A stretch of 64,000 bases of DNA from a bacterium (lineage in GTDB: Bacteria; Patescibacteriota; Patescibacteriia; JACQRZ01): contig JAUYIE010000003.1 in NCBI GenBank assembly GCA_030688365.1, positions 30,417-94,416 of the forward strand, written 5' to 3'. The notes below the pieces were generated by a model. It did no database searches. It saw only the letters and a list, made by a program, of their open reading frames with translations, and was not told the origin of the DNA. A program made the position numbers and the translations under genes. This document shows, in pieces, positions 1 to 64,000 of the stretch (within the stretch, counting starts at the first letter, position 1; each line of letters opens with the position of its first letter).

Positions 1-511
1 CAAGATAATTCTTTTTTGGATAATATTGCCCAAACATATACCCCTCTTCAACCTTGCTATGTTCAATAATATTGGTAACTAATTCGGAAATAGGATAGTA
101 CACTGCACTGCTAGCCTTGGACGTTCCCAGTACTTTTAATACCATATTTGAAAACAATGTCTCAAGACGGTCTCTCCCCGCCCCGGCACTCTTTTTTAAT
201 ATGCTGATAGGTACATACGTTTTATTACTTTGGCTCAAAGCCTCAAATCCTGATACGGAATCCACACCAGCAGGAAAATGTATACAATCAAAATATGACT
301 GCAATTTTGAAGAACTCCCAAAAACGTCACCACCTACCGATTTAAGGTATGCCACTAAGGGCAAAACAAAAAGCGGAGAGGCAAAGCTAACGCTCGACAA
401 ATCAAAGCATACCTTTTCACCATCCTTAATATCCTTGAAAGCTAAGTACAGTGGTCGCAATATATCGACCAATGAAGTTGTAACAAATTCAGGAACTTTT
501 ACCGTTTTCAT
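1..511 (-). CDS. Partial CDS, not in the ORF track because it runs off the window start. The N-terminal 170+ aa lie in the window and the C-terminus is beyond position 1. Hypothetical protein with a GHKL/anti-sigma-kinase-like N-box (ELVTNIIEHS) and an upstream STAS-like stretch (CFDLSSVSFASPLFVLPLVAYL). An alternative ATG sits at 620.
   Basis: I reverse-complemented and translated by hand. The minus-strand frame is open from about 620 to position 1 and reads MKTVKVPEFVTTSLVDILRPLYLAFKDIKDGEKVCFDLSSVSF...YYPISELVTNIIEHSKVEEGYMFGQYYPKKNYL. It is co-oriented with, and immediately downstream of, the RT and Zn-ribbon genes. Confidence 0.4.
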   Translation of the reverse strand, partial: MKTVKVPEFVTTSLVDILRPLYLAFKDIKDGEKVCFDLSSVSFASPLFVLPLVAYLKSVGGDVFGSSSKLQSYFDCIHFPAGVDSVSGFEALSQSNKTYVPISILKKSAGAGRDRLETLFSNMVLKVLGTSKASSAVYYPISELVTNIIEHSKVEEGYMFGQYYPKKNYL

Positions 512-660
512 ATACATACAGCTTATCAACGGCAAGAAACAAAAGCAAACAAAAAACCACTCATATAGAATGATTTCCTGTGGTGCTTTCGTCAGGAGAG
601 GTGGTGAACGCGTAAGCATTAACGACCAATCCAAAAAAAATTAACGTTATCCAATAAATT

Positions 661-1044
661 TTAATACTTCAGACCACAACATATTCTACACAAGGGTTGA
701 CTACTATAGTCTCGCGGATATGCCCTATAATATAGGCATACCGCCCTCCTATCACATTTGTTACAGATAAGGTAAGGTACATATCCTTTCTTCAAGTTAG
801 ACGGCACAAAATCCATCCTTTGCTCATACCAGTCCCGGAATCCATTATGGATAGCACCTAAAGATTTGAATTGATACCATACTCCAGCCTCAAACAATGC
901 TTTGATTCGTAACATTTCCCCAACACGATCAAATATAACATTTTCCTGCTCTATTTCAGCAAGATCCGATAAACAGGCATTAAGATAATCACCTGCCCTA
1001 ATGCTAGACCAATCTTTGATACTTCTATTGTTTGAGGTACGCAT
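661..1044 (-). CDS. Small Cys-rich protein with a putative C-terminal zinc ribbon (CNKCDRR...C...CRICC). Third gene of the HTH-RT operon.
   Basis: 127 aa ORF, 47 nt downstream of the RT stop on the same strand. It has a C-x2-C ... C-x2-C-C cysteine cluster and no recognisable family. Confidence 0.4.
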   Translation of the reverse strand: MRTSNNRSIKDWSSIRAGDYLNACLSDLAEIEQENVIFDRVGEMLRIKALFEAGVWYQFKSLGAIHNGFRDWYEQRMDFVPSNLKKGYVPYLICNKCDRRAVCLYYRAYPRDYSSQPLCRICCGLKY

Positions 1045-1091
1045 AATCTCTAGGAATCTCTAAGGATATAAGACTGAAGAGGGTATAGAAA

Positions 1092-2081
1092 TTAGGTAGT
1101 GGTATCGCTATTTATTTTTCCTATCTGTCGACCATACGCCCCATAAGATCGCAACTGATCATGTGGTTTCTTTTTATGATGACCTTTGGGTGAGACTTTC
1201 AAAGCTTTAATTATACCTGCCCTTTTTTTGATTGTTTTTCTCCCAAAAGATAGTGATTTACGATTCAGTTTCACGCCTAAGTGTTCTATACCCTCGCTAT
1301 AAGTCAAAATTTTGGTCTTTTCCATGTGTATTGGAAGAGGTTGATTGAGATCAAATGTCGCGAACAGGGCAATGATCTCATCTCTCAGGTGTTCCATAAG
1401 TTCATATGGAACCCGGCTCGCGGTAATCCCTATGTCATCTACAAACATAGCAACACGAGGATCATACCCCTTAAGCCTTCTCTGAACAAGCCAATTCATT
1501 CGCAAAAATACATCTAGATTACACCACACTGCCAACCTTGCAGAGGTAGCAAAACCTCGAGCCAAAACCTTGTTATCAGACAGTGACCCTTTGGCTCCCA
1601 CAGGAACACAACAAAAGTGTGCTAATAGATGAGCTAGCCTTTCCCCACACCCTGCCTTTGTATGAAAAAAGGTCTCTACTCTGGCGAGACCCACCTGGTC
1701 GTAAAAACGACGTATATCAAGAGCTAGGAGAGTTCGTTGACGTTTATACCCCAAAAGATATTGTGCTGCTACCAAATGACTTTTACCAGATACACCTCCA
1801 AAAATAAAAGGAGGGAGGCGTACATCGTGGGGTGAGAGTAATTTTTTATCCAAGAGGTATAGTAATTCTCCCAAAGGTTTACCCTTGGCACTGCGTACAA
1901 ATTTTCCTTCCTCTGCCTCAGAGGCGGTTGTATCGTGCCAATAGGTATCAAAATTATCCTTCACGTCATCTATAAAAGCCATTCGCTCATCAAAACTGTG
2001 CGACCTATCAGATAACCTCTTTGCAAGCTCATTCTTGCTTTGAAGAGCAATATTTGGATAACGAGACCTAGTGCTGGACAT
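1092..2081 (-). CDS. Stand-alone reverse transcriptase, 329 aa. It has an RT domain only, with no maturase, endonuclease or RNase H extension. Class undetermined; retron, Abi, DRT or DGR-like are all possible.
   Basis: RT motifs appear in canonical order. Motif 1-2 region: PPFIFGGVSGKSHLVAAQYLLG. Motif A: LLALDIRRFYDQV, with the catalytic Asp in an hDhxxFYDxV context. Degenerate motif B': CVPVGAKGSLSDNKVLARGFA. Motif C: AMFVDDIGI (YxDD-type FVDD). Motifs D/E: LPIHMEKTKILTYSEGIEHLGVKL (EKTKI plus G-x-x-FLG-like). Confidence 0.75.
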   Translation of the reverse strand: MSSTRSRYPNIALQSKNELAKRLSDRSHSFDERMAFIDDVKDNFDTYWHDTTASEAEEGKFVRSAKGKPLGELLYLLDKKLLSPHDVRLPPFIFGGVSGKSHLVAAQYLLGYKRQRTLLALDIRRFYDQVGLARVETFFHTKAGCGERLAHLLAHFCCVPVGAKGSLSDNKVLARGFATSARLAVWCNLDVFLRMNWLVQRRLKGYDPRVAMFVDDIGITASRVPYELMEHLRDEIIALFATFDLNQPLPIHMEKTKILTYSEGIEHLGVKLNRKSLSFGRKTIKKRAGIIKALKVSPKGHHKKKPHDQLRSYGAYGRQIGKINSDTTT

Positions 2082-2400
2082 ATTTTCGCAAATTCTTTGC
2101 CTTGTTCTTCACAAGGTTGTCTTGGAGCTTTTCACCAATTGCAATAAGGCTCAGATCTAATTTAGAAAAGTTCCTTTTATCGTGGTTCTCATCAATAAAA
2201 AGAAAAGGCGTCACAGAATTTGGTCTCACGCCTAATCGTTCAGCAAGACGTAAAATAAAATTCTTTGATACATCCTTTTGCCCTGTTTCGATCATTGAAA
2301 CCAAAATAGTTGATACTCCCAGAACCGATGCAAATTCTTCTTGGGTAATATCTGCGGATTCACGTATCTTCTTAAGTAAGACGGGAAATGTGTACATCAA
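2068..2400 (-). CDS. XRE-family helix-turn-helix transcriptional regulator. Its 3' end overlaps the RT start by 14 nt.
   Basis: 110 aa with a classic XRE HTH (ITQEEFASVLGVSTILVSMIETGQKDVSKNFILRLAERLGV). It is the first gene of a minus-strand operon and overlaps the RT start codon. Confidence 0.7.
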   Translation of the reverse strand: MMYTFPVLLKKIRESADITQEEFASVLGVSTILVSMIETGQKDVSKNFILRLAERLGVRPNSVTPFLFIDENHDKRNFSKLDLSLIAIGEKLQDNLVKNKAKNLRKYVQH

Positions 2401-2698
2401 TTTATATGATTAAAGGGTAGCTACCAGAGTCGATCCAAAATAATGCAAATTATCTGTAGGATAATAAGCACTAGTTTTTTGATCATAGATAACTACCCTC
2501 ATATACGCATACGGAAGACACCCATAATGATAACTAGGATTGGTGAGTTGAGCCATAGAAATATAGTTAGGGTAAAACAATGGACTTAGTTCGACTTTCG
2601 CTATTATGGGACTACGCCTTTCCCTTTGCGGTTAATGGTTTCCAAAAGGTCTTCCGTGAATTCAACCCAATAACCGCAAAGGTAGTCAGGTAATCACT

Positions 2699-2775
2699 AA
2701 CAGCATACTGTATACAGTTAACTATTAGCACTAATAAATGCCTATAGCTTACTGCGTAGTGTATACAGCTAACGC
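2699..2775. promoter_or_regulatory. Pair of palindromic operator-like sites upstream of the HTH-RT operon. One is a perfect 12 bp palindrome ACTGTATACAGT followed by GTTAAC. A second TGTATACA core in GTGTATACAGCTAAC lies about 45 bp away.
   Basis: Read directly: catACTGTATACAGTtaac at about 2705-2722 and gtaGTGTATACAGctaac at about 2757-2773. These are short palindromes in the roughly 600 bp intergenic region, which is upstream of the XRE gene on the minus strand. Confidence 0.35.
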
Positions 2776-3016
2776 CAATACACCACAGTGGCCGGAATCT
2801 AAACCTTCTATTTCTAGAAGGGTGAGACAAGCAGATGCTCGTCAAATAATGGATAACATTTACTGCCGCAATATCTCATGGGATTTTGAAATGAACTCTT
2901 GAAACGTATTATACGTTTTGTATAAGTTTTCGTCAAGACACAGATATCCACAGCTGATGCGATCTCACATCCACCGACTTATAGACTGGCATTTTACAAA
3001 TAGCTATCCATACGAT

Positions 3017-3271
3017 TTACCTCTCATTACTATCTGTTGCGTCCTTACCACAATGCTCAAGCAAGGCACCAATCATCATACCAAACCCAGAGAATATAAG
3101 CACAAGTAAAAACGAGGCTGATAACTCATATGCAATAAACCACATAATACCAAAAAGCATAATCGGGAGAGTGAGATTTTCAGGTATCGGTTTTTTACCT
3201 TTTCTCTTCAGGTATGCATTAATAATAAAAATACTCAGTAAAGCAGGTGTGAGTAGAATAACTATTCCCAT
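3017..3271 (-). CDS. Small hydrophobic membrane protein, 84 aa with about 2 TM segments. Hypothetical.
   Basis: ORF with two hydrophobic stretches. Its stop lies about 14 nt from the start of the upstream gene. Confidence 0.35.
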   Translation of the reverse strand: MGIVILLTPALLSIFIINAYLKRKGKKPIPENLTLPIMLFGIMWFIAYELSASFLLVLIFSGFGMMIGALLEHCGKDATDSNER

Positions 3272-3284
3272 ATAATAAAATTGA

Positions 3285-3722
3285 CTACGGGGTAGACTTT
3301 TTTAGATCCGCTTTTACGGCTTTAAGTTCCTGCTCCTTTTCGAGGAAACCCTCTTTTATATTATAATCCGAGAATAAAATTTCATTTGTATAGTAATCCT
3401 TTAGAGTAATATCAAACGACAACTCATCACCTATTGATGTTTGAGTGAGTATGTAAACAATGCAACTTTGTCTTTTGGGGCTATAAAAGACTTCATTAAC
3501 AAATGAACGTCTTACTGTACTATTGCTGTCGTCCTTGTCTAGCTGTTTCTCTAAAATAGGCTTTATAGCTCCACATTCTTTAATTTTAGCCACAATCTCT
3601 TTTTCTCTATATAATCGTGGTTGGACAACAAGAAAATAATAAGCCGTGCATCCGGTAGCAAAGAGAAAGACGCAGAGAAATAAAAGTCTGAACCAATTAT
3701 ATCTCAAAAAATCCACAACCAT
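3285..3722 (-). CDS. Membrane-anchored hypothetical protein, 145 aa with an N-terminal TM helix.
   Basis: N-terminal hydrophobic segment LLFLCVFLFATGCTAYYFLVV. It sits 15 nt downstream of the secreted repeat protein gene on the same strand. Confidence 0.4.
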   Translation of the reverse strand: MVVDFLRYNWFRLLFLCVFLFATGCTAYYFLVVQPRLYREKEIVAKIKECGAIKPILEKQLDKDDSNSTVRRSFVNEVFYSPKRQSCIVYILTQTSIGDELSFDITLKDYYTNEILFSDYNIKEGFLEKEQELKAVKADLKKSTP

Positions 3723-3736
3723 AGATATTGTTATCC

Positions 3737-5293
3737 TTAATTACTTTTTGTAGCACATCTCACAACTAAATCGGGGCTCTCACTCTTTGCCGGTAATCCT
3801 AATGGAAAAATCACTGTATCATTTTGGTTGCTAGTAGCGAGCTTTATATCAATAATTGACAAACCCAGAGTATCCCCTATTTTCATCCCAGTAGGATCAA
3901 ACTTCACATTTAAATTAAATGGCCATGTCAGGCCGTTTTGACTTGGGACGGTAAATAATAATGTATCTCCATCGACCGACTGTTTATTGAACAAAATTCC
4001 CGGTATATTACCAGATATACCAGATGGTGACGTTGATATACTTAGATCAATGTCCGCAAGGTTGGCAGTACCCGCTTTTTTTAGAGTAACCGATTGCAAA
4101 GATAAACCAGTGAGTTGTTCATTATTCCCTACATTTAGCCGTAGTGTTGAAAATACAGCTTGGTTTGGCCAGACTTCATCCACAGCACCTGAAATGCCAC
4201 CATTAGGAGACGAGGTGTCTGTTAAGTTTAGCCCACAATGATTGTTTGCAGTTCCATAATTCCATGCATCATTGGTATCAAAGTGTGGAACTATTTTCCA
4301 CGTATGATTGATAGAGACAGAAAGTTGTTTAACGGTAGTATTCCAGTCTTTATCTGCACAAATGAGATAATAGATAAAATTTGGTATCTTTTCGTATCCA
4401 GTTTCTTGTAAAGCAAAGCTAGTACTACCATTAGGAAGTCTCCCAACGAAAGGAATTGAGATATCTTGAGTCTCAGTAGTGGCACACGTAATAGCATTCT
4501 TGGTCTCCCAGTTTAAGGTTAGAACGTCTCCTATACTAGCCGTCGCCTTGTCGGCTTCGAAACGAGTGATTTCAGGTTTTGTAGGTTGAGGGGGTAGCAC
4601 CACCTGTACTGGTGTTGGTTGAACAATTGGGGGAATCTGGGCTATAGGATCTGTGACAGGTCTTTTTGATGATGGAGGTATATTAACCGTCGTTGTTTCT
4701 TTTTGAGAAATAGATGCATCGTCTGTCAAATCTTTTGCAAAAAGGATTGGGGTGACCGATACAACGTCATTACTATCCACTTGAGGAGTTGATGATATTG
4801 CCCGGGGTTGTAAACCGTCAGATGACTTGACTATTTTATTAAGGTCAATATTTGATATACCCAAACCCATTCCTTTCATGATATTAAAAGCATCCTGAGG
4901 ACGTCCCAAAAAGTAAGCATATCCTGTTTTTGGTTCTACATAATACGCTTCGCCGGCTCTTTCTACTCGCAGAATAATTTTCCCAAGTAAACTATTACCT
5001 TTATTGCTTCGCATCATCCTAAAATCATTCTGATCTGGTGTAAACATAGATAAAATATCCTTTTCACTTATCCCAGTCCCTTGCTTGCGCATTACCTCAA
5101 ATGCGTCCGCTGGACGACCAAGGTAGTATCTTTGTTTATTTGTCGGGTTCACATACCAGGCTTCACCTTTTGACTCTACTTGGATCAAAATTTTACCGAT
5201 AACACTGGTAATATTTTCTGTATTTGAAATTGCAAAAACACTATACGGAAATATCAGTAAAAGACCAAGTAATATTGAAAACAAGTATTTCAT
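3737..5293 (-). CDS. Secreted protein of 518 aa with a signal peptide, two tandem repeats of about 50 aa at the N-terminus, and a C-terminal beta-rich domain. Hypothetical.
   Basis: Signal peptide MKYLFSILLGLLLIFPYSVFA. Internal repeats GKILIQVESKGEAWYVNPTNKQRYYLGRPADAFEVMRKQGTGISEKDI and GKIILRVERAGEAYYVEPKTGYAYFLGRPQDAFNIMKGMGLGISNIDL. It is followed by a Pro/Thr/Gln-rich linker. Confidence 0.6.
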   Translation of the reverse strand: MKYLFSILLGLLLIFPYSVFAISNTENITSVIGKILIQVESKGEAWYVNPTNKQRYYLGRPADAFEVMRKQGTGISEKDILSMFTPDQNDFRMMRSNKGNSLLGKIILRVERAGEAYYVEPKTGYAYFLGRPQDAFNIMKGMGLGISNIDLNKIVKSSDGLQPRAISSTPQVDSNDVVSVTPILFAKDLTDDASISQKETTTVNIPPSSKRPVTDPIAQIPPIVQPTPVQVVLPPQPTKPEITRFEADKATASIGDVLTLNWETKNAITCATTETQDISIPFVGRLPNGSTSFALQETGYEKIPNFIYYLICADKDWNTTVKQLSVSINHTWKIVPHFDTNDAWNYGTANNHCGLNLTDTSSPNGGISGAVDEVWPNQAVFSTLRLNVGNNEQLTGLSLQSVTLKKAGTANLADIDLSISTSPSGISGNIPGILFNKQSVDGDTLLFTVPSQNGLTWPFNLNVKFDPTGMKIGDTLGLSIIDIKLATSNQNDTVIFPLGLPAKSESPDLVVRCATKSN

Positions 5294-5614
5294 ACAATTT
5301 CCTAAATATTTAAAAGACTAAACAAAAAGCCCACCGCATGAGGTGATGACTTACGTCATCCATTGACCTTTCGATCAACGACCAGCAAAGGTAGCCCCCA
5401 TAACGATGGGTTCTCTATCTTTGCTGGCTTTGATGCCATGCCCGTTCTTTACAGAACCAGGTTTAGGCAATGATTCAATTGTACCTATACACTAGCAAAT
5501 TAACGGAAAAACATAAAGACCTACAGGAAAATGCTTATGCCCGCCACAACGTCTTTATATAATTCATGATAGGGGCTATTATCAATAATACTAAATGAAT
5601 ATGCCTAATGTTTT

Positions 5615-6337
5615 ATGAAAAAAGAACAAGTTGTAATAGAAAATTTCTACCGCTTTTCACATTTACTAGCAATCTTGGAAGGTAAAGATTGTACCAATGA
5701 CGCATTTCTTTATCTAATTCACAAATATTACCCCCAAGACACAGAATCTTATAAATTACATTTTTGTTCACTTGCAAGTATTTTAAAAAGGGAGAAACCA
5801 AACGACGAAGAGTATAAAAATAAAGAAAAGTCTGCGATAGTTATGATGCGCAAGTGGCCAGCCACTAAAATGATTAAATTTGATAAAGATATTGAAAATT
5901 TCTTAGAAAAAATGGGATTTGGGACGGAATGGCGAATGCCGATTATAACAGCAGTACTTACGGGCTTCTTCTATCCTCCCTCTCAAAACTACTATTTAGA
6001 AACAAGAAAAAGAAAAAGAAAAAAACTCAGTCTAGAAATAAATCAATATACCTCTAAAAATGATATCGAGGACGCGTGGCAAGAAATAGAACTTACACAA
6101 AAAGAATTATGGCCGTCTTTTGATAAAAGAAATTTTACAAAAAAATCACTAGGTGACTTACTCTTTTTTGCCAAAGCAAATGCTATCAAAAAAAATCTTA
6201 TTGAGAAAAATACAGACGAAACACCAATAAATGATTTTGATGTCGTGTTGTACTTATTTCCTGAGGCAGATCCGGAAACAGATAAAAAATATGTCAATTG
6301 GGTAAGAAAAAATCGTTATAAATATAAGACATTCTAA
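5615..6337 (+). CDS. Hypothetical protein of 240 aa in an AT-rich cargo region.
   Basis: ORF with Lys-rich composition in a visibly AT-rich segment at about 5300-7200. No family recognised. Confidence 0.4.
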   Translation: MKKEQVVIENFYRFSHLLAILEGKDCTNDAFLYLIHKYYPQDTESYKLHFCSLASILKREKPNDEEYKNKEKSAIVMMRKWPATKMIKFDKDIENFLEKMGFGTEWRMPIITAVLTGFFYPPSQNYYLETRKRKRKKLSLEINQYTSKNDIEDAWQEIELTQKELWPSFDKRNFTKKSLGDLLFFAKANAIKKNLIEKNTDETPINDFDVVLYLFPEADPETDKKYVNWVRKNRYKYKTF

Positions 6338-6419
6338 TTTTCTTTCCAAAAGTTGGAATGTGCCCAAATTGGGATCTGTTAAGCTCGTACTCATACTACG
6401 AGTTTTTTAAATTAACAGA

Positions 6420-6665
6420 ATGCATATGCAAAATGAATCACTTCATATAACAAAAGACCGTTTTGAAATCTATGTACTTTTAGCCACACACTGTGAGGTA
6501 GCTAATTATAACGCAAACAACAAGGGTCAAATATATTTTCACTTTAAAAATAAGAAAAAGTGCGAACAAGCGTTAAATATGCTTCTTTCAAAAAAGTTGA
6601 AGCTTTATGCTCATGAAATGATCGGGGCGATTAGAGATGCACAGGCGATCTTCAGGGCAAATTAA
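6420..6665 (+). CDS. Small hypothetical protein of 81 aa; island cargo.
   Basis: ORF only. AT-rich context. Confidence 0.25.
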   Translation: MHMQNESLHITKDRFEIYVLLATHCEVANYNANNKGQIYFHFKNKKKCEQALNMLLSKKLKLYAHEMIGAIRDAQAIFRAN

Positions 6666-6919
6666 TCATTTACTCCTTTAAAATCGTGATTTGCTCCCAA
6701 TCTAGGAATAAATCAGGGTTTTAAACCTTCGTCTCACCACACCTTATCGTAGGAAATCGCGGACGTTAAAAAGCGGTTGAAACGATCCAATACGGACACC
6801 TACCGTGGAAAATCGCAGTACCTTAATTAAACAAAAGATAGGAAAACCTATCTGTAAACTATCCTTACCTCAGATCATAGATATGTTGGTATATACAGAT
6901 TTTTTACGAAGGAAACGGC

Positions 6920-7123
6920 TTGGGGAGGTGGTTAACCTTAACATGTTCAGAATGTATGAGAGATTCAAAAAACAGTAGATTCAAAAAGACGATATCGACC
7001 ACCTTAGAAGATTTTGATTTTATAGAAAAAGAACGCCACAAAAAATCTAAGGCTGGAAAACTTGAAGAGATAATAGCGTACTATAAAAAATACAACCTTA
7101 AACTCGATACTAATAAAAAATAA
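6920..7123 (+). CDS. Small hypothetical protein of 67 aa; island cargo.
   Basis: ORF only. Confidence 0.2.
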   Translation: MGRWLTLTCSECMRDSKNSRFKKTISTTLEDFDFIEKERHKKSKAGKLEEIIAYYKKYNLKLDTNKK

Positions 7124-7185
7124 TGTTAAGGTAACATTGCCCGGAGATACTGATCTCCCCAGTGTACCTTAACAATTAAACAACG

Positions 7186-7401
7186 ATGTCAGACTTACGT
7201 ACTACAATGACCTGCCCAGAATTACTCACTCCCAAGGAGGTTATGAGTGTTCTTCGCATCTCCCCAGCGACCTTTTATCGGATCATTGAACAGCGCCTCA
7301 TCCCCTTCTACAAAGTAGGCCGAGGTCTCCGGTTTGATAAAAGCGATATTGTGGGATACTTAGCCGGTCAACGTATTAAGTCGGCGTCTGAATGGAAATG
7401 A
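7186..7401 (+). CDS. Excisionase/AlpA-like DNA-binding protein (HTH_17/MerR-like Xis family).
   Basis: 71 aa. The motif LLTPKEVMSVLRISPATFYRII...IPFYKVGRGLRFDKSDIVGYL is typical of phage excisionase/AlpA regulators. Its 3' end overlaps the integrase ORF. Confidence 0.6.
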   Translation: MSDLRTTMTCPELLTPKEVMSVLRISPATFYRIIEQRLIPFYKVGRGLRFDKSDIVGYLAGQRIKSASEWK

Positions 7402-8543
7402 ATATGAGTGCACGTAAATTACATGGCTCATGGTGGGTTGATTTCCACTATGAAAGAAAACGACATCGCATCCGAAGCCCTGAAAACAGTAAGGTGGGGG
7501 CGACAGCATACGAGTCAATACTTCGACAACGTCTTGTCCGAGGCGAGCCTCTCATGTCAAAAAATCAACCTACCATACCAACCCTCAAAGAGTTCGCTCG
7601 ACAATGGTTTGAAACGTATGTCGTGACCAACAATAAGCCGTCTGAACAGCGAAATAAAAGAATACATCTTGCACGTCATTTATTGCCTTTTTTTGGAAAA
7701 CTCAGATTAGATGAAATTACTCGAGCGCATATTGAACAGTACAAAACGCACAAAATTGGCGAAGGACTGGCTCCCAAATCCGTAAACAACCATCTCGGAA
7801 TACTTAGCAAGTGCCTCCGATGTGCCGTTGAGTGGGAGGTAATAGACAAAACGCCACGCATGGGGACATTACGAGTCCCTCCGCCACCCTTTGACTTCTT
7901 GTCGCCTCGCGAAAGCCAAATGCTTCTTGAGGCCGCAACCGACTATCCGTGGGGTACTATGCTTCTCACTGCACTGCGAACAGGCATGAGGCTAGGAGAA
8001 CTGCTCGCGCTTGATTGGAACGATATAGATCTTGAACGGCGGATCATCGCCGTGCGACACTCACGAGTAGATGGAATCACAGGGAGTCCGAAAAATAACA
8101 AAGTGCGATATGTGCCGATATCATCGGAACTCCTTACCGCGTTCTACGCCATCCCGACTCGCACAGGGTATGTATTTGTCGCCTCGCACGGGAAAGCAGT
8201 GACAAAAAACATTGCCGCGTGGCACCTGAACAAATACTGCAAGCAAAGCAACCTCCGTCATATAGGATGGCATACGCTCCGTCATACCTTCGCATCACAG
8301 CTCGCCTCCTCCGGCGTTCCCTTGCGCATGGTTCAAGAATTTCTTGGACACTCAACACTTCAAATGACCGTGAGGTACGCGCACCTTGCGCCATCCTCAC
8401 TTGCCGACACAATCGACATACTTGATATGCTCCCAAATAGACAACCTGAAACATTTTGGGCACTATCTGGGCAACAAGGACAAAAAAATCTCGTTTTGCC
8501 TTCCGGCACGAGTGATAACCACAGTAGATATGCTGATATCTAA
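7392..8543 (+). mobile_element. int: Tyrosine site-specific integrase, P4-like with an N-terminal arm-binding region. It ends 35 bp from the 3' end of tRNA-Arg.
   Basis: C-terminal catalytic region HTLRHTFASQLASSGVPLRMVQEFLGHSTLQMTVRYAHL (R...HxxR...Y). Further upstream are LRTGMRLGELLALDWNDID (box I Arg) and an N-terminal SAM-like domain. It lies adjacent to a tRNA gene. Confidence 0.85.
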
Positions 8544-8577
8544 AACAAAAAACCATCCAATAAAGGATGATTTCCTG

Positions 8578-8652
8578 TGGTGCTCTCGCCAGGAGTCGAA
8601 CCTGGATTGCAAGATCCGCAATCTTGCGTCCTATCCATTGAACGACGAGAGC
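8578..8652 (-). tRNA. tRNA-Arg, anticodon read as GCG.
   Basis: Hand-folded cloverleaf on the minus strand: GCTCTCG-TC-GTTC/AATGGATA/GGAC-G-CAAGA/TTGCGGA/TCTTG-CAAT-CCAGG/TTCGACT/CCTGG-CGAGAGC-A-CCA. It has a GTTCGA T-loop and an encoded CCA. Confidence 0.75.
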
Positions 8653-8675
8653 ATAGTTACAATATATAAATCTGA

Positions 8676-9158
8676 TTATAATCGAAGTCTGCGAGTGAGC
8701 CAATCACCTAATGGTTCGTTGACATACTCGTTGCTTTCTTCAAGATAATCACAAAGAAAATCTCGCACTTCTCGCACTTCATGTTCGCGATGTGTATGCA
8801 ATGGAATCTTTACGACATGTTTCATTCCCCGTTGTGTCTGCACATACAACACATGCCCCACTTCTGTCTCTATGATCCAAAATGACTCAATATCAGTAAA
8901 TGGGTACCGTTGTTTTCCTAATGAAATACCCTCGGGTGAGAGAATGCACTTGATTTGAACCGGCGTCTGAAGAGAATGCGCAAACAATATGATCGTTACC
9001 ATGATAATCAAAAGTGGAAACGTAAAATTTTGTTGAGAAACACTCCACACCACCAAAAGACCTACTACAAGACCCGCAATAACATACCAAGATGTACTGC
9101 GATGAGGTATTTCATATTCAGGAAATGACCACTCTAACGTTGTATGATGTTTTTGCAT
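8676..9158 (-). CDS. Membrane protein of 160 aa with 2 TM segments, sitting between two tRNA genes. Hypothetical.
   Basis: Hydrophobic segments YVIAGLVVGLLVVWSV and LLIIMVTIILFA. No motif recognised. Confidence 0.4.
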   Translation of the reverse strand: MQKHHTTLEWSFPEYEIPHRSTSWYVIAGLVVGLLVVWSVSQQNFTFPLLIIMVTIILFAHSLQTPVQIKCILSPEGISLGKQRYPFTDIESFWIIETEVGHVLYVQTQRGMKHVVKIPLHTHREHEVREVRDFLCDYLEESNEYVNEPLGDWLTRRLRL

Positions 9159-9174
9159 GGGAAATCGTTTATTA

Positions 9175-9266
9175 TGGCGGAGAGGGAGAGATTCGAACTC
9201 TCGAGGAGCTTTTACACCCCCAACACCTTAGCAGGGTGCCGCTTTAAACCACTCAGCCACCTCTCC
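9175..9266 (-). tRNA. tRNA-Ser (GCU), class II with a long variable arm, 92 nt.
   Basis: Minus strand: GGAGAGG-TG-GCTGAGTGGTTTAAAGCG-GCACC/CTGCTAA/GGTGT-long variable arm-GAGAGTTCGAATCTCTC-CCTCTCC-G-CCA. The anticodon loop is CU-GCU-AA. Confidence 0.8.
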
Positions 9267-9306
9267 ACACCCTTGCACATAACGATACCATTCACTGATA
9301 ATATCG

Positions 9307-10041
9307 TCAACGGACAGGCGTATGGCGAGGTGGTATACCATGCGCGAATACAAGGGCGGAAATCTTCTCTGCACCAGCCATGCGCAATGCACGTGCTGCT
9401 GATCTGAGTGTAGCACCAGTTGTGGTCACATCATCAACTAAAATAATTCGTTTAGGTATATCACGAGTACACACCACAGAATAAACGTCTTCCATATTTT
9501 CCCATCGTGCAGACACGCCCAACGTTGCTTGTGGGGCACGTGCTACTGTGCGTATCAACAATCGTGAATATATTGCTCTTTGACATACCTGCGCTATACC
9601 TTGTGCTAGACATAGAGATTGATTAAATCCTCTCTCTTTGTAACGTATTTTATCCAGTGGTATCGGCACAATAGCATCCGTATCGCTATATTCATCAATC
9701 ATACGTGAACCCAAAATGATACCAAGATCCATGCCCAATGCTTCTCTATACCCATACTTTAATGTATGTATCATATGAGCGATGTGCACATCATCATAGC
9801 GATATCCTATCCATAGATCATCTAAACCCCAAAGTCTTGAGCAACTCTCACAAATATTTGATCGTTCGCTTGTCCCACGACACCACGCGCACACGTTTTG
9901 AGGCCATGACGTCAGAGTATAGACACATTGGCTACACAAAAAAGCGCCTTCTGTATTACAGACGACGCAAAGACGCGGAAAAAGAATATCCCAAAATACA
10001 TCTCCAACACGATGTAGCGTATTGCTCAAAAATCGTTGCAT
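9307..10041 (-). CDS. comFC: ComF-family (ComFC) phosphoribosyltransferase-domain competence protein.
   Basis: N-terminal double Cys pairs (CVVCNTEGAFLCSQC ... CAWC...CESC). C-terminal PRTase motif ILVDDVTTTGATL. Its start overlaps the stop of the upstream gene by 1 nt. Confidence 0.75.
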   Translation of the reverse strand: MQRFLSNTLHRVGDVFWDILFPRLCVVCNTEGAFLCSQCVYTLTSWPQNVCAWCRGTSERSNICESCSRLWGLDDLWIGYRYDDVHIAHMIHTLKYGYREALGMDLGIILGSRMIDEYSDTDAIVPIPLDKIRYKERGFNQSLCLAQGIAQVCQRAIYSRLLIRTVARAPQATLGVSARWENMEDVYSVVCTRDIPKRIILVDDVTTTGATLRSAARALRMAGAEKISALVFAHGIPPRHTPVR

Positions 10042-10652
10042 TATTCTTTCCAGTCCACCGAATCAACGAGCCACACGCTCCCTTCTTTCATCATCTGTAT
10101 GGTCGCATCTTGATTATACACCTTACTATTTGTCACCGTGCCAACTGATTCCTTTCTTTGTACTGTCATCGTGATTTGGGCATCAATATCATTCATGCTT
10201 GCAACATGATACGAAAGAACAGTGGTGGTCGTACCTGCATAAATGGGTTGATACTCTACACTCTTCACTTCAGCAATCTTGTCTGTTGCCCATGTTTTCA
10301 ACGACTGTGTCATAAATGGTAACAATATCTCCAGATTTTTTCCGTTTCCTTGATTAGAAAAACTTCCCAACCGCTCAACAAACGGCACCGCTATAGCAAT
10401 CAAATCCGATTCTGCAGGTTCTAGCGGTGTCGCCGGTACTCGCGCCGCAGGATTGTCTGTCGTCGACGTAACAGGAGTTGTATCTGTACGTACAGTAGTG
10501 GTATCTTGCGGGGTTACTTGTGTTTGTTCATCTTCAGGCAGTGGCGTCTGTGTGTTATCGGGCCTCATAAAAATAATTGCACCGACAATCGCGAGTACCA
10601 CAACAATACCACCCCCAATGAGAATAAGTTTTGTCCGAGTTGTCATAATCAT
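10041..10652 (-). CDS. Membrane-anchored protein of 203 aa with an N-terminal TM helix and a Thr/Pro-rich linker. Hypothetical component of the T4SS-like operon.
   Basis: TM segment LILIGGGIVVVLAIVGAIIF. Low-complexity TPQDTTTVRTDTTPVTSTT. Translationally coupled to comFC. Confidence 0.45.
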   Translation of the reverse strand: MIMTTRTKLILIGGGIVVVLAIVGAIIFMRPDNTQTPLPEDEQTQVTPQDTTTVRTDTTPVTSTTDNPAARVPATPLEPAESDLIAIAVPFVERLGSFSNQGNGKNLEILLPFMTQSLKTWATDKIAEVKSVEYQPIYAGTTTTVLSYHVASMNDIDAQITMTVQRKESVGTVTNSKVYNQDATIQMMKEGSVWLVDSVDWKE

Positions 10653-10665
10653 ATAATAAATATTA

Positions 10666-12543
10666 TTATTCTAATCCTTTTTCTTCTGCAAATTCTTCCT
10701 TTGCTTCCTCAATCTCCAAAAGCTGGCGCGGGTCAGTCGTAATCAGCTGATCTTCAGCATACGATGCCACTACTTTGATAGCCGCATGTTTCTGTCCAGC
10801 GAAGAAAATACCTTCCCCGGGTGCTGATTCAAGCAATAGATATTTCTCTCCTTCTGTAAGTAAAAATGTTTCCTGAATCAAATCTATGGACGCAGTAGAT
10901 TGTTTTAACAAAAGTTGAATAGCCGAGTTGGTCAAAATCGCCTTGCCGTATTGAGAACCAAGAAAATCGTTTACATCTTGAGTGATGGTGGTCAATCCCA
11001 AATAATATTTACGACATCGCTTTGCAAGCGCGTACACAAATTTTGCCGAATCCTCGTGTTGCATCAACCACCACGCCTCATCAATAACCAATATACGTTT
11101 TTTCATTTCCGAGCGCACGACGTTCCAGATATAGTTTACCACCGTATAGATGGCAATCGGTCTCAATTCGTCTTCCAAATCACGAACAGAAAATACAACC
11201 AATTGATTCTTTGTATCTACGTTCGTCGGTTTATTAAACAATCCAGCGAACGTGCCTTCAGTATATTTTTTTAGCTTCGCAACCAGTTCTCCCCCGCCTT
11301 CCATACCTTCCAACACATCTTGAAAATCGCTCATTGTTGGAGATTCTACGCCTTTGCTGAGATCCACATCTGGTGTGATATCTTTCTTTGCGTATGTTTC
11401 AATAAGAGCGCGATCAACAATAGAATCTTCTTGTTGAGTAAATGACCCTAACATGAGACGGAATAATCCTTTTAACATAATAACTGCACTTCGGATTGTA
11501 TCTGCTGTGGAGGTGGTATCGCCTACAGGTCGTGGTAAGTCAAACGGATTGATACGTGCAGTTGAAGAAAGTGCGATATTGATATATGTTCCACCAACTG
11601 CTTCGCATAGATGTTGATACTCGCGCTCCGGATCAATCACGATTACGTCCGTCCCCAACATCATTGAACGCAGAATTTCCAGTTTGATTGCGTAGGACTT
11701 GCCGGCGCCAGATGTCGCAAACACCACAGAGTTTGCATTCGGCATTGAAAAACGATCAAAAATAATCAAGCTATTATTATGTCGATTGATGCCGTACATT
11801 ACCCCGTTATCTGATGTTACATCCGAAGACACAAATGGAAATGATGCGGCCGCAGGCGACGTATTCATATTAAAAGGAATCTGAAGTTCATCAGAACCTA
11901 CTGGTACAGTAGAATTGTATCCTTGTTCCGCCTGATATAATACTCGTTTTGTATATACCATCTTTGCCGCATACAACGCCTCCACATCCTCCGTCAATTT
12001 ATTCAATTCATCCAGTGTTGATCCATACAACGTCATATACATACCGACAGAAAAAAAATGTTCAGTGCCAATCGTCAGGTCGTCACGCAATTTTTCGACG
12101 TCAGACATAGCACTTTCGGCCATTGGATCACGTGCCTTACCTTGTTCCTGTGCGGTAGAAATCTCCGCTTCCAAGCGTCCTACTTTCTCTTTGAGCTGTT
12201 TCAAAACGTATCGAGCGGGCAATGGTGAAAAATGCAATGCAATATCAAACGTAGCACTGTAATTAATGATATCTGCAAACCAACCGACGTTTAAATACCG
12301 AGGATACCCGACAACAAAAACAGTACGAGCATACGCGCTTCCAATACGTACATAATTTGACTGTACTTCCAGCGCGGACGGAGCGATTAAGTCACGGATA
12401 GTCAAAATCCCCTTCCTATATCTCAATTCTTCTTCAATGGCTTGCTTTTCATCTTTCACCTGCGCAGCATTGAGAGCTCGTTTCTCCTCTTCTATGGGAG
12501 AACGTCCTTTTTCGGAGATAGTTTGAATTGGTTGAAATGCCAT
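10666..12543 (-). CDS. virB4: VirB4/TrbE/CagE-family type IV secretion ATPase, C-terminal ATPase portion of 625 aa.
   Basis: Walker A: VVFATSGAGKSYAIK. Walker B: RILVIDEAWWLMQHED (the DEAW signature of VirB4). Also a downstream TTITQ motif. Confidence 0.75.
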   Translation of the reverse strand: MAFQPIQTISEKGRSPIEEEKRALNAAQVKDEKQAIEEELRYRKGILTIRDLIAPSALEVQSNYVRIGSAYARTVFVVGYPRYLNVGWFADIINYSATFDIALHFSPLPARYVLKQLKEKVGRLEAEISTAQEQGKARDPMAESAMSDVEKLRDDLTIGTEHFFSVGMYMTLYGSTLDELNKLTEDVEALYAAKMVYTKRVLYQAEQGYNSTVPVGSDELQIPFNMNTSPAAASFPFVSSDVTSDNGVMYGINRHNNSLIIFDRFSMPNANSVVFATSGAGKSYAIKLEILRSMMLGTDVIVIDPEREYQHLCEAVGGTYINIALSSTARINPFDLPRPVGDTTSTADTIRSAVIMLKGLFRLMLGSFTQQEDSIVDRALIETYAKKDITPDVDLSKGVESPTMSDFQDVLEGMEGGGELVAKLKKYTEGTFAGLFNKPTNVDTKNQLVVFSVRDLEDELRPIAIYTVVNYIWNVVRSEMKKRILVIDEAWWLMQHEDSAKFVYALAKRCRKYYLGLTTITQDVNDFLGSQYGKAILTNSAIQLLLKQSTASIDLIQETFLLTEGEKYLLLESAPGEGIFFAGQKHAAIKVVASYAEDQLITTDPRQLLEIEEAKEEFAEEKGLE

Positions 12544-12550
12544 ACAGTTA

Positions 12551-13249
12551 TTATGACTCTACTTGAATTTTAGAAACGTCCACCATTTTTTCTCGGGTTG
12601 CCACGTCAGGGTTATATGTATTGTAATACAATTCTATAAGACTCTGTGTCTCCAATCGCACTGCGTTTAATCCCATACTAGAAAGGCCGTTCATGACATT
12701 GCTGACTCGTTGTTCCAAAAGATGTTTTCTATCCTCAAATTCCTGGTGACTTAATGCCAATGCCCTGTTGGTAGATATAAGCGCCTTTACTTGAGGCCAA
12801 AAACCATTCTTCTTATCCGATACAGGATCATAGGGCACGACAATAAAAAATTTCTTACTTGTAATATCCGAAAGTTCAACCATTTCTGAAATAAATTGAC
12901 GGTAGTCGGAAATCTGTAAACGCAACAGATCATTTGTCTGCTCTTTTTCCTTTTTTTCTAGACTGGATAAATAGTTATCAATATCAAGATTACGAGACTG
13001 GATGACAATCTCCAACGGAAACTCAATGGAGTTAAGAAACTGCATATATCCTTGAATGGTAGCGTTTTGTTCTTCTTCTGACTTCAATGAGAAGTTCATA
13101 GACGATACCAAAAGCACAGCACGTAATGTACCGTCTTGCATTACCACTACCCCTTCATGAATCTCCGCCATAGGAAGATATTTCTGGGTTGCAGGCGTGG
13201 AATGCGTTGCGTGAGGCGATTTTTCAATTTTTCCTTTCGTATTGGCCAT
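12551..13249 (-). CDS. Probable VirB4 N-terminal domain encoded as a separate 232 aa ORF. This would be a split or frameshifted virB4.
   Basis: Begins with a motif typical of VirB4/TcpF N-termini: VVVMQDGTLRAVLLVSSMNFSLKSEEEQNATIQGYMQFLNSIEFPLEIVIQS. Its stop is 7 nt before the ATPase ORF start, in a different frame. Combined length is about 857 aa, which is normal for VirB4. Confidence 0.5.
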   Translation of the reverse strand: MANTKGKIEKSPHATHSTPATQKYLPMAEIHEGVVVMQDGTLRAVLLVSSMNFSLKSEEEQNATIQGYMQFLNSIEFPLEIVIQSRNLDIDNYLSSLEKKEKEQTNDLLRLQISDYRQFISEMVELSDITSKKFFIVVPYDPVSDKKNGFWPQVKALISTNRALALSHQEFEDRKHLLEQRVSNVMNGLSSMGLNAVRLETQSLIELYYNTYNPDVATREKMVDVSKIQVES

Positions 13250-13254
13250 GAGCG

Positions 13255-13728
13255 TTATGATGATTTTATGTCACGTTGATTCTCACCGTGGTAGGCACCA
13301 CCTGTATCAACAATCAACGAGAGTTCCGAAAGTCGTTGTGCCGATGCGCTATCTTTTTCGTGGGGCAGACGATTACGTCGTTCAGTTGCTTCCATTTCCA
13401 GTCTATCTGCTTGTGCTTTTTCTAATGCTTCCCATTCTTTTTTTGTCGGTTCTTTTTTCCAAATCCGCAAACGAGGACGCGTACCGGATTTTGCAATGTT
13501 CAAAACAAAAAAATGAAATGGCTGACCATTTATCTTCAAAAAAGCGACGGTGCCGGCAATCCCGGCAATAATAATGCTTCCCAAAATAAAATAAACGGTA
13601 TCGACGACTTTATATAAAATGAACATGAGACCAAACCCCGCGAGAATGATAAGAAATTGACGAACGCTAAGAAACCATAATATCTTATCTTCATTTTCAA
13701 TAAATTGTGGAACGGTAAACTTTTCCAT
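13255..13728 (-). CDS. PrgI/VirB3-like small 2-TM T4SS protein.
   Basis: 157 aa. The N-terminus MEKFTVPQFIENEDKILWFLSVRQFLIILAGFGLMFILYK and a second TM segment resemble PrgI-family proteins found upstream of VirB4 in Gram-positive-type T4SS. Confidence 0.5.
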   Translation of the reverse strand: MEKFTVPQFIENEDKILWFLSVRQFLIILAGFGLMFILYKVVDTVYFILGSIIIAGIAGTVAFLKINGQPFHFFVLNIAKSGTRPRLRIWKKEPTKKEWEALEKAQADRLEMEATERRNRLPHEKDSASAQRLSELSLIVDTGGAYHGENQRDIKSS

Positions 13729-13785
13729 GGTGTAGATACCTCGAGCGAGGTGAGTACATTATTATTGTACCACATTATCAGGTTT

Positions 13786-15897
13786 TCAGAAGCGTAACAT
13801 CTCATTGAGTTCCATAAGCGCGTCAAATTCTGCTTCTGAAAGTGCGGATTTTCCTTGAGTCGTACGCGTTGCTATTGTTTCTGCTATCCCCTTGCCTGAA
13901 CCAAAACTTTCCTGTCCGATCGTGGTGTATAGCGAATGAACCTCACTTTGTTTCCACGCGTTGATACCTGCAACTTTTTTTGACGCCGAATCTTTCTCTA
14001 ACAGTTTGATCTTTTGATAAATACGTTTTGTAGCGGCTTGGGGATCATTTGACAACCTTCTAAAATCTTTCAACGTAAATGCACGGAGTTCATCCACAGG
14101 ATCCATCAAACGAGGTGGTACTTTTACGTCGGTCAGAGGTACTGTATATAGTGATGGCGTTCCACCTTGACGTACCGTTATTTCACGCGGTGGGTTTTGA
14201 CGTGAAGACGCGACTGATGGTTTTGCTGGTGTTGCAAGAGTAGACGCGCCAGACGACAATTTTGGTGTTTGTGAATTTCGCGCGGATGGAGATGTATCAT
14301 GTGCTTTCTCAACAATCATTGGCACGCCATGGACATCTTCTATGGCAAGACGTGGTTTGGGTTGCGGTGTAGGTGTATCAGCGTGAGGTACTTGTGTCGT
14401 ACGACCGGATACGCCAAAACGAGGATGCTGTTTTATCCGAGAACGAGATCCGAGAGGATTACTGTTCGCAACTGGTTTTGAAACAGGAGATGATGTAGAA
14501 GAAGGAGTATCGCCTTTTTGTGATGCGGTAGGCGTAGGATCAGTAGACGCTATTGGCACCGATGGCTTCATGATGGCAAAGTCAGGAATATCTCCGTGCG
14601 CGATCATATCAGCATATTTACTTGCTTCTTTAGTAAGACGAATCGCCACTTTGTGATCAAATTGTTGACCCGCTTTTTCAAAGCTTTCTATCAAAAACTC
14701 TCGTGTTTCAATGGCATCGCGGATATCGCGTATGCGTTTTATAATAATATTGCGAGTCGTATGTAACAGTGTTGCGTCCGGGATATGCAAGTCAATCGTT
14801 TTTATTACTCTATCGGCAATGATTTCATAATCAATGGTTTGCATTGATGGTGTAGGTGACGATGGAGGTGGTGGTGTGGTATCCGAAACTGGGGACGGAG
14901 TATGACCAGCGGGTGCTGTCGGCGATGTATCCACTTTTGCATCCGTCGTATCACCGCCATCTTGCTCATCATCATAGTGTAATTGCTCTTTTTCTATTTG
15001 ATCAAGCATGTGCTCTGCCTTTTGCGCATCATAAGGCAGGAAGTGCCAGTCATCGGGAGGCATTGATGCTAGACTTCGCGGATAATTGCGAATCGTTGCA
15101 TATAGCTCACACAGCTGACGTACAAGTTGTTTATCTTCTGCAGATAAACTCGTGATATGCGAAGATGTACCCAAATACTTGGCGATATTAATAGATGACA
15201 GATTGTTTGCTGAAAATGAAATATAATCACGAAGCCAGTTTTGTACTGACGAAGATACTGTTTTCCCGTCCAACTCCAATCTACCTTGACTCACATTTTC
15301 TGTATTTGCCAATAATAAATCAGCAAGTTTCTTATTAAAATCATCAATATTTGCCAAACATATATACAAACTATGATCCAGTTTGTATTTCACCATATCG
15401 GAAGACTCACGAAGTATATGGACTATGCTATGAGAGAAGATATCCTCAAACGCCTCTGCTTCCGAAGCGATATTTTCTGGAGTATTCCGCTCTGCGAGTT
15501 CTTGGGCTGACTCTGTTATGACTTTTGTTAAATATGCAAAAACAGGACTGTGAGTAGCAGTTTCCATTGCCCCCCCTAATGTACTGATAATGGATGTCAA
15601 GTCGCCAAAAATATCAGAAAAAGGCGCGCATATATTGACAAGAAGTTCTTGTGTTGCAGTTTGAGCATGGTCAGCATCCAATGCCAACTCTGACTGCAAC
15701 GTTGTCATTAAGTCCGATGGCGCCAGTTCTTTGATAAACAAACGACGAATAATGCGTAAAAGAATCTCGTTATGATCATCGCCTATATCATATCGTTGAT
15801 TGAAATCAATCAAAAAGTTAACCACATCAATAGAGTTTACCGCGTCCTGGACGGTGATTGGCAATGTATGAAATTTTGAAATACTATTGTCTTGCAT
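13786..15897 (-). CDS. Hypothetical 703 aa protein with a long Thr/Pro/Ser-rich low-complexity centre. Encoded inside the T4SS-like operon.
   Basis: Low-complexity stretches (PTPTASQKGDTPSSTSSPVSKPVANSNP; TPSPVSDTTPPPPSSPTPS). No ATPase motif. Position in the operon is the only functional hint. Confidence 0.45.
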   Translation of the reverse strand: MQDNSISKFHTLPITVQDAVNSIDVVNFLIDFNQRYDIGDDHNEILLRIIRRLFIKELAPSDLMTTLQSELALDADHAQTATQELLVNICAPFSDIFGDLTSIISTLGGAMETATHSPVFAYLTKVITESAQELAERNTPENIASEAEAFEDIFSHSIVHILRESSDMVKYKLDHSLYICLANIDDFNKKLADLLLANTENVSQGRLELDGKTVSSSVQNWLRDYISFSANNLSSINIAKYLGTSSHITSLSAEDKQLVRQLCELYATIRNYPRSLASMPPDDWHFLPYDAQKAEHMLDQIEKEQLHYDDEQDGGDTTDAKVDTSPTAPAGHTPSPVSDTTPPPPSSPTPSMQTIDYEIIADRVIKTIDLHIPDATLLHTTRNIIIKRIRDIRDAIETREFLIESFEKAGQQFDHKVAIRLTKEASKYADMIAHGDIPDFAIMKPSVPIASTDPTPTASQKGDTPSSTSSPVSKPVANSNPLGSRSRIKQHPRFGVSGRTTQVPHADTPTPQPKPRLAIEDVHGVPMIVEKAHDTSPSARNSQTPKLSSGASTLATPAKPSVASSRQNPPREITVRQGGTPSLYTVPLTDVKVPPRLMDPVDELRAFTLKDFRRLSNDPQAATKRIYQKIKLLEKDSASKKVAGINAWKQSEVHSLYTTIGQESFGSGKGIAETIATRTTQGKSALSEAEFDALMELNEMLRF

Positions 15898-15908
15898 GGA
15901 AATAAATA

Positions 15909-18698
15909 TTAGGTTTCATCATCATCATCTACTGGTTCTGTAGCACCGCCATCTTCTGTGCTATCACCAAGATAATACGAATCAAAGTCTCTTCCGGATC
16001 GTTCGCTAACCACTTTTTGGATTGCTTTAGCAAATTTCACATTACTATTTGTTCCTGGTTTTGCGTTATCTTGACCCTCTTTAATCGTCGCTCGTCTGTT
16101 ATCCTTACCTGTCGTCCTCATCACCGCACGAAGAATAATACGCATAGACGGTTTGCTGTGTTTGCTGTCCATCTTATGTACTTCATTTAACATATCAGGC
16201 TTGTTCGCAATGGCTTCCAAGATCGCTTTGGCATACTCATTGTCATAATTATTGGCCTCAAAGCGTTTTTTATCGGTTTTTTCAATCAATTTTTTACCAT
16301 CTTTTCCCGCAAGGATTTCCTTAAACGTCGCGAGATTGACTGCTGCTTCGTTTGGATCTGACCCAAAACTCCCATCCTCCTCACACCCAAACGCCGCCTT
16401 CCACCCTTGATCTAACTGATCTTGTTTGGTAGTATTTACTGTTTCTATAAGTGTCTTGGCATACGTACTAAAATACTTATTATATGTTCCTTTCTTTTTG
16501 TTAATACCTGTTCCGCTTTTGATGTCAAGCTTTTGTAGCTTTTGATCTCCGTTTTTGTCAGTAATCATTCTCCCTTTTGTTCTAAAATTTCCGATTCCGT
16601 TTATCATGCTTTCATAACACGCTTTAGCTCGTGGTGTATTTTTAAGAAGTGCGGTATCAAATCTTGACTCATCTACTATGGCAAACGCGGCTTCACCAAA
16701 CTCATCGTCACTCACACCACCAATCATACCTCTGATGGCGTCAGCATTTTGATTATTCGGGTCAAGACTGCCATCTTTATATGCTTCAATACGTTGTTCT
16801 AAAGTCATACCAAACTGCGTATGTTCTCTGCCGATAGTGGACACAAACGCACTTTTCAATTTTTCATCTCCGGTTCCTTTTAATACTGCCAGGTCTTTAG
16901 CTATTTCTGCTGAACTCCCATATTTACCTTTTTTTGCATACGCAAGAATAGCACCATGTCGTTGTGCCGCAGTAAGTGAAGGATCATATCTTCTTTTGGC
17001 AAGATCTTCGGCAGAACGGTTGCCATCATTTTTTTCTTCCTCTGCCGCTTCATCGTATTGGTAATATTTAGCAGCATTTGATAAGTCTCGTGCACCAGTT
17101 TGCGCAAAACCACTGATCTCATTGCCATATATTCCTGCTGCTACCAAGGGATTCATACTGGCAGCCGACGCTACAAATTTTCCTGCTTCCATCCCATATC
17201 CAGCACCAGATACTGCAGCTCTTTTTGTTTGTAACCACTTTATTTTCCAATATTGTTTGTTCTTTTCTTTTTCATTCCCCTCTTGTTGCGCTTTCTTAAG
17301 TTCTCTTTCTGCTGCCTCTATTTCTGTTGTATAACCAGCTTTTATATTTGTGCGTCCATTTTTGGTTAACACGCCAGCACCGACAGCTTCCGCCCCCTTT
17401 GCAAGCAATTCACCCGGTTTTGCAGCCAAGTTGGCTCCCTTCTCTGCCACCCATCCAATACCAGCCGTAACTCGTTGTGCGTCACGATTTACACCTTTTT
17501 TGCGTGCTTGTTCAAGATTATTCCACACTGCAGCACCTCTATCTCGTGCCCAGCGCATTGGTGAAGGCACAGGAGATTTTCCTTTTGCCCAGTTCATAAT
17601 AGCGCCACTTGCCGCGCCTGCCATCTTCCCCCCTCCGGCTCCCAATTCACTTGCCGCCATCAATGTCGCAACCAACATGCCAATACCCAAGAAATACCCG
17701 ATCACCCCCTGATACGTGCCGATTTCCGTACCGCCGGCATTTAAGCCATCCGGTATACCTTCTTCATTGACGTCTTGGCTTGAAAGCAATCCTGCCGTCG
17801 TTGTCTTGTTGATATCAGTTACCCCATTATTGACTTGCGAAACGACTGCCAAAGAAAGCCACAGAAAAAATGCGGCAACCGGCCCTAACAATACAAGATT
17901 GATAAAACTCTCCCACCATTTCTTTGCGTATTCCTGCCCGCGAGGAACCACATTGAGCATAAACGCCCAGGGTGAAAGCACGACAAGAAACCATAGACCG
18001 ATAATACGCATGATAAAAAACATTGTAAGAGTACTCACCACTATCAACGCAACAAGAATAAACACGAGTGCCAATATAAACGAATATGCATTCCCTTGAA
18101 ACTTGTCAGTATCACCCAGTCCGACAATGGCCATAAATTTTGGAACACCAAGAAGGGTAGCAAAGTTCCCCCCTCCCGCAGATGAAAAAGCAGCAACGAA
18201 CGTATTCATTATGACCTGCGACACATCAATCACAAATCCAGCAATTGTCTTAGAAAAATTTACCAATATCGCCGCCATGATAAACGCCGGCAACATTGTC
18301 CTGTAACTATATTTTTCCTGTTGCAATATGGTACCAATAGCGATAGCAAGTAATAAAAATACAAAAAACATATTTGCCATATCACGCATCACTATCCATC
18401 CAAGCGTCGCGGCTGGTGAAGAAATAAAATCATTATATTGCGCAACGCGTAGCAACACTTGTATGACCACCAAAAGCAAACGACCAAACAACAGCGATAA
18501 TCCGCCTGCAACAACACCGACTGTCATTTCGGCGGTATTTGTCGCGGCCGTACCTAGCCAACCCCAGATATTTGCCGCAGCAAACGTTCCTTGAGATATA
18601 CTAAAAATACCGACTCCAATAGCAAAAAATACCCCTAGCACGAGCCAGTGTGAAAAAAGCGACTTTGAGAGCCGTTTGCACACGTCTTTGAACTTCAT
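15909..18698 (-). CDS. VirB6/TrbL-like polytopic membrane protein of 929 aa, with a large hydrophilic C-terminal extension of about 600 aa.
   Basis: The N-terminal roughly 330 aa have at least 6 hydrophobic helices in the VirB6/TrbL arrangement. The remainder is hydrophilic and rich in Gly/Ala/Lys. It is the first gene of the operon. Confidence 0.5.
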   Translation of the reverse strand: MKFKDVCKRLSKSLFSHWLVLGVFFAIGVGIFSISQGTFAAANIWGWLGTAATNTAEMTVGVVAGGLSLLFGRLLLVVIQVLLRVAQYNDFISSPAATLGWIVMRDMANMFFVFLLLAIAIGTILQQEKYSYRTMLPAFIMAAILVNFSKTIAGFVIDVSQVIMNTFVAAFSSAGGGNFATLLGVPKFMAIVGLGDTDKFQGNAYSFILALVFILVALIVVSTLTMFFIMRIIGLWFLVVLSPWAFMLNVVPRGQEYAKKWWESFINLVLLGPVAAFFLWLSLAVVSQVNNGVTDINKTTTAGLLSSQDVNEEGIPDGLNAGGTEIGTYQGVIGYFLGIGMLVATLMAASELGAGGGKMAGAASGAIMNWAKGKSPVPSPMRWARDRGAAVWNNLEQARKKGVNRDAQRVTAGIGWVAEKGANLAAKPGELLAKGAEAVGAGVLTKNGRTNIKAGYTTEIEAAERELKKAQQEGNEKEKNKQYWKIKWLQTKRAAVSGAGYGMEAGKFVASAASMNPLVAAGIYGNEISGFAQTGARDLSNAAKYYQYDEAAEEEKNDGNRSAEDLAKRRYDPSLTAAQRHGAILAYAKKGKYGSSAEIAKDLAVLKGTGDEKLKSAFVSTIGREHTQFGMTLEQRIEAYKDGSLDPNNQNADAIRGMIGGVSDDEFGEAAFAIVDESRFDTALLKNTPRAKACYESMINGIGNFRTKGRMITDKNGDQKLQKLDIKSGTGINKKKGTYNKYFSTYAKTLIETVNTTKQDQLDQGWKAAFGCEEDGSFGSDPNEAAVNLATFKEILAGKDGKKLIEKTDKKRFEANNYDNEYAKAILEAIANKPDMLNEVHKMDSKHSKPSMRIILRAVMRTTGKDNRRATIKEGQDNAKPGTNSNVKFAKAIQKVVSERSGRDFDSYYLGDSTEDGGATEPVDDDDET

Positions 18699-18828
18699 TG
18701 CATCTGTATATTTATACCTTCAGTATACCAAAATATAAAAATACCCACAATGGATATATGAAATATCGCTTGTTTTTTTCTCTATTATTGGTATCCTAGG
18801 GGTATATTACAGTTATGGAGGTAACCAG

Positions 18829-20175
18829 ATGAGTCAAGTTAACAGTAAGGACTGGATTGGGAAGGTCTTTACAATTTTTTTCGCTATGAGCATCATAGCA
18901 ACTTTGAGTGCTTGTGCCCCTGTCGGCACGAACACGGATACACTTTCTCAATCGCTTATTACAACAAACGATTCTGTTCAAACGACAGGAAATACGAATG
19001 ACAGCATACAGACACCTTCTACACCTACCGTTCCTACATCTACTACAAATTCTTCTACCACTACCACAGGAAGAGACCCGGCATTTATGGCGTTATTGGA
19101 TCATCCTGGCATTTCACCAGACGACATAGATCCAATATATGCAAAGAGTGATCGGTATTCGGGACCACCAAAAACCAGTCCGCCGTTGATAAGGACTCTT
19201 GGTCTTCAACTGGCGAAAGAGTTACAAAACAGACTATTGGACAAATGGGGGGATATTGGACCCTTCTGTATATGCCCAAAAGAAGGAAGCTATTATTGTA
19301 GGTCAGATGATGATACACTCACTATATCAGCGATTGAGAGCAGTAAAACACCATATTTACCAGACAGAACCAATTGGTTTTTTTATAAAGAACCGGGTGG
19401 TGAAATGAAAAACACGATCGTTACATTTACGAAGGATCAAAAGGGTGATGAGATCGCTACGCCAATATACGACTTAGATAAAAAAGTATCAGAGTTACCT
19501 TTTGTATTGCGTCGAGACCGATTCTATAGTTATTTTCTAACATATAATAAAGGTACAGAGTATAGTCTTTCAAATAACTACTGCATGATTCAAATGACGC
19601 CGCAAGACACACGCCATGTGTTTCGGATGTATCCGCTTGTAAAAAATGCATGGTCGCTGTTTGTCGCATTGAAAAAATATTTTAATGAGGTGACGACATT
19701 TCCAGCGCTCGATCCAGAGATCACAAACATTCCAGATCCGAATTGTGGAGATGAATATTCCGTCAGCACTGTGATGGAAAGTAAATATCTACAAGTAATG
19801 TTGAATACAATGGCCGTCAAAAAGCCATTAAGTTCCCAGGATATTTCGGGAACATATGATATTCAAGTCCAAAAAGGCGATCCACCTACAACCTACACAG
19901 GAAAAAGGTGGATTAAGAAATTCTGTCTTGTGCCTGGTATTTTTCTTACGAAACACTCGGGACAGTCTCAAATAGAGCGACCTAGATTTGAGGTAGTTAC
20001 AAAAGATGGCCAAATTCAAGATATTTATGATTATTTAGAGATAGTGAATTTGAAACAGTACACGGAAGTAGCCACTAAAATAAGTGATACTCCTTTGGAT
20101 AGTATTTTTGAAGGAACAGTAGATTACGCAACAATTTGGAGCTATACTCGTTATTTTTCCCAGGTTGTAAATTAA
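18829..20175 (+). CDS. Lipoprotein of 448 aa with signal peptide and lipobox LSAC. Hypothetical.
   Basis: MSQVNSKDWIGKVFTIFFAMSIIATLSAC lipobox. A GGAGGT RBS lies 7 nt upstream. A Thr/Ser-rich linker follows the Cys. Confidence 0.55.
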   Translation: MSQVNSKDWIGKVFTIFFAMSIIATLSACAPVGTNTDTLSQSLITTNDSVQTTGNTNDSIQTPSTPTVPTSTTNSSTTTTGRDPAFMALLDHPGISPDDIDPIYAKSDRYSGPPKTSPPLIRTLGLQLAKELQNRLLDKWGDIGPFCICPKEGSYYCRSDDDTLTISAIESSKTPYLPDRTNWFFYKEPGGEMKNTIVTFTKDQKGDEIATPIYDLDKKVSELPFVLRRDRFYSYFLTYNKGTEYSLSNNYCMIQMTPQDTRHVFRMYPLVKNAWSLFVALKKYFNEVTTFPALDPEITNIPDPNCGDEYSVSTVMESKYLQVMLNTMAVKKPLSSQDISGTYDIQVQKGDPPTTYTGKRWIKKFCLVPGIFLTKHSGQSQIERPRFEVVTKDGQIQDIYDYLEIVNLKQYTEVATKISDTPLDSIFEGTVDYATIWSYTRYFSQVVN

Positions 20176-20199
20176 AAGTTTTAATTATTGTGACAACAC

Positions 20200-20234
20200 C
20201 TGCTATATTAAATATGAAAATATAGCAGTTTTTT
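20200..20234 (+). terminator. Rho-independent terminator for the lipoprotein gene.
   Basis: CTGCTATAT-(11 nt loop)-ATATAGCAG followed by TTTTTT, located between convergent genes. Confidence 0.5.
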
Positions 20235-23200
20235 ATTGTACTATTTCACATGTCTCCACGTTTTTGGCTCCCCAGTTGTCAGCAATCTCCACACAAATAC
20301 GTTTGCCTTTGGCGCGATCGTTAAAATATGTATGGACAAACTGATGTTCACCGTGCGGAGCTAAGAAAGATGTATAGTTGTTTTGCGATAGCAATGCCGT
20401 CAGTGGACGATCATTATCACTATAATACACTGACTGTTTACCATGACCATCATCCCAATCAATGGATATCATACGCAAAGGTTTTTGTTGATCGTCTACT
20501 GAACTATTGAAATGAATCTCAACAGTTTTTCCGTTTGGCTTGGAAACAATACTAAAACCATCAACAACACTTGTCTTTGCACCATTTGCGCGCAGTACAC
20601 GGGGTTGCACAGCACATCTTCCGGCTTTTCTTTCGATAGTATCCGTAACTGTTTGTGTGCCGTTTAGATTTTTTGTAGCTGCACAATATGCATTGGTAGG
20701 GGGCGTATAGAGAGGAGAATCTCCAATCTGGATATATTTTTTATATGTTGTATCCCAGTGCCACTCTGTATACCCTGTTGCAAAATACTTTTTGAGAAGC
20801 GCTGTACCATTACCATTCCGCTCGCTCAATTCTGCTGCACGTGAACCAAAACACTTCCCCTCCGAACTGCAATCAGAAGTTGTCGTACATATTTGGCCAT
20901 TGCGTGAACCCCCAAGACAGATAGAACTTGCTCTACGTATTGCTTCTACCGACAACGACTGCGCATGTGCGATAGACAAGTCATCGTCGTTAATAATATC
21001 TATTGGTTGTGCCCATTGTTCCGGTTTACTTGTCGGTGGAATCAAAGACATATACTTTGAAATCTCACCAGAAGAAGACAGCACACCTGGAGGATCTTCA
21101 TATTCAATAAAGGGCGCACCTGAACGATCTTTCGGTGTGGTTGGATCCGCAAGTTTTGACTGCCACGGTACTGCTTCACCGTCCTCTTTTACAACCTGCA
21201 CAATATTCGTACAATAGTCCCTTACGTAAATAGTAATAGACACGAACATATCCATCATCTGTCTGTCGTCCCAATTCCATGTGGAATCATCACAATATCT
21301 CCATTGCCAATATTGGATAGTTCCGTCCGGTGCGGGTACCGGCTTTATGCCTATAAAATCACGTCCGATACCACCGCTCGTTTGTGCCTGACATCCGGCG
21401 CCAAAAACTGTATCAGGAGTTACATCTGTAGCTTGCGCGCTGGCGGCCACCATCGTAAATTCTGTTTTCGCGGTTGTAGAAATCACCGGTGGTGGAGCCA
21501 ACCTTCTCAACTCCCTGTACTGTGCATAATCGGGCTTCGGTAGTGCAGTTAATATTGGTCGCGCATCCTTACCGGTAAATGCCCATCCATCCTCATTAAT
21601 AGTTCCACTGCCCCCACCATATGTAACGGTAACAAAGTAAGGACCCTCACCTATACGAGGCATGTATGTTTTGGTCCAATCTTGTCCGGGAAGTGTGTTA
21701 CGAGTACGATGTTCTATCGTATAATCTATTTGCGTGATTTGATCCATGTTTATACTTTTTTCAAAGGCATTGGCTGGTGTTAATTTCATACCAGTATCTG
21801 CGTGTTCTTTTGCACCATCGCTAAGAATCAGCACTGAATCATCAGTTGATACGTTCAATCCGCTTCTTAATTGTGTGTTAGGCTCCACATCAGAATAAAT
21901 GTTGGTGACCGACGCTATACTGACCAACGTTTGTGAAGATAATGCACCAGGTTGTCCAAGGTCAAGTATGACTTCTATTTCTTTTGCTGATTCACCCTCA
22001 ACTGGTGTCGTTGCAAACAACTTTATCACCGCCTTGTATGTTCCCCCTGACGGAGTAAATTGTGTAACTTCAGGAACAATACTCAATCCCAAAGGTGTGC
22101 CTGACATACCTGCAGCAGGTGAAAATGATAGCCACTGGAGATCGCCCGTCCCACCTCGAGATATTGTTTGGATAGATTTTAATTCTGCACGCCAGTGGTA
22201 GACTGTCTCACGTGGAATCGATCCAATGATAATCTGCTTTCCATGGCGAATATCTCCTGATGTCATAGTGATACTGGAAGGTATATCCATTGCCGGCCGA
22301 ACAACCAATGAAACAGGAATTATTGATTGCAAGGATGTTTCTACAGGTGGTGAATCAGAGGTTGGAAAACAACCGCTTGCTGTGTGAGTAGTTGTCGTAA
22401 CTTGTTGTCCTTTGACCACAACAGAACCTTGATATGGTGCAAGTTTGAAAGAAGTATTTTTTGGATCCGAAATATCTGTAACGAGAAATTTATCCTTGAT
22501 GTCTTGGGGGTGGATGAGCTCCGTCTGCACCGCTAATGGATCGTAAGAAGATATGCATGTAGATCCGCCATTAAAAATAGCTCCATAACATTTATTAACT
22601 ATATCACCACCATCACCGCTGACAATACGAGTCGGTGCTGCATCCTCGCTTGTTCCAACTCCGCTTTCTTTTTCTTTAAGCCACGACATGTATGAAGATG
22701 TATCAGTTGTAGGACGTGGACAGTTAATACCTCCTCCACAATACGGAGCCGGACTATTGGAAGATGTCACTGAATCAATACCTAAAGATGTACCAGTGAA
22801 ATCTCGCGTCGTAACCGTTGTGGTAGTCCGACAACATGGCGGGGTGTCATCCGAACCGGGTGAGCATGTTTCAAATGTTTTTATCACCTTACCATATCCT
22901 AGTGGTACCTTATTTGATTTAGGATCATTCCCTTCCACTGTATTCATTAGAGAAAGTGAGAGTGTTTTTGAAAGATTCACTGAATAATTTTTAGGAACAT
23001 ATTGCGTTTCCGGGATACCAACATCAGTACGGAGTTTTTGATGTGGTTGAACAAGATCGTTATTGCAAAGTGGCAATGTCGCAGTTACTTTCGTTTTGTC
23101 AGTCGTACAATTGGTCGCTACCGGTGTCTTAAAAAGATCAGGCACGTCAATGTAGAGCATCTCACTCTTACTAACTCTTTGTTCCGTAACATTTTTTACA

Positions 23201-26200
23201 ACGATATAATACTGTATACCACTCACGGTGTTGGTGCCTGTCGCATTAGATGCTGAAGGAATCGTTATCTGAAAATTTTGATCACAATTCATTTCTTCCT
23301 TAAACTTATAATCAAAACTTTCAAATTTTTGATTAAATTTCCCTTCCGGGATACCGTGCCAAATACCGTCACCCAGGTAATTATACACCACCCGTAAGGT
23401 ATATTTACCTGCTTTATCAGCACATAATGAAGGAGAACTCTTCTGTCCATCAATAATGATACCAATCGGAGTATGGGCATCATAAATAGGTGACATACCA
23501 TCTCTCAAATGGTTTTCCTCATCAACACGATCTTCATTGAGATTTTTACTTAAATTGGTATACCACACTTTTGCAAAGAAAGTATCTTGCACTGGAGAGT
23601 CATCACGCGAAAATTCCGGCGCAATAGTTGGTGTAGCTGTTGGTGTTTCTGTTGGTGTCTCATCTTCAGCGGACAAATCAAGAGTAACTTTGACAGTCTT
23701 GTATGTTTCACCACCCCATACTCCTTCCAGAGGACCCACAGCATAGACATTGACATAGCCCACGACATCTCTATTAATAAATCCCAAAATATCCGATCGT
23801 ATCCCTATCTTCAGAGAGTCACCATCTTTTCCACTATCTTGTGATAATACAATCCAATCACTCACAAAACCGGCCCCCACAGATATTTTACCCGTCCGCG
23901 CTGTATCAACGACCGCTCGCCATTGAAGTTGCTCCGGATGATTTTGTTGTGTTGGATGATCTGTTGTACTAGACACTTTCACACTGCGTGTTTCATTGGC
24001 AAGTGCCTGATTATAATTAAATGTTACATTCTCCGTTGAAACAGAAAGCGCGGGTTTTATCACCTGGTACTCCTTACCTGATACAGCCGCGATGCGATAC
24101 GTAGGCAATCTCTCCGACAAATTTTGTGCAATATGTTCAAAGACGCGTGCGGTATTTGAAAATGCCAGCTTAAGTGAATTCATAATGGAATCCACAAAGA
24201 CAAATGTCTTATGTATACCGCTATCTGCTGTGTATCCCTCTACAAGTAATGTAAACGGCTTACTTATCGGCTTTGTCCCTCCTTCAAAAGTACAATATAC
24301 ATAAGGGTGCTGATATGCAGGTATCAGATGATCATTTACAGAGTTTGATTGTGTTCTTTCTTTCACTGCTTTTACCTTAAATTCAATATAGTTTTGAGAA
24401 TTCGCCTTAGCGACATATGTCTTATCCGCCTCATACTGTGAATATGAGCGACTGGTATCCAAAACCCCAAAAGTATCTAAATGTTCATACTGCTTCACCA
24501 AATAGTCCTCATCAGGATTTGTTGTAGTATCATCCAAGCCACATGTCACACTCGTCCCCGAAGGTACATTGGTAACACGCACCAGCTGTGCAGCACCTTC
24601 TTTTGTAGCAACCAACGTATTATCGCCATTTTCAGTGAGTTGGCCGGTCCTCCCGCCAAATAAAATCTTTGCTTGTGAAGATATCGTTTGACCCCCTGAT
24701 GTATATGGTTCATCTACTAATTCAAACTCCGCATTTACTGCCGGCATAGCCACACCGTTAAGTTTACAAGTAATCACAGCTGATCCTATACGTGCTTGCG
24801 CACCACTCTTTGCACTCGCATATAATGGCATACCGTTTTCTTTTATATCAGCACTAAAGGCAAGCTGACTCAATATAGTAGTAGGTACACCTCCCGTATC
24901 GCATCTAAGCTTATATGCTTCTAATTCAGTATTATTAAATAATACGTCATGTTCACCACCTTTATATACAAGTACTTGCCCCCATGTACCGTAGGCGAGC
25001 GTCCCAGAAAGATATGTCGGTACATGTACGGGAGATGTCCTGGTGGTCGCATCAACAACTTTTATATGCGCACCCTGGGCAATCAAATCATCGGCATTGA
25101 TTGCATTACTAATATCAAATGCAGTGTCGCGTAGTTGCATGGTTGGCCAGTTTATATCCTTGAAACGGAATATAGAGGTGTCTCGTGTTTTCACACCATA
25201 CCCAGTGATGACGTCTGTTGAAGCGGGAACATACGGGGTCATACCTTGTGCACCACCCTTGCTTTGGACACAGTAATACAACGGTTTAGGACCTTGATAT
25301 GCCGGTAATGCATTTTGTCCTTCCAGCACATTCACTTGACCTTGAATATACGAGACGGGATACCAGTTGAGGCAGTATCCTTGATATCCGGCATCGTGCA
25401 CATTATTTATTTTACTCTGGAACAGACTGTTATTCTTTGGATACGATTCTAAACAATACCCATACAATCCATTTTGACGATCAAGATTTTTATCTTGATA
25501 ATAACATGCATCTACCGGAATGGCTTTGGATGACACTGCTTCTCCGGACGCATTATATCCCTGCAAAACATTCCATGACCGTTGTGTCGCATCTGGCGCG
25601 TCCTTTTGTGGATACAAACGACATGAATTTCTAATCCAATCATCATTGTTCCACCCAGTGATCAAGCTGTTCACTAGACGTCCTCCTTGATCTTTGGAAG
25701 CGTCTGCTTCAGATTTCTCATCCCATGCAAACGTACTATCATGTCCACCGGTTACAGTAAACGAGTCATTACCAGAAAGCGCGGGGAAAACAAAATTGGG
25801 TCGAGCAATACCCGAAAGAGTTCGTGCGACAGCCACACCTCCTCTAGAATACTCACCAAGTAAGGCCGAATCGCGAACATACGGCGGGTTATAAAATTCC
25901 GCACATGGTTCATCAGTGCTTCCCCATTCATCACAAGGACGACGTTCAAGACATATTTCTTGTGATTTAGTGGAATCTTTCAGATCAGGAACAACAATAG
26001 ACGAAGTACATGCAAGCCACACCTTACACTGACGATTCAAACCTACCTGATACAACGCGTTCGCGTCCTGTGCTGATCCTCCTGCGAGGAGGTTGATACC
26101 ACCTTCTGGATCTTTGGTTGGATCGTTGTAAATATCATGGGATGTATACACATCTTTCCCTTTTTCTGCCAAAGGATCATGAAAGAGTAAACATCCCACC

Positions 26201-29200
26201 GCAGGGTTCACTTTAGAGCAGGTGTCACCTCCGATTTTGTTTGGCGCTGTTTTTATATAATATGCAGATTGACATGCGCTTTTTCCTCCACCTCCTTGAC
26301 CGTAGTTATCACGCAATGATCCATCGTTCTGACATTCAGGATCAATAATGGCGCGACAATTATTTTCTGATTGCGGACAAAGCGCGGTCATGCCACTTTG
26401 GACAACAGGGATATCTCTAGCTGGCGTTTGATTACAATCAACGATACCCTCACTCTCGTCTTCAAGGATCCAACCCGGATTACGCCCACTGTCACCTTTG
26501 GACCATTTGCACAATTTAGTGCCTGGATCTTTAAAGTAATATAATGATTTAGTAGCAGGATCTTGATATTCACTACATCCTACTTCTGTTGATTGACACT
26601 GTGCTGCCTTTGTATCCTCATGACTTGGATCAAACTTATAATATACTGTTTTCCACTTCTCCTTAGCTTCGCCGATTTCAACACCTGTCTCTTGTACCTT
26701 TCCATTAGAATCTAAAGATGGAATACCAAATGCAGTACACGATTGCGCATTTTTACTACACCGCTTGTCGAGATCAGGTACAAAATATTGCGTATATGCC
26801 GTTCCATTAGCGGGATGTACGGTAAACTTGTCACATCCGACGAATTCCATTTTGCAAGATTCATCCAATGTCGTGAACGCCACCGGCTTTCCTTTTGTAT
26901 CGCTATACAACCTACATCCAAGCTGTGCTCCCAGCCGTGTTTTATCAATCGCGGCAGTACACGATGATGGCACGTTGAGTTTTGTGTCAATAGCATATAC
27001 AACATCTTGCACTTCACTCACAATCACATCATCAATGAAAAACTCGCCACTATCATGCGTGATATGCAAAACAGCCACAAAAGAATCAGCAGTCGTGTGT
27101 ATGTTTGGCAATGCAAATCTTACCCGCTCCCAATCATCGTCTTGGGTATTCAAGAGAAACTCGCCTAACCCATATGAGCCAGAGAGCTCTGGCGAGGATA
27201 GTGATGCGGATACTGTCGCATTGGACGCGCCTTTTACATAAAAAGTTACGATATAACCATACCCGTTATGCAACATTACATTACCATGAGATATTTCAAT
27301 GTCGTCACTTGTTTTCTTCTCAACACGCAGACTGTCACTGTCAGCGACCAGACCACTACTTGATGGCGAAAGTTTACCTGTACTACTCTGCCAACCACCT
27401 ATCGTACCGTCTTCAAAGGTAGATATCAGTCCGGTCGCGATATTACCTGAACGCGTCCCCTCAAAACGACGACATCCTATTGCACTCGGAGAACACGAAA
27501 TGCTGTGCGATGGAGATATCACATATTCCGCGCCTCCCGTTGTACGTCTCATTTCACTACAATCATCTGTCTGATATACGATTAACGCGGGATCTCTATA
27601 AAACGCGTATCCATCACGATTGATATATTCACGGCAAGAAAAAGTATTGGTAAGCGGATTGTCCCGCTGCTCGGAAAATGTTGATTGATCACACTCGCAG
27701 TCAGACGCCCTGTCCGGATCCTTTGGATCTGGCGCACACACAGGCGCATCATTTGCATCTGTCTTTAGATTGACGACAGACAACTTAAATCCACTCGTAT
27801 CTGATCCATACCATGAATAGAATGGCGTTGGCTCTGCCGGAGTTTTTTCACATGCTTGGACGGTGCTGAAATACTGTTTCGTTTCATTGGACAGGTTGGT
27901 AAACTCTGCGCATCCATCCGCTTGTGCAGAACATTGTCGTGCTTTTTCAGGAATAAAAGCCACTGAATGCTCGCTACTATCAAATTGATTGGCGATTTTT
28001 GTATATACTTGAAGACCCGCACATGATGATTCACACTCTTGCGGATTTTTACCGGCTCGGTCTTCTCCCCCATCGTCAGAACTATAATATTCGCATCCTT
28101 GATAGTCTTCTGTACATTGTGTGACAAATTGTTTACATGCTGTTGAGTCAAATCCGTCTTGTTCAAAACCGCATTGGAGGGTGACTGGCGCAATTTTGTA
28201 ATAATCATCTTTATTGCTCCTATCATTGGTAACCAATTGACATCCTTCATCTGACTGATCACACTCTAACGCACCGACTTTTGAATTGAAATATTCTTTC
28301 TCGTCAGTATCAGGAAGATTTGGTTTATATACCCACGGATGGACAGAATCTGTGCTGCGTGTATTGCTATATACCTGACATCCCTTATTTTCATTGGTAC
28401 AGATGGATCCCCCCGAATTACTAAACGCAGGAATAGTAGAAGTAAGCGCGGTTAGTGTAGTACCTTTGTTTGTATTAACAAATGATCTACACGAATCAAA
28501 TTGTTTGTCACAGTTTTCTGCATCAAACTGCCAACTTGGTTGCTCTTGGATACAATATCCATATCGGCCTTGCACACAATTTCCATTCCCATCACTTTGT
28601 AGACATGTTTGTTCATCAACACATGTGTCTTGACGACTCATTTGCGGAACTCTGACATCATATTGGTTATTATTGCCACTCTGAAAATCACTACCACAAT
28701 CAATAACACCGTCTCCATTTGTATCAAATATACACTCAACATCGTTGTCAGTTAAAGCGTTTTCCGGACCATATCCCTCTAACGCGCATCGTGTTGGAGG
28801 CAACTGTAAAATCCATGTATCATCCACTAACCCAAAAAAAGGAGAATCTTCGTCATTAAATCCATCAATCATATCACCCAGCGTACAGCTTTTTGCCTTG
28901 GTTCCATTATCACAAACCGTCGGATATTTTTTGATATACAACGCTGCGTATTCCCACGTAACAGGAATGATACGGTATTTTCGCAGGACTACGAGAGAAT
29001 CATACGGAAGATTCTCCTTTGGGCTGGGTTGAGCTGAGTTACTTTGAAAACCAAACAAATCTGACGTATGCAAGTATCCTTTGCGTATAGCACTTCGGAC
29101 AGTCATACCGGTCTGTAATGCCGTTGCCATACCATCACTCATGACGCGCGCGTCCGGATTACCTATTGTCGGTTCTGCCGACAGACGACTCATCAAGTCA

Positions 29201-30621
29201 ATGTTGTCACGTTGGCGAGACCGTACTGTTGGAACAAATTTTACTTTCTTGTTTCGCGCCGCGGTAACACCAACATATTGAAAAGTATCAACGCTATAGA
29301 TACCACTTGCCTGCGTCTCCACCAAACCACTCTTAAACCAATCAGTTGCTTTAGAAAGTAATGATTTTTTAAACGAGTCCATGACCACTGATCCCAAGTC
29401 TACCATTAAATTACCTGTCAACTGCGATGGCTTTGCTGATTCATCAATGGCTTTTGCTGCCAAATATCCTGCGATACTACCGGGAGTTTTGATACTTCCA
29501 CTTACCGTCTCAACCACATTTTTAAACGGAGTTTCTTCTTGTCGTTTTTTCCACGCAACATCCTCTCCTGTATTAATCGCATCTAGGTATGCCAACTGTG
29601 CATTGAACATAATCCCCAACTGGGTAGAATTTGGATCAAATAAATCACCTAAAGCCCGCCAACCCTTTCCACCAAAATCGGATGCGCTTGTACCTGTCTT
29701 TTGTATAAGATCTCCCCAGTTTGTCACTGCCTCTGTTAAGGAACATACGGGTTTGCGGACCGCAGAAGAAGAAACATCAGGAAATAATGTCAAACCTATT
29801 TTAAGTGTCAATTCAGGGGATGGTGAACAAATCACCTTATCCAAAAATTGTTTTGCTTCACTACTAATAGCACCATTTCCACCTGGTCCAAGTTCTTTCT
29901 GGTGTGTTTGAAGTGCATCTAAATATGATTGAGCGTCCTTGGCAACCTTGTCATGCTTTTCGTCAATCGCCGCGCATTTGTTGAGTGACGCTTTATATCT
30001 GGTATCACACTGGTCATCCGGAATTGTCCCATAACATTCATACTGTTCATTGTCTGCGTCTTTGCGACATTGATCTGCTTGATATACAAGCTCTTTTAGA
30101 TCTTCCTTCATGCGGTCGGCAGTAGAATCATGTTCATATTGTGTAATAAATCCATCCACGATCCCTTCCACCAATATTCCCCCCGCGCCACTTGCCGCGT
30201 CAATAAGTGATTGACCCAGTTCCTGAATATTAAAAAGAGGTTGCTGACCTTTGAGCCCTTGTCCGATCCAGTCAAATGTTTGATCAAAAAGCTGGGAGGT
30301 AAATGATCGTGCAAAATAAATCACCGATTGGTAGGTAGCGGCCTCTAACGCTTTTTTAAGCGTATCCCATACCCACTGTAAATCGTCAGGTGTACTTGAA
30401 GTCACATTCACAGGAGCTGACGTACTCTTGCCAACAAGACTTATAGTTTTGTTCACCCCAGTCTTTATTAACTCAAATGACTCTCCAGACGGTATAAAAT
30501 CCAAACCCGAAGCCTCCGCACGTGGAACATCAGTTCTCATTGAAATAAATAAAACTCCCACAATCACGATGCCCGTAATCATTCCCCTCAATAGTCGCTT
30601 CATGGAAGTAAAATCTTTCAT
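20233..30621 (-). CDS. Giant secreted Cys-rich surface protein of 3462 aa.
   Basis: Single uninterrupted ORF with an N-terminal signal/TM segment (MITGIVIVGVLFISMRTDVPRAEA). It has a very high Cys, Gly, Thr, Ser and Asn content across many beta-rich segments. A tightly coupled upstream gene sits 2 nt away. Confidence 0.8.
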   Translation of the reverse strand: MKDFTSMKRLLRGMITGIVIVGVLFISMRTDVPRAEASGLDFIPSGESFELIKTGVNKTISLVGKSTSAPVNVTSSTPDDLQWVWDTLKKALEAATYQSVIYFARSFTSQLFDQTFDWIGQGLKGQQPLFNIQELGQSLIDAASGAGGILVEGIVDGFITQYEHDSTADRMKEDLKELVYQADQCRKDADNEQYECYGTIPDDQCDTRYKASLNKCAAIDEKHDKVAKDAQSYLDALQTHQKELGPGGNGAISSEAKQFLDKVICSPSPELTLKIGLTLFPDVSSSAVRKPVCSLTEAVTNWGDLIQKTGTSASDFGGKGWRALGDLFDPNSTQLGIMFNAQLAYLDAINTGEDVAWKKRQEETPFKNVVETVSGSIKTPGSIAGYLAAKAIDESAKPSQLTGNLMVDLGSVVMDSFKKSLLSKATDWFKSGLVETQASGIYSVDTFQYVGVTAARNKKVKFVPTVRSRQRDNIDLMSRLSAEPTIGNPDARVMSDGMATALQTGMTVRSAIRKGYLHTSDLFGFQSNSAQPSPKENLPYDSLVVLRKYRIIPVTWEYAALYIKKYPTVCDNGTKAKSCTLGDMIDGFNDEDSPFFGLVDDTWILQLPPTRCALEGYGPENALTDNDVECIFDTNGDGVIDCGSDFQSGNNNQYDVRVPQMSRQDTCVDEQTCLQSDGNGNCVQGRYGYCIQEQPSWQFDAENCDKQFDSCRSFVNTNKGTTLTALTSTIPAFSNSGGSICTNENKGCQVYSNTRSTDSVHPWVYKPNLPDTDEKEYFNSKVGALECDQSDEGCQLVTNDRSNKDDYYKIAPVTLQCGFEQDGFDSTACKQFVTQCTEDYQGCEYYSSDDGGEDRAGKNPQECESSCAGLQVYTKIANQFDSSEHSVAFIPEKARQCSAQADGCAEFTNLSNETKQYFSTVQACEKTPAEPTPFYSWYGSDTSGFKLSVVNLKTDANDAPVCAPDPKDPDRASDCECDQSTFSEQRDNPLTNTFSCREYINRDGYAFYRDPALIVYQTDDCSEMRRTTGGAEYVISPSHSISCSPSAIGCRRFEGTRSGNIATGLISTFEDGTIGGWQSSTGKLSPSSSGLVADSDSLRVEKKTSDDIEISHGNVMLHNGYGYIVTFYVKGASNATVSASLSSPELSGSYGLGEFLLNTQDDDWERVRFALPNIHTTADSFVAVLHITHDSGEFFIDDVIVSEVQDVVYAIDTKLNVPSSCTAAIDKTRLGAQLGCRLYSDTKGKPVAFTTLDESCKMEFVGCDKFTVHPANGTAYTQYFVPDLDKRCSKNAQSCTAFGIPSLDSNGKVQETGVEIGEAKEKWKTVYYKFDPSHEDTKAAQCQSTEVGCSEYQDPATKSLYYFKDPGTKLCKWSKGDSGRNPGWILEDESEGIVDCNQTPARDIPVVQSGMTALCPQSENNCRAIIDPECQNDGSLRDNYGQGGGGKSACQSAYYIKTAPNKIGGDTCSKVNPAVGCLLFHDPLAEKGKDVYTSHDIYNDPTKDPEGGINLLAGGSAQDANALYQVGLNRQCKVWLACTSSIVVPDLKDSTKSQEICLERRPCDEWGSTDEPCAEFYNPPYVRDSALLGEYSRGGVAVARTLSGIARPNFVFPALSGNDSFTVTGGHDSTFAWDEKSEADASKDQGGRLVNSLITGWNNDDWIRNSCRLYPQKDAPDATQRSWNVLQGYNASGEAVSSKAIPVDACYYQDKNLDRQNGLYGYCLESYPKNNSLFQSKINNVHDAGYQGYCLNWYPVSYIQGQVNVLEGQNALPAYQGPKPLYYCVQSKGGAQGMTPYVPASTDVITGYGVKTRDTSIFRFKDINWPTMQLRDTAFDISNAINADDLIAQGAHIKVVDATTRTSPVHVPTYLSGTLAYGTWGQVLVYKGGEHDVLFNNTELEAYKLRCDTGGVPTTILSQLAFSADIKENGMPLYASAKSGAQARIGSAVITCKLNGVAMPAVNAEFELVDEPYTSGGQTISSQAKILFGGRTGQLTENGDNTLVATKEGAAQLVRVTNVPSGTSVTCGLDDTTTNPDEDYLVKQYEHLDTFGVLDTSRSYSQYEADKTYVAKANSQNYIEFKVKAVKERTQSNSVNDHLIPAYQHPYVYCTFEGGTKPISKPFTLLVEGYTADSGIHKTFVFVDSIMNSLKLAFSNTARVFEHIAQNLSERLPTYRIAAVSGKEYQVIKPALSVSTENVTFNYNQALANETRSVKVSSTTDHPTQQNHPEQLQWRAVVDTARTGKISVGAGFVSDWIVLSQDSGKDGDSLKIGIRSDILGFINRDVVGYVNVYAVGPLEGVWGGETYKTVKVTLDLSAEDETPTETPTATPTIAPEFSRDDSPVQDTFFAKVWYTNLSKNLNEDRVDEENHLRDGMSPIYDAHTPIGIIIDGQKSSPSLCADKAGKYTLRVVYNYLGDGIWHGIPEGKFNQKFESFDYKFKEEMNCDQNFQITIPSASNATGTNTVSGIQYYIVVKNVTEQRVSKSEMLYIDVPDLFKTPVATNCTTDKTKVTATLPLCNNDLVQPHQKLRTDVGIPETQYVPKNYSVNLSKTLSLSLMNTVEGNDPKSNKVPLGYGKVIKTFETCSPGSDDTPPCCRTTTTVTTRDFTGTSLGIDSVTSSNSPAPYCGGGINCPRPTTDTSSYMSWLKEKESGVGTSEDAAPTRIVSGDGGDIVNKCYGAIFNGGSTCISSYDPLAVQTELIHPQDIKDKFLVTDISDPKNTSFKLAPYQGSVVVKGQQVTTTTHTASGCFPTSDSPPVETSLQSIIPVSLVVRPAMDIPSSITMTSGDIRHGKQIIIGSIPRETVYHWRAELKSIQTISRGGTGDLQWLSFSPAAGMSGTPLGLSIVPEVTQFTPSGGTYKAVIKLFATTPVEGESAKEIEVILDLGQPGALSSQTLVSIASVTNIYSDVEPNTQLRSGLNVSTDDSVLILSDGAKEHADTGMKLTPANAFEKSINMDQITQIDYTIEHRTRNTLPGQDWTKTYMPRIGEGPYFVTVTYGGGSGTINEDGWAFTGKDARPILTALPKPDYAQYRELRRLAPPPVISTTAKTEFTMVAASAQATDVTPDTVFGAGCQAQTSGGIGRDFIGIKPVPAPDGTIQYWQWRYCDDSTWNWDDRQMMDMFVSITIYVRDYCTNIVQVVKEDGEAVPWQSKLADPTTPKDRSGAPFIEYEDPPGVLSSSGEISKYMSLIPPTSKPEQWAQPIDIINDDDLSIAHAQSLSVEAIRRASSICLGGSRNGQICTTTSDCSSEGKCFGSRAAELSERNGNGTALLKKYFATGYTEWHWDTTYKKYIQIGDSPLYTPPTNAYCAATKNLNGTQTVTDTIERKAGRCAVQPRVLRANGAKTSVVDGFSIVSKPNGKTVEIHFNSSVDDQQKPLRMISIDWDDGHGKQSVYYSDNDRPLTALLSQNNYTSFLAPHGEHQFVHTYFNDRAKGKRICVEIADNWGAKNVETCEIVQ

Positions 30622-30623
30622 AT

Positions 30624-31499
30624 CTATTGATTACTACTATTGGCCACCGCCTTTAAAAATAAATCCTTAAGTGTCGCGTCATCAATCAATGAAAGTTGTG
30701 CTTCCGGAATCAATCCTGAAGCACGCACGAGATCACGAATCTGTGCCGGTGTATATTGCGAGTAGTCTGTATTGATAGTTGACGATGCTTTTGTATCAGT
30801 TCCAGATATCTCACTCATCCCGACCGCACCATTCCCAGAGGATGGTATGTTGGCAAGAGGTGCAGGAGACACTGGTGACGATTTTGTATTCGCAATAGTT
30901 TCTTTGTATGTCTGTAACAAAGTAGCATCATCAAATTGTGCAATCTCCTGATCTGTCATACCTTGTTCTCGAAGCATAGATCGCAGTTCATTAGGAGTTG
31001 GATCAACGCTGGCCGATAACAATGCCTGGTCAGTAGCCGTAACCCCCACATTGCTGACAACACCAGGTAGCTCTCCCGCCAATCCCCCTTCAGTTTTTGT
31101 TGTAAGATCTTGTCTGAAACAATTTTGTCCGTCGGGACAATTTGGATCGTGATTGGTAGCGATCTCTGTTTTGTCATCAAACCCATCACTGTCCGTATCT
31201 TTCAAATATGGACTTGTTTGATAGACATACAATTCGTCAAAATCACTAATAGTATCTTCATCAGAATCTTGAGATTTCAGACTCTCCATCCGCATCGCTG
31301 TTTGCATCTGTTCAGTCATATCAACCTGCGCCACTGCAGACACAGTCTGATCAGGAGCAAATGGACTGTGAACACTTCGTACAAGACTCAACGATCCAAC
31401 TGCAACACCTATAACCGACAAAAAAATAATAATCCCCATGACCACATTTTTTGGTGGAGTTGGTGTTTGTGTTTGTGTGTTTATTTCATCTTCATTCAT
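30624..31499 (-). CDS. Membrane-anchored protein of 291 aa with calcium-binding-like acidic repeats (DTDSDGFDD, a thrombospondin type 3-like motif) and two repeats of about 40 aa. Co-transcribed with the giant gene.
   Basis: TM segment VVMGIIIFLSVIGVAVGSLSL. DTDSDGFDDKTE motif. Internal repeat DQEIAQFDDATLLQTYKETIANT / AQLSLIDDATLKDLFLKAVANS. Confidence 0.5.
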   Translation of the reverse strand: MNEDEINTQTQTPTPPKNVVMGIIIFLSVIGVAVGSLSLVRSVHSPFAPDQTVSAVAQVDMTEQMQTAMRMESLKSQDSDEDTISDFDELYVYQTSPYLKDTDSDGFDDKTEIATNHDPNCPDGQNCFRQDLTTKTEGGLAGELPGVVSNVGVTATDQALLSASVDPTPNELRSMLREQGMTDQEIAQFDDATLLQTYKETIANTKSSPVSPAPLANIPSSGNGAVGMSEISGTDTKASSTINTDYSQYTPAQIRDLVRASGLIPEAQLSLIDDATLKDLFLKAVANSSNQ

Positions 31500-31697
31500 A
31501 TACCTTACTGTACCCAGTAATTATACCGTCTTTGAGGTTAATTTTATAGTCCTATGGCAAACAAAATCTGCACCAATGATTATCAAGCACGTATCCAATC
31601 ACAATTCTTATAACCAAAAGAAAAAAAATAATTATATGTGAATTTTTTCTTAAATAAAAAAATAAGCTAATTTTGCTCATCCACAGTTATCCAGTGT

Positions 31698-32489
31698 TTA
31701 ATCCAAAAGTTGGTGTGTAAGCTCAATCCATTGTTGAACAGATAAATCTTGAGCTCGAGCCGTTGACTGCACACCACACCTCTCCATTGCGTCAATAATA
31801 TCCTGTCTCAAAAGAGATGTACCTTCAGCAATATTTGATACGAGTAGTTTACGTTTTTTTGCAAAACCACAGCGAGCCAACGAAAGGATTTTTTCAGGAT
31901 CGTACGTTTGCACATTGGTTTTAACTGGCGACAGCTGCACAACTGCACTTTGTATATTTGGACGAGGGCGGAAGGATGCAGATGAAACATCAAAACACTT
32001 TTTTACTTTAGCATATAACTGTACAGACAAAGATAATAAACTCATCTCTCCGGGACCGGATACGAGGCGTTGTGCAACTTCCTTTTGAACCATAAGTACC
32101 GCGCGAGATGTGTGAGGTGTTACTTGTAATATCATTTTAATCAATATGGATGTAATATTGTATGGAATATTTGCAACAACAAGATACTGGTTGGTCCCTA
32201 ATTCATTCACAATGACCGGATAACACTTCAACGCATCTCCATAAACGATAGATATCGCTGGATTTGCAACGCTCAACTCGTTTAATGTCTGAATCAAATC
32301 TTTATCCAGTTCAATAGCTATAACCCTTTTTGCCTTCTGTGCGAGTAATGAAGTCATCGCTCCTTGTCCTGGACCTATCTCAATTACCACTTCATCAGGT
32401 TTAATGTCAGCTTGATTTACAATCTTTTTGACGATATTTTTATCAATGAGAAAGTTTTGCCCAAATCTGCGTTGTGCAATATGACTCAT
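31698..32489 (-). CDS. rsmA: 16S rRNA (adenine1518/1519-N6)-dimethyltransferase RsmA/KsgA.
   Basis: GQNFLID motif; SAM-binding VIEIGPGQGAMT; 263 aa. Confidence 0.85.
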   Translation of the reverse strand: MSHIAQRRFGQNFLIDKNIVKKIVNQADIKPDEVVIEIGPGQGAMTSLLAQKAKRVIAIELDKDLIQTLNELSVANPAISIVYGDALKCYPVIVNELGTNQYLVVANIPYNITSILIKMILQVTPHTSRAVLMVQKEVAQRLVSGPGEMSLLSLSVQLYAKVKKCFDVSSASFRPRPNIQSAVVQLSPVKTNVQTYDPEKILSLARCGFAKKRKLLVSNIAEGTSLLRQDIIDAMERCGVQSTARAQDLSVQQWIELTHQLLD

Positions 32490-33727
32490 ACAGTATTTGG
32501 AGTAATTTTGATACCTCGGTGAATCAAGGATAGATACAGCAGTGAGAAGAGTCCTCCAAGCAAAAATACAAGATTCCAGTGTCCGCCTCCAAAATAAAAC
32601 ATTGCTGCAACGCTCATCGCCGCAAGAATCTTACCTATGGCTAAACCCATCTCAAAACGAATAACTGATTTGATAACATGTTTACTTTTTAATGCGTCCC
32701 TATACACCTCAACAGTAATAGGTAGTTGTACTGGGTAACGTACCATTCGACTAAATGTATCACTAATCAATATCCATATCCCGGTCATAGAAAAAATACG
32801 AAGAACCCATGATGATATATATAAATAGATTCCAGTTCTCATAATATGATTTTCATTCTTTCTGTCGGCAATCCTTCCTACGTACAAGAGAACCATACTG
32901 CTGATAACAGTACTAGTAGCTACCAGTGTCCCCAGTCCCACTATGTTGGTTAAAACAACATATGCAAAAATCGGCCACGCAAATTGCCATACCAACTCTT
33001 CTCCATATCCAATCAATCCGATTGTTTGACGTCTATGTTCCTTTGTAAATAATTCCCTATAACACTCCTTATATTCCAATCCAGACGGAACAAATACTTC
33101 TTTTGTAAGAAATAATGGAACATTTGAAAGAAGTATCAATAATACAACTACAATAAATAACGCTTGAAAACCAAATAGAGCAATTACAAATCCACCAAAT
33201 AAAGGTCCCAAAATGACAACCAATGAGGCAATTACCTGCATGATCCCCAGTTCACGCCCCTCCTCGGCTGACTTACCAAAAAATACAAAGTCACCATGAA
33301 ATGCCGGCCAGAAAAACATCTTTTGTAGCGCATACGCAATGACTGCTAAATAGAGAAATCCACTGGAGTGTGGGATCTCAAACAAGAAGATATAGTAAAG
33401 AACAAGAAAAAATGATCCAAATACCATACCATGAGCAAAACCTTTTCGCTTTACAAATTTTCCACCCAACGGTATTAAAAAAAAGTACACTACGTACACT
33501 GCGCAATAAAAAAGCATAATGGCATACACCGGGTAACCCAAAGTATAGAGATATATAGGTTCAAATAAACTTACAGCCGCGAGAGCAAAGCTCTGAATCC
33601 ATACACTCACAAATAACTCCTTCATTTGAGGGGTAAGTTTATGCGGTAAAAAATGTCGTACAAAACGAGTACTTGCTACCAGTGCGGTATCAAAATGAAG
33701 ATGCATGAAGATTGTATTTAGTCGCAA
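32486..33727 (-). CDS. MFS-type transporter of 413 aa with about 12 TM segments.
   Basis: Twelve hydrophobic segments in a 6+6 arrangement. Overlaps rsmA by 4 nt (ATGA). Confidence 0.5.
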   Translation of the reverse strand: MRLNTIFMHLHFDTALVASTRFVRHFLPHKLTPQMKELFVSVWIQSFALAAVSLFEPIYLYTLGYPVYAIMLFYCAVYVVYFFLIPLGGKFVKRKGFAHGMVFGSFFLVLYYIFLFEIPHSSGFLYLAVIAYALQKMFFWPAFHGDFVFFGKSAEEGRELGIMQVIASLVVILGPLFGGFVIALFGFQALFIVVVLLILLSNVPLFLTKEVFVPSGLEYKECYRELFTKEHRRQTIGLIGYGEELVWQFAWPIFAYVVLTNIVGLGTLVATSTVISSMVLLYVGRIADRKNENHIMRTGIYLYISSWVLRIFSMTGIWILISDTFSRMVRYPVQLPITVEVYRDALKSKHVIKSVIRFEMGLAIGKILAAMSVAAMFYFGGGHWNLVFLLGGLFSLLYLSLIHRGIKITPNTV

Positions 33728-33777
33728 AGCATGATAATCTAATGCGTATTATAAGTATACCATGATTCACACTCTAT

Positions 33778-35130
33778 ATGTCTATATATAAAGGATACGA
33801 TATTCGTGGAATAGTTCCCAGTGAAATTAATGCAGATCTAGCATATACGCTTGGGTGCGCATTTGCTTGTTATATCCGCAATTTAAAAACTGATGGACAA
33901 AAGTTACGCATTCTTGTATCTCGTGACAACAGATCTACATCCAATGAATTGTCTGAACAACTCATAGCAGGTCTCATGTCACAAGGTGTCCAATGTATTG
34001 ATATCGGCCTAGCAGCAACACCGATTTTTTATTTTGCATCTGATCACCTAGGTTGTGATGGAGGTATTATGGTTACCGCATCACATAATCCAGCACAATA
34101 TAATGGTTTCAAAATCGTACGCGAAGAATCTATTCCGATAGGTCTTGATTCAGGACTGCTTGATATACAAACCCTTGTTGAAAGAGCTGACTTTCCTCCG
34201 CAGACCGTCGGTTCAGTGGAGAAGAAAGAAATAATTGACCAATATATTGTCAACCAAAAAAACATATTGGAAATGACTGACACGAAAAATCTTACGATCG
34301 CTATTGATACGGGGAATGGTGTTTCTGTTTCAATGATCAAACCCTTCATGGAGACGTTGAACACACATATGATTCCGTTATATTTTGAAATGGACGGTAC
34401 ATTTCCAAACCACGAACCTAACCCATTGAAATATGAAAACATAAAAGATTTATGTGAATTAGTTCGTTCCAAAAAGGCAGATTGCGGTATCGCATTGGAT
34501 GCAGATGGAGATCGCGTTATTTTTGTAGACGAACATGGCGAGCCAGTGTCATCGGACTTTATTTCTGCACTGGTGATCGTAGAGCTTTTAAAAAATGTAC
34601 CGGGCGCAACTATCCTGTATGATGTTCGATCTTCTCATGTGGTACGAGAAACCATTCAAGAACATGGCGGTACTCCACACGTCACACGTGTCGGACATGC
34701 GTACATTAAAGAAAGAATGCGCTCGTTGGATGCGCTTTTTACTGGTGAAGTATCAGGCCACTTTTACTTCAAAGATACACATTATTACGAAGCACCACTT
34801 CTGACGATAGGAATGATTTTGAAAGCTATGATGAAAAAAAATATTCCACTTTCACAACTCATAGCACCATACAAAAAATATTGTTCAACAGGTGAAGTAA
34901 ACTTTACAGTCAGCGATAAAGATGCGGTTGTTAGACGAATAAAGGATCACTTTGCACCTGACGCAAAGGTTACATCTGAAATTGATGGTATTACCATGGA
35001 GTTTGACGAATGGTGGTTTAATGTCCGTCTATCAAACACCGAGGATGTCCTTCGTCTAAATATGGAAGCAACATCCCAAGAAATGTGTGATGACAAACGA
35101 GCCGAAATTGAGAATATTATAAAACAATGA
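33778..35130 (+). CDS. Alpha-D-phosphohexomutase: phosphoglucosamine, phosphomanno or phosphogluco mutase family.
   Basis: Active-site TASHNPAQYNGFK. Metal-binding DADGDR. 450 aa. Confidence 0.8.
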   Translation: MSIYKGYDIRGIVPSEINADLAYTLGCAFACYIRNLKTDGQKLRILVSRDNRSTSNELSEQLIAGLMSQGVQCIDIGLAATPIFYFASDHLGCDGGIMVTASHNPAQYNGFKIVREESIPIGLDSGLLDIQTLVERADFPPQTVGSVEKKEIIDQYIVNQKNILEMTDTKNLTIAIDTGNGVSVSMIKPFMETLNTHMIPLYFEMDGTFPNHEPNPLKYENIKDLCELVRSKKADCGIALDADGDRVIFVDEHGEPVSSDFISALVIVELLKNVPGATILYDVRSSHVVRETIQEHGGTPHVTRVGHAYIKERMRSLDALFTGEVSGHFYFKDTHYYEAPLLTIGMILKAMMKKNIPLSQLIAPYKKYCSTGEVNFTVSDKDAVVRRIKDHFAPDAKVTSEIDGITMEFDEWWFNVRLSNTEDVLRLNMEATSQEMCDDKRAEIENIIKQ

Positions 35131-37652
35131 TTGAACACAACCATACAAAGGCATTGTCAAAAATTCCTAACGCTACTGTCTTTCGTTTTGACGGATATGT
35201 TTTTGATAAAAAAAAGAAATGGATTTCATTTAATTTCGCTATTGAATTTGCCAACAAACCTACATCTGTTTTTACGGAAAAAATACTTCTTCCCCGCTCT
35301 CTCACTTTTTTAAATAAAAACTTAACCGACGACGATGTTGCAAGATTTCTCCAACCACTTCATATCATCCTAGGTATCAGTTACTACAAACTCTACTGTC
35401 CCCCCAAACTAACACTCCCCTTTGCTCTGAACAAAAAACAAGCAGATTTTTGGGATACCGTATACCAAAAAGGTCTTGGCGAATTTTTATACAGGAACCA
35501 CATTGATCCGGATACTATTGCGCGTTTTCCATTTTTAAAAAAAACAAAGGATACAACGACAGCTAAAACTTCTTATACAAAAACATCAGGTGGCATGAGA
35601 CTTTCCTTACCCAATCGTGCGCTTCTTGGCATAGGAGGTGGAAAAGATTCTTTGGTATGTGCTGAACTATTGAAAAATTTTGATGTAACATCGTTTTTTT
35701 TGGAAACGCAAAAAAAAGACCCAGCCACCCAAAACGTCATACGTATCATTGGTAACCCATCGCTTCACATCAAACGTATCCTTGATCCAAATATATTCCA
35801 ACACCATGTCGGATCCTTTAATGGACATATTCCCATATCCGCCATATATGCATTTATCGGTTTGTTATCAGCCGGGCTATATGGATACAAACACATCATC
35901 GTCGGTAACGAACACACCAGCGATTTTGGTAACCTTATATGGAAAAACACATCAATTAATCATCAATGGAGCAAGTCAGCAGAGTTTGAGTCACTCCTGC
36001 GGGAATATACGCGTGCATTTATTAGTCCAGATATTACATACTTTTCTCTTTTACGACCTTTTTACGAAATCAGAGTTGCAAAAATGTTTTCTCAATATCC
36101 ACAGTATTTTAATTCATTCACGAGTTGTAATAACAACTTCAAAGTATTTAAGAAACGTCCAGAGACATTATGGTGCGGTACGTGTCCAAAATGTGCGTAT
36201 GTATTTTTGTTGCTCGCTGCATTTTTACCTAAAAAAACATTGATAAACATTTTCAAAAAAAATCTACTAGCCGATATAACTCTTACCCCCTTATACAAAG
36301 ATATTCTTGGTTTTGGATCATCAAAGCCGTTTGACTGTGTAGGAACCTTTGAAGAATCACAAGCCGCCCTTTTTCTCGCGTCCAAGCATTTTAAAAATGA
36401 ATCAATAGTACGCACGTTTCTCCCAAAAATAAAAAAACCCCAACAATTGGTTCAAAAAGTTTTTAAAACCTCACCCGCACCTACCGTGCCGGAACAATTC
36501 ATTTTTTCAGGATTAGAAAACGTATGTATTCTCGGATATGGCAAGGAAGGAAAAATTACAAAAAAGTATATTCACAAATACTATCCTCATATAAAAATAG
36601 ATATTCTTGACCAAAGCAGAGACCCTGATTATTTACAAACACAAGATCAGTATGATTTTGCAATCAAAACTCCAGGCATACAAAAATCAAAAGTCACCAT
36701 CCCCTACACCACCGCTACTAATATCTTTTTTTCTCAAATAAACAACCAAGTGATCGGCGTAACAGGCAGTAAAGGAAAAAGTACAACGGCGAGTTTAATT
36801 TATCAGATTTTAAAAACTGCAGGAAAAAAAGTACGCATGGTCGGTAACATTGGTTTTCCGATGTTGGAAGTATTATTAAAAAAAATTGATCCAAAAGAAA
36901 TTTTTGTGGTTGAACTTTCAAGCTATATGCTTGATGATATCCACTACTCACCAAATATTGCGGTATTGCTCAACCTATTCCCTGAACACATGGACTATCA
37001 TGGAAGTATCCAAAATTATTATCAAGCAAAACAAAAAATTTTTGCGTTTCAAAAAACAAATGATATCGCCTTACGACCTCCTTTTCATGTAAAAATTCCT
37101 GTGCCAAAAAATGAGATCCCCTTGCGTGGCACCCACAATATTCAAAATATTAAAGCAGCAATAGCCGTAGCAAAACAATTGAATATAAAGGATGAAATAA
37201 TATCAAAAGCCATACGACAATTTCAAACGCTCCCCCATCGCTTGGAATTTATCGGCACTTATCATGATATTGATTTTTATGACGATGCGATATCTACTAC
37301 ACCACAATCAACCATTAAAGCAATCCAAACACTCCGTACGGTTGGAACAATTTTTCTTGGAGGACAAGATCGTGGATTTGATTTCACTGAACTCGCACAC
37401 GAATTAAAAAAGTATCGCATAAAAAATATCGTTCTGTTTCCTGATAGTGGTAGACGTATATTGCCATTACATCACGACTTCCATGTACTTACCACCAATG
37501 ATATGCAAACCGCCGTAAGATTTGCGTATCGTTACACACCAAAAGGAAAAAGTTGTTTATTATCAACTGCATCTCCAAGTTATTCCTTGTGGAAAAATTT
37601 TGAAGAAAAAGGTAATCTTTTTCAAAAGTTTGTAAAAAAATTTAAACCGTAA
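35127..37652 (+). CDS. murD: Fusion protein of 841 aa. The N-terminal roughly 460 aa carry a PP-loop ATP-pyrophosphatase-like motif and a Cys cluster. The C-terminal roughly 370 aa are a MurD-type Mur ligase.
   Basis: N-terminal: LLGIGGGKDSLV (SGGxDS-type PP-loop) and CGTCPKC. C-terminal: ILGYGKEG (MurD Rossmann N-domain), FAIKTPGI, and IGVTGSKGKSTT (the Mur ligase P-loop). ATGA overlap with the upstream mutase gene. Confidence 0.65.
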   Translation: MIEHNHTKALSKIPNATVFRFDGYVFDKKKKWISFNFAIEFANKPTSVFTEKILLPRSLTFLNKNLTDDDVARFLQPLHIILGISYYKLYCPPKLTLPFALNKKQADFWDTVYQKGLGEFLYRNHIDPDTIARFPFLKKTKDTTTAKTSYTKTSGGMRLSLPNRALLGIGGGKDSLVCAELLKNFDVTSFFLETQKKDPATQNVIRIIGNPSLHIKRILDPNIFQHHVGSFNGHIPISAIYAFIGLLSAGLYGYKHIIVGNEHTSDFGNLIWKNTSINHQWSKSAEFESLLREYTRAFISPDITYFSLLRPFYEIRVAKMFSQYPQYFNSFTSCNNNFKVFKKRPETLWCGTCPKCAYVFLLLAAFLPKKTLINIFKKNLLADITLTPLYKDILGFGSSKPFDCVGTFEESQAALFLASKHFKNESIVRTFLPKIKKPQQLVQKVFKTSPAPTVPEQFIFSGLENVCILGYGKEGKITKKYIHKYYPHIKIDILDQSRDPDYLQTQDQYDFAIKTPGIQKSKVTIPYTTATNIFFSQINNQVIGVTGSKGKSTTASLIYQILKTAGKKVRMVGNIGFPMLEVLLKKIDPKEIFVVELSSYMLDDIHYSPNIAVLLNLFPEHMDYHGSIQNYYQAKQKIFAFQKTNDIALRPPFHVKIPVPKNEIPLRGTHNIQNIKAAIAVAKQLNIKDEIISKAIRQFQTLPHRLEFIGTYHDIDFYDDAISTTPQSTIKAIQTLRTVGTIFLGGQDRGFDFTELAHELKKYRIKNIVLFPDSGRRILPLHHDFHVLTTNDMQTAVRFAYRYTPKGKSCLLSTASPSYSLWKNFEEKGNLFQKFVKKFKP

Positions 37653-37680
37653 AACTTTTAAATCATTGAGTTTGTTCTTG

Positions 37681-38919
37681 TCAGCGTTGTGAATGTTTCA
37701 ATGCGAGAGCATCAACGATCTTTTTTATTGCTACAATATATGCTGCCTCTCTTAGTGAAGTATTATGTTGAACAGATACATTCCATACGTCCTCAAACGC
37801 ATCAAAAAGTAGTGAGTCCAGACGATGGTGCACATCGTCTTCGCTCCAGTATTGTTGTGTCTTATTTTGTACCCACTCAAAATATGAAACGATAACACCC
37901 CCTGCATTTGCCAACACGTCAGGAACGACCATGACATCATTGTGAGCTAACACAGCATCGGCAGTATTTGATACAGGACCATTTGCAAGTTCAATGATTA
38001 CAGATGCTTTTATATTTGAAACATTATCGTCGTTGATAGCATTTTCCAAAGCTGCAGGAATGAGAACAGATACGGGCAATGATAACAATTCATCATTTTT
38101 GAGATCTCTCGCATCTGGAAAACCAGATAAACCGTTTGTTTGTTGCTTATATACATGAGCCGCAGATACATCCAATCCTTCTTCGTTATAAATCGCAGAA
38201 CGTGAGTCAGACAATGCTACTACTTTATATCCTAAATCTTGAATAAGACGCGCACCGTGATACCCCACATTGCCAAATCCTTGGATCGCAACGGTTGTCT
38301 CTTGAGGTGTCCAATTTTTTTTCTTAGCTAAATAACGAAGTATATTGGCACCACCCTGTCCCGTAGCAGCTTCCCTTCCAAGAGAGCCACCCAATGCAAG
38401 TGGTTTACCTGTAAACGCCCCTGGCAATTTATGTCGTGCAATGTTCTCATATTCGTCTAACATCCATGCCATAATCTGCTCGTTTGTATTGACGTCCGGC
38501 GCTGGAATATCTTGATCTGGACCTATGAGATCATACATTGCTTTACTGTAACCACGAGACAGTCGTTCAAGCTCGCCCTGCGACAATCGTTTGGGATCTA
38601 CTGTTATACCTCCTTTTGCGCCACCCAAAGGAATGTTGGCAACCGCACATTTTATAGTCATCCATAGCGCTAGTGCATTCACTTCGTTTTCATCTACTTT
38701 AGGATGAAAACGCACTCCTCCTTTATATGGACCACGCGCATTGTTATATTGTGTCCGATACCCCTGAAAAATCTGCACAGTACCATCATCCATTTGTACT
38801 GGTATTGAAACGTGAATACGTTTATCGGGAACGGACAGACGAGCGATCATATCAGGATCAATCATAACACTCGTGCCTGCCTTTTTTATCTGTGATAGTG
38901 CCGATTCAAATATATTCAT
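37681..38919 (-). CDS. gdhA: Glu/Leu/Phe/Val-family amino-acid dehydrogenase, probably glutamate dehydrogenase.
   Basis: KGGVRFHP and LGGAKGG motifs. NAD(P) Rossmann GFGNVG. 412 aa. Confidence 0.8.
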   Translation of the reverse strand: MNIFESALSQIKKAGTSVMIDPDMIARLSVPDKRIHVSIPVQMDDGTVQIFQGYRTQYNNARGPYKGGVRFHPKVDENEVNALALWMTIKCAVANIPLGGAKGGITVDPKRLSQGELERLSRGYSKAMYDLIGPDQDIPAPDVNTNEQIMAWMLDEYENIARHKLPGAFTGKPLALGGSLGREAATGQGGANILRYLAKKKNWTPQETTVAIQGFGNVGYHGARLIQDLGYKVVALSDSRSAIYNEEGLDVSAAHVYKQQTNGLSGFPDARDLKNDELLSLPVSVLIPAALENAINDDNVSNIKASVIIELANGPVSNTADAVLAHNDVMVVPDVLANAGGVIVSYFEWVQNKTQQYWSEDDVHHRLDSLLFDAFEDVWNVSVQHNTSLREAAYIVAIKKIVDALALKHSQR

Positions 38920-38950
38920 AAAAACAATGACCTTTTGAGAGAATTATTCA

Positions 38951-39934
38951 TTAATATCCAAAGCCAACGGCATCTTTGACTTTTTTCATCGTCGCCTCTG
39001 CTTGTACACGCGCATCTTTTGCTCCTTGTTTTAACACAGTCTGCAAAAATTGGCGATCCGTCAAATATTGACTAAACTTTTTTTGAAATGGCTGAAGAAA
39101 TTGTATCAATACTTCTGTCAAATTTTCTTTAAACTCCTTGTATCCTTTTCCTTCATAGCGTGCCTCTATATCCTCTACAGAATCATTAGAAAAAAGATGA
39201 TAGATCTCAATCAGATTGGTTAGTGCCGGCTTATCCTTCCCTGTCTTTACACCACCTTGAGTATCGGTTACCGCACGCTGAATTTTCTTTTTTATTACAT
39301 CAGGTGTATCTGTCAGCGATATATAATTCAGCTCACTTGAGGCGCTCTTGCTCATCTTTTTTAGCGGATCATCAAGACCCATAATACGACCACCTGTTTT
39401 TGGAATAAACATTTCAGGCATCTTAAATGTTTTGCCATATTGTGTATTAAATCTACGAGCCAATTCACGTGTCAACTCAACGTGTTGTTTTTGATCCTCT
39501 CCAACCGGCACAAGATCCACATCATAAAGCAAGATATCAGACGCCATCAGCACAGGGTAATCAAATAATCCGACGTTAATATTTTCAGGATGAGATTGAG
39601 ATTTATCTTTAAATTGATGCATCAATTTAAGCTCTGACATGCGTGCAATCGTATTGAGCACCCAACATAATTCTGCATGTTCTTTCACATCCGACTGAAC
39701 AAATATTATGCTTTTTTTAGGATCAATACCCAATGCCAAATAAAGAGCCGCAGTACGCATAATATTTTCCCGCAATTCGTGTGGATCTTGGACAAGCGTC
39801 AATGCGTGCAGATCAACAACCATAAACAAACATTCATGATCATCTTGCCACTGGACCCATTGTTTCAACGCGCCTATATAGTTACCAATATGCATGACTC
39901 CCGTTGGTTGTGCACCGGAAAGTATTTTTTTCAT
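38951..39934 (-). CDS. trpS: Tryptophanyl-tRNA synthetase.
   Basis: The N-terminal SGAQPTGVMHIGNYIGA is HIGH-like. KMSKS is present. 327 aa. Confidence 0.85.
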   Translation of the reverse strand: MKKILSGAQPTGVMHIGNYIGALKQWVQWQDDHECLFMVVDLHALTLVQDPHELRENIMRTAALYLALGIDPKKSIIFVQSDVKEHAELCWVLNTIARMSELKLMHQFKDKSQSHPENINVGLFDYPVLMASDILLYDVDLVPVGEDQKQHVELTRELARRFNTQYGKTFKMPEMFIPKTGGRIMGLDDPLKKMSKSASSELNYISLTDTPDVIKKKIQRAVTDTQGGVKTGKDKPALTNLIEIYHLFSNDSVEDIEARYEGKGYKEFKENLTEVLIQFLQPFQKKFSQYLTDRQFLQTVLKQGAKDARVQAEATMKKVKDAVGFGY

Positions 39935-39938
39935 ATGA

Positions 39939-41735
39939 TTATACTTGCATTATGACCGGTAAAATCATTGGCTTACGTTCTGTTTTTTTAAACAAGAACT
40001 CGCCGATCTCATCTCGTATCCGACCACGTAAATTCGTCCATCCTTGCTGTTCCTTTACATTATAGTTTTCAATCAGCGTTAATGCCATAGCTTTTACTTC
40101 CTTTATCAACTCTTCAGCATTTTTAACATAAATGAATCCACGAGAAAGAATATCAGGTTGTCCGGTGAGTTTGCCAGTCTTGCGATTCACTGCGGCAATA
40201 ATCACTACCATACCATCTTGCGCCATGACTTGCCTATCACGCAACACTACACTACCAACATCACCGATACCCAAACCATCTACCAATATATCTTCCAATT
40301 CTAAAGATTCTTTTAAGACTCGTACATCTTGGTGTTTGTTAAATTCAACAATACTGCCATTTTTTAGAATCAGAACATTTTCTTTGGCAAAACCTAGTTC
40401 CATTGCAGTTTCAGCATGTTGTACCAAGTGATGCCGTTCGCCGTGTATTGGCATAAAGTACTTTGGCTTTACCAGTTGGAGCATAAGCTTCTGCTCTTCT
40501 TGTTGTGCATGGCCTGATGAGTGAATATCAAGTAATTTGTTATATACCACTTTTGCACCGTATCCCAACAATAAATCCATCAATGTTGCTACCGACCGTT
40601 CGTTTCCTGGAATAGGTGAAGACGAGAGTACGATCGTGTCATTTGCATTGATTTTGATCTGCTTATGTTCCCCATGCGCCATCCTACCCAGAGCCGATGA
40701 GTCTTGTCCTTGACTGCCGGTAGATAAAATAGTGATCTTATTTTCCGGATAGTTATCTATTTGGTTGAGTTTAATAAACGCACCTTTCGGCACTTTCAAA
40801 AACCCCAACTCTGCCGCAGTCGTTATGGCTTTTTCCATACTCATACCAGTCACGGCAATCTTTCTTCCCAAATCATGTGACGCGTTTATCACCTGTTGAA
40901 GACGACTGATCAATGTAGAAAACGTTGCAACGACAATACGTCCTTTTGCTTTTGAAAACAAAAGTTCAATTGTTTCCTGAAGCTTTCTTTCAGAGATAGA
41001 GTATCCGGGCTTCTCGGAGTTTGTACTATCAGAACACAGCAACATCACCCCTTCTTGACCCAGACGAGCAATCTTTCCAAACTCCGTAGGACGTTCATCT
41101 TGCGGGGTATGATCAAACTTCCAATCCCCCGTATCAATGATAGTACCTACTGGCGTTTTGATCGCAACGCCTACACCATCGGGGATATTGTGATTTACTC
41201 TGAAGAACGTCAACTTAAAAATACCGAGTTGTAGTGTATCATCAGCACCCACCTCAATCAGTTTCACTACTTTATTAAGATTAAACTCCTCCAAACGATC
41301 GCGGATGATTCCAAGTGTCAAACGTGTACCATATACCGGTGGCATACCCAGACGTTTGATAAGGTATGGGATAGCTCCCATGTGATCCATGTGTCCATGA
41401 GTGATAAAAATCCCGCGAATTTTATGCTTATTTTCTTGCAGATATGTCGTATCTGCTAATACATAATCGATTCCCGGCATATCTTCACGAGGAAACATAA
41501 ATCCCAAATCCATCACTACAATATCGTTGCCATATTCAATACAAAGAGTGTTCCGACCAATTTCTTCTAAACCGCCTAACGGAATAATACGTAAAAGTGG
41601 TTCACCCGAAGATCCCTTCTTGTGCAGAGTTGCACGTTGCTGTGGTACGCGAATGCTCTTGCGAGGAGCCATCATGTCGCGTGGCATTGCTCGCCTCATA
41701 GGTCGAGGCTTACGAAGTACATGTTCATTTTCCAT
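39939..41735 (-). CDS. rnj: Ribonuclease J (metallo-beta-lactamase/beta-CASP) with a basic N-terminal extension.
   Basis: HxHxDH motif ITHGHMDHMG. beta-CASP region. 598 aa. Confidence 0.85.
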   Translation of the reverse strand: MENEHVLRKPRPMRRAMPRDMMAPRKSIRVPQQRATLHKKGSSGEPLLRIIPLGGLEEIGRNTLCIEYGNDIVVMDLGFMFPREDMPGIDYVLADTTYLQENKHKIRGIFITHGHMDHMGAIPYLIKRLGMPPVYGTRLTLGIIRDRLEEFNLNKVVKLIEVGADDTLQLGIFKLTFFRVNHNIPDGVGVAIKTPVGTIIDTGDWKFDHTPQDERPTEFGKIARLGQEGVMLLCSDSTNSEKPGYSISERKLQETIELLFSKAKGRIVVATFSTLISRLQQVINASHDLGRKIAVTGMSMEKAITTAAELGFLKVPKGAFIKLNQIDNYPENKITILSTGSQGQDSSALGRMAHGEHKQIKINANDTIVLSSSPIPGNERSVATLMDLLLGYGAKVVYNKLLDIHSSGHAQQEEQKLMLQLVKPKYFMPIHGERHHLVQHAETAMELGFAKENVLILKNGSIVEFNKHQDVRVLKESLELEDILVDGLGIGDVGSVVLRDRQVMAQDGMVVIIAAVNRKTGKLTGQPDILSRGFIYVKNAEELIKEVKAMALTLIENYNVKEQQGWTNLRGRIRDEIGEFLFKKTERKPMILPVIMQV

Positions 41736-41786
41736 GAAACTAGCGCTTAAGAATTAAAAAATAAAATTTTTATTGTTATCACAACA

Positions 41787-41873
41787 TGGTGCCGAAGGAG
41801 GGACTCGAACCCTCACGAGATTGCTCCCACAGCGCTCTGAACGCTGCGTGTCTACCAATTCCACCACTTCGGC
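41787..41873 (-). tRNA. tRNA-Leu (CAG), class II, 87 nt.
   Basis: Minus strand: GCCGAAG-TG-GTGGAATTGGTAGACACG-CAGCG/TTCAGAG/CGCTG-long variable arm-GGGTTCGAGTCCCTC-CTTCGGC-A-CCA. Confidence 0.8.
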
Positions 41874-41889
41874 GTGCGTCTTACGTCAT

Positions 41890-43764
41890 CTATTTCCAAA
41901 TACGTCGTGTTTTAACATGCCAGGATGGGATGTCGTTAAAACGATCAGAAGGGTCAACAATGTGTTTTTCATCAGCAATACCTTGCACCTTTTTTGATAC
42001 GACATAATTATAATTAGGATTATAGAGAAATACAGCCGGCGCTTCTTCAGCAAGGATATCCTGAAATTTAATATACATTTCGGCTCGTTTGTCTGGGTCG
42101 GAAATCTGTCGCGCATCCACTAATAGTTTATCAGCGGTCGGATTATTAAAAACTGCAAGATTCAATCCGGGTGGTCGAGACTGTGATGAGTGCCAAAACG
42201 GATATAAATCCGGATCAGAACCGATGATCTCGCCATAAAGAAACGCATCATAATCTCGTGAATCAATAATATCTGATTTGACCCGCGAAGGATCAACCAA
42301 TCGTACTTCAACATCTACACCAGAGGCATCCCACCCTTCTTTTACGATTTGAGCTGCCTTAGCACTTTCCTGCTGATTCACTGTGACCAATACAATATGC
42401 AACAAATGTTGCTGTATCTCAACTCTCTCTTTTGGCACTTCCTTTTTGTCTCGTTGTGCAGCCGCAATCTCTTCAGTAGTAGGAGTCACCGTTACCTTCT
42501 CTTCCTGATACCACTTGCCTTCATCATTTTTTTTCCATCCTGCTGCAGAAAGCAAATCCATGGCCTTAGTCAGATCAAATGGGTATGTTTTAACACCATC
42601 ATTGTAACCCAAAAAACCTTTTAAAATTGGCGCAGAAATCACCTCACCTTCCCCATTGAGTACTTCCCGAACTATGCGGTCCTTATCAATCGAAAGAGCG
42701 AGTGCTTGCCGAATCGCCTTCGTCTTCAAATCAGCATTTGCAGTCTGATTAAAAAATATAGAAGTATACTGCGGTAGATTAAATGTATAGTAGGCCAGAT
42801 CAGTTTCCTTTTCCAAATTGGCACGAAGGTCACGAGGGAGGAAACTAATCCCGTCCACTTTACGGTTTTTTAATGCCTGTACTGCGGAATCTATGTCAGG
42901 ATAAAACTTAAAAGTCACAGCATTTAAATATGGCTTTGATCCATAATATGTATCATTTTTTTCAACAATATACGAACGAATATCTCCACTGCCACCTTTT
43001 TGTAGTGTCTTAAATTTCCAGGCACCCGTTCCAATGGGTTTAGTATTTTGTGGAACATTGCTAAAATTTTCCGATGCAACGTCTGCCCACACGTGTTGAG
43101 GAAGCACTCCTATCGTAGTCAGATTAAGAAAAGGAGCATAGGGCTTTGGTAGTCCCAACTGTATTGTATAATCGTCAACTTTATTTATTTTAACATCGCG
43201 AAAGCTAAGATACAACGGACTCTTTGTAGCCGGGTCCTGAATCCGTGAAATAGTAAATGCAACATCATCTGCGGTAAATGGTTCACCATCATGCCACTGT
43301 ACATCATGACGAAGATAAAATGTATAGGTCTTACTGTCACTAGAAAGTTCGTACCGCTCTGCCAAATCAGGCATAACAGTACGATTGTCATCATATTTTG
43401 TCAATCCTGAATACACCAATTTCGCAATATCACGATCAACATCGTTACTTTGTAAAAATAATGGATTTATATATTGAGGAGATCCAACCAACCCTTCCGT
43501 ATACCCACCTCCATCCTTTGCAACGGCTACTGTATGTGTTTCATAATATTTCCACGACAGAAAAAAAACATTAGCAACGAGCAGTATAACAACGCCACGT
43601 AATAACCACATCTGTAGCGGGGGTAATACTCTCCCGATATATTTAAACTGTTTGAGATTAGGAATCTTTTTTCCTGCGACAGTTGAATACACCAATTTTT
43701 TTTCTATCTTTTTGTGTGCGTCGCCTGATCGTGTACGCCACGCTTGAGGTGAATGATAACGCAT
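41890..43764 (-). CDS. Membrane-anchored family-5 extracellular solute-binding protein (OppA/DppA-like peptide-binding).
   Basis: 624 aa with an N-terminal TM anchor. SBP_bac_5-like segments, for example TFYLRHDVQWHDGEPFTADDVAFTISRIQDP. Confidence 0.55.
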   Translation of the reverse strand: MRYHSPQAWRTRSGDAHKKIEKKLVYSTVAGKKIPNLKQFKYIGRVLPPLQMWLLRGVVILLVANVFFLSWKYYETHTVAVAKDGGGYTEGLVGSPQYINPLFLQSNDVDRDIAKLVYSGLTKYDDNRTVMPDLAERYELSSDSKTYTFYLRHDVQWHDGEPFTADDVAFTISRIQDPATKSPLYLSFRDVKINKVDDYTIQLGLPKPYAPFLNLTTIGVLPQHVWADVASENFSNVPQNTKPIGTGAWKFKTLQKGGSGDIRSYIVEKNDTYYGSKPYLNAVTFKFYPDIDSAVQALKNRKVDGISFLPRDLRANLEKETDLAYYTFNLPQYTSIFFNQTANADLKTKAIRQALALSIDKDRIVREVLNGEGEVISAPILKGFLGYNDGVKTYPFDLTKAMDLLSAAGWKKNDEGKWYQEEKVTVTPTTEEIAAAQRDKKEVPKERVEIQQHLLHIVLVTVNQQESAKAAQIVKEGWDASGVDVEVRLVDPSRVKSDIIDSRDYDAFLYGEIIGSDPDLYPFWHSSQSRPPGLNLAVFNNPTADKLLVDARQISDPDKRAEMYIKFQDILAEEAPAVFLYNPNYNYVVSKKVQGIADEKHIVDPSDRFNDIPSWHVKTRRIWK

Positions 43765-43802
43765 AAGTTAAAATAAGGGCGTCAAATGGAGCACCCGGTA
43801 CG

Positions 43803-44033
43803 CTACTTGGTCAAAACTGGAACTATTAAGATCGCAAGAGCGGAACCAATAAAAACAACTGCTAACGCAATACTCAATCGAAACAATAATTTCTCTACTC
43901 CTCGTTTAGTCCGGTATACGTTGCCTTCTCCACCAAAAACACCAGACAAACCAGTGCCTCGTTGTTGAGTCAAAATGGTAACAATAAGCAAAATTGCGGA
44001 TACCGCATTTGTAATCGTTAACGTATATTGCAT
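43803..44033 (-). CDS. secG: Preprotein translocase subunit SecG.
   Basis: 76 aa with two TM segments flanking the Gly-rich loop QQRGTGLSGVFGGEG. Confidence 0.6.
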   Translation of the reverse strand: MQYTLTITNAVSAILLIVTILTQQRGTGLSGVFGGEGNVYRTKRGVEKLLFRLSIALAVVFIGSALAILIVPVLTK

Positions 44034-44142
44034 ACAAGATCAGGAAAAATGATGTATATACTGTATAATATCTCAAAAAAAATGTCAAACGACTCTCTTT
44101 TTCATACCATTCTGTTATACTAACTGATGATCACTATCCTTT

Positions 44143-44883
44143 ATGCCAAATACACCCATAAACTCCTTACCCCCTACTCGCGTTTCTCCGCTTTATTTTA
44201 TTATTGTTTTATTAACGATCTCTATTGTTGCTGTGATTACTTATTTTGTAACATCTGAACAAAACACTATGCAGTCAACCACACCGGATACCTTACAATT
44301 TAGTACATTAGCAGGAGCACAAAAACAAAACGGTCTTGATTTAATTAATCCATCGGTTTTGCTTAACAATACCAACTCTCCAGCAGTGGGTGCAACTGCC
44401 TCTGAAGCAAAAGTAACAGTGGTAGAATTTTTAGATTTTCAATGTCCATACTGTCAAGTGAGCGCAAGTATGGTCAAACAGCTTATCGCTCGCTATCAAG
44501 GAAAGAAGGTGCGCTTTATATTTCGCAATCTTCCATTACAAAGTTTACACCCCTATGCGGTGACAGCGGCACATGCCTCACTATGTGCAAATGCTCAAGG
44601 AAAATTTCTTCCTATGTATGACGTGCTATATACACATCAGTCTGAAATCAATCCTGAAAATCTCTACACATTTGCTCGCGATTCCAATCTGAACATGAGT
44701 ACATTTTCTAAATGTATGGTAGCTGGATCATATCAAACTCAAATACAAAAAGATTTTTCTGATGGTGTCGCTCTTGGCGCACAAGGAACACCGACATGGT
44801 TTATTAATGGAAAAATGTTTGAGGGGGCATTATCTCTTGAGACGATGTCTGCCATTATTGACGCGACACTGGCTACACCATAA
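44143..44883 (+). CDS. Membrane-anchored DsbA-like thiol-disulfide oxidoreductase.
   Basis: N-terminal TM segment. Thioredoxin-fold CxxC site FLDFQCPYCQ. 246 aa. Confidence 0.7.
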   Translation: MPNTPINSLPPTRVSPLYFIIVLLTISIVAVITYFVTSEQNTMQSTTPDTLQFSTLAGAQKQNGLDLINPSVLLNNTNSPAVGATASEAKVTVVEFLDFQCPYCQVSASMVKQLIARYQGKKVRFIFRNLPLQSLHPYAVTAAHASLCANAQGKFLPMYDVLYTHQSEINPENLYTFARDSNLNMSTFSKCMVAGSYQTQIQKDFSDGVALGAQGTPTWFINGKMFEGALSLETMSAIIDATLATP

Positions 44884-44885
44884 CA

Positions 44886-45662
44886 CTACTGAACGTGTAC
44901 TGGTGTTCCGACCTGTGCCCATTCATATAATCGTTCCATATCCTTGTATGCAACATTGACACAGCCATGAGAAACATTTTTTATTCCAAATAGATTGTGC
45001 CAATATGCACCGTGAATAAAATACCCCCAACCATTGTATATAGTAAATTTCAAATTCCATTTCGTGTTGGGTAAATCATAGCCAGGACCGCCATAGTGTA
45101 CGACCGGTTTTTTTTGTAATATTTTAAAATCTCCACGAGGGGTTGGATAGCCACGCACCCCTGTTGAAACTAAGATCGTGTCCAGCAAAGCTCCATCTTG
45201 AAAATATTGCAATTGAAACTTTTTTATATCAACTCTGATCTGTTTTTTTACCGGTGTTTTGTCTGCGCGTATCGGTGAATATCCATCAGTTACTTCTTGT
45301 CCATCTTTGATACCGTCTCCATCAGTATCGGGATTCATAAGATCGCTACCCAATTTGATTTCCCATGCGTCATTGAGTCCATCTTTATCTGCATCTAACC
45401 ACACGAGTGGATATGCCTTATCGTTAATTGGTGAATAACCATTCTCTATTTCATGCCCATCAAAATATCCATCAAAATCTGTATCCGCATTCATCGGGTT
45501 TGAGTGATATACATGCAATTCACTCCAATCCGTCAGTCCGTCTGCATCACTGTCAACAAAAGTGTTGTTCATAACCTCTTGGCCATAGATTGACGTACCG
45601 GGCATCATCAAAAAAAAGATACCACATGCTGTAAAAAGTTTTATCACAAAAGTGAATTTCAT
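44886..45662 (-). CDS. L,D-transpeptidase (YkuD fold) with N-terminal thrombospondin type 3-like Ca-binding repeats.
   Basis: Catalytic HGC...N (FIHGAYWHNLFGIKNVSHGCVNV). There are four DxDxDG-like repeats: DSDADGLTD, DTDFDGYFD, DADKDGLND and DTDGDGIKD. Signal peptide present. Confidence 0.75.
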   Translation of the reverse strand: MKFTFVIKLFTACGIFFLMMPGTSIYGQEVMNNTFVDSDADGLTDWSELHVYHSNPMNADTDFDGYFDGHEIENGYSPINDKAYPLVWLDADKDGLNDAWEIKLGSDLMNPDTDGDGIKDGQEVTDGYSPIRADKTPVKKQIRVDIKKFQLQYFQDGALLDTILVSTGVRGYPTPRGDFKILQKKPVVHYGGPGYDLPNTKWNLKFTIYNGWGYFIHGAYWHNLFGIKNVSHGCVNVAYKDMERLYEWAQVGTPVHVQ

Positions 45663-45775
45663 ATATACACACTATATCATAATTTCTTGACTATGGAGAC
45701 TTGTCTACTTCTTTCTTGGCATGATTACTGTTACTCTTTACGTTTTTCAAAAAGAAGTGTATACTTGCATATTAC

Positions 45776-48649
45776 TTGACTAGAATTTTTCGTATGCTCA
45801 ATAAAATCATCATCAGAGGCGCGCGCGTACACAATTTACAAAATGTTGATTTAGACATTTTACACAATACTCTTGTAGTTTTTACAGGACTTTCAGGTTC
45901 TGGAAAGTCATCACTTGCATTTGATACGATCTACGCGGAAGGACAACGTCGGTTCATGGAAAGTCTCTCTAGTTTTACAAAACAATTCATGGATCATCTT
46001 GACAAGCCCGATGTGGACCAAATCGATGGTCTCCCCCCGACGATTGCTATTGATCAACATACATCAGTTGCGTCACCACGTTCCACCGTGGGTACGGCAA
46101 CGGAAATGTATGACTACTTACGATTACTCTTTGCACGCATCGGTACTCCACACTGCCCTGATTGTCGCAGACCGATCCTGCGATATTCAATGCAAGAAAT
46201 CGTTGAACGTGTCATCGAGATCATGAAAACAAAACCAACAGAAACTTTATTCCTTGCACCGTTACCAAAACAAGACAAGATCCACCTTAATAAACTGATT
46301 GATGAACTAGAACGACTTGGATATCAACACGTGCGCGTAGATAAACTCTCTTATTCTTTGCGCGAACTTGCTGATGCCCGAATCAACGGAGATCACACTC
46401 ACAACATTGAAATCGTCGTTGATAAGATTGAAAAAGGCGAACTAGAATACGTTGATTCTCAACGTGTCGTACGAGCCATAAAAAACGCAATGGAGCTTGG
46501 CGATGGCACGATTACTATATTACTTTCTGATGAAAAAAAGGAACACACATTTACTCGCAACCTTACGTGTCCTGATTGTTCTATCACCATTGATGAGCTT
46601 GAACCCAGCCACTTTTCATTTAACAGCCCACAAGGTGCCTGTTCTGCCTGCACGGGACTTGGCTATCTTTTAAAATTTGATCCTGAACTTTTGATCCCTA
46701 ACAAAAAACTTACTATAGCTCAAGGTGCTATTCAACCTCTGACAAAAATATTTGCAAATAACACACATTTGACCGAGAGCATTGCTGACGCAGGTAAGCG
46801 ACATGATTTTTCTCTTGACACAGCGCTACAAGATTTTACCGACAAGCAACTGAAAATACTTTTTGACGGCGAAGGGAGTAGGAAAAAACGTAAGGAAGGT
46901 GATTTTGGGGGTATCATCGCGTATCTTGAAGAACGGTACCGTGATACAGATTCCGAATATCTACAGAAAGAGCTGGAAGACTATATGCGTATTTTCCCTT
47001 GTGTTGACTGTGAGGGTAGACGGCTCAAACCCGAAGCACTCGCTGTTACTGTCGCCGGATATTCAATTGATCAAATCGTACGACTCTCTCTTGGACAACT
47101 GATTGATCTTTTTCGTGGACTTGATGGCGATAAAAATGAAACATCATTTGAACCACTTGATGAACAGCAGATGCCGATTGCCAAACCTATTATTAAGGAA
47201 ATGCTAAAACGCGCATCGTCTTTAGGTAACGTCGGGCTAGGGTATCTGATACTTGACAGAAGTATGACGACGCTTTCCGGCGGTGAAGCGCAACGCATCA
47301 AACTGGCCAACCATATCAGCTCTTCTTTAGTCGGTGTTGTATATGTACTTGATGAACCGTCTATCGGTCTTCATCCAAAGGATACTGAACAGCTCATTGA
47401 AACGTTACGCACACTGCGTGATGCCGGTAATACAGTCATTGTCGTGGAACATGATACACATATTATTAAATCCGCAGAATATGTTGTGGATGTCGGTCCT
47501 GGTGCGGGTAAGAATGGCGGGCGCATCATCGCCGCAACCACTCCTCAAGAGTTAATGAAAAACAAACACTCATTGACCGGTCAATATTTGAGTGGTGTAA
47601 AAATGATCACTGCCCCCAAGCAACATCACAAAGGAACGGGCAACTTTATACAGATACGTGGTGCGTCAGAGTTTAATTTAAAAAATATTGACGTCAGTAT
47701 TCCGTTAGGCAAACTCGTATGTGTCACCGGACTTTCTGGATCAGGGAAATCAACGTTAGTGATTGAAATACTTTCCAAAGCATTGCGAAAAAAGTTTTAC
47801 CGTGCCAAAGATGACGCAGGTGCACATCAAGAAATCCTGGGTCTTGAACATATTGATAAAATTATTGATATTGATCAATCAGCAATCGGACGCACGCCAC
47901 GATCCAACCCCGCAACATATACAAATATCTTCACGCCGATCCGCGAACTCTTTACCGAGTTGCCCGAAGCACGCATCAAAGGATTCAAACCTGGGCATTT
48001 CAGTTTCAACGTCAAAGGCGGACGATGCGAGACGTGTCAAGGAGAAGGATCGGTACGTATTGATATGCGCTTTCTTTCCGATGTGTATGTAGAATGTCGC
48101 GACTGTCACGGACAACGATACAATCGTGACGCGCTTGAAGTACACTTTGAAGGACAATCTATCGCGGATGTGCTCAAAATGACTGTAGACGAAGCAATGG
48201 AATTTTTTGCCAAGCAAACAGCAATCCACGACAAGCTCAAAACACTTTCAGAAGTCGGCTTGGGATATGTGCAACTCGGACAGCCGGCAAATACGCTTTC
48301 CGGCGGAGAAGCGCAACGCATCAAGCTCGCCTCCGAACTTTCACGACGATCCACCGGCAAGACACTCTATATTTTGGATGAGCCCACCACCGGACTTCAC
48401 TTTGAAGATATCAAACGCTTGCTTCATATCCTTTCGCAACTTGTTGAAAAAGGAAACACCGTGCTCATCATTGAACACAATGTGGATGTTATAAAGACTG
48501 CTGATTGGGTGATTGATCTCGGACCTGAAGGTGGTGAAAAAGGTGGATATATTGTCGGCGAAGGTACGCCGGAAGATATCGCAAACATCAAACATAGCTG
48601 GACCGGGAAGTATTTGAAGGAGGCGATGAATCTAAATCCTACGAAATAA
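45776..48649 (+). CDS. uvrA: Excinuclease ABC subunit A.
   Basis: Two ABC ATPase modules (GLSGSGKSS twice, LSGGEAQR twice, and the Walker B sites VLDEPS and ILDEPT) and zinc-finger Cys clusters. 957 aa. Confidence 0.95.
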
Positions 48650-48829
48650 AGTGTTTGTTGTGCCCAAAACTTCTTGCTCTGAAAAAAAATCTAAATCTTC
48701 CGAATACCGGTGATGAAGAGAATACGCCACCAAAGCAGTACCTCCCGTAAGGTAAAAATTATTTTTTATATACTCTTGACCCGCGAGGAATTCAAGGGCA
48801 CGTAGTTGTCGTTCGGAAAGTATTTGCAT
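48632..48829 (-). pseudogene. Short 65 aa ORF carrying the N-terminal signature of DUF1814/AbiEii-type nucleotidyltransferases. It looks like a gene remnant whose distal part is replaced by the 3' end of uvrA.
   Basis: YLTGGTALVAYSLHHRYSEDLDFF matches the GGTAL...R.SxDxD signature of the NTase. The ORF overlaps the last 18 nt of uvrA. The family is normally 250-300 aa. Confidence 0.3.
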
Positions 48830-49023
48830 TACGAAGCAAGTAAAAAAGAAAGAAACGCTTTACGGCCGGGGTCAATTGCAAGAGTATCAAAATATTTTTT
48901 CAAAAGGTTTTTATCAAGCTTCTGGTCAGACAAACCAAAACTCACCATCTGTTCCAATTTCCAGATGGCGTAGTTTTCCGTATTTTTCTTCAGTTCAGTT
49001 GTGTCGGTTGACCAATTATACAT
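48829..49023 (-). CDS. Small hypothetical 64 aa ORF immediately upstream of the NTase-like fragment, with a 1 nt overlap.
   Basis: ORF only. Confidence 0.2.
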   Translation of the reverse strand: MYNWSTDTTELKKNTENYAIWKLEQMVSFGLSDQKLDKNLLKKYFDTLAIDPGRKAFLSFLLAS

Positions 49024-49116
49024 AATTGAATATTAGCATATTTGCGAGCTTTTGTCCAGTTTGCAACCATGGCAAAACATTGCTACACTTGAAGCACGAA
49101 AATAACCTTTTGGTCT

Positions 49117-51525
49117 ATGTACCCCCACAAGAAAATTGAGAAAAAATGGCAAGAGTATTGGGCTAAAAATCAGACCTTCCGCGCCAGCGAGTCAGAGAAT
49201 AAAGAAAAATGCTATATTCTAGACATGTTCCCTTATGCCTCCTCCGACGGTTTGCATGTTGGCCACCCACGAGGATACACTGCAACCGACATTTATAGCC
49301 GTTACCTTCGTATGTGTGGATACGATGTGCTCCATCCTATAGGGTGGGACGCATTTGGCTTACCGGCTGAAAACTTTGCCATCAAAAAAGGTATTCATCC
49401 TCATGAGACGACACAAAACAGCATCGCAAACTTTCATAAGCAAATCCAATCATTAGGTTTTTCATACGACTGGGATCGCGAGATTGATACGTCTTCTCCA
49501 CAATATTACAAATGGACACAGTGGCTATTTTTACAACTCTATAAAAAAGGACTTGCCTACAAAGCAAAAGCACCGGTCAATTGGTGTGAACATTGCCAGA
49601 CAGTGCTTGCAAACGAACAAGTCGTCGCTAACTGTTGTGAACGTTGCAAAAATCCGGTGATCCAAAAACTTCTTGAACAGTGGTTTTTTAAAGTAACGAA
49701 CTATGCTGATGAACTCATTACTGGACTAGATGATCTTGATTGGCCGGAGTCTATCAAAACTATACAGCGCAACTGGATTGGAAAAAGTGAAGGTGCCATT
49801 ATTACCTTTCCCATCAAAGATACAGATATTCTTATCCGTGCGTTTACTACGCGTGCTGATACGCTTTTTGGTGTTAGCGCACTGGTCATTGCCCCAGAAC
49901 ATCCACTATTGTCTTCCTTGAATATACACAATCAAGAAGAACTGGATGACTATATTGCCAAATCAAAACACAAAAGTGATCTTCAGCGCACTTTTCTGGA
50001 TAAAGAAAAAACAGGTGTACGTCTTGATGGTGTCAATGCAATCAACCCAGCAAACAATGAGGAAATTCCTATTTTTGTCGCTGACTATGTATTGGGATCC
50101 TATGGCACTGGCGCAATCATGTCAGTCCCCGCGCATGATGCACGCGACTTTGAGTTTGCAAAAAAGTATGATTTGCCAATCAAAGACGTCATCATGCCGT
50201 CAGTAGTAGAAGATAAAATCAGTGAGGCATACATAGGTGAAGGGGTTCTGGTCAACTCTGGAAAATTTGATGGCATGATATCGCAAGAAGCCCGCGTTGC
50301 CATTACAAAAAAAATAAAAGGTGAGACAACGACGACCTATCGCATGCGCGATTGGCTCGTATCCCGTCAGCGATACTGGGGATCACCGATCCCGATTATT
50401 AACTGTGAAAAGTGTGGCCTGGTACCAGTACCTGAAGTTGATTTGCCGGTCCTGCTTCCTACCGACGTTGATTTTCGTCCTACGGGGGAGTCGCCTCTTG
50501 TCGCCTCCAAAACATTCCACGACGTGAAATGTCCGACATGTAACTGTCCTGCCCGACGGGAATCTGACACCATGGACACATTTGTTTGTTCCAGTTGGTA
50601 CTATCTACGGTATATTTCCCCTCATGAAAACGATATTCCGTTTGATCAATCAGCTATCCAACATTGGATGCCGGTAGATTTGTATATCGGTGGAGTTGAA
50701 CATGCAGTACTGCATCTTCTCTATGCTCGCTTTATTACCAAAGCACTGCGTGACATGAAATTTTTGAAATTTGATGAGCCGTTTCTCAAGCTTCGTAATC
50801 AAGGAATGATCTTAGGCGAGGATGGGGAAAAGATGTCAAAATCACGTGGCAATGTCATCAATCCTGATACAATCAACGAAGAATATGGCGCAGACAGTCT
50901 GCGTATCTATGAAATGTTCCTCGGTCCGCTCAACGATGTCATGCCATGGAACACACGAAGTATTTCCGGTGTACGAAGATTTTTAGATAAAATTTGGACA
51001 ATGTATCACACAGCGATACATGCCGATCTTCCCGAAAAACAAACCGACCCCACGCTGATAAAAATCATCAATAAAACAATCAAAAAGGTTTCATCTGATA
51101 TAGAGTCTATGAGCTTTAACACCGCGATCAGTACCATGATGATCTGTGTCAACGCCATGCATAAAGTGCAGACCACCGGACATACAATTGCTCGCGATAC
51201 ACTGGAATCATTTGCGGTACTTCTCTCGCCGTTCGCCCCCCACATGGCGGAAGAACTCTGGGAACTGCTCGGACACGCTGATGGCATTACCTACACGACA
51301 TGGCCTGTATACGACGAAGCGCTAACCAAAGACATAACGGTTACTGTTGCAGTGCAGATCAATGGTAAATCACGCGGACAGATTTGTACACCACCTGACG
51401 CTACTCAAGATGAAGTACAAACTCTCGCCCTTGCTGATGAAGCAATCAAAAAATGGACAAACGGCAAAGAAATCAAAAAAGTAATTTTTGTCCCAGGACG
51501 CCTGATCAATTTTGTCATTATATAA
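49117..51525 (+). CDS. leuS: Leucyl-tRNA synthetase.
   Basis: HVGHPRGY (HIGH), KMSKS and editing-domain segments. 802 aa. Confidence 0.95.
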   Translation: MYPHKKIEKKWQEYWAKNQTFRASESENKEKCYILDMFPYASSDGLHVGHPRGYTATDIYSRYLRMCGYDVLHPIGWDAFGLPAENFAIKKGIHPHETTQNSIANFHKQIQSLGFSYDWDREIDTSSPQYYKWTQWLFLQLYKKGLAYKAKAPVNWCEHCQTVLANEQVVANCCERCKNPVIQKLLEQWFFKVTNYADELITGLDDLDWPESIKTIQRNWIGKSEGAIITFPIKDTDILIRAFTTRADTLFGVSALVIAPEHPLLSSLNIHNQEELDDYIAKSKHKSDLQRTFLDKEKTGVRLDGVNAINPANNEEIPIFVADYVLGSYGTGAIMSVPAHDARDFEFAKKYDLPIKDVIMPSVVEDKISEAYIGEGVLVNSGKFDGMISQEARVAITKKIKGETTTTYRMRDWLVSRQRYWGSPIPIINCEKCGLVPVPEVDLPVLLPTDVDFRPTGESPLVASKTFHDVKCPTCNCPARRESDTMDTFVCSSWYYLRYISPHENDIPFDQSAIQHWMPVDLYIGGVEHAVLHLLYARFITKALRDMKFLKFDEPFLKLRNQGMILGEDGEKMSKSRGNVINPDTINEEYGADSLRIYEMFLGPLNDVMPWNTRSISGVRRFLDKIWTMYHTAIHADLPEKQTDPTLIKIINKTIKKVSSDIESMSFNTAISTMMICVNAMHKVQTTGHTIARDTLESFAVLLSPFAPHMAEELWELLGHADGITYTTWPVYDEALTKDITVTVAVQINGKSRGQICTPPDATQDEVQTLALADEAIKKWTNGKEIKKVIFVPGRLINFVII

Positions 51526-51542
51526 GTTATAATTCTATCCCT

Positions 51543-52787
51543 ATGCCCATGAGAGCACTCAAAGCCATCGACCCTACAATTGAATACCTTTTAAAAAAAG
51601 AATATCAACGCCAACAAAACACACTGTCATTGATTCCTTCGGAAAACATCGCAAGCAATGCGGTGATTGAAGCACTCGGATCAGTCGCAACCAACAAGTA
51701 TTCAGAAGGATATTCCGGCAAGCGATATTATGGTGGCAATGAAATCATTGACCGAATTGAAACTCTGGCGATAGAACGCGCAAAAAAAATGTTTGGCACC
51801 GAACATGCCAATGTACAAGCATACTCCGGATCCCCTGCCAATCAAGCAGTCTATATGGCGCTCCTGCAACCGGGTGATACTGTTGTAGGTATGGCACTTC
51901 CCGCAGGCGGACACCTGACACACGGATGGAAGGTAAGTTTTTCTGGAAAAAGCTATCGAGCGGTGCAATACGGCGTTGATAAAAACGGATATTTGGATTA
52001 CGACGAGATTGCTGATCTTGTACTCAAAGAAAAACCACAGCTAGTTATCTGTGGCGCGACCGCATATTCGCGTATCATTGATTTTAAAAAATTTAGACAG
52101 ATCGCAGATTCGGTCGGAGCATATTTACTTGCTGACATCTCACACATTTCCGGTCTTGTCGTTGGCGGGGTACACCCCAGCCCTGCACCCTATGCTGATG
52201 TCATCATGACAACAACACACAAAAGTCTCCGTGGACCGCGTGGTGCTCTTGTGATGGCTCGCTCTGCAGAAGTCGGCGTTAAAATAGACAAAGCAGTATT
52301 CCCTGGTTTGCAAGGAGGGCCACACAATCATCAAACTGCCGCAATAGCCGTATGTCTCAAAGAAGCAAACACGACTGAATTTAAATCATACGCAAAAAAA
52401 ATAATTGAAAATGCCAAGGTTCTCGCATCTGAACTTGAAAATTGTGATTTTTCTATTGTCACCGGTGGTACTGAAAATCATTTGTTCCTTATTGATCTTA
52501 CGAACAAAGGAGTAACAGGGCAAGAGGCGGAAGATGCACTAAGCACTGTTGGTATTATTGTAAATAAAAATATGGTTCCTGGGGATCCTCGTTCGCCGTT
52601 TGACCCTTCTGGCCTTCGCGTCGGTACGCCTTCAGTAACCACACGTGGATTGACGATCAAAGATATGAAGACACTTGCATCTATCATCAACGACGTTACG
52701 GTACAAAAACCTGATCGTTCAGTCCTGAAAAAAGCAAAAGATACCGTCAACGAACTCTGCAAACGATACCCCGCATATCCTCGATAA
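51543..52787 (+). CDS. glyA: Serine hydroxymethyltransferase. The tracked ORF starts at 51453 inside leuS, and I trimmed the start to the ATG at 51543.
   Basis: SENIASNAVIEALGS. PLP-site TTTHKSLRGPRGA. The true start MPMRALKAIDP begins 17 nt after the leuS stop. Confidence 0.9.
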   Translation: MPMRALKAIDPTIEYLLKKEYQRQQNTLSLIPSENIASNAVIEALGSVATNKYSEGYSGKRYYGGNEIIDRIETLAIERAKKMFGTEHANVQAYSGSPANQAVYMALLQPGDTVVGMALPAGGHLTHGWKVSFSGKSYRAVQYGVDKNGYLDYDEIADLVLKEKPQLVICGATAYSRIIDFKKFRQIADSVGAYLLADISHISGLVVGGVHPSPAPYADVIMTTTHKSLRGPRGALVMARSAEVGVKIDKAVFPGLQGGPHNHQTAAIAVCLKEANTTEFKSYAKKIIENAKVLASELENCDFSIVTGGTENHLFLIDLTNKGVTGQEAEDALSTVGIIVNKNMVPGDPRSPFDPSGLRVGTPSVTTRGLTIKDMKTLASIINDVTVQKPDRSVLKKAKDTVNELCKRYPAYPR

Positions 52788-52793
52788 ACATTT

Positions 52794-53828
52794 ATGAATC
52801 CACGTCCAAATATCTACCTATTTCACGGAAGCAACACATGGAGTATTCACCAAAAAACAAAAGCGTGGATTGGTGCGTTTGAAAAAAAATATGGGAACAT
52901 GAACAGTGCCAGCATTGATCTTGCAGGTAATGTACATGTTAAGAATATTTTGCCCATAATCCAAAAAAATCTCATATCCGACACTCTCTTTAGTACAACA
53001 TCATTTCTGCACCTTCGGGGACTTTTTTCAAAAACGTGTCCACCCGAAGTGCGCGATATGTTATCGGAAAAACTGCCGAGTACATCACCGACTGCATTTG
53101 TTGTCCTTGAAGATGAAATCATTGATAAACGACTTGGTGTCTATAAGATCCTGCAATCTCTTGAAACGTCAGGCAAATGCACCATGGAAGAGTTTGAAAT
53201 TCCTACCCAGGACAAATTAAAAAACTGGATCTTATCGTATTTGAAGCAATATGATATGTCCATTGAACCACTAGCACTTGCATTATTGTTAGAACATTTT
53301 GATCCCGACCATCCGTTTGATGATAAAAAAAATACTGATATACTGTGGGTACTCTCCGGAGAACTGCATAAGCTTGTTCATTTTACACAAGGACATACTG
53401 TCCACCGAGACGATGTGGAAATTTTAGTTTGTGCACCTGATAACGCGCATATTTTTAATTTTGTTGATGCGATTCTTGCTAAACAAAAAAGTCATGCATA
53501 CGAACTCGCCCATGCATTAGTATCTGCTTCTCCCTCACAAGTAAAATCGTCCGTCATCAACATCACCGGTATGCTCCGCTCGCAACTGCGATCACTGGTC
53601 ATCATCAAAAGTATGAAACAAACGCAACTGGATGAGGCAACGATGGCAAAACAATTGGGATGGAATCCAAAACGTGTGTGGGTGGTATCACGCAAAACTT
53701 CCAATCTGACACTCGCACAACTCACGCATATGTACCGTAGTCTCTTGTCATTTGATGAATATATAAAACTTTATTCAACACCAGCCGACGCAAGTCTGGA
53801 CATCCTCATCGCTCAGCTGGTGGGGTAG
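52794..53828 (+). CDS. holA: DNA polymerase III delta subunit (HolA)-like.
   Basis: N-terminal IYLFHGSNTWSI...LFSTTSFLHLRG pattern and overall length of 344 aa fit HolA. Similarity is weak, so this is a tentative call. Confidence 0.5.
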   Translation: MNPRPNIYLFHGSNTWSIHQKTKAWIGAFEKKYGNMNSASIDLAGNVHVKNILPIIQKNLISDTLFSTTSFLHLRGLFSKTCPPEVRDMLSEKLPSTSPTAFVVLEDEIIDKRLGVYKILQSLETSGKCTMEEFEIPTQDKLKNWILSYLKQYDMSIEPLALALLLEHFDPDHPFDDKKNTDILWVLSGELHKLVHFTQGHTVHRDDVEILVCAPDNAHIFNFVDAILAKQKSHAYELAHALVSASPSQVKSSVINITGMLRSQLRSLVIIKSMKQTQLDEATMAKQLGWNPKRVWVVSRKTSNLTLAQLTHMYRSLLSFDEYIKLYSTPADASLDILIAQLVG

Positions 53829-53956
53829 ACTTTTATTTCAAAATCTTCCCTGTAAATTTCGTTATATCTGAAATACGTCTTCCCTCTTTTGACAATCTTA
53901 ATTACTAATAAAAACACCCTCATTGCGCCCGCTGGCGGATGAAGGTATTTTACTCT

Positions 53957-54223
53957 CTACTTTCCCATCTCGTTCACCCTCTTTGAAAGCCGTGATTTAT
54001 TCCGTGATGCGGTGTTCTTTTTGATAACGTTCTTAAGTGCCGCTTTGTCCAAAAACTTTACCAACTGTGCGAACCAATCCTTTGCTTTTGTTACATCTTT
54101 TGCGGTGATACTCTTGAGGAGCTGTCGCTTAAGATAGGTAATGTTTTTTTTGACTGCTATGTTGCGCTCTGTTCGCTTCGTGGTTTGGCGCAAGTGCTTA
54201 ATTGCTGACGGTGTGTGTGCCAT
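53957..54223 (-). CDS. rpsT: 30S ribosomal protein S20.
   Basis: MAHTPSAIKHLRQTTKRTERNIAVKKNI... is a typical bS20 N-terminus. 88 aa, basic. Confidence 0.85.
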   Translation of the reverse strand: MAHTPSAIKHLRQTTKRTERNIAVKKNITYLKRQLLKSITAKDVTKAKDWFAQLVKFLDKAALKNVIKKNTASRNKSRLSKRVNEMGK

Positions 54224-54364
54224 AATGTATAAAAATAATAACTCAAAAATGTATTATCGATATCGTAAACTAGCGATGGTCTTGCCTCGTTTCTTCTGTT
54301 GCTTCCGCTGTGCGACCTTTTTCTTTTTATTCATACTTCCTCATGGTTTATTTACAAAGTGATC

Positions 54365-54441
54365 TGGCGGACCGGACGGGACTCGAACCCGCAACTTCCG
54401 CCGTGACAGGGCGGTGCTCTAACCAATTGAACTACCGATCC
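54365..54441 (-). tRNA. tRNA-Asp (GUC).
   Basis: Minus strand: GGATCGG-TA-GTTCAATTGGTTAGAGCAC-CGCC/CTGTCAC/GGCG-GAAGTT-GCGGGTTCGAGTCCCGT-CCGGTCC-G-CCA. Confidence 0.85.
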
Positions 54442-54463
54442 ATAACGCCCTCGCAGGCAAAAA

Positions 54464-55327
54464 CTATAGGGATAGTGTATCAGATTCCCGCCGATCATGC
54501 AAGAGGCGACCTGCTATCAATATGATCCCCGCTAATATAATCGCAAGACAAATCCATTGAGGTAGGCGTAGGCCTGCAAATACCGGCACTAGGTCAATAC
54601 GAAGAAATTCAATGAGAAAACGTCCAAGGGAATAAACAACGGCATACCCCAAAAATATCACCCCAAAGTGCATAAATCTCGCCTCTTTCTTGACGTTTTT
54701 AGCCAGACGAAACAATACCACGCGCGTCGCGATAAATAGTACGATAAAAAGCACTAATGAAAACACTGACTCATACAAAAATGTCGGATGAAACTGTGAA
54801 AATCCCTCATAGCCAGTCGCCCGCCGTGCGAACTCAATCGGAATACCCCATGCCAAATGCGTCGGTAGCCCGTACGCTTCTTGGTTGAAATAGTTGCCCC
54901 ATCGGCCGATCGCTTGCCCCAACACAAGTCCTGGCGAGATCATATCTACCATCAACCAAAACGGTAACTTATGTCGCCGACAATACACAAACGCCACCAC
55001 GATACCTGCCAAAAATGCCCCATGCCATACCCATCCGCCATGCCATAGGGCAAGGACCTCCCATGGTTGCGTGATAAAAAAATCAATATTATAAAAAACG
55101 TAAAACAAACGCGACGCGATGATGCCAAACACTAATAACCAAAAAAATAAATAATCCACGTGCACCATCAACGGACGATCCAATACTTTTTCATACTGTC
55201 GCGCGAGATAGAGGGTAATAAAATACCCAAGAACAATAGCTACACCAAGAAGCACGCTATAGGTGTATACCGTAAACGAACCGATTTGAAATAATATCTC
55301 CGGAGGAATGTAATTCCAAAAGGACAT
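54464..55327 (-). CDS. lgt: Prolipoprotein diacylglyceryl transferase.
   Basis: Lgt signature [17 protein letters not shown]. Polytopic membrane protein of 287 aa. Confidence 0.8.
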
Positions 55328-55390
55328 AGTTTGACGGAAAAAAAATTAACCTACTAAATAGCAATTATGTGCTACCTAGTAGGTATTATA

Positions 55391-55756
55391 TCAAACAGTT
55401 ACCAAATCTGTAACTGATTTTGTACTTAATAAGTGACGGTACGTCCTTTGTACCCGATCCTGTTCCCATCTGAGATCTCCTAATAATTTCTTCACGGCCA
55501 CGAGATACTCACGGCCAAGATCAGATCTTATTACTTTTCCAAAATAGATGGTTTGGTGGACTTCGCCGTGTGTAGAAGATAGAAAGGAAAAATATTCCTT
55601 ACATTTATTTTCCAGTTCAACCCGATAACTCTTTGAGTTCATTCCATGGAGCTCTTCGATCTTTTTCATACTTTCCTTACAAACGGCAAATTCATCTGTT
55701 CTCATCTGTACGAAATCTAAACTTACAGGTTTGTTTTTTGTTACTACTGCTAGCAT
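55391..55756 (-). CDS. Hypothetical 121 aa protein flanked by very AT-rich spacers.
   Basis: ORF only. Confidence 0.3.
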   Translation of the reverse strand: MLAVVTKNKPVSLDFVQMRTDEFAVCKESMKKIEELHGMNSKSYRVELENKCKEYFSFLSSTHGEVHQTIYFGKVIRSDLGREYLVAVKKLLGDLRWEQDRVQRTYRHLLSTKSVTDLVTV

Positions 55757-55973
55757 TCATTTCCTCCTAAAAGGACTTATAATAATCGTGTAATGTACAA
55801 TGCGACTTATTACTACATCGCGTTTGATATCACTCACGCAGACTACACTGTATAAAAAATTCGGTCAAGAGGGTAAATAACATTTTTTAAAATATAAAAA
55901 AACAATCTACTATACGTGAATAAATAATATAGTAGACGTTGTAACGCATTTTTAAGCGCTTAAGGAACGCTTT

Positions 55974-56315
55974 TTATAGCATAGATGGATAACAGACCAA
56001 CATCAAATTGCTTTTCAGAAACTTCTCAATATTTACAGCGTAATCAATCACTTGATCACTCTTATTAAGAATTCTCTTGGGCAATGACTCGGGACCTGGT
56101 GTATAGACGAGCGTATTGAAAAGACTTTTAATAATCTTTACAACTTTTCGTAACAAGCGTTTCATATATTTCTCATATATAAAAACTTGACCCCAATCCC
56201 CTTGTACCATGACTTGTGTCAAAGTAGCTAACGCGTCTGTCGCTTTTTTTTCCAGTATCTTCAGTGTGCTTTCTTTTTTTTTTATTTGTTGTTCAATTTG
56301 TTTACAACAATTCAT
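55974..56315 (-). CDS. Hypothetical 113 aa protein.
   Basis: ORF only. Confidence 0.3.
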   Translation of the reverse strand: MNCCKQIEQQIKKKESTLKILEKKATDALATLTQVMVQGDWGQVFIYEKYMKRLLRKVVKIIKSLFNTLVYTPGPESLPKRILNKSDQVIDYAVNIEKFLKSNLMLVCYPSML

Positions 56316-56444
56316 CGATAACGGTCTCCTTAAATTTATAATATATTCTATGCTTTTTTAAATGTACGATAGCTCTTATTTATAGACCGAGCTCCTCCTT
56401 TCTTTCCTTGTCTATTCTTTGATATCCATAGTTGTTACCCTACA

Positions 56445-57827
56445 TTACCCCAAGATTTTCGTCAAGTGCACAACTGACACTTTCTCAATAGAATACCCTT
56501 TTTTATTGAAAAATACGACAAAATTCTTTTTTGTCGCACGAGAAATAGCAACGACATTTTTTATAAGCTGACCGGCGGTTTCTACCGGATAGACACCGCG
56601 ATACAGATTCAATCGACCGCGCAAGACACGATTTTTTGCGAGTACCATGATCGGCACGTGCTGGCGCAATGATGAAAGAAACGACAAAGTCTCCAAGGAG
56701 ATATCACGACAAACAACCATCGCGATCTTATTGCTCGTAATCACATTGCAGACTTCTTCGGCCGAGTGTGCCATGCTCGCCACCCCGGAATGGGGACACG
56801 GCAAGTCTCCATATTCAGAGTTTTCCGACGCTTCAATTGTTGCGTTCATCATTGCCACTGCTTCAAGTGGATATTCACCATTGGCGCTTTCACCCGATAA
56901 CATGGTCGCATCTGTGTGATCAAACACCGCATGAGCGACATCCGACACTTCCGCGCGCGTAGGCCGAGGATTTGAAATCATACTCTCAAGCATTTGTGTC
57001 GCGACGATCATAGGCTTGCCGGCAGAAATACAAGATCGTATGAGATTTTTTTGAATAATAGGCACTTGCGATGCAGGCATCTCTATACCCAAATCACCAC
57101 GCGCGACCATGATAGCATCCACTTCCTTAATAATACTCGCGATATTTTTCACTGCCTCCACTCGTTCGATCTTTGCAATAATTCCGGGGATAGTTTTGTT
57201 GCGCTGTAACATATATGCACGAAAATCTTTCACTTCCTGTGCGTTTTTCACAAATGACATCGCGACATACGAGACTTTTTGCTGGATTCCAAACAATACG
57301 TCCTTTTTATCTTTATCAGTGATGGCGGGTGCTTGCAATGTCGCCCCGGGAACATTGATACCTTTGTGAGATTTTATAATCCCCGGCACTTCTACTATTG
57401 TAGTAATGATATGGCCTTTGATGTTCGTGATTTTTAAATCAATCGTACCGTCTGCGATCAATATATGTTGTCCTTTTTTGACGTCCTTATAAAGACGTTC
57501 ATATTGACATGAAATTGTATTCTTCATGTCATCAGAAAACTTTGATGCAGGCACGACCATAAGCTTTTGTCCTTTTTTCAAATGAATATCTTCCGGCAAA
57601 TCCCCTACACGAATGCGAGGACCTTGAAGATCTTGAATAATACCAATGTCCGTATGCAATTCTTTTTCCAATTTGCGAATTATTTTAATAATCGCCCCAT
57701 GACTCTCATACGTTCCATGAGAAAAATTTAACCGAGCGACGTTCATCCCCACTTTCACCATTTTTTTGAGCATCACATAGTTATCAGATGACGGTCCGAT
57801 AGTACAGACGATTTTTGTACGTTTCAT
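56445..57827 (-). CDS. pyk: Pyruvate kinase.
   Basis: [14 protein letters not shown]...[20 protein letters not shown] active-site loop. 460 aa. Confidence 0.9.
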
Positions 57828-57862
57828 AAGATGCAGTCTTTATAATACATATATAATAGCAC

Positions 57863-57890
57863 ACAAAAAACCGCCCCAAAAGGAGCGGAT
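57863..57890 (-). terminator. Rho-independent terminator downstream of groEL.
   Basis: The minus strand reads CCGCTCC-TTTT-GGGGCGG followed by TTTTTT. Confidence 0.5.
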
Positions 57891-57913
57891 TTTTCTTTGC
57901 CTCAAGAAATCTC

Positions 57914-59868
<1,955 letters not shown>

Positions 59869-59920
59869 ACAATCGCAAAAAACTTAATAATTAAAACGTT
59901 AAATACGTGATACAAAAATA

Positions 59921-59964
59921 CCCCTGTTTAGCAGTGTTGTCAAGAGTGTGCTAAAAACAGGGGT
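59921..59964. promoter_or_regulatory. CIRCE-like inverted repeat (HrcA operator) overlapping a sigma70-like promoter upstream of groES.
   Basis: Minus-strand sense: CCCCTGTTT-TTAGCACAC-TCTTGACAA-CACTGCTAA-AACAGGGG, with 9 bp outer arms around a TTAGCAC-N9-TGCTAA core. The spacer contains TTGACA, followed 17 nt later by TATTTT. Confidence 0.55.
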
Positions 59965-59976
59965 AAAAACAAAAAC

Positions 59977-60516
59977 CTATCTCACTGGCACTGTCTCACC
60001 TGGTGCAGGAACAATAGGTTCAGATAGTTGTTGCCATTTCCCATCAATGAATATCTTGGCATCCATAGGATCCTTGTCCCCGTCAAACGGCGGATAAAAA
60101 TCAGGGTCAATAGTTCTGTCAAAACATACCGTCCCTATCTCGTGTGCCCAACTTTCGTCTCGTCCATAGTAATTATTACCATCACCTTTTGTTTCAAAGG
60201 TCGCACAAAGTTGAAATTGCAAAGGACTCGCGGTTATATATTGATATGACTCCTTTGTTTGCGGATCAGTCGGTATAACAACACTTCGTGTCGCATCATT
60301 CAGAGAGGTCAAAGAGGATGGTAGCGTCCTTTTGGCTTGCCAGAAACTGATAATATCATTTTCTAGCATACCAAGATCATTTACTCGCTGTTGATCGCGC
60401 AATCGAGCTCGTTCTTTTCCTGGAGTGCCTACCGTTACCAATCCCACAATAATCGTTGCCAAAACCAAAACACATGCGGTAATCCCAATAATGAAATTAA
60501 TCTTAGTGGGTTGCAT
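59977..60516 (-). CDS. Membrane-anchored protein with a pilin-like region (a basic Q/R-rich helix directly after the TM, in the pattern RARLRDQQRVNDLGMLENDIISF). It lacks a canonical prepilin G/F cleavage motif.
   Basis: 179 aa. TM segment INFIIGITACVLVLATIIVGLV followed by the ERARLRDQQRVNDL helix typical of type IV pilin/pseudopilin N-domains. Confidence 0.35.
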   Translation of the reverse strand: MQPTKINFIIGITACVLVLATIIVGLVTVGTPGKERARLRDQQRVNDLGMLENDIISFWQAKRTLPSSLTSLNDATRSVVIPTDPQTKESYQYITASPLQFQLCATFETKGDGNNYYGRDESWAHEIGTVCFDRTIDPDFYPPFDGDKDPMDAKIFIDGKWQQLSEPIVPAPGETVPVR

Positions 60517-61024
60517 AGCGTTTGAGATTTCCTAAATAATACGCACCAACACCCAATGCGACAATCAATACAGTAAATGCCTTAATTGCAAATCGAATCG
60601 TTGTTTCACCGCTGAGTAATGTATTTATTATCACAACAAGGTTGATAAGGAGAGTGAGACTCACTGCAAAAAGAATAAAATAGATAAGTCCTTTACGGAT
60701 ACCTGTCATTGCTCGAGCGGGATCAGCTTTAAATATTTTCTCACCATACCAAATACTCCAAATATATGCAGGAAAAAATACAATCAACGTAGCTAATGCA
60801 CTGCGTATCGCATAGGTACTATAGTCCCCGCCCATCCCATAGCCGGGAAGTGGAAAACTGTTGTTGACCAACTGAAATACCAATGTGATCAAACTAGTGA
60901 TTGAGGTAATCAACACCACAAGACTAAACAATTGTAAGAAAAAATCTCGCGAGGTACTTTTGTGTAACACCGTAGGTTGTGTCGTCGTCAAGACAGGTTC
61001 GTCCATAAAAATTGTAGATAACAA
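60503..61024 (-). CDS. Polytopic membrane protein of 173 aa with about 4 TM segments. Hypothetical.
   Basis: Hydrophobic segments. Overlaps the upstream gene. Confidence 0.4.
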   Translation of the reverse strand: MLSTIFMDEPVLTTTQPTVLHKSTSRDFFLQLFSLVVLITSITSLITLVFQLVNNSFPLPGYGMGGDYSTYAIRSALATLIVFFPAYIWSIWYGEKIFKADPARAMTGIRKGLIYFILFAVSLTLLINLVVIINTLLSGETTIRFAIKAFTVLIVALGVGAYYLGNLKRYATH

Positions 61025-61048
61025 ATTATATATTAATAGTACCCCTAT

Positions 61049-62464
61049 TTACTGATTTTGTATATTAGATGGTGGTAATGCTACGTGTATGACGGTGTAT
61101 GATGGCACAGCACAGATCAACGCCAATGTCGTTGCCAACATCATACCTCCCGCATGAGTCGTCCATAAAAAATGATCAGTCAAAAATGCAATCAGTATAA
61201 CGACACCTAATGAAAACGTCAGTGCTACGCGCACTGCATCAAATACAGATGATATCGCGCGTATACGGATAGTGATCAACCATATATACCCTGCAATAAG
61301 AAATATCATCCCAACTATACCCATCAACCCCAGCTCACTGACAATAAGAATAGGCACCGCGTGGACTGGTTGATAACTATAGTATGGGCGTACAGTATTT
61401 GAATTTTTATCTTTCAAGAAAATCGAATATGTGTATTGCCCTATACCCGTCCCTAAAGGAAACTCTTGCAAAAGCGCACTCATACCCTCCCGCAACGATG
61501 ATCCCCTTTCAGACAATGATCGTTGTTCAAGACGCGTCAGTCCGCCGACACCAAGACGCGTGCTTAATGGCTCCCACAATCCATAACTCATCGTACCAAG
61601 AAGGATCACAACAAAGATCGTCATGACCGCGTTGATTTTTCCAAATCGTTCGTATGGTATGCGGATACGCGTTCGTAAAAGCGACATCATCACAATCATA
61701 GACAGCGACCCCAGTAACGCCGCAATCCATGCACCGCGAGAAAACGTCAAAATCAATCCACTTACAACGCACGCCCATGCAACCAGCAAACAATATGCCT
61801 GCCATTTTTTTCGGATATACCATGAAAGAGCAATACACAAAAGCACCGCCACCGCAAAATATATACCAAGCATATTGGGATGAGGAAACGTACCATATGC
61901 ACGCAAAAATCTACGTAGAGTACTTTCCACCACAGAATCTCCGAGAACAGATGATGCGTGAGCCGCCATACCAAGCCACGAGTGCGCGTGAATATGTTGT
62001 GCTAAAAATTGATGCCAAGCCACAACACTCTGTATCATTGCCATACCGACATATGCTGATAACGCCCCACCCAAAGACCATGGAATCATACGCAATGCCC
62101 ACACGATACACCCTATTTCCACCAAGCGCAGTATGGCGTACAGCGATACCCATTGTGCCGGCGCCCAAAGTAATGCGATGCAAGACCACATCAAAAGCAC
62201 ACCCCATCCACACAACAATAAAAAAAGTGGTAACTTTTCCTGTACCACTGGACGAACGACTGACCACTGTGTTTGTTTATTTGTATACCACCATATAAAC
62301 GAAATTATGATTCCCATGACCAAAAAATCAGTACCATACAACCCAATCACCCCGTACTGCCAAACACCTTCTGGACTACCAACAATTGGCGACGAAAAAA
62401 TATATACAGTCTGTATGGGAATAAAGAGAAAAAATACGTAAACCAACCATCTCATGATTTGCAT
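61049..62464 (-). CDS. O-antigen ligase/polymerase-family (Wzy_C-like) polytopic membrane protein.
   Basis: 471 aa with at least 10 TM segments. LTFSRGAWIAALLGSL matches the Wzy_C/O-antigen ligase SRGA motif. Confidence 0.55.
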   Translation of the reverse strand: MQIMRWLVYVFFLFIPIQTVYIFSSPIVGSPEGVWQYGVIGLYGTDFLVMGIIISFIWWYTNKQTQWSVVRPVVQEKLPLFLLLCGWGVLLMWSCIALLWAPAQWVSLYAILRLVEIGCIVWALRMIPWSLGGALSAYVGMAMIQSVVAWHQFLAQHIHAHSWLGMAAHASSVLGDSVVESTLRRFLRAYGTFPHPNMLGIYFAVAVLLCIALSWYIRKKWQAYCLLVAWACVVSGLILTFSRGAWIAALLGSLSMIVMMSLLRTRIRIPYERFGKINAVMTIFVVILLGTMSYGLWEPLSTRLGVGGLTRLEQRSLSERGSSLREGMSALLQEFPLGTGIGQYTYSIFLKDKNSNTVRPYYSYQPVHAVPILIVSELGLMGIVGMIFLIAGYIWLITIRIRAISSVFDAVRVALTFSLGVVILIAFLTDHFLWTTHAGGMMLATTLALICAVPSYTVIHVALPPSNIQNQ

Positions 62465-63432
62465 ATATCAGTACGCTTTATGATTTCCACTCTTTTTATA
62501 AACTCCTGCTGTGTTTGTTCTCGGGTATCATGCGGGTGCATTTTTAACACGTCATCGTTCATGACCACCTGTGTGCCTGTAGAGAGATGTTGTTTCAATG
62601 ATAGCGGTAATATCTTCATTTGAAAACCGTGTGCGAGTTTTTCCAACCAATTACCAAATAATGAAACTATATATTCACTCAATCGTTTGAGTCCTCGTTG
62701 CCACCATGCAAGTTGTATAGTCCTACGAGGGTGTTGAGCTTTGCTAAAATGGAAAGGAATCCATTGTGTTATCCAGGTATTTTTCTTATACCACCGTTCA
62801 TAATAATCCCCCGAGTCATAAAGCGGATCATGTTGCGATATCCAATAGACAAATTCTACGTCAACTACATCAGCATGTGGCGCACGTGCAAGTGTAGAAC
62901 AATCACCGTCGCGGTCTGAAGTAAAAAAACTTAAGCATAGCGCATTCTTTTTTTCTCGTGTCGCAATGTTTGGACGCTGTCCCAATATCTCCATGACTGT
63001 ACTGCAAAAAAAACGTACGAGCCATATATGGCCATGACGCACAAGAATATGCAAATCAATATCACTTTCATCACGCGCGTTACCAAACGACAAAGAACTA
63101 CACACGGCCACCATGCGCACAAACGGTACCATCGCTAACATACTTCCAAACCTCATCGCCTTTTTATATTTCTTATGCACTGCTTCATATCGCTCAAGTC
63201 GAGTATCCACGATATGTGATCGTCCCGCAATGGAATATAATCCACGCTGACAGGTTACATATCCTCCAGGAATCAAGACATCATCAATGATCTGCAATAC
63301 AGTAGCAATATCAGCCAGTTCCATGGGTGGGCAATAGGCATATTTCTGCACTTCTTCTAAAGTCAAAGGATAATCCGAGATATCAAAATAGTGCAATGTA
63401 GCAAGGATAGATTGGGGAGCAGACAGAATCAT
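62452..63432 (-). CDS. Predicted nucleotidyltransferase (Pol-beta-like fold).
   Basis: hG[GS]-x-D-x-D pattern: RFGSMLAMVPFVRMVAVCSSLSFGNARDESDIDLHIL. 326 aa. Confidence 0.45.
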   Translation of the reverse strand: MILSAPQSILATLHYFDISDYPLTLEEVQKYAYCPPMELADIATVLQIIDDVLIPGGYVTCQRGLYSIAGRSHIVDTRLERYEAVHKKYKKAMRFGSMLAMVPFVRMVAVCSSLSFGNARDESDIDLHILVRHGHIWLVRFFCSTVMEILGQRPNIATREKKNALCLSFFTSDRDGDCSTLARAPHADVVDVEFVYWISQHDPLYDSGDYYERWYKKNTWITQWIPFHFSKAQHPRRTIQLAWWQRGLKRLSEYIVSLFGNWLEKLAHGFQMKILPLSLKQHLSTGTQVVMNDDVLKMHPHDTREQTQQEFIKRVEIIKRTDICKS

Positions 63433-63519
63433 TGTATAGGGGATTACGATTGACGCGGGACTCTATTACTTGTATACTATACATTGTTACGGAAATGGTA
63501 AAGAAGCATGCAGTTATAA

Positions 63520-64000
63520 TTAAAAAACTATATCGCGAGACCATTTAAACAACTTTTTTGGGATGCTATTCTTCTTTTTTTAAAATTCCTTTCGCTGGGA
63601 AGACGCATCCTTATTGGCATAGTAAAAATCATTTTCAGTCCTTTGTACTGGATTGCTAAGGTAGTCGCGCATAAGCCGATTACTATTATTTATCGTTCTG
63701 TACTGCGTACGCGTTTCCGATTAGCAGAATTAGATATTCACCTAAAAAATCCTCTCACCTACCCACTGGTCAGCAAAAGTGTCGGCGGCATTGTATTGTT
63801 GTTGATCGGGATCGGCATTTTTATGTCAAATGTTGATTTTGCCACAGCAGACCCTGATATCACACTTCCACGCAACTTGCTTGTCTCTTATGTTTCCAGT
63901 GATTTGGATGCGACATATATTGAGGGTACTGATCAAATAATATCGGCAAGTGGTGACAATAATACTGCCAGTGTTAGCGCACGTGCCATACCGGAAACTG
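63520..64000 (+). CDS. Partial CDS open to the window end, not in the ORF track. The encoded protein has hydrophobic TM-like N-terminal segments, then a soluble region (MSNVDFATADPDITLPRNLLVSYVSSDLDATYIEG...). The first in-frame ATG is at 63823; any upstream start would be non-ATG.
   Basis: I translated frame 1 by hand from 63520. There is no stop to position 64000. Hydrophobic stretches GIVLLLIGIGIF and ILIGIVKIIFSPLYW are present. Confidence 0.3.

Follow-up and report, generated by a model that had tools for sequence, protein, structure and literature searches.

The minus strand at the start of the window (the whole stretch of DNA that was analysed, 64,000 nt) most probably carries a Type VI retron, consisting of a reverse transcriptase (RT) with its HTH partner, as cargo of an about 8 kb tRNA-Arg island in a CPR (Patescibacteria) bacterium. 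With the same high confidence we read its functional unit, all on the minus strand, as a promoter followed by a structured RNA of about 500 nt holding the ORF of a 21-aa small peptide (SP), the HTH gene and the RT gene. Type VI retrons are a described anti-phage system, to which this locus adds a CPR member with a clade-specific mini-effector. The assignment is made because the layout of the locus matches that of published Type VI retrons and because RT_VI and HTH_VI are the top PADLOC models. In published Type VI retrons the genes are arranged in the order SP-HTH-RT, the SP is embedded in a structured transcript, flanked by an inverted repeat and sequestered in its start region, and the HTH protein comprises 91-110 aa (PMC7736814; bioRxiv 10.1101/2025.10.22.683967; bioRxiv 10.64898/2026.04.27.721009). 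The combination of HTH protein and RT is the signature of this type (Mestre 2020; Retron-Vpa2, Retron-Sen3). The initial annotation of this DNA was right in general in describing an RT of the retron/defence kind, compact, stand-alone and joined by an accessory partner, as island cargo. Where it recognised no described type, the matches to RT_VI (1.7e-22) and HTH_VI (1.5e-12) identify one. As comparison set we used 49 related RT loci, nearly all of them from MAGs of CPR/Patescibacteria, and gene calls were taken from the public contig L001, which is identical to the window.

Reverse transcriptase and HTH protein

The RT gene (1092-2081, minus strand) encodes a protein of 329 aa with an intact FVDD catalytic motif. 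A search against the profiles of the RT classes, as initially suggested, gave PADLOC RT_VI as the best model, matched over its full length (positions 2-276 of 279) with 78 bits, followed by RT_IV as second-best PADLOC family (38 bits, 2.6e-10). All 21 aligned homologues matched RT_VI, too, with a best E-value of 2.6e-34, ahead of RT_IV (8.2e-19) and all other families. Pfam detected RVT_1 (1.4e-9) and no further domain, and the motifs FVDD and EKTKI were present as quoted in the initial annotation, which had already described an RT without added domains. The top PDB sequence matches, all of them weak, were the RTs of the retrons Ec83 and Ec86. The residues D122, D215, D216, H102 and G269 are invariant in the RT family alignment. 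Retron RTs are recognised by two signatures, NAXXH in region X and VTG in region Y, whose most conserved residues are H and G, respectively. Candidates for both were placed by eye: the invariant H102 between RT2 and RT3 is found in GKSH or GKNH and not in a literal NAXXH, and the invariant G269 in RT7 is found in HLG and not in a literal VTG. Type VI RTs form clade 3 of the retron RTs (Mestre 2020). Judged at the HMM level, where the RT_VI score is modest (78 bits), the RT clade studied here could be a sister of Type VI and not a group within it.

The Cro/C1-type HTH protein is encoded by the ORF 2068-2400 (minus strand), giving 110 aa if translated from a TTG and 109 aa if translated from the ATG at 2397, i.e. 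2068-2397. It matches Pfam HTH_3 (1.3e-11) as well as HTH_VI and overlaps the RT start by 14 nt, bearing out the XRE regulator proposed earlier at this place. Of the 49 related loci, 44 have an HTH homologue that directly precedes the RT or overlaps it; in the other five the upstream sequence is missing or masked, except for L046, which has no HTH gene. The identities of both proteins and their strict linkage are thus established in this analysis. By homology with the Type VI partner, the HTH protein would be antitoxin and repressor of reverse transcription.

Structured RNA and small peptide ORF

A conserved, hyRNA-like structured RNA of about 500 nt, whose 5' and 3' ends we infer, occupies about 2405-2900 (minus strand). 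It had been missed in the initial annotation, together with the SP ORF. The search of 2400-3000 proposed there for a structured ncRNA did reveal this RNA, with no match to any Rfam family. It is composed of 5' hairpins, a variable middle, which is a candidate for the reverse-transcription template, a conserved long hairpin (domain C) and the SP ORF, around which long-range helices close. The fold energy has a z-score of -4.8 compared to shuffles. For three helices, 85% of the cells were paired across 38 loci versus 31-52% with the partners slid; compensatory changes were observed in 27 of 28 pairs, and the observed values were reached by none of 500 shuffles. All conserved helices are also present in the window sequence. 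In the candidate RNA neither a branching G nor an a1/a2 pair was identified, and the conserved 7-nt direct repeats proposed for Vpa2 did not turn up in a crude search.

A promoter-like site, TTGACG-17-TATAAT (2908-2936, minus strand; 11 of 12 consensus matches), is a candidate for the RNA start by consensus match alone, and in related loci a -35/-10-like block is conserved immediately 5' of hairpin 1. The two 5' hairpins (2826-2843 and 2804-2821, minus strand) are conserved in position and have covarying stems, with AGATGC/GCATCT, AGACGC/GCGTCT and AGGTAC/GTACCT as variants across loci. Domain C (2603-2694, minus strand), visible in the window as the inverted repeats I1 (19 nt) and I5 (13 nt), has an outer stem of GACTAC (2682-2687) with GTAGTC (2610-2615) and an inner stem of 2671-2681 with 2624-2634. 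Every pair of its 11-pair inner and 8-pair outer helix varies across loci, 18 of the 19 with compensatory changes. From the loop of domain C, ACGGAAGAC (2649-2657, minus strand) forms a long-range helix of the pseudoknot type with GTCTTCCGT (2511-2519, minus strand), just 5' of the SP start region. In the window this is a perfect pairing of 9 bp (I8); across 39 loci 87% of the cells are canonical versus 27-51% when slid, and the compensatory variants include CGGAACGC/GCGTTCCG, CGTAATGC/GCATTACG and CGGATGCC/GGCATCCG.

The SP ORF itself is closed by a stem whose 5' side (2478-2499, minus strand) comprises a G-rich, Shine-Dalgarno-like arm (2490-2499) and the SP start codon region (2478-2487). 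It pairs (I6, I7) with the 3' side (2405-2423, minus strand), located between the SP stop and the HTH start and directly adjoining both. RNAalifold predicts 9 pairs, 8 of them with compensatory changes, and 90% of the cells are paired across 38 loci, e.g. GGGGTGATTA/TAATCACCCC in L002, GGGGTGGCTA/TAGCCACCCC in L015 and AGGGTAG/CTACCCT in the window. Conserved RNA helices enclosing the SP start are established by these data. Shine-Dalgarno sequences are rarely used in this genome (4 of 33 long ORFs versus a background of 13%), and for this reason the term 'RBS sequestration' may misdescribe the closing stem.

The SP mini-ORF (2421-2486, minus strand) encodes the 21-aa peptide MIKKLVLIILQIICIILDRLW and was recognised by its coding signature and by homologues of 20-31 aa in each of the 40 loci that allow comparison; the start codon is ATG in 38 of them and, at the homologous site, GTG or TTG in the remaining two. 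We propose that the SP, with a family mean Kyte-Doolittle hydropathy of 1.35, is a hydrophobic/amphipathic helix and a candidate toxic effector. The family is much shorter than the described Type VI SPs (55-79 aa), to which it is a candidate homologue. The entropy at codon positions 1, 2 and 3 of the SP frame is 1.54, 1.05 and 1.73, respectively, with T at position 2 in 64% of the codons, and the mean pairwise BLOSUM62 score per site is +1.06 in this frame versus -0.18 in the overlapping annotated one. Selection at protein level on the mini-ORF is thus established; because of the codon-position conservation, comparison of the loci shows that the selected frame is that of the 21-aa peptide and not that of the annotated 48-aa ORF.

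This 48-aa ORF (2410-2556, minus strand, gene call on L001) runs in the -1 frame relative to the SP and is kept open across loci with a product that is not conserved. In the 75 nt that precede the SP ATG, 37 of 39 loci keep its frame open (other frames: 2 and 5 of 39); differences in its N-terminal part (315/287/292) show no codon-position signature, and 4-15 nt separate its stop from the HTH start. The ORF may act as a translated leader. We tentatively suggest, at a little under even chances, a large CPR-wide Type VI clade whose amphipathic effector of 20-31 aa is read in the +1 frame from within a longer ORF that stays open without conservation of its product and is perhaps a translated leader. 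If this is true, ribosomes on the leader may melt the long-range helix and the closing stem and reach the HTH start 4-15 nt past the stop. This would amount to a dual-frame translational switch on the retron RNA, undescribed for Vpa2 or Sen3. Public annotation takes the 48-aa ORF, not the SP, for the gene.

Island boundaries and alternative readings

An attL-type repeat at 549-600, detected by direct repeat and tRNA-end alignment, consists of the displaced 3' end of a tRNA-Arg and about 35 nt downstream of it. Its counterpart at 8548-8595, 81% identical over the 48 nt of the att direct repeat, is an attR-type repeat at the tRNA-Arg(gcg) gene (8578-8652, minus strand; ARAGORN) and forms the other island boundary, next to a tyrosine integrase with Phage_integrase Pfam families (7392-8543, plus strand; L001 gene call). 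These boundaries are established and delimit an island of about 8 kb with the retron inside. The attL repeat falls between a 127-aa Cys-rich ORF (661-1044, minus strand), the third gene of the minus-strand operon initially proposed, and a GHKL/HATPase gene, the fourth (from 511 off the window start, minus strand). The HATPase gene therefore lies outside the island. The integrase-bounded island postulated earlier does exist, with three of the four genes inside it.

In that proposal HTH, RT, Zn-ribbon protein and a GHKL/STAS ATPase act together as a new retroelement defence system, which we now consider highly improbable. All four ORFs and the quoted motifs exist, close together and on the same strand, and the 127-aa ORF starts 47 nt downstream of the RT with no terminator predicted between them, making co-transcription of these two possible in this one locus. 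Completed from L001, as had been recommended, the fourth gene encodes 282 aa with the N-box ELVTNIIEHS as quoted; HATPase_c is reached exactly at the Pfam gathering score (26.4 bits), and one PADLOC DrmA model gives a weak match to the protein, limited to the N-terminal part of the model (1.3e-11). The STAS-like segment described within it has no family match there; a weak STAS match (E 0.005) belongs to the next gene downstream, encoding a 111-aa protein. Against a common function, relatives of the 127-aa protein, the HATPase or the STAS-like gene were found in none of the 49 RT loci, nor is any gene family conserved downstream of the RT in them, and the att repeat separates the third gene from the fourth. 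Each HATPase homologue has a STAS-like gene as its partner and housekeeping genes around it, with no RT, and neither RT nor HTH is found near relatives of the 127-aa protein, one of which adjoins a serine recombinase and a tRNA-Gln. The 127-aa protein is thus encoded by a mobile-element gene and the HATPase by a chromosomal gene, which belongs to a HATPase+STAS pair widespread in CPR bacteria; the retron includes neither. Synteny leaves both unlinked from the RT, an outcome named from the start as grounds for abandoning the idea, and together with the island boundary refutes an undescribed four-gene RT system. That the RT belongs to another class (group II intron, DGR, Abi or DRT/UG) is even less credible and can be practically dismissed: the matches to group_II_RT_mat (19 bits), RT_UG17 (22 bits) and a CRISPR-associated RT (30 bits) are weak and all far below the 78 bits of RT_VI. 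A group II intron was rejected, as the NCBIfam model group_II_RT_mat has a cutoff of 300 bits, Pfam finds no maturase (X) or endonuclease domain in the RT, and no Rfam intron matches in 1-6000 even at E-values up to 10. A DGR was rejected, too: the TR/VR pair with adenine-specific mismatches that had been suggested as its mark was not found in 1-11000, where the sole direct repeats are the att sites.

Two further readings accept a Type VI retron and concern its effector and its role. It is unlikely that the effector is the 48-aa ORF and that the nested 21-aa ORF is untranslated. The length of the 48-aa ORF is close to the 55 aa of the Vpa2 SP, 40 of 42 loci keep its frame open and provide an ATG, gene callers choose it, its codon usage in the window is more gene-like (0.29 versus -0.05 for the mini-ORF), and a Saccharibacteria subclade has a good AAGGAG upstream of the long-ORF ATG. 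However, where the two ORFs overlap, conservation in the 48-aa frame is highest at codon position 3 (entropy 1.07 versus 1.50 and 1.35), with pairwise differences of 503/373/220 at codon positions 1/2/3, and, in addition to the negative product similarity and the featureless N-terminal half described above, L041 and L050 retain the mini-ORF without the long ORF, while a start codon of the mini-ORF is present at the homologous site in every locus. Still less likely is that the SP/HTH/RT module is mainly an addiction (toxin-antitoxin) module stabilising the island and not primarily directed against phages. This would fit its position as cargo on an integrative element, the tRNA genes near several related loci and the reported action of the Retron-Sen3 HTH-SP pair as toxin-antitoxin independently of RT and ncRNA. 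On the other hand, both experimentally studied Type VI retrons defend against phages, and the intact RT active site (D122, D215 and D216 invariant) and the elaborate RNA argue for a wider role. Addiction and phage defence are not mutually exclusive.

Proposed mechanism and comparison with known systems

For the Type VI retron proposed here, ssDNA synthesis, toxicity of the SP, the trigger and a role in defence are predicted by homology with Retron-Vpa2 and Retron-Sen3. As in these, RT, HTH protein and RNA would form a complex. At rest, the SP start region would be locked in the stem and the toxin also neutralised or repressed through the HTH protein. Infection might be sensed via phage recombination proteins or inhibition of a host nuclease, upon which the RT would make ssDNA and/or control by the HTH protein would be lost. 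This would be followed by refolding of the RNA and synthesis of the SP, an amphipathic peptide that would damage the cell and result in abortive infection.

Retron-Vpa2 of Vibrio parahaemolyticus (Type VI; Zhang et al., bioRxiv 10.1101/2025.10.22.683967) shares with our locus the order RNA/SP-HTH-RT with the HTH protein as partner of the RT, a transcript of about 470-500 nt combining structured RNA with the coding sequence of a small hydrophobic toxin, and an SP start region buried in RNA structure. In contrast to its 55-aa SP, the peptide here has 20-31 aa (21 in the window), lacks the N-terminal part and is encoded inside a longer open ORF, in its +1 frame. Furthermore, FVDD replaces YADD, the 7-nt repeats were not found, and the host is a CPR bacterium whose retron is known from sequence alone. 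The SP ORF of the Retron-Sen3/cl2075 lineage (García-Rodríguez et al., bioRxiv 10.64898/2026.04.27.721009) likewise lies between the arms of an inverted repeat (IR1/IR2, corresponding to the closing stem 2478-2499/2405-2423), and conserved 5' stem-loops, a variable internal segment as candidate template, an HTH gene overlapping the RT and an amphipathic helix in the SP are found in both. However, the SP there has 79 aa with a helical bundle, the RT belongs to a different subclade (Proteobacteria), and IR1-IR2 of cl2075 remains below significance, whereas the flanking stem covaries abundantly here.

The published tree of Type VI includes only two CPR entries, from Levybacteria and Woykebacteria. 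Retron-Cle1 (Mestre-729, Candidatus Levybacteria) and, in the 'Large' Type VI lineage, the entry from Woykebacteria resemble our locus, by description, as Type VI retrons of CPR hosts, but an SP or hyRNA is undescribed for them. Retron-Cle1 is the sole CPR Type VI retron tested, as RT and ncRNA only, and gave no detectable ssDNA.

The toxins of type I toxin-antitoxin systems such as Hok, Fst, TisB and Ibs comprise about 20-30 aa, have a basic N-terminus and contain a hydrophobic helix, and RNA structure around the start site holds off their translation. The SP resembles them in size, character and structured start, a likeness that is one of resemblance only. In contrast to these toxins, control here would be exerted by a retron RNA with RT and HTH protein and not by an antisense RNA.

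Identity of the RT and its linkage to the HTH gene

The apparent four-gene reverse transcriptase (RT) system is, judged from its sequence, a Type VI retron. All four minus-strand ORFs described in the initial annotation exist, and the motifs claimed for them (FVDD, EKTKI and ELVTNIIEHS) were found in the ORFs. The gene encoding the HTH protein (2068-2400, minus strand; start more likely the ATG at 2397) overlaps by 14 nt with the gene of the RT (329 aa; 1092-2081, minus strand). Pfam matches were HTH_3 (1.3e-11) for the former and RVT_1 (1.4e-9), without any further domain, for the latter. Compared with the PADLOC profiles, the RT matched RT_VI over its full length (1.7e-22, 78 bits), followed by RT_IV with 38 bits, and the HTH protein matched HTH_VI (1.5e-12). 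RT_VI was also matched by 21 of 21 aligned homologues, with the best E-value among all families. Type VI retrons are defined by HTH and RT (PMC7736814), and two recent preprints describe their layout as a structured RNA with an embedded toxic small protein (SP), followed by HTH and RT (bioRxiv 10.1101/2025.10.22.683967; bioRxiv 10.64898/2026.04.27.721009). NCBIfam yielded retron and group II matches only, far under the cutoff. A PDB profile search with the RT gave no match at 1e-3; PDB sequence matches were weak (E about 0.002-0.004) and led by the RTs of the retrons Ec83 and Ec86. A DGR was considered, too, but TR/VR-type repeats sought near the RT were not found. A tblastn search of a plasmid collection with the RT gave no match at 1e-8.

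At E <= 0.001 the RT has at least 326 relatives, the best 120 of which share about 45-57% identity with it; those carrying a name are for the most part CPR/Patescibacteria MAGs. Throughout the family, the catalytic aspartates do not vary. Of 49 loci from species-representative genomes sampled for synteny, 44 have an HTH gene as the direct upstream neighbour of the RT. The remaining loci were masked or without upstream sequence, except for L046 from a sheep-gut Saccharibacteria genome (5772-6987), a natural HTH-less variant in which SP-like nested ORFs directly precede the RT and the HTH gene is lost. The HTH-RT pair is strictly linked, and the active site of the RT is intact. Relatives of the 127-aa protein, the HATPase and the STAS-like gene were present in none of the 49 RT loci. 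Furthermore, the genes downstream of the RT included no conserved family; the largest cluster comprised 4 loci, more than 1.7 kb off and on the opposite strand. The proposed four-gene unit was not borne out: by synteny the neighbours are unlinked, a finding which the initial annotation itself had named as refuting it.

A mini-ORF and the structured RNA upstream of the HTH gene

Nearly all loci contain an ATG ORF of 47-60 aa ending 4-15 nt ahead of the HTH gene. This long ORF (2410-2556, minus strand, in the window) is annotated by gene callers. Conservation is highest at its third codon position (entropy 1.07 vs 1.50 and 1.35), and pairwise differences in the overlap amount to 503, 373 and 220 at its positions 1, 2 and 3, respectively. 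Such inverted conservation is characteristic of a coding sequence in the +1 frame. There, a peptide of 20-31 aa with the typical sequence M(K/I)xRILRIIxxIIRILxDIxx was detected in 40 of 40 comparable loci, the SP of the window being MIKKLVLIILQIICIILDRLW (2421-2486, minus strand). The start codon is ATG in 38 loci and GTG or TTG in two. In the SP frame, 64% of codons have T as their second base, the mean hydropathy is 1.35, and the mean pairwise BLOSUM62 score per site is +1.06 vs -0.18 for the annotated frame. Of 39 loci, 37 keep the frame of the long ORF open (2 and 5 for the other two frames), and the sequence of this ORF is not subject to protein selection. A programmed frameshift from the long ORF into the SP frame was rejected, because SP-frame stops occur 1-5 codons before the start in most loci and the SP has an ATG, GTG or TTG start codon of its own. 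The SP matches the hydrophobic/amphipathic helix which carries SP toxicity in the Type VI retron Vpa2 (bioRxiv 10.1101/2025.10.22.683967) and in Sen3 (bioRxiv 10.64898/2026.04.27.721009), but is without the N-terminal parts present in these SPs. The putative effector would be pared to a bare amphipathic helix, which escapes gene callers since they annotate the wrong frame.

Upstream of the HTH gene, the 622 nt that separate it from the preceding gene fold much more stably than shuffled sequences (z = -4.8), and a near-consensus promoter is located at 2908-2936. Across the loci, two 5' hairpins with covarying stems, a variable segment in the middle of the RNA and a conserved long hairpin (domain C) were observed. 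The loop of domain C pairs with the nucleotides immediately preceding the SP start in a long-range helix of 8-10 bp, and a closing stem combines a G-rich 5' arm, 8-11 nt before the SP ATG, with a 3' arm after the SP stop (9 pairs, 8 of them compensatory). On a MAFFT alignment, three helices were paired to 85% vs 31-52% with the partners displaced (slid), with both-side changes in 27 of 28 pairs; the observed values were reached by 0 of 500 shuffles. Since this alignment misplaced the 5' arm of the long-range helix in some rows, that helix was counted on a separate alignment with slid-partner controls, giving 87% canonical pairs vs 27-51% slid and many compensatory variants. All these elements were found in the window, too. 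There, the closing stem pairs 2490-2499 with 2414-2423 and the long-range helix 2649-2657 with 2511-2519, and pairing of 2478-2487 with 2405-2414 extends the closing helix over the start codon of the SP, in agreement with the IR1/IR2 pairing and the sequestered SP start of published Type VI retrons. The comparative data show a conserved RNA that locks the start of a hydrophobic mini-ORF under protein selection.

Over the upstream RNA, Rfam detected neither a retron msr nor a member of another family, be it in 1-6000 with E-values up to 10 or in ten related loci at gathering thresholds. In this RNA, neither a branching G nor an a1/a2 pair nor the template was identified. Conserved direct repeats like those of Vpa2 were not positionally recurrent, the best one being common to no more than 6 of the 39 loci. 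Many loci contain a conserved A-rich motif immediately 3' of domain C that seems to be unpaired and ends in GGTCG/AGTCG (AAAGGTCG; CGAAAGTCGAAC at 2589-2600, minus strand, in the window), which could, speculatively, be a candidate protein-binding or priming site.

Among the 33 ORFs of at least 200 aa in the whole window, 4 have an SD-like core within 17 nt upstream of the first ATG, a share close to the random background of 13%. Initiation of translation in this organism thus seems largely independent of SD motifs. As the genome scarcely uses them, the G-rich arm of the closing stem is called SD-like here and not an RBS; for the same reason, the argument that a missing SD before HTH and RT indicates translational coupling is weakened.

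Putative mechanism and relation to known Type VI retrons

By analogy to Vpa2 and Sen3, RT, HTH protein and RNA would form a complex, and the SP would stay silenced or neutralised as long as no phage infects the cell. Infection might then lead to more RT-made ssDNA or relieve the control by HTH, whereupon the SP would kill or arrest the cell. The sole CPR Type VI retron tested to date produced no ssDNA.

In the published Type VI tree there are only two CPR entries, Levybacteria and Woykebacteria, placed in the heterogeneous 'Large' lineage. As CPR members are already in this tree, the system belongs to a known kind, and the understanding of what a Type VI retron is remains unchanged by our findings. 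New at the clade level are the size of the CPR group (at least 326 RT relatives vs these two entries, indicating a clade abundant in CPR/Patescibacteria), the mini-SP in an alternative frame, the overlapping ORF kept open without conservation of its sequence, and the very clear covariation of the locking helices, which offers a clean comparative model for locking of the SP start. The real parts of the retron are now located.

Neighbouring genes and the tRNA-Arg island

The Cys-rich 127-aa ORF (661-1044, minus strand) retrieved only itself in a word-index search, but a full HMMER scan gave 55 relatives and the idea of an orphan was dropped. These comprise 101-230 aa, mostly 126-182 aa, and the copy in the window may hence lack part of its C-terminus. 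No RT or HTH was detected in the contexts of the relatives examined. In L056 (6001-8347) the homologue adjoins a 533-aa serine recombinase and a tRNA-Gln, and in three loci (L056, L057, L059) the relative follows a conserved block of a 236-283-aa gene, a DUF5659 gene, a 50-67-aa gene and a 426-479-aa gene. We read the 127-aa protein as the product of a mobile-element gene.

The HATPase gene starts at 511 (minus strand) and runs off the window. Completed from L001, a public contig identical to the window (window position = 8636 minus L001 position), it encodes 282 aa with HATPase_c exactly at the gathering score. The STAS-like segment formerly placed within this gene could not be confirmed there, the weak STAS match being that of the next gene (111 aa). 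The HATPase has at least 219 relatives, a large CPR family, and was followed in every context examined by a 111-132-aa gene, STAS-like wherever Pfam matches were recorded. Neighbours elsewhere include H+-PPase, trigger factor, RNase Y and HU; no RT was found near the relatives in these contexts. The HATPase_c and STAS-like gene pair (1-511 of the window, minus strand; L001 8125-9339) occurs across CPR genomes beside housekeeping genes and resembles a partner-switching kinase and its antagonist. A weak match was also obtained between the HATPase and the N-terminal region of one PADLOC DrmA model.

A tyrosine integrase gene (7392-8543) adjoins tRNA-Arg(gcg) (8578-8652, minus strand), and the tRNA 3' end plus about 35 nt downstream recurs at 549-600 (81% identity over 48 nt), forming att repeats of 48-52 nt. 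Together, tRNA, integrase and repeats delimit an island of about 8 kb (about 600-8547). A terminator-like hairpin (549-581) falls within the att repeat. The retron is carried on this island, along with the 127-aa gene, three genes of unknown function, a LOOT RNA and the integrase; the case shows that retrons in bacteria of minimal genome size travel on islands that target tRNA genes. The HATPase gene, beginning at 511 and therefore beyond attL, belongs to the chromosomal backbone.

A second tRNA, tRNA-Ser (gct), is located at 9175-9266. The LOOT RNA (RF03000; 5345-5469, minus strand) is full-length with 85.9 bits vs a gathering score of 46.4, and lies directly upstream of the gene of a secreted-looking 518-aa protein (3737-5293). 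About 150 aa at the N-terminus of this protein share 60-64% identity with the N-terminal region of a 390-aa chromosomal protein that has an SNase domain and is encoded just beyond the window (L001 9538-10710), the shared domain being repeated (GKILLQVESKGEAWYVNP...GRPADAF).

What the first reader, a model, noticed from the sequence alone, without database searches (positions are those of the whole stretch)
1..8652. Probable integrated element ending at tRNA-Arg, with a P4-like integrase, excisionase, AT-rich cargo and the RT module
A tyrosine integrase (7392-8543) ends 35 bp from the 3' end of tRNA-Arg, and an AlpA/Xis-like gene overlaps its start. To the left lie visibly AT-rich DNA at about 5300-7200 with short lysine-rich ORFs, a secreted repeat protein and the RT operon. 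This is the canonical layout of a tRNA-targeting genomic island or prophage remnant. The left boundary is not visible and may lie before position 1.
Basis: partly seen in the sequence, partly recalled or inferred. Interest (0 to 1): 0.6.

Follow-up and report, generated by a model that had tools for sequence, protein, structure and literature searches.

The report
Integrated mobile island at tRNA-Arg
An 8-kb mobile DNA element has inserted into the end of a tRNA-Arg gene in an uncultivated Patescibacteria (CPR) bacterium, bringing its own integrase and excisionase, a type VI retron anti-phage system and a LOOT RNA; it is a clear but fairly ordinary genomic island.

Summary
The last 18 nt of tRNA-Arg(GCG) plus its terminator hairpin (8540-8602) recur at 547-598. 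The exact 18-nt core is ATGATTTCCTGTGGTGCT, at 570-587 and 8567-8584, and none of 100 shuffles gave a match. This bounds a 7,997-bp element.

Its contents:
- a tyrosine integrase and an excisionase-family HTH
- four lysine-rich ORFs in 34% GC DNA
- a LOOT RNA 52 nt upstream of a secreted 518-aa protein
- two membrane proteins
- a type VI retron: structured RNA, 48-aa ORF, HTH and RT
- a Zn-ribbon protein

A third, more complete copy of the site lies 0.94 kb left of position 1, on the same public contig. It encloses a 1.5-kb integrase-less module (GHKL ATPase plus STAS-like protein), so the locus is a tandem array.

Five related Patescibacteria genomes have tRNA-Arg within about 50 nt of recG. 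Here the two are 11.3 kb apart.

No phage structural or conjugation genes are present, and the "P4-like" label is not supported. A second element (L121) shares LOOT, a DUF5659 protein and the Zn-ribbon family, but uses a serine integrase at tRNA-Gln.

Verdict: a new member of a known kind, of moderate interest.

The parts
1..510 (-). First 170 codons of a 282-aa GHKL/HATPase_c protein. The gene runs off the left end of the window. It belongs to the outer, integrase-less module B, together with a 111-aa STAS-like gene further left.
   Evidence: Gene calls on the identical public contig L001/L083. Pfam HATPase_c 1e-5 and STAS 0.0047. PADLOC gives a partial DrmA match at 1.3e-11. The contig is identical to the window over 8,635 nt.
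547..598 (+). att site 2, the left junction of element A. It holds the tRNA-terminator-like arm (547-569), the exact 18-nt core ATGATTTCCTGTGGTGCT (570-587) and a diverged tRNA-like arm (588-598, 2 mismatches).
   Evidence: family D1; 90.6% over 53 nt to site 1, E 1.3e-11; 0 matches in 100 shuffles. On the minus strand 581-549 reads as a hairpin followed by a T-run.
661..1044 (-). p127, a small protein with a C-terminal four-cysteine zinc ribbon. It lacks the 13-60-residue C-terminal tail that its homologues carry.
   Evidence: 55 representative homologues at E<=1e-3. Alignment A4 has invariant C94, C97, C119 and C122. No Pfam, PHROG, PADLOC or PDB hit. It is not conserved next to RT homologues.
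1092..2081 (-). Retron reverse transcriptase of the type VI clade. The catalytic motif reads FVDD.
   Evidence: PADLOC RT_VI 1.7e-22, covering 2-276 of 279 profile positions; the next best model, RT_IV, scores 2.6e-10. RVT_1. Homologues of 45-57% identity; those that carry a source name are mostly Patescibacteria.
2068..2400 (-). Cro/C1-type HTH partner of the retron. It overlaps the RT start by 14 nt.
   Evidence: PADLOC HTH_VI 1.5e-12. Pfam HTH_3 1.3e-11.
2410..2556 (-). 48-aa small ORF in the position of the type VI retron small-protein (SP) toxin.
   Evidence: A 48-51-aa ORF ends 6-10 nt before the HTH gene in all four retron loci compared. It was called as a gene on the Logan contig. No family hit.
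2413..2936 (-). Structured retron RNA, similar to the published hyRNA. It comprises a promoter-like site at 2936-2908, a conserved long hairpin at 2603-2701 and a conserved hairpin inside the SP ORF at 2413-2500.
   Evidence: MFE z-score -5.1. On four loci, 91.8% of cells are paired and 19 pairs change on both sides, against 9.0+-2.0 in shuffles (0 of 500 reach it) and 2-6 when partners are slid. TTGACG-17-TATAAT matches 11 of 12 positions.
3017..3722 (-). Two envelope proteins: p84, with hydrophobic segments read as two transmembrane helices, and p145, with an N-terminal hydrophobic segment that resembles a lipobox.
   Evidence: ORFs and sequences. No family hits.
3737..5293 (-). p518, a secreted protein with a signal peptide, two 51-aa N-terminal repeats, a Pro/Thr-rich linker and a C-terminal domain.
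   Evidence: The same repeat occurs in the neighbouring SNase protein and in proteins of L008; a similar motif is seen by eye in the L004 protein. No Pfam hit even at E<=5.
5345..5469 (-). LOOT RNA (Rfam RF03000), 52 nt upstream of the p518 start codon. A terminator-like hairpin follows at 5346-5331.
   Evidence: 85.9 bits against a gathering score of 46.4, full length. Terminator-like site.
5615..7123 (+). AT-rich block (about 34% GC) of lysine-rich ORFs: p240, p81 (weak DUF5659), p57 and p67/p55. They lie on the same strand as xis and int.
   Evidence: (DUF5659 0.0017). No PHROG, PDB or Pfam hit. The AlphaFold model of p240 is unusable (pLDDT 42).
7186..7401 (+). Excisionase-family HTH (Xis).
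   Evidence: HTH_17 2.7e-13. TIGR01764 at 41.6 bits against a cutoff of 28.8. phrog_66.
7392..8543 (+). Tyrosine integrase. NCBI annotates the start at 7404 (MDP2655987.1).
8540..8602 (+). att site 3, the right junction of element A. It holds the element-supplied terminator arm (8540-8566), the 18-nt core (8567-8584) and the native tRNA body.
8578..8652 (-). tRNA-Arg(GCG), the integration target. It is intact, with an encoded CCA end.

Best explanation
Window 570-8584 is a 7,997-bp integrative element (element A). It entered the chromosome of a Patescibacteria bacterium, whose closest named relatives are Ca. Uhrbacteria MAGs, by site-specific recombination catalysed by its own tyrosine integrase.

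The target is the 3' end of tRNA-Arg(GCG) together with the terminator hairpin just downstream. The element's attP mimics that stretch. Insertion therefore rebuilds an intact tRNA and terminator next to the integrase gene, and leaves a partial copy at the far end (547-598). Strand exchange must lie within the 18 identical bases, ATGATTTCCTGTGGTGCT. The adjacent excisionase-family HTH would direct the reverse reaction.

Element A landed next to an older 1.5-kb module (GHKL ATPase plus STAS-like protein). That module is flanked by two near-identical copies of the same ~60-nt site and has no integrase. The locus is thus a tandem array built by repeated use of one tRNA.

The cargo is what the host gains:
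- a type VI retron (structured RNA, 48-aa small ORF, HTH and RT), inferred to act in abortive-infection phage defence
- an envelope module: LOOT RNA, a secreted 518-aa protein and two membrane proteins.

Shown here: the repeats, the intact integrase and tRNA, the unoccupied site in relatives, and family membership of the RT, HTH and LOOT. Inferred: current mobility, order of insertion, retron activity and the role of LOOT.
For: 1. The att duplication is far beyond chance. The 29-nt tRNA-end pattern occurs twice in 64 kb and in none of 100 shuffles. The 63-nt site has exactly three copies in 69 kb, with E-values from 1.3e-11 to 6.5e-32, aligned.

2. The geometry is canonical. Xis is followed by Int, and the Int stop codon lies 34 nt from the tRNA 3' end, which faces it.

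3. The integrase is intact and its catalytic motifs align to XerA.

4. A 50%-identical integrase in Falkowbacteria shows the same HTH_17 -> Int -> | <- tRNA layout at tRNA-Ser. More distant relatives sit next to tRNA-Glu and tRNA-Ala.

5. The site is unoccupied in relatives. L005, L008, L057, L039 and L053 have p160 - tRNA-Arg(gcg) - recG - p200, with about 4-52 nt between the tRNA and recG. Here the gap is 11.3 kb in the same orientation.

6. None of the 11 element proteins has a tblastn match in the 80 related loci, apart from the repeat domain of p518.

7. Composition is mosaic: 34% GC in the AT-rich block and 48% in xis-int, against 41.6% in the host.

8. The shared arm of the att sites reads as a hairpin plus T-run on the tRNA strand. 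This explains why the repeat extends 38 nt beyond the tRNA.

9. The reconstructed pre-insertion site (left arm of site 2 plus right arm of site 3) is nearly identical to site 1, as tandem accretion predicts.

10. The retron is supported by PADLOC RT_VI 1.7e-22 and HTH_VI 1.5e-12, a small ORF conserved in position, and RNA covariation. These match the published SP-HTH-RT and hyRNA architecture (bioRxiv 10.1101/2025.10.22.683967; 10.64898/2026.04.27.721009).
Against: - No excised circle or unoccupied site from the same population was seen. The genomes with the unoccupied site are only order- or family-level relatives (VirB4 65-75% identical, RecG 45-51%). The closest relative (L003, 86%) has a contig that stops before the tRNA.
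- Overall GC differs from the host by only about 1.6 sd.
- The 1.7 kb between site 1 and recG (SNase plus NTPase) is also missing from those relatives, yet has no att copy next to recG. The full history of the locus is therefore not resolved.
- The two mismatches in the tRNA-like arm of site 2 could reflect decay of a fixed element rather than a diverged attP.
- No transfer function (relaxase, packaging) was found, so the route between cells is unknown.
- The retron covariation rests on only four sequences.
Confidence: 0.85

Rival explanations
1. A single 9.6-kb element is bounded by the outermost copy (site 1, window -998..-936) and the tRNA. Site 2 at 547-598 is then an internal relic or a secondary recombination site, and the GHKL-ATPase/STAS pair is simply more cargo.
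For: Site 1 keeps the longest exact tRNA segment (25 nt) and the same 16 nt that follow the integrase stop codon. Module B has no integrase of its own.
Against: Site 2 is a complete site: terminator arm, 18-nt exact core and tRNA-like arm. Its left arm matches site 1 and its core matches site 3. That is the pattern expected from a second insertion into a site already regenerated by the first. An internal relic has no reason to keep an 18-nt exact core shared with the active junction.
Confidence: 0.2
2. This is a fossil island. It was inserted once by the mechanism above, but it is now fixed and no longer excises.
For: There are two mismatches in the tRNA-like arm of site 2. p127 lacks the C-terminal tail of all 11 aligned homologues. 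The element was found in one sample only.
Against: The integrase, excisionase, RT and HTH reading frames are full length and match their family profiles end to end. The 18-nt core is perfectly conserved.
Confidence: 0.3
3. This is a prophage remnant or a phage satellite that moves by hijacking a helper phage's capsid.
For: A LOOT RNA also occurs in an IMG/VR phage contig, just upstream of the portal/capsid genes. The small size and the int-xis pair resemble those of satellites.
Against: Apart from the integrase and excisionase, none of the eight other element proteins tested hits PHROGs. There is no capsid, terminase, primase or lysis gene. The RT, integrase and p127 families have no relatives in IMG/VR, and the attP junction is absent there.
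Confidence: 0.1
4. This is not an insertion. It is a native, fast-evolving intergenic region, and the repeats arose by local duplication.
For: The tRNA-Arg/recG gap also varies in relatives without an integrase: L004 has a 566-aa secreted protein there, and L052 has two small ORFs.
Against: The repeats coincide exactly with the tRNA 3' end and abut an intact integrase. Chance expectation is zero. The cargo includes mobile-element hallmarks, and homologous retrons lie in other mobile elements.
Confidence: 0.02

Closest known systems
tRNA-gene-targeting genomic islands and integrative elements with tyrosine integrases. The class includes P4/CP4-57-type islands and defence-carrying P4-like satellites. 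This comparison rests on general knowledge and was not retrieved here.
   Same: The integrase gene abuts the 3' end of a tRNA gene. The element regenerates the tRNA end. Direct repeats of the tRNA 3' segment flank the element. A small HTH excisionase sits next to int. The cargo is variable and often defence-related. Tandem accretion at a single tRNA is known for this class.
   Different: The host is an uncultivated Patescibacteria (CPR) bacterium. The integrase lacks the P4-type DUF4102 arm domain. The repeat covers only 18-25 nt of the tRNA, plus about 38 nt of its terminator. The element is very small (8 kb) and has no replication, packaging or transfer genes that could be recognised.
Type VI retrons: Retron-Vpa2 (bioRxiv 10.1101/2025.10.22.683967) and Retron-Sen3 (bioRxiv 10.64898/2026.04.27.721009)
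   Same: The gene order is SP-HTH-RT, with the HTH overlapping the RT. A roughly 490-nt structured RNA upstream runs into and includes the small ORF. The RT and HTH match the type VI profiles.
   Different: The RT belongs to a clade whose named members are mostly Patescibacteria, 45-57% identical among its members. The SP sequence is unrelated to those compared. The catalytic motif is FVDD rather than YADD. An extra Zn-ribbon gene lies downstream. msDNA production and defence are untested. The only CPR type VI retron tested so far (Ca. Levybacteria) gave no ssDNA in E. coli.
Element in metagenome contig Ga0395983_000187 (locus L121)
   Same: A LOOT RNA lies 54 nt upstream of a large secreted protein. 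Divergent from it is a block containing a roughly 280-aa ORF, a DUF5659 protein and a small ORF. A p127-family Zn-ribbon protein (48% identical) is present. The element is integrated at a tRNA 3' end.
   Different: It uses a large serine recombinase at tRNA-Gln(CTG) rather than a tyrosine integrase at tRNA-Arg. It carries a HipA-type toxin and a 479-aa Walker-A protein, and no retron. The secreted proteins and the 240/281-aa ORFs show no detectable sequence similarity.
Falkowbacteria element with integrase P0159 (loci L113-L115)
   Same: The integrase is 50% identical. The layout is the same: HTH_17 -> Int -> | <- tRNA, with an 8-nt gap. The cargo is defence-type.
   Different: The target is tRNA-Ser(GCT). 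The cargo is an N6/N4 methylase, a SWI2/SNF2 helicase and ArdC-N. There is no retron and no LOOT.

Membership tests
tRNA-targeting integrative element / genomic island (tyrosine-recombinase type) | Encodes an intact tyrosine recombinase with the catalytic R..HxxR..H/W..Y motifs | tested here: met
   Pfam Phage_integrase 1.9e-32 and phrog_1 5.5e-72. TGMRLGEL, HTLRHTFA, LGHSTL and VRYAHL align to XerA 5hxy.
tRNA-targeting integrative element / genomic island (tyrosine-recombinase type) | Lies at the 3' end of a tRNA gene, which stays intact | tested here: met
   tRNA-Arg(gcg) at 8578-8652 is complete and lies 34 nt from the integrase stop codon.
tRNA-targeting integrative element / genomic island (tyrosine-recombinase type) | Flanked by direct repeats that contain the tRNA 3' segment | tested here: met
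   570-598 against 8567-8595: 18-nt exact core, 27 of 29 positions identical, 0 matches in 100 shuffles. A third copy lies outside the window.
tRNA-targeting integrative element / genomic island (tyrosine-recombinase type) | Absent from the same site in related genomes | tested here: met
   In five Patescibacteria genomes tRNA-Arg lies about 4-52 nt from recG, against 11.3 kb here. These are only distant relatives; no same-species comparison was available.
tRNA-targeting integrative element / genomic island (tyrosine-recombinase type) | Excises as a circle and re-integrates | not testable with these tools
The predicted junction sequences are given.
P4-like integrase family | N-terminal DUF4102 (PF13356) arm-type DNA-binding domain ahead of the SAM-like and catalytic domains. 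This definition is from general knowledge. | tested here: not met
   The Pfam scan at E<=0.01 returned Phage_int_SAM_3, SAM_5, Int_N, Phage_int_M, SAM_2 and Phage_integrase, but not PF13356. The best NCBIfam hits are XerA/XerC-like and all fall below their cutoffs.
AlpA / excisionase family | Small winged-helix protein that matches an excisionase model | tested here: met
   TIGR01764 'excise' at 41.6 bits, above the cutoff of 28.8. HTH_17. The specific Phage_AlpA Pfam model was not among the hits, so this is 'excisionase family' rather than AlpA proper.
Prophage or prophage remnant | Phage structural, packaging, lysis or replication genes | tested here: not met
   Eight other ORFs gave no PHROG hit. 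The RT, HTH and SP ORFs were not scanned against PHROGs but match retron profiles. No relatives of Int, RT or p127 were found in IMG/VR.
Integrative conjugative or mobilisable element | Relaxase, coupling protein or oriT | tested here: not met
   No such Pfam or NCBIfam hit among the element's ORFs. The VirB4/PrgI/TraC-like cluster to the right of the tRNA is conserved chromosomal synteny in more than 500 Patescibacteria contigs. oriT was not searched.
Type VI retron | RT of the type VI clade | tested here: met
   PADLOC RT_VI 1.7e-22 (78 bits, full length), against 38 bits for the next type. No phylogeny was built.
Type VI retron | Cro/C1-type HTH gene upstream of, or overlapping, the RT gene | tested here: met
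   PADLOC HTH_VI 1.5e-12, with a 14-nt overlap. The feature is described.
Type VI retron | Small-protein (SP) gene upstream of the HTH gene | tested here: inconclusive
   A 48-aa ORF ends 9 nt before the HTH gene. ORFs of 48-51 aa occupy the same position in three homologous loci. Sequence similarity is minimal, and membership of the published SP clusters was not testable.
Type VI retron | Conserved structured RNA that includes the SP coding region (hyRNA) | tested here: met
   Two conserved hairpin systems. 19 pairs change on both sides, against 9.0+-2.0 in shuffles and 2-6 with partners slid. Only four sequences were available. No a1/a2 pairing or branching G was identified.
Type VI retron | RT-dependent ssDNA production and phage defence | not testable with these tools
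   This needs an experiment.
LOOT RNA (Rfam RF03000) | Covariance-model score above the curated gathering score, over the full model | tested here: met
   85.9 bits against 46.4, model positions 1-121 of 121.

The most novel reading that the evidence does not exclude
The island would belong to an undescribed family of small integrative elements, so far seen in this Patescibacteria MAG and in one metagenome contig of unknown host.

The family's shared backbone would be a LOOT RNA placed about 50 nt upstream of a large secreted-protein gene, a DUF5659 protein and a p127-type zinc-ribbon protein. Members would exchange their integration module (tyrosine integrase at tRNA-Arg, or large serine recombinase at tRNA-Gln) and their defence cargo (type VI retron, or HipA).

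On this reading LOOT is a cis-acting leader that controls expression of the downstream gene, and not a free-standing sRNA. The downstream gene is a surface protein in these elements and the portal/capsid operon in a phage. The 1.5-kb integrase-less module beside the island would be mobilised in trans through the shared att site.
Probability: 0.3. Interest if true: 0.6.

Novelty: new member of a known kind. Interest (0 to 1): 0.4.

Why it matters
Mobile elements and defence systems of Patescibacteria (CPR) are known mostly from automated annotation. This locus gives a cleanly bounded example: exact att sites, a reconstructable attB and attP, and the unoccupied site in related genomes.

It shows that these reduced-genome bacteria acquire type VI retrons on small tRNA-targeting elements, and that one tRNA end can accumulate modules in tandem.

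It also gives the orphan LOOT RNA motif a genomic setting for the first time in this analysis. LOOT sits on mobile elements, at a fixed distance upstream of a large secreted-protein gene, and co-occurs with a rare zinc-ribbon family. That makes its function testable.

None of this changes what is known about how such islands work.

Tried and rejected
- Exact-protein look-ups of the flanking genes (p160, ComF, p203) found only contigs from the same sample, so no same-species unoccupied site could be obtained.
- The contig break inside the tRNA in the Logan assembly was considered as a sign of population heterogeneity. I rejected it as uninformative, because short-read contigs often break at tRNAs.
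- The metagenome scan with the integrase gave only relatives of 44% identity or less.
- IMG/VR scans with Int, RT, the p127 alignment and the attP junction were all negative.
- p240, p81, p57/p67, p84, p145 and p518 gave nothing in the Pfam, PHROG, PADLOC, NCBIfam and PDB searches run on them (not every protein was run against every library; Pfam down to E=5 for four of them).
- The single-sequence AlphaFold model of p240 was unusable (pLDDT 42), so no fold search was run.
- p127 looked like an orphan in the word-indexed search. The exhaustive HMMER search showed that it is a real family.
- p127 was considered as a fourth retron component and rejected. It is absent next to RT homologues in six other loci, and in L121 it sits next to a serine integrase.
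- A DGR reading of the RT was considered and rejected. The best profile is retron type VI, the HTH and small-ORF partners are retron-like, and no TR/VR pair exists; the only repeat there is 26 nt (D4).
- LOOT was sought upstream of the related repeat-domain genes (SNase, and proteins in L004 and L008) and in 1.48 Mb of related loci. It was not found.
- No literature on the function of LOOT could be retrieved.

Full report
OBSERVATION

ARAGORN places tRNA-Arg(gcg) at 8578-8652 on the minus strand, and Rfam agrees. The 383-aa ORF at 7392-8543 (+) is a tyrosine integrase. It matches Pfam Phage_integrase at 1.9e-32 with an N-terminal SAM-like domain and PHROG phrog_1 at 5.5e-72. Its catalytic motifs (TGMRLGEL, HTLRHTFA, LGHSTL, VRYAHL) align to the XerA structure 5hxy.

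The integrase stop codon is 34 nt from the 3' end of the tRNA, which faces it. The 71-aa ORF at 7186-7401 is an excisionase-family HTH: HTH_17, and TIGR01764 above its cutoff.

The block 5294-7185 has 34.2% GC, lower than any 1.9-kb window in the other 55 kb. Its ORFs are 11-19% lysine, against a 6.5% baseline. The 518-aa protein has a signal peptide and two 51-aa repeats. The RT is real.

BOUNDARIES

A repeat search found that 8548-8595 recurs at 551-598. The exact core, ATGATTTCCTGTGGTGCT, lies at 570-587 and 8567-8584. The 29-nt tRNA-end pattern occurs only at these two places in 64 kb, and never in 100 shuffles. The spacing is 7,997 bp.

The window is identical over 8,635 nt to a 14-kb public contig (Logan SRR13727534) that extends 5.4 kb further left. 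On that extension there is a third copy, 63 nt long. It includes 25 nt identical to the tRNA 3' end and lies at window -998..-936. No further copy exists in 69 kb.

The three-way alignment shows that all copies share about 38 nt downstream of the tRNA plus 18-25 nt of the tRNA itself. On the tRNA strand the shared downstream arm reads as a hairpin followed by a T-run. It is therefore the tRNA terminator, which the element regenerates together with the tRNA end. The arm begins at the integrase stop codon.

TANDEM STRUCTURE

The left arm of site 2 matches site 1, while its core matches site 3. The right arm of site 3 (the tRNA body) matches site 1, whereas the right arm of site 2 has two mismatches and then diverges. 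Joining the left arm of site 2 to the right arm of site 3 recreates a site almost identical to site 1.

This is what is expected if the 1.5-kb stretch between sites 1 and 2 was already flanked by two copies of the site when the 8.0-kb integrase-bearing element inserted into the tRNA-proximal copy. That stretch encodes a GHKL/HATPase_c protein and a STAS-like protein and has no integrase.

I hold this tandem model at about 0.6. The alternative, a single 9.6-kb element with an internal site, I hold at about 0.2.

UNOCCUPIED SITE IN RELATIVES

A scan of species-representative genomes with the neighbouring VirB4-like ATPase identified the host as a Patescibacteria bacterium. Its closest named relatives are Ca. 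Uhrbacteria MAGs (75-72% identity). The best hit (86%) carries a generic "Gammaproteobacteria" label.

In five of these genomes (L005, L008, L057, L039, L053) the order is p160 - tRNA-Arg(gcg) - recG - p200, with only about 4-52 nt between the tRNA and recG. In the present genome the same four markers are present in the same orientation, but tRNA-Arg and recG are 11.3 kb apart. None of the element's proteins has a match in the 80 related loci, except the repeat domain of p518.

There are caveats:
- These are distant relatives (RecG 45-51% identical).
- The closest relative's contig ends before the tRNA.
- The 1.7 kb between site 1 and recG (SNase plus NTPase) is also absent from them, with no att copy to explain it.
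- Other relatives carry different small insertions at the same spot, and L052 and L041 carry extra tRNA-like fragments. The junction is a recurrent target.

WHAT KIND OF ELEMENT

Apart from the integrase and the excisionase, none of the ORFs tested hits PHROGs, and no relaxase, coupling protein, primase or packaging gene was found. Int, RT, p127 and the predicted attP junction have no relatives in IMG/VR. It is therefore a small integrative island, and neither a recognisable prophage nor a conjugative element. How it moves between cells is unknown.

The integrase family is large and broad, with a closest relative of 54% identity. A 50%-identical member in Falkowbacteria has the identical HTH_17 -> Int -> | <- tRNA layout at tRNA-Ser(GCT), with methylase/helicase cargo. 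More distant members sit beside tRNA-Glu and tRNA-Ala. The P4-type DUF4102 domain is absent, so "P4-like" is not supported.

CARGO 1: THE RETRON

The RT matches the PADLOC type VI retron profile end to end (1.7e-22; the next type scores 2.6e-10), and the overlapping upstream HTH matches HTH_VI (1.5e-12). Published type VI retrons have the order SP-HTH-RT. They also have a roughly 470-nt "hybrid RNA" that contains the msr-msd and the small-protein ORF.

The same parts are present here:
- A 48-aa ORF ends 9 nt before the HTH gene. ORFs of 48-51 aa occupy the same position in three homologous loci.
- The best sigma-70-like site in the region (11 of 12 positions) lies at 2936-2908.
- The 616 nt upstream fold far better than shuffles (z = -5.1).
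- On an alignment of four loci, two hairpin systems are kept (2603-2701, and 2413-2500 inside the small ORF). They are 91.8% paired, with 19 pairs changed on both sides, against 9.0+-2.0 in shuffles and 2-6 when partners are slid.

RT homologues of 45-57% identity are numerous, and those that carry a source name are mostly Patescibacteria. At least one lies in another mobile element, with an integrase, Replic_Relax and TrwB. One CPR type VI retron has already been tested by others, and no ssDNA was detected in E. coli. This is a new member, not a new type.

I infer abortive-infection defence through the small protein as toxin and the HTH as antitoxin. Nothing here tests that.

CARGO 2: THE BACKBONE

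A full-length LOOT RNA (RF03000; 85.9 bits against a gathering score of 46.4) lies 52 nt upstream of the p518 start codon. A hairpin and T-run immediately follow it.

The Zn-ribbon protein p127, at the far end of the element, looked like an orphan. It in fact has 55 representative homologues, all with a C-terminal tail that p127 lacks.

Its best homologue lies in a metagenome contig (L121) with a strikingly parallel layout. A LOOT RNA (83.1 bits) sits 54 nt upstream of a 724-aa secreted protein. Divergent from it are a 281-aa ORF, a DUF5659 protein (2.5e-8), a small ORF, a Walker-A protein and the p127 homologue. A large serine recombinase follows, and its 3' end overlaps tRNA-Gln(CTG).

My own LOOT model found no other copy in 1.48 Mb of related chromosomal loci. 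The co-occurrence of the rare RNA with the rare protein family is therefore unlikely to be chance.

LOOT also occurs once in IMG/VR, upstream of a phage portal/capsid operon. All three copies share a 3' extension, GCGGnGGGCUUU, beyond the Rfam model.

This suggests a family of elements with a shared backbone and exchangeable integrase modules. It also suggests a cis-acting role for LOOT. Both are hypotheses resting on two or three loci.

VERDICT

The finding is real and correctly interpreted in outline. It is an 8.0-kb integrative element at tRNA-Arg(GCG), sitting in tandem with an older integrase-less module in a CPR bacterium, and it carries a type VI retron.

It is a new member of a well-known kind of element. 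The parts that could repay further work are the LOOT/p127/DUF5659 backbone and the tandem att arrangement.

Noticed in passing
window 5345-5469 (-); L121 4775-4889 (-); L105 3685-3809 (+): A LOOT RNA (RF03000) lies 52 nt upstream of the secreted 518-aa gene here and 54 nt upstream of a 724-aa secreted-protein gene in L121. In an IMG/VR phage it lies about 290 nt upstream of a portal-like ORF (641 aa, assigned by eye) that is followed by a capsid-like ORF. All three copies share a 3' extension, GCGGnGGGCUUU, beyond the Rfam model. No other LOOT was found in 1.48 Mb of related loci.
   Followed up: partly
L121 1-11550 (JGI Ga0395983_000187): A second element has the same LOOT / DUF5659 / p127-family backbone. 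It is integrated by a large serine recombinase (an ORF not called on the record) whose 3' end overlaps tRNA-Gln(ctg). It also carries a HipA_C toxin gene and two 48-nt direct repeats (566-613 and 968-1015) that look like copies of a terminator plus a tRNA end.
   Followed up: partly
left of the window: L001 1612-1673 (window -998..-936); window 1-510: A third att copy encloses a 1.5-kb module of a GHKL/HATPase_c protein (partial PADLOC match to DrmA, 1.3e-11) and a STAS-like 111-aa protein. The module has no integrase. Its function is unknown, and it may be mobilisable in trans.
   Followed up: partly
window 661-1044 (-): p127 ends directly after the last conserved residue of its zinc ribbon. 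All 11 aligned homologues continue for another 13-60 residues. The sequence after the stop codon shows no trace of the missing tail in that frame (read by eye; the other frames were not checked).
   Followed up: partly
window 3737-5293 (-); L083 9736-10710; L008 16569-17432 and 20350-20946; L004 14174-15874: A roughly 51-aa repeat (GKILLxVExxGEAWYVxPxxxxRYYLGRPxDAFxVM...) is shared by p518, by the neighbouring secreted SNase nuclease and by proteins of L008 (tblastn). A similar motif is seen by eye in the 566-aa protein of L004. No Pfam model covers it. In L004 that protein sits in the same tRNA-Arg/recG gap.
   Followed up: no
L052 about 14343-14420; L041 about 7560-7600: Extra tRNA T-arm-like fragments lie just downstream of tRNA-Arg(gcg) in two relatives. 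They may be scars of earlier integrations at the same tRNA.
   Followed up: no
window 9307-18698 (-): ComF, a 203-aa protein, a VirB4-like ATPase, TraC-like and PrgI-like genes and two large ORFs form a cluster. The VirB4-like gene has relatives on more than 500 Patescibacteria contigs, and the neighbouring genes recur beside it in many of the 80 loci fetched. The cluster is host core and not part of the island.
   Followed up: partly
window 20233-30621 (-): A single 3,462-aa ORF. It was not examined.
   Followed up: no
loci L003, L011, L014, L016 and others: Many GTDB representative records carry close relatives of this Patescibacteria VirB4-like gene (up to 86% identity) yet are titled 'uncultured Gammaproteobacteria bacterium'. 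These are probably placeholder or wrong taxonomic labels.
   Followed up: no
window 8578-8652, and tRNA-Arg in 13 related loci: The targeted tRNA-Arg has the anticodon GCG, as do all of its counterparts in the relatives examined. Most bacteria use ACG (from general knowledge).
   Followed up: no
window 2697-2722 and 2748-2773: Two 26-nt direct repeats (81% identical), each containing the palindrome CTGTATACAG, lie inside the retron RNA region. Direct repeats in loop regions are reported for the Vpa2 hyRNA.
   Followed up: no

Follow-up and report, generated by a model that had tools for sequence, protein, structure and literature searches.

A Patescibacteria T4SS clade, together with the linkage of the ABY1 T4SS to comF, recG and radA, has already been described by Quinonero-Coronel et al. 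2025 (PMC12102498). A further publication proposes that Patescibacteria take up DNA or nucleotides through their T4SS (PMC11665869). The Saccharibacterium Southlakia epibionticum cannot do without its T4SS, while deletion of comEC is viable (PMC10633639, PMC12857230), indicating that the essential role of this T4SS is not exerted via the ComEC pathway. [quoted passage not shown]

Gene content of the T4SS locus

The locus studied here lies within a stretch of 64,000 nucleotides (the window) from an ABY1-class, Uhrbacteria-like Patescibacterium, which is not a Saccharibacterium. Seven ORFs occupy its minus strand between 9307 and 18698, at the positions given in the initial annotation:

9307-10041, minus strand: ComFC, 244 aa, double zinc ribbon and PRT-type domain (Pfam, TIGR00201)
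10041-10652, minus strand: VirB8-like bitopic membrane protein, 203 aa (201 aa at NCBI; VirB8 fold)
10666-12543, minus strand: VirB4 ATPase, 625 aa (NF045971, PF19044, motifs)
12551-13249, minus strand: TrsD-like free-standing VirB4 N-terminal domain, 232 aa (VirB4/TrsD profiles)
13255-13728, minus strand: PrgI/VirB3-like protein, 157 aa, two TM segments (PF12666)
13786-15897, minus strand: soluble accessory protein, 703 aa, lineage-specific (two modules, A and B)
15909-18698, minus strand: extended VirB6-like polytopic membrane protein, 929 aa (TM scan, weak profiles)

These ORFs and their profile matches confirm the seven-gene T4SS-like operon ending in comFC that had been annotated initially. 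From the comFC end to the 929-aa end the genes are separated by -1, 13, 7, 5, 57 and 11 nt, and the VirB8-like gene and comFC meet in a TAATG junction with a 1-nt overlap. The tiny gaps and the overlap, from which translational coupling had been suggested, are real but do not show a functional link: 15 of the 29 same-strand neighbour pairs in the window lie no more than 15 nt apart, with ksgA/MFS and TrpRS/RNase J as examples of unrelated neighbours, and tight gene packing throughout the genome makes the 1-nt overlap weak evidence.

The VirB4 ATPase matched NF045971 ("VirB4-like conjugal transfer ATPase, CD1110 family") at 2.6e-109 and 366.5 bits (cutoff 325), covering positions 176-730 of 752, and Pfam P-loop_TraG (PF19044) at 2.6e-29; pCF10 PrgJ aligned to it in phmmer (2.4e-42), and Walker A (ATSGAGKS) and Walker B (ILVIDE) motifs are present. 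The 232-aa protein covers the N-termini of VirB4 profiles (3-183 of 792 and 101-282 of 894), with matches to NF045975 (4.4e-12), TIGR00929 and NF045971 and to NF041427 TrsD (TrsD/TraD; 1.7e-6). Given that it aligns to the N-terminal part of VirB4 profiles, the VirB4 split proposed earlier is real, and in the best 80 of 570 confirmed related stretches (one genome per species), which serve as related loci throughout, the TrsD-like protein of about 227 aa has its own gene in 79. The PrgI/VirB3-like protein, with its TM segments within residues 24-63 (TM scan), matched PF12666 (6.3e-8, 33.5 bits, cutoff 27) and is present in 74 of the same best 80 loci. The 203-aa membrane protein, left unnamed in the initial annotation, has a VirB8 fold and consists of a TM helix (5-28), a P/T/S-rich linker (29-78) and an NTF2-like domain (79-201). 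The VirB4 call stands above its profile cutoff, and the VirB3 and VirB8 calls did not fail either. A VirB8-fold protein comes after VirB4 in 75 of 81 loci, as against only about 50 proteins in which VirB8 was detected in PMC12102498. The synteny comparison that had been advised showed gene order conserved across 80 species (the best of the 570 related stretches), with VirB4 identities of 65-86% and a near-universal VirB3-TrsD-VirB4-VirB8 block.

The 929-aa protein begins with a conserved domain (1-354) whose roughly 8 TM segments span residues 14-354 (TM scan); a hydrophilic tail of 575 aa (355-929) follows, which is K/E-rich, coiled-coil-like and compositionally biased. Residues 355-420, right after the last TM segment, form a basic stretch with a pI of 11.4, and the positive-inside rule suggests that the tail is probably cytoplasmic. 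Conservation among orthologues, whose lengths range from 736 to 1890 aa, is confined to the N-terminal ~370 aa, and even close relatives have tails of hypervariable length and sequence. A Pfam scan of the protein itself gave no match, NF045848 matched weakly (1.2e-4), and Pfam TrbL was matched by 6 of 34 orthologues (best 4.6e-5). In hhalign, residues 228-278 aligned with TrwI 170-208 at E 0.01 and, without significance, with PrgH 154-204; PDB matches of the tail were compositional ones only. The tail had initially been put at roughly 600 aa. For this protein itself, the assignment to VirB6 is a weak one.

The 703-aa protein has no TM segment (TM scan) and is a fusion of module A (residues ~1-300) and module B (residues ~345-703), which are separate genes in many relatives. 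Its helical parts comprise an N-domain (1-100), a hairpin (357-433) and a highly conserved C-domain (590-703), with disordered, P/T/S-rich linkers at 305-356 and 434-589 (P+T+S 40-48%), and no known fold was found for it. The two-module fusion and its lack of a known fold are new in this analysis, and neither this family nor its split or fused forms were found mentioned in the excerpted text of PMC12102498.

Missing conjugation genes and the integrase island

The reported lack of a coupling protein, relaxase and VirB11 in the window was reproduced: VirD4/T4CP, relaxase and VirB11 were found neither in a Pfam scan of all non-overlapping window ORFs of at least 100 aa nor when the six-frame window was searched by phmmer with reference proteins from pCF10 and R388; nor was a VirB1/hydrolase or a pilin found in the window. 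Within 10 kb of virB4 in the 80 related species no T4CP, relaxase, VirB11 or VirB1 was found, and a pilin-domain protein was found in the comFC-lacking subclade only.

That the best profile of the window VirB4 is a conjugal-transfer ATPase family and that comFC has both an integrase and a tRNA no more than 1 kb away raises the possibility of a conjugative or DNA-export system, either a degenerate ICE or a non-canonical one, with relaxase and T4CP encoded elsewhere or too divergent to detect; many Patescibacteria genomes do encode T4CP homologues at a great distance from virB4 (PMC12102498). However, the integrase lies on an island of about 8 kb whose bounding 48-nt direct repeats (tRNA-Arg, att-like; 551-598 and 8548-8595) leave the operon outside. 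The T4SS is therefore not an ICE, and this separation of island and operon is new in this analysis. An integrase homologue was found in none of the 80 related loci, the operon is flanked by housekeeping genes and vertically inherited, and just 109 relaxases are reported among thousands of Patescibacteria genomes (PMC12102498). Conjugation or DNA export is thus very improbable, and its ICE form is largely refuted by the repeats that exclude the operon and by the lack of relaxase and T4CP in the window, in agreement with the first view that this is not a conjugative element. The system is almost certainly a vertically inherited chromosomal T4SS of an ABY1-class Patescibacterium, akin to the monoderm MPF-FATA (pCF10/pGO1-like) machinery, with a complete membrane translocon of VirB3 (PrgI), VirB4 plus TrsD-like N-domain, extended VirB6 and VirB8.

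Two further neighbours lie on either side of the operon:

20233-30621, minus strand: giant 3462-aa protein with a CBM_4_9 domain, N-terminus anchored or secreted
8676-9158, minus strand: 160-aa protein with two TM segments, between tRNA-Ser and tRNA-Arg, downstream of comFC

The giant protein is encoded upstream of the operon, beyond a divergent lipoprotein gene (18829-20175), and at least 9 related loci carry large same-strand ORFs upstream of VirB6 with C-termini like its residues 3136-3454, making it an uncertain candidate for a T4SS-associated component. The 160-aa protein, with no family match in Pfam or profile scans, was seen in 27 loci, the window among them, mostly with comFC on one side and recG on the other; it is a conserved neighbour of uncertain relevance to the T4SS.

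comFC linkage and possible functions

The ComFC protein matched DZR_2 (5e-7) and Pribosyltran (1e-6) in Pfam and TIGR00201 comF (1.7e-22), and it carries four CxxC motifs and a PRPP loop, IILVDDVTTTGAT. Its gene comes after VirB8 at 54 of the roughly 73 informative loci (~74%) within the best 80 of 570 related stretches, an arrangement that is ancestral on the VirB4 tree and was lost in two subclades; in ~26% of related loci a DsbA or pilin-domain (T4SS_pilin) gene takes its place, with the core otherwise unchanged. RecG was found in 23 loci, RadA in 18; just past the integrase island, the source genome encodes RecG and a secreted SNase nuclease. That comFC is kept after VirB8 so widely across the phylogeny, with RecG/RadA nearby, is a better argument for the T4SS-comFC link than the short gaps. 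To our knowledge, ComFC acts with ComEC in every system studied; comEC, comEA and dprA are absent from the 64-kb window.

Of the import or cell-interaction reading offered initially, the comFC linkage stands as widely conserved, but import itself is still a proposal, and one already published (PMC11665869). We tentatively favour DNA import feeding ComFC, a function that these gene arrangements suggest without making it probable. A link to DNA also fits the closest characterised relatives of the window VirB4 in the profile search, which are DNA-conjugation ATPases. Points against import are the ComEC-independent essential role of the S. epibionticum T4SS, the absence of comEC, comEA and dprA from the window, the weakness of adjacency as an argument where unrelated genes overlap, the housekeeping genes inserted in the cluster of relatives, the replacement of comFC in ~26% of loci and the weak VirB6 assignment. 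VirB4 hexamers would use VirB3 and TrsD to dock onto a channel of VirB6 and VirB8 and would drive a contact-dependent conduit at the host-cell interface, through which the ABY1 cell would import DNA. Incoming single strands would be passed to ComFC, presumably made from the same transcript as the T4SS, and then on to RecG/RadA-type recombination or nucleotide salvage, while the VirB6 tail, predicted to be cytoplasmic, may form with the 703-aa protein a cytoplasmic platform replacing the missing coupling protein.

Alternatively, the comFC adjacency could be historical synteny of a compact genome without functional meaning, and the T4SS could serve a purpose unrelated to DNA, for example to adhere, to build pili or surface structures or to take up nutrients other than nucleic acids. 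The close packing of half of the same-strand window pairs, unrelated ones included, the insertion of housekeeping genes (SAM synthetase/SAM-cycle, riboflavin) inside the T4SS cluster of some relatives, the replacement of comFC in two subclades and a distribution of comFC on the VirB4 tree that fits one passively inherited ancestral arrangement are all consistent with this. We nevertheless consider it unlikely: the arrangement is kept down to ~65% VirB4 identity while other neighbours turn over, and comFC, recG and radA are three independent DNA-processing genes clustered together (PMC12102498).

By another account, the system exports protein effectors or other macromolecules that would open or reprogramme the host for nutrients, and comFC is a mere syntenic neighbour. 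Given the lack of T4CP and relaxase, Wang et al. suggested that the Saccharibacterial T4SS exports proteins or has some other role (PMC10633639), and effector delivery was speculated on in PMC11665869. The hypervariable VirB6 tail, toxin-domain matches in single orthologue tails (Enterotoxin_a 8e-4, Diphtheria_C 0.08) and the fast-evolving giant surface protein as a conserved upstream neighbour would fit such a role. However, the toxin-domain matches are single sequences below threshold, the tail, with its basic stretch right behind the last TM segment, is predicted to lie in the cytoplasm, searches of the locus by Pfam, profiles and phmmer revealed neither an effector candidate nor a chaperone or coupling protein, and the conservation of comFC, RecG and RadA beside the system is left unexplained, so that effector export appears doubtful.

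Comparison with known systems

The initial assignment to the minimal T4SS of episymbiotic bacteria is matched by Patescibacteria systems (PMC12102498, PMC10633639). With the ABY1-type T4SS of the Patescibacteria clade (PMC12102498) the locus shares VirB4 with an adjacent TrsD-like gene, PrgI/VirB3, VirB6, a chromosomal location without relaxase or T4CP nearby, and a neighbourhood of comF, recG and radA. The essential T4SS of S. epibionticum (Wang et al. 2023, PMC10633639) is likewise chromosomal, with VirB4/TrsD-like/VirB3/VirB6 and no nearby relaxase or T4CP; by contrast, the Saccharibacterial system includes an essential pilin array, and neither a VirB2-like pilin nor a VirB1-like hydrolase is present here.

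The order VirB6 - VirB3 - VirB4 - ... - VirB8 is collinear with prgH-prgI-prgJ-prgK-prgL of Enterococcus pCF10 Prg/Pcf; PrgJ and the window VirB4 share one NCBIfam family, and the VirB8-like protein resembles PrgL. A free-standing TrsD-like VirB4 N-domain is shared with staphylococcal pGO1 Trs (MPF-FATA; PMC12102498). The window lacks the PrgK hydrolase, PcfC coupling protein, PcfG relaxase and PrgB adhesin of pCF10, and differs from pCF10 and pGO1 in the 575-aa VirB6 tail, in the extra 703-aa protein between VirB6 and VirB3, and in being chromosomal and vertically inherited.

We know of no report of comFC within the comB operon of H. pylori. ComB resembles the window system in having VirB4 as sole T4SS ATPase, in lacking VirD4, VirB11 and relaxase, and in its connection to ComFC (PMC9005727), but it is a diderm system with VirB7/9/10 that moves DNA across the outer membrane only, whereas the window organism is monoderm. 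Extended VirB6 proteins such as Rickettsiales RvhB6 (PMC12857230) also combine a polytopic core with a large C-proximal hydrophilic domain, while the tail described here is coiled-coil-like, biased in composition, hypervariable and predicted to be cytoplasmic. With its gene set and comFC linkage already published in 2025, the locus represents a well-resolved example rather than a new kind of system.

Core components of the seven-gene operon

Seven consecutive open reading frames on the minus strand (9307-18698), encoding proteins of 929, 703, 157, 232, 625, 203 and 244 aa, make up the operon ending in comFC that had been proposed from the sequence, with intergenic distances of 11, 57, 5, 7, 13 and −1 nt from the 929-aa gene to comFC. 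A divergent plus-strand gene (18829-20175) delimits the operon at its upstream side, and a tRNA-Ser lies 40 nt past comFC at the downstream side; a promoter and terminator scan gave signal no better than that of shuffled sequence. The divergent gene encodes a 448-aa protein with an LSAC lipobox and a T/S-rich linker, which matches no family and is not kept at the same place in relatives.

The 625-aa ATPase scored above cutoff against NF045971 (2.6e-109, 366.5 bits; cutoff 325), the NCBIfam family that also names pCF10 PrgJ, was recovered at 2.4e-42 in a phmmer search with PrgJ itself, and carries both Walker A and Walker B motifs, so that its initial identification as VirB4 passed the profile searches. 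A match to CedB was that of a generic partial ATPase (6.6e-10), far under cutoff. The protein covers profile positions 176-730 only, and the absent N-terminal positions are supplied by the preceding 232-aa ORF, which matched TrsD/TraD at 1.7e-6, under that model's cutoff. Because the same two genes (about 227 and 635 aa) occur in 79 of the 80 related loci, a frameshift is excluded as the cause of the split, and the separate N-part noticed initially is a conserved arrangement. The 157-aa protein has two TM segments and matched PF12666 (PrgI) above cutoff (33.5 bits; cutoff 27). In the synteny comparison that had been recommended, the VirB3/TrsD/VirB4/VirB8 neighbourhood recurred in related loci.

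Pfam, NCBIfam and PDB profile searches returned no match for the 203-aa protein, which the initial annotation had called simply a membrane protein. Modelling with AF2 from 83 homologues (pLDDT 84.6) gave a TM helix joined by a disordered P/T/S-rich linker to a confident domain with three helices and four strands, and the family profile matched pCF10 PrgL with an E-value of 2.4e-5. On this model the protein is a bitopic VirB8 with an NTF2-like domain; the membrane assignment stands, and the VirB8-like name comes from structure. Of 81 loci, 75 encode a member of the family. That the protein is VirB8, and that it is nearly universal in the clade, is new here; sequence searches have mostly overlooked it. 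Given the VirB8 identity, the locus codes for a complete monoderm T4SS translocon (VirB3/4/6/8), the VirB6 call being a probable one. Outer-membrane core genes are not expected in a monoderm.

The 929-aa protein has about 8 TM segments (residues 14-354) followed by a hydrophilic tail of 575 aa, and its gene lies directly upstream of VirB3-VirB4, as in prgH-prgI-prgJ. This topology and this place upstream of VirB3 fit VirB6. Direct profile support was weak: NF045848 matched at 1.2e-4, below cutoff; Pfam gave no match for the window protein itself; and TrbL, the sole Pfam family matched by several orthologues, was found in 6 of 34 (best 4.6e-5). An hhalign comparison aligned it with the central region of TrwI (E 0.01) on an invariant R-x4-W-x5-SP...P...W motif, and an alignment with PrgH on the same R-x4-W motif was not significant. 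A PDB profile search found nothing for the TM core, and its matches to the tail were all of a compositional, coiled-coil kind. We conclude that the protein is probably, though not provenly, VirB6. A protein family (f12) considered as a short VirB6 was ruled out as PEP synthase/PPDK.

The VirB6 tail is hypervariable, and is probably located in the cytoplasm as predicted; this description of the tail is new here. Tails of single orthologues gave weak matches to toxin domains (Enterotoxin_a, 8e-4; Diphtheria_C, 0.08), which may be due to chance or may reflect polymorphic effector-like tails. As a function for the machine as a whole, the export of effectors or of other substrates seems rather unlikely to us.

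The 703-aa protein and a giant surface protein

The second gene of the operon encodes a protein with zero TM segments, for which Pfam, NCBIfam and PDB searches found nothing, as did Pfam across 50 orthologues. Structure prediction, which the initial annotation had suggested, yielded a confident helical domain with no Foldseek match. In relatives, residues ~1-300 correspond to a separate gene of 300-420 aa accompanying VirB6, and residues ~345-703 to a separate gene of 430-570 aa always situated just before VirB3; judged from this comparison, the 703-aa protein is a fusion of two modules. A word-indexed homologue search with the full protein was swamped by low-complexity linkers and returned 2 hits, and a profile of the C-domain worked: an exhaustive search with it found the C-domain in 2445 representatives of clusters at 50% identity. 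In the best 150 matches the C-domain sits at the extreme C-terminus, with full-length proteins mostly of 450-600 aa. New here are the existence of fused and split forms of this accessory family and its size, about 2400 sequence clusters; the helical domain, predicted with confidence, is itself new. Because of its position and predicted cytoplasmic location, the 703-aa protein is a candidate platform or adaptor.

In some compared VirB4 loci (L010, L021, L030, L032, L044, L047, L059, L060, L070), a housekeeping block separates the two modules upstream of virB3, leaving the T4SS genes in two clusters. The block comprises a PfkB kinase, SAH hydrolase, SAM synthetase, riboflavin synthase, lumazine synthase and riboflavin kinase.

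Within 20233-31499 on the minus strand lies a gene for a protein of 3462 aa that carries an anchor at its N-terminus and a CBM_4_9 domain, preceded by a 291-aa TM protein gene with a 2-nt gap. Large ORFs with similar C-termini occur upstream of VirB6 in at least nine related loci. Between giant protein and VirB6, relatives often have a gene of ~200-300 aa (family f27) unrelated to the divergent 448-aa lipobox gene of the window. The recurrence of a giant surface protein at this place is new here, and the protein represents a candidate T4SS-partner adhesin; a 2025 survey (PMC12102498) lists no adhesins in Patescibacteria.

The T4SS is chromosomal and lies outside the adjacent island

An integrase lies 760 nt from comFC, as part of a separate element with the following features.

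Features of the integrated island
551-8595: integrated element of ~8 kb, between 48-nt direct repeats (551-598 and 8548-8595; 81% identical) that include the tRNA-Arg 3' end
1092-2081: RVT_1 reverse transcriptase
2068-2400: XRE HTH regulator
5345-5469, minus strand: LOOT RNA (Rfam RF03000, 85.9 bits, full-length)
7186-7401: HTH_17 excisionase-like gene
7392-8543: tyrosine integrase

The island also holds several ORFs without a family. The LOOT RNA is immediately 5' of a 518-aa ORF (3737-5293), which has a repeat domain in common with a secreted SNase-family nuclease encoded outside the island.

The T4SS operon falls outside the island repeats, and no homologue of the integrase was found in any of the 80 related loci. 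Pfam searches, together with phmmer searches using pCF10 and R388 proteins (PcfC, PcfG, TrwB and TrwC for relaxase and T4CP), found no T4CP, relaxase, VirB11, VirB1 or VirB2 homologue in the window, in agreement with the initial impression that VirD4, relaxase and VirB11 were lacking; the same pCF10 and R388 queries likewise found none of the five within ±10 kb of virB4 in the 80 species. For the pilin, neither an HMM of the relatives' T4SS_pilin-domain family nor TrwL found a homologue in the window, and no small ORF with a signal peptide and 2 TM segments was seen near the operon. A VirB2-like pilin near virB4 is not obligatory for the Patescibacteria T4SS clade, as many but not all members have one. 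Proteins of ~380 aa with PF18895 T4SS_pilin (9.6e-11) are encoded at L008:13247-14389 and, as family f13, in further compared loci (L013, L018, L020, L027, L036, L054, L075); these genes belong to a VirB4 subclade without comFC after VirB8 and have no homologue in the window.

The VirB4 homologues (65-86% identical in the best 80 of 570) come from hundreds of ABY1-type Patescibacteria species, Uhrbacteria, Falkowbacteria and Magasanikbacteria among them. Elsewhere the window carries housekeeping genes (ksgA, glmM-like, mur ligase, gdh, trpS, RNase J, uvrA, leuS, glyA, holA, lgt, pyk and groEL). A plus-strand gene at 35127-37652 encodes an 841-aa protein with Mur_ligase_M and Mur_ligase_C from residue 545 on and no Pfam match in its first ~540 aa. 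The T4SS is thus chromosomal, vertically inherited and without conjugation-specific parts. With repeats that bound an 8-kb island excluding the operon, relatives without the integrase, and no relaxase or T4CP found in the window, we rejected an ICE, a reading that the initial annotation had also disfavored; the exclusion of the adjacent island from the T4SS is new here. Conjugation or DNA export is a very improbable function; against it stands the failure to find a relaxase or T4CP either in the window or around virB4 (±10 kb) in the 80 related species.

ComFC linkage, function and known systems

ComFC scored over the cutoffs of both Pfam DZR_2 and Pribosyltran, and contains four CxxC motifs and the canonical PRPP loop IILVDDVTTTGAT, as expected of a ComF protein with Cys4 zinc ribbons at the N-terminus and a type-I PRT fold. 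Its TIGR00201 comF match (1.7e-22) reaches 80 bits, well short of the trusted cutoff of 233, and marks it as a divergent comF member. comFC follows VirB8 directly in 54 of ~73 informative loci, on all major branches of the VirB4 tree. Two subclades lack it and have at its position either a DsbA-like gene or an unknown gene together with a T4SS_pilin-domain protein. In comFC-less loci, ORFs of ~250 aa that come after VirB8 were considered as divergent ComFC and rejected (of 10 tested, 6 are DsbA-like thioredoxins and the other 4 have no Pfam match). RecG, found in 23 loci, and RadA, found in 18, usually lie a few genes past comFC. RecG is a conserved T4SS-locus neighbor, located in the window genome ~4 kb beyond the inserted island; no RadA was seen in the sequence of this genome at hand. 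Left of the window start, this genome's own locus (L081:8125-13442) contains a HATPase_c-like gene, the gene for the secreted SNase-family nuclease (390 aa), NTPase_I-T and RecG. The SNase and NTPase genes beside RecG are not kept as neighbors in related loci. At the right-hand edge of the window, a look-up for contig sequence further on gave no match. Taken together, a complete monoderm-type VirB3/4/6/8 machine, with a probable VirB6, is genomically tied to ssDNA-handling genes.

The translational coupling initially proposed for the last two genes adds little to this tie. At their TAATG junction the stop codon and the comFC start have one base in common, confirming the 1-nt overlap. Close packing is common in the window, 15 of 29 same-strand neighbor pairs (unrelated ones among them) lying ≤15 nt apart, and SAM-cycle and riboflavin genes interrupt the T4SS genes in some relatives; we therefore argue against over-reading the overlap as a functional tie. 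That comFC adjacency is incidental and the T4SS has a non-DNA role is a reading to which we give a low probability, with the recurrence of comFC after VirB8 on all major branches on one side and its absence from two subclades on the other.

Patescibacteria are unable to synthesize nucleotides, and their T4SS is, to our knowledge, the sole T4SS essential for growth of its own carrier. DNA import by the T4SS feeding ComFC is a tentative proposal for this locus, less likely than not but the most probable of the functions considered. A doubtful, more specific version has the T4SS running in reverse: a conjugation-derived ABY1 T4SS would pull DNA from the attached host in a contact-dependent manner, ssDNA would pass directly to ComFC, RecG and RadA, and the lineage-specific 703-aa protein and VirB6 tail would substitute for the coupling protein. 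If true, monoderms would have an equivalent of ComB in H. pylori or of Ced in archaea, and a way of acquiring nucleotides without ComEC dependence. In the ABY1 layout the T4SS operon closes with the gene of a bona fide competence protein that handles ssDNA; this is the most direct genomic hint of DNA handling, and the locus offers clean parts for testing the idea: the VirB3/4/6/8 core, the VirB8-fold protein and the large accessory family of the 703-aa protein.

Quinonero-Coronel et al. 2025 (PMC12102498) describe a monophyletic, MPF-FATA-related Patescibacteria VirB4 clade in which TrsD, PrgI and VirB6 lie close to virB4, relaxases are nearly absent and T4CP genes sit elsewhere; ABY1 T4SS loci commonly with comF, recG and radA; and VirB8 homologues amounting to a few dozen proteins, nearly all ABY1. 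The Saccharibacterial T4SS is essential while comEC is dispensable (Wang et al. 2023; PMC10633639), a 2024 perspective (PMC11665869) names the T4SS as a candidate nucleotide/DNA-uptake route, citing H. pylori ComB, and H. pylori ComFC acts in transport and handling of ssDNA (PMC9005727). The relaxase-less chromosomal T4SS, its comF linkage and the import hypothesis are therefore already in the literature, and comparison with these four sources shows that the initial finding accurately rediscovers a system and a hypothesis that had both been published; the gain of the locus is resolution, not discovery. It differs from a conjugative element in that no relaxase, T4CP or borders enclosing the T4SS were found in the window. 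With the Patescibacteria clade it shares the VirB4 type, the TrsD-like gene, VirB3/PrgI, the VirB8-like protein and a chromosomal location without nearby relaxase or T4CP, and with the ABY1-type neighborhood it shares comFC at the operon end and RecG beyond the island.

Follow-up and report, generated by a model that had tools for sequence, protein, structure and literature searches.

The window analysed here (the whole stretch of 64,000 nucleotides) carries an unusually long gene, referred to below as the giant, together with the gene of a small membrane protein upstream of it (the partner, TSP3p) and a T4SS gene cluster. The features at and around the locus are as follows:

31698..32489, minus strand: ksgA/rsmA, conserved as the gene upstream of the giant and partner pair
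30624..31499, minus strand: partner TSP3p, 291 aa, with an N-terminal 22-aa transmembrane (TM) anchor and two predicted TSP3-type repeats
20233..30621, minus strand: giant gene, 10.4 kb, 3462 aa plus stop codon, ATG start
18829..20175, plus strand: lipoprotein-like ORF of 448 aa with lipobox LSAC, separating the giant from the T4SS operon
15909..18698, minus strand: VirB6-like protein, 929 aa, with 8 TM segments in aa 1-350 and a 580-aa hydrophilic tail
13786..15897, minus strand: p703, conserved T4SS-cluster protein of 703 aa without TM segment or known domain
13255..13728, minus strand: PrgI/VirB3-like protein (PF12666, 6.3e-8)
10666..13249, minus strand: VirB4 as two ORFs, a TrsD-like N-terminal part (12551-13249) and a P-loop ATPase (10666-12543)
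9307..10652, minus strand: operon end, with a 203-aa single-TM protein (10041-10652) and a ComF-like protein (9307-10041)
44143..44883, plus strand: membrane-anchored DsbA-like oxidoreductase (Thioredoxin_4, 1.7e-30), unlinked to the giant locus

The giant gene is real. The single ORF of 3462 aa proposed in the first-pass annotation was recovered in full, and the same uninterrupted frame is present in an independent Logan assembly contig (SRR13727534), which matches the window at 100% identity over 24,480 bp. The protein, deposited at NCBI as MDP2655997.1 under the title 'hypothetical protein', has hundreds of homologues of similar length (median 2820 aa); given these and the independent contig, the ORF is not a product of chance or of a frameshift. 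The 2-nt gap to the 291-aa ORF was also found as described, the partner stop codon preceding the giant ATG. The giant consists of 8.8% Ser, 8.4% Thr, 7.9% Gly, 7.5% Asp, 4.7% Asn and 2.6% Cys. It had been called extremely rich in Cys and Asn, which is correct in that its Cys share is 2.8 times the window background (0.94%), but overstated for an overall 2.6% and for an unremarkable Asn content. Cysteines are concentrated in aa 570-1790 (57 of 90; 4.7%). Among the full-length members of the best 150 matches the window giant has the lowest Cys share, the family median being 3.6%.

The neighbouring locus has the VirB4 ATPase, the VirB3/PrgI protein and the polytopic VirB6-like protein by which an MPF-FATA-type T4SS is recognised. 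The P-loop ATPase of VirB4 matches P-loop_TraG at 2.6e-29, the NCBIfam matches to TrsD and VirB4 lie below their curated cut-offs, and the match of the VirB6-like protein to the MMCAP2_0566 family (1.2e-4) is likewise below cutoff. The T4SS operon of the window has no evident VirB2-like pilin ORF. The giant had been placed adjacent to a T4SS-like locus; the T4SS genes are indeed present, but they are not contiguous with it, as the opposite-strand 448-aa ORF intervenes. This insertion was found in this organism only, and the ORF is probably not part of the system. The DsbA-like gene, also noted earlier, is present and is a candidate catalyst for the disulfides of the giant.

The upstream membrane protein with thrombospondin type 3-like motifs was confirmed, with the TM anchor followed by predicted TSP3-type Ca-binding repeats (aa 78-112) that contain a DSDEDT...DTDSDGFDDKTE motif. 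The profile PF18884 (TSP3_bac) matches 46 of 58 partner orthologues (best 2.5e-13); the window copy has no Pfam match even at E<=10, and its aa 78-112 align to the ortholog columns that match PF18884, in which acidic positions are at least 90% conserved. Other features of the partner are a Cys pair, CPxGxxC (C121/C127), and a helical P..R..L...G...E.L..I.D..L motif that occurs twice.

The giant itself can be divided into the following regions, all on the minus strand:

30511..30621: Sec-type signal peptide, aa 1-37, with n-region KRLLR, a 15-aa h-region and the candidate cleavage site AEA|S
29215..30510: N-terminal region, aa 38-469, mostly long helices predicted with low confidence
28762..29214: core domain, aa 470-620, a small helical domain with the highest conservation in the family
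28699..28725: D-x-N-x-D-G loop DTNGDGVID, aa 633-641, a candidate EF-hand/dockerin-like Ca site
27442..28761: first Cys-rich, beta-rich segment, aa 621-1060, with C-x6-C-x2-[FY] units
27052..27441: CBM4/9/22-type beta-sandwich, aa 1061-1190, from Pfam, family profile against PDB, and Foldseek
25222..27051: second Cys-rich segment, aa 1191-1800, with units at aa 1256, 1288, 1342, 1415 and 1468
21172..25221: fast-evolving distal region, aa 1801-3150
20236..21171: C-terminal domain, aa 3151-3462, with FA.SYG.W.W ... QLPL....VDWGDG ... H.Y ... DNWG.C and 53 profile matches

The N-terminus, described earlier as a signal or anchor, does have a hydrophobic segment (aa 14-28, with the AEA|S motif after it) and resembles a signal peptide of the cleavable kind, not an anchor. 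Similar N-termini occur in 111 of 119 full-length homologues and an AxA-like motif in 101, signal peptide and cleavage being judged here by a heuristic and not by a trained predictor. Conservation is moderate over aa 60-250 and family-wide from about aa 250 on. The core domain carries the motif PY.SLV.LRKYRI.PV.WE.AALYI ... LVD..W.L..P...C, and residues G524, R547, R550, P553, W556, E557, A560, W603 and C612 are invariant. An AF2 model of aa 460-650 (pLDDT 84, pTM 0.74) predicts a small helical domain, for which no structural neighbour was found in PDB or BFVD (all E>1). The loop at aa 633-641, with the family consensus DxNxDG, gave only a weak EF-hand_5 match.

In the first Cys-rich segment, with units at aa 704, 741, 787, 836, 897 and 1043, the cysteines are invariant or nearly so across the family; among 36 diverse members, nearly all cysteines of aa 570-1750 are invariant. 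The giant has 8 C-x6-C-x2-[FYW] motifs against 0.24 expected (maximum of 4 in 5000 shuffles). The second Cys-rich segment ends in a conserved SCRLYP...GYCLE.D...C..W.PV. motif and was detected by profile in 72 ORFs of 79 GTDB loci. Between the two segments, aa 1061-1190, a putative carbohydrate-binding module, are predicted from sequence and model comparisons to have the CBM4/9/22 beta-sandwich fold: the window giant marginally reaches the gathering score of CBM_4_9 (PF02018; 26.1 bits against a cutoff of 25.9), 10 of 15 homologues match it (best 3.4e-20), the family profile finds CBM22 of Xyn10C among PDB sequences (1.5e-10) and Foldseek against PDB returns CBM22/CBM4 (E 4e-8 to 1e-6, TMt 0.6-0.7). 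It should be noted that this fold also serves non-glycan binding.

The distal region (aa 1801-3150) has no Pfam match; single-sequence phmmer reaches only the two closest relatives, to which it is mostly 21-39% identical, versus mostly 40-65% for the core. No significant PDB or Pfam match was obtained for the C-terminal domain, whose likeness to PKD is at motif level only (PKD, 0.05, in 1 of 28 members). The protein thus has a conserved base, a variable middle and a conserved tip, a profile in keeping with one part that docks on the machine and another that faces the target. In two lineages (L014 and L031) the giant is split at matching positions into three ORFs, each with its own hydrophobic N-terminus; the modules would therefore be exported separately, and assembly must be extracellular. 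An extracytoplasmic location is supported by the predicted Sec signal, the invariant cysteines, the CBM, the Ca-loop motifs and the DsbA-like gene in the window. In agreement with the first-pass annotation, no catalytic domain was recognised in the giant (Pfam, NCBIfam, PDB). The sortase or S-layer anchoring signals that it proposed to look for are absent: there is no LPxTG motif, and the only NPLTN (aa 988) is internal. Nor did the suggested search for internal repeats reveal, at the sequence level, those of classical giant adhesins, as self-BLASTP found none, TRF two trivial short ones, and only the short degenerate C-x6-C-x2-[FY] motif recurs.

The giant belongs to a large and constrained family that is unnamed and unannotated in current databases. 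It comprises 1182 representative clusters (50% identity) at E<=1e-3 and 708 at <=1e-30, of proteins of ~2800 aa, with 575 matches among GTDB species genomes; all records with informative titles are from Patescibacteria. The order ksgA, TSP3-repeat partner, giant, VirB6-like, p703, PrgI/VirB3, TrsD, VirB4 is deeply conserved, with all genes on one strand, and spans deeply divergent lineages of these ultra-small (CPR) bacteria. The pairing with a Ca-motif membrane protein noted in the window proved almost universal, the partner lying directly upstream of the giant in 60 of 61 loci, and ksgA precedes the pair in 50 of 57. The VirB6-like gene follows the giant in 35 of 47 loci, and p703, PrgI, TrsD and VirB4 come next. 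In the reverse direction, giant-family domains were found upstream and on the same strand in 28 of 31 VirB6-like loci with at least 8 kb of upstream sequence from an independent metagenome collection (39 of 48 with at least 2.5 kb), three of the 31 having no giant there. Co-occurrence with the VirB4/VirB6 operon, proposed earlier as a check, is therefore strongly positive both ways; the linkage is strong, not absolute. The window giant carries the family core motif (PY.S...LR..R..P..WE.AA and LVD..W.L..P...C, with the invariant R547, R550, P553, W556, E557 and W603), the invariant Cys array flanking the CBM-type sandwich, the C-terminal WGDG...DNW domain and the family gene context, with the 448-aa ORF interposed before the VirB6-like gene.

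The explanation that we favour, at slightly better than an even chance, is that the giant is secreted, stabilised by disulfides and held by its membrane partner, and serves the Patescibacteria T4SS as its host-contact arm. With similarly guarded confidence we regard the two genes as a module that forms the conserved 5' part of a chromosomal, Gram-positive-like (MPF-FATA-type) T4SS cluster in ABY1/Paceibacteria-type Patescibacteria. The giant would be exported by Sec, its signal peptide probably being cleaved, and ~45 disulfides, mostly in short C-x6-C hairpins, would produce a rigid, protease-resistant, beta-rich region. The partner, kept in the membrane by its TM helix, would hold the giant at the cell surface beside the VirB6-like channel, possibly via its Ca-binding TSP3 repeats. 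The machine-proximal stalk would be made up of the helical domain, the Cys array and the CBM-type sandwich, which together are the conserved N-terminal third; the fast-evolving 1300-aa region and the conserved C-terminal domain would lie distally and touch the host bacterium's surface, with the CBM as the likely means of glycan recognition. The giant would then be the functional counterpart of the surface adhesins or pili by which other T4SSs make and hold cell-cell contact. Partner tethering, the way the modules of the giant are oriented, any binding to glycans or to the host, and any physical contact between giant and T4SS are all inferred by us. The adhesion or host-attachment role suggested in the first-pass annotation gains from the co-occurrence, the pairing and the extracytoplasmic signals; attachment as such we infer from architecture and gene context, and the source organism is assumed to be epibiotic on account of its phylum.

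Another explanation is that the giant and its partner are a surface adhesin or envelope scaffold independent of the T4SS, in a neighbourhood that is an old origin-proximal gene block. We consider this unlikely, albeit with several points in its favour. Twelve of 47 loci, several titled Magasanikbacteria, keep ksgA, partner and giant with no recognisable VirB6-like gene within 4-8 kb downstream; linkage to the partner is at least as tight as that to the T4SS, and linkage of the pair to ksgA is tighter. ksgA and replication genes lie near virB4, in an origin-proximal position, in a survey of these systems (PMC12102498), and large Cys-rich extracellular proteins without T4SS context are known from Peribacteria (PMC4736985). 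Against it, lineages with giants of no more than ~25-30% identity retain the same-strand adjacency to VirB6-like, an independent data set queried from the VirB6 side recovers this adjacency at 90%, and gene order around the block is otherwise poorly conserved. A secreted enzyme or wall-remodelling factor (a VirB1 substitute or a degrader of the host envelope), with a catalytic centre in aa 470-620 targeted by the CBM, seems improbable. The invariant R547, R550, E557, W556 and W603 in a domain without known fold do leave room for catalysis in the core, CBM4/9/22 modules usually accompany glycoside hydrolases, and VirB1 homologues are mostly unassociated with virB4 in Patescibacteria (PMC12102498). 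However, neither sequence nor profile nor fold comparison with Pfam, NCBIfam and PDB matched a hydrolase, transglycosylase or peptidase family, SLT, CHAP, NlpC and M23 domains are absent from the window giant and 15 homologues, an enzyme has no need of a 3000-aa disulfide-rich scaffold, and a protein-protein interface would be just as likely to show invariant residues. Delivery of the giant into the host cell, whether as T4SS substrate or as polymorphic toxin, might be suggested by its position next to the T4SS and its fast-evolving region. It is very improbable, given the Sec signal peptide, the ~90 family-invariant cysteines that imply extracellular folding (hard to reconcile with passage through the T4SS channel), a variable part that is internal with a conserved C-terminus, the reverse of polymorphic toxins, and no toxin, Rhs/YD or immunity-gene signature.

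The host-contact arm that we prefer bears on a gap in the literature. The T4SS was essential for epibiotic growth in the only species of Patescibacteria tested, Southlakia epibionticum (PMC10633639), and its role in Saccharibacteria was called 'completely unknown' in a 2024 perspective (PMC11665869). The dedicated survey found no PrgB-type adhesin and makes no mention of the giant gene, the CBM or a TSP3 protein (PMC12102498); no description of the family was found in the literature searched. As no VirB2-like pilin ORF is evident in the operon either, contact would otherwise be unaccounted for, and the giant, which heads the cluster with its fixed partner in a large proportion of genomes of the ABY1/Paceibacteria type, is a concrete candidate for the missing part. 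Host specificity may be set by its fast-evolving region. Within the family there is also a well-conserved domain that no solved structure matches, together with a distinctive architecture of disulfide hairpins in organisms usually regarded as anaerobes. More tentatively, and with the odds against it, the giant and TSP3 partner might be a hitherto unrecognised extracellular organelle at the core of the Patescibacteria T4SS, a disulfide-locked, single-polypeptide docking arm that replaces the pilus in ABY1/Paceibacteria-type lineages, with a new-fold base on the VirB6-like channel and a variable distal part setting host range. If true, this would be the first candidate for physical coupling of an essential T4SS to the host in most uncultured CPR bacteria. 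If the T4SS link is positional only, a large, phylum-specific family of surface proteins still lacks a name in current databases.

Several known systems invite comparison. With RTX/Bap/SiiE-type giant adhesins the giant shares similar size, surface location and Ca-binding motifs; unlike them, it has neither tandem repeats at the DNA or protein level nor a T1SS signal, and its rigidity would be based on disulfides and not on Ca/Ig repeats. Its aa ~1061-1190 resemble CBM 4/9/22 modules (PF02018; PDB 4XUP, 1DYO, 3P6B) in the beta-sandwich and a weak sequence signature, but lie within a non-enzymatic protein with Cys-hairpin arrays on either side. The Cys-rich proteins of Peribacteria (about 1655 aa, about 7% Cys, a 14-gene cluster with no T4SS link), found in an organism with few other functions, are likewise large and signal-peptide-bearing, with a proposed role in attachment (PMC4736985), whereas the giant is larger, lower in Cys and T4SS-linked, homology between them not being established. 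Like the VirB2/VirB5 pilus, with VirB2-like pilin arrays occurring in Saccharimonadia and Microgenomatia (PMC12102498, PMC10633639), the giant is an extracellular, sequence-variable, T4SS-linked and proposed host-contact part in Patescibacteria; unlike it, the giant is one polypeptide and not a polymer of small pilins, and the fold is completely different.

Gram-positive conjugative T4SSs have surface adhesins, namely PrgB/aggregation substance, PrgA and PrgC of pCF10, TraO of pIP501 and CnaC of pCW3. A PrgB/AgI-II adhesin homologue was considered for the giant and rejected, there being no Pfam, NCBIfam or PDB matches. The giant differs from these adhesins in having no sequence or domain homology to them and no LPXTG sortase signal, in being about three times larger, disulfide-rich and paired with a dedicated TM partner, and in being chromosomal and conserved across the phylum, not plasmid-borne; the Patescibacteria T4SS, unlike the conjugative ones, has no relaxase (PMC12102498). 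It resembles them in that it is large and Sec-exported, in having its gene immediately upstream of the VirB6/VirB3/VirB4 channel genes of an MPF-FATA-type system without outer-membrane core, and in its presumed role, which is to establish contact with the target cell and maintain it. In the way it works, the giant would thus be an analogue of Gram-positive T4SS adhesins and not their homologue.

The giant reading frame runs for 3462 codons from an ATG start without interruption, and the stop codon of the 291-codon partner ORF directly upstream lies 2 nt ahead of that ATG, as the first-pass annotation had described. Logan contig SRR13727534, assembled independently, carries the same ORF with 100% identity across 24,480 bp, and an assembly artefact as the source of the giant ORF was rejected; the protein is identical to NCBI MDP2655997.1, a 'hypothetical protein [bacterium]'. 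An AT-rich spacer of ~200 nt precedes the partner and no spacer separates it from the giant, an arrangement that fits a single transcription unit; scans for promoters and terminators gave counts not above those of shuffled sequences and were uninformative. The pair and the neighbouring T4SS operon are laid out in the window as follows.

9307-10041: ComF-like gene, last in the T4SS operon
10041-10652, minus strand: p203, single-TM protein of 203 aa
10666-13249, minus strand: VirB4, split into a TrsD-like ORF for the N-part (232 aa) and a P-loop ORF (625 aa; 2.6e-29)
Within the operon: PrgI (6.3e-8)
13786-15897, minus strand: p703, protein of 703 aa with no known domain
15909-18698, minus strand: VirB6-like protein, 8 TM segments and a long hydrophilic tail
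18829-20175, plus strand: lipoprotein-like ORF of 448 aa with lipobox LSAC and a Ser/Thr-rich linker, no known domains
20233-30621, minus strand: giant
30624-31499, minus strand: partner

When aa 1-1200 of the giant were searched exhaustively with HMMER against 1.84 billion representative proteins, 1182 clusters (50% identity) were recovered at E<=1e-3, of which 708 reached E<=1e-30; the matched family members are nearly all 2400-3600 aa long and are named 'hypothetical protein' or 'CBM-cenC domain-containing protein' in their source databases. Word-index homology searching performs poorly here: the same 1200 residues returned no match, missing even the giant itself, and a profile of the core domain (aa 470-620) only two. 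Scanning genome contigs with a single protein found nothing, and alignment-based patterns were required. With patterns derived from 36 aligned members, a scan of GTDB (one genome per species) confirmed 575 relatives, and 79 loci were kept. Wherever the title of a kept locus names a lineage, it falls within the Patescibacteria (Uhrbacteria, Magasanikbacteria, Falkowbacteria, Kuenenbacteria, Paceibacter, Nomurabacteria, Parcubacteria); many kept loci are titled 'uncultured Gammaproteobacteria bacterium' yet show CPR-type gene order, and these titles look like placeholder names. The nearest relatives of the window giant are found in Uhrbacteria/ABY1-type MAGs, and an oral Saccharibacterium as the source organism, a reading prompted by the LOOT RNA of the window, was rejected. 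Identities to the window giant are 44-47% for the closest (locus L003 and homologous protein P0002), 37% for locus L002 and 22-33% for the other kept loci. A 377-aa core-domain fragment, P0156, which is 46% identical and lies on a 1.1-kb contig deposited as 'Sedimentisphaerales bacterium', is probably a binning error and not a family member outside Patescibacteria.

Across the 79 GTDB loci the genes run, on a single strand, from ksgA through partner, giant, VirB6-like, p703, PrgI/VirB3, TrsD and VirB4 to p203. When counts were restricted to loci with enough flanking sequence, the partner, a TM protein bearing Ca-binding repeats, was found immediately 5' of the giant in 60 of 61 loci, ksgA upstream of the pair in 50 of 57 and a VirB6-like gene downstream of the giant in 35 of 47. 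The 12 exceptions to the last arrangement, several of them titled Magasanikbacteria, keep ksgA-partner-giant and carry other genes downstream; no VirB6-like gene was recognisable within 4-8 kb downstream of the giant in L008, L039, L042, L048, L059, L062, L064, L065, L069, L075 and L077. Those 12 loci with no T4SS genes nearby, and the very tight ksgA linkage, favour the main rival explanation, in which giant and partner form a surface structure that is independent of the T4SS and merely shares an old, origin-proximal neighbourhood with it. Against it stands the result of a reverse and independent approach, in which an alignment of the TM domain of VirB6-like proteins was used to scan JGI metagenome contigs: where 8 kb or more of upstream sequence was available, 28 of 31 loci had giant-family domains in it on the same strand, a recovery of 90%, and with a minimum of 2.5 kb this held for 39 of 48. 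The giant is linked to the VirB6/VirB3/VirB4 cluster in both directions and in very divergent lineages, a positive outcome for the check on co-occurrence with VirB4/VirB6 genes that the first-pass annotation had proposed.

A published survey of Patescibacteria T4SSs, covering VirB4, TrsD, VirB3, VirB6 and pilin arrays, placed ksgA near virB4 and found TrsD homologs adjoining virB4 and comF in ABY1-class loci (PMC12102498); the placement of ksgA and comF is matched in the present loci. Those related loci that were examined share the TrsD/VirB4 split of the window. The window T4SS operon has no evident ORF for a small, hydrophobic, pilin-like protein. The 448-aa ORF, which separates the giant from this operon, was found in none of the 79 GTDB loci but that of the source organism. 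Beyond the ComF-like gene, at the operon's distal end, a tyrosine integrase gene (7392-8543, plus strand) adjoins tRNA-Arg (8578-8652) near tRNA-Ser (9175-9266), and the block at 2-8 kb has a lower GC content (0.37-0.39); the block with the integrase and tRNA genes may be an integrated element. A LOOT RNA (Rfam RF03000; 5345-5469, minus strand) scored 85.9 bits, well over its gathering threshold of 46.4, and is flanked by ORFs of 518 and 240 aa, both without known domain. Elsewhere in the window, 35127-37652 (plus strand) encodes an 841-aa fusion of MurL_N/MurL epimerase-like and Mur ligase middle and C domains (precomputed Pfam, identical Logan contig).

The composition of the giant (S 8.8, T 8.4, G 7.9, D 7.5, N 4.7 and C 2.6%) had been called extremely rich in Cys and Asn, which overstates it; Cys stands at 2.8 times the content of the other window ORFs (background 0.94%). 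Of its 90 Cys residues, 57 fall in aa 570-1790, where they make up 4.7%, and no full-length protein in the top 150 matches (median 3.6%) has a lower Cys content than the window giant. At its N-terminus a positive n-region is followed by 15 hydrophobic residues and AEA|S, which by a heuristic method resembles a Sec signal peptide open to cleavage more than an anchor; of the two options first proposed, the signal peptide is the one favoured. The same kind of N-terminus was seen in 111 of 119 full-length homologs, and in 101 an AxA-like motif follows within 12 residues. The rest of the protein divides as follows.

aa 38-469: long helices, predicted at low confidence
aa 470-620: core domain, where conservation across the family is highest; G524, R547, R550, P553, W556, E557, A560 and W603 do not vary
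aa 620-1800: beta-rich Cys array, nearly all Cys invariant or at least 90% conserved across the family
aa ~1061-1190: CBM4/9/22-type sandwich (carbohydrate-binding module, CBM) inserted within the Cys array
aa 1800-3150: alignable by single-sequence search only to the two closest relatives, no Pfam match
aa 3150-3462: conserved C-terminal domain, with profile matches in 53 locus ORFs

Modelled alone from 31 sequences, the core domain is a small helical domain (pLDDT 84, pTM 0.74) for which Foldseek found no neighbour below E=1 in PDB and BFVD. A fold without neighbour and invariant Arg, Glu and Trp would suit an enzymatic core domain, the second rival explanation; the absence of any match of the giant to a catalytic family in Pfam, NCBIfam, PADLOC or PDB argues against it. 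Only the CBM and TSP3 repeats were recognised as known when six giant sub-segments were searched with Pfam (E<=1) and NCBIfam, PADLOC and PDB sequences were searched (the giant, its C-terminal profile and the partner). A toxin delivered by the T4SS is unlikely in view of the Sec signal, invariant Cys and conserved C-terminus. A polymorphic toxin was also rejected.

In the giant the motif C-x6-C-x2-[FYW] occurs 8 times against 0.24 expected (5000 shuffles, maximum 4), and C-x6-C 11 times against 2.6, with a median of 14 units in homologs. The longer internal repeats and the anchoring signals contemplated in the first-pass annotation did not materialise: self-BLASTP returned none and TRF only two trivial short arrays, LPXTG is absent from the giant, and an S-layer protein was dismissed for want of SLH and CWB2 domains. 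An RTX/Bap-type repeat adhesin was also rejected. The CBM_4_9 Pfam score of the window giant is 26.1 bits (cut-off 25.9), the same family being matched in 10 of 15 homologs (best 3.4e-20); the family profile retrieved CBM22 of Xyn10C from PDB sequences (1.5e-10), and an AF2 model of aa 240-1400 (mean pLDDT 70.8, above 85 across most of aa 790-1290) retrieved CBM22/CBM4 with Foldseek (E 4e-8 to 1e-6, TMt 0.6-0.7). Further along, identity to the two closest relatives is mostly 21-39% in aa 1800-3150, against mostly 40-65% in the core. The C-terminal signature WGDG...H.Y...DNWG.C resembles PKD with no significant match, and the profile of this domain found nothing significant in PDB. Along the giant, base and tip are conserved and the middle is variable.

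The partner comprises a 22-residue TM segment, two acidic repeats, DSDEDTISDFDE and DTDSDGFDDKTE, the motif CPDGQNC and a helical motif in two copies. The window copy has no Pfam match; the columns to which its repeats align match the bacterial TSP3 repeat in 46 of 58 orthologs (best 2.5e-13) and the acidic positions are at least 90% conserved, so that the earlier call of a TSP3-like Ca-binding motif is right at the family level. An L,D-transpeptidase (44886-45662, minus strand) bears a clear bacterial TSP3 repeat (1.4e-8), and this genome therefore uses the repeat type in no fewer than two of its envelope proteins. Its gene lies tail-to-tail with that of a membrane-anchored DsbA-like protein (44143-44883, plus strand), the two spanning 44143-45662; enrichment of a DsbA/MdbA-like family in CPR is already known (bioRxiv 10.1101/335083). 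Downstream of the giant in L033 (17949-24418), extra TSP3-partner paralogs and four single-TM proteins with 3-8% Cys precede the resumption of T4SS genes.

In two Paceibacteria-type loci (L014, 10001-20211; L031, 9500-19320) the giant is divided at matching positions into three ORFs of ~1485, 220-270 and 1550-1670 aa. The N-termini were read for L014, and all three ORFs there begin with a hydrophobic segment. Separate export of the modules is therefore possible, and their assembly must be extracellular. The middle ORF gives a borderline cohesin match (6e-5 and 1.5e-3; cut-off 24.1 bits) and dockerin was found in 2 of 15 full-length homologs (2.5e-8), similarities which suggest that some lineages may use cohesin/dockerin-like, Ca-dependent contacts for assembly.

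The giant gene is real and strongly constrained, and its product is extracytoplasmic and disulfide-rich. We rate it as a T4SS-associated surface component from a protein family that is new and in which one domain or more lacks a fold match. The T4SS link and the partner proposed in the first-pass annotation were confirmed, while adhesion is a role that we can only infer: the partner would tether the secreted giant to the membrane close to the channel, the array of Cys hairpins would form a rigid stalk, and the CBM and variable region would touch the host surface. Large Cys-rich extracellular proteins with a proposed role in attachment have been reported in Peribacteria (PMC4736985), and the general idea is thus not new. 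In the literature searched, coverage of which was incomplete, neither the giant family nor its T4SS link is described, and the text and part of the supplements of the T4SS survey make no mention of the giant gene, the CBM or the TSP3 protein (PMC12102498). Southlakia requires its T4SS, which includes a pilin array, to grow on the host (PMC10633639); a 2024 perspective describes what the T4SS does in Saccharibacteria as 'completely unknown' (PMC11665869). The survey detected no PrgB-like or other adhesins (PMC12102498). The giant differs from Gram-positive conjugation adhesins in having neither LPXTG nor adhesin-domain homology and from a T4SS pilus in not being a pilin; under the host-contact reading it would work like such a surface adhesin or pilus while belonging to neither.
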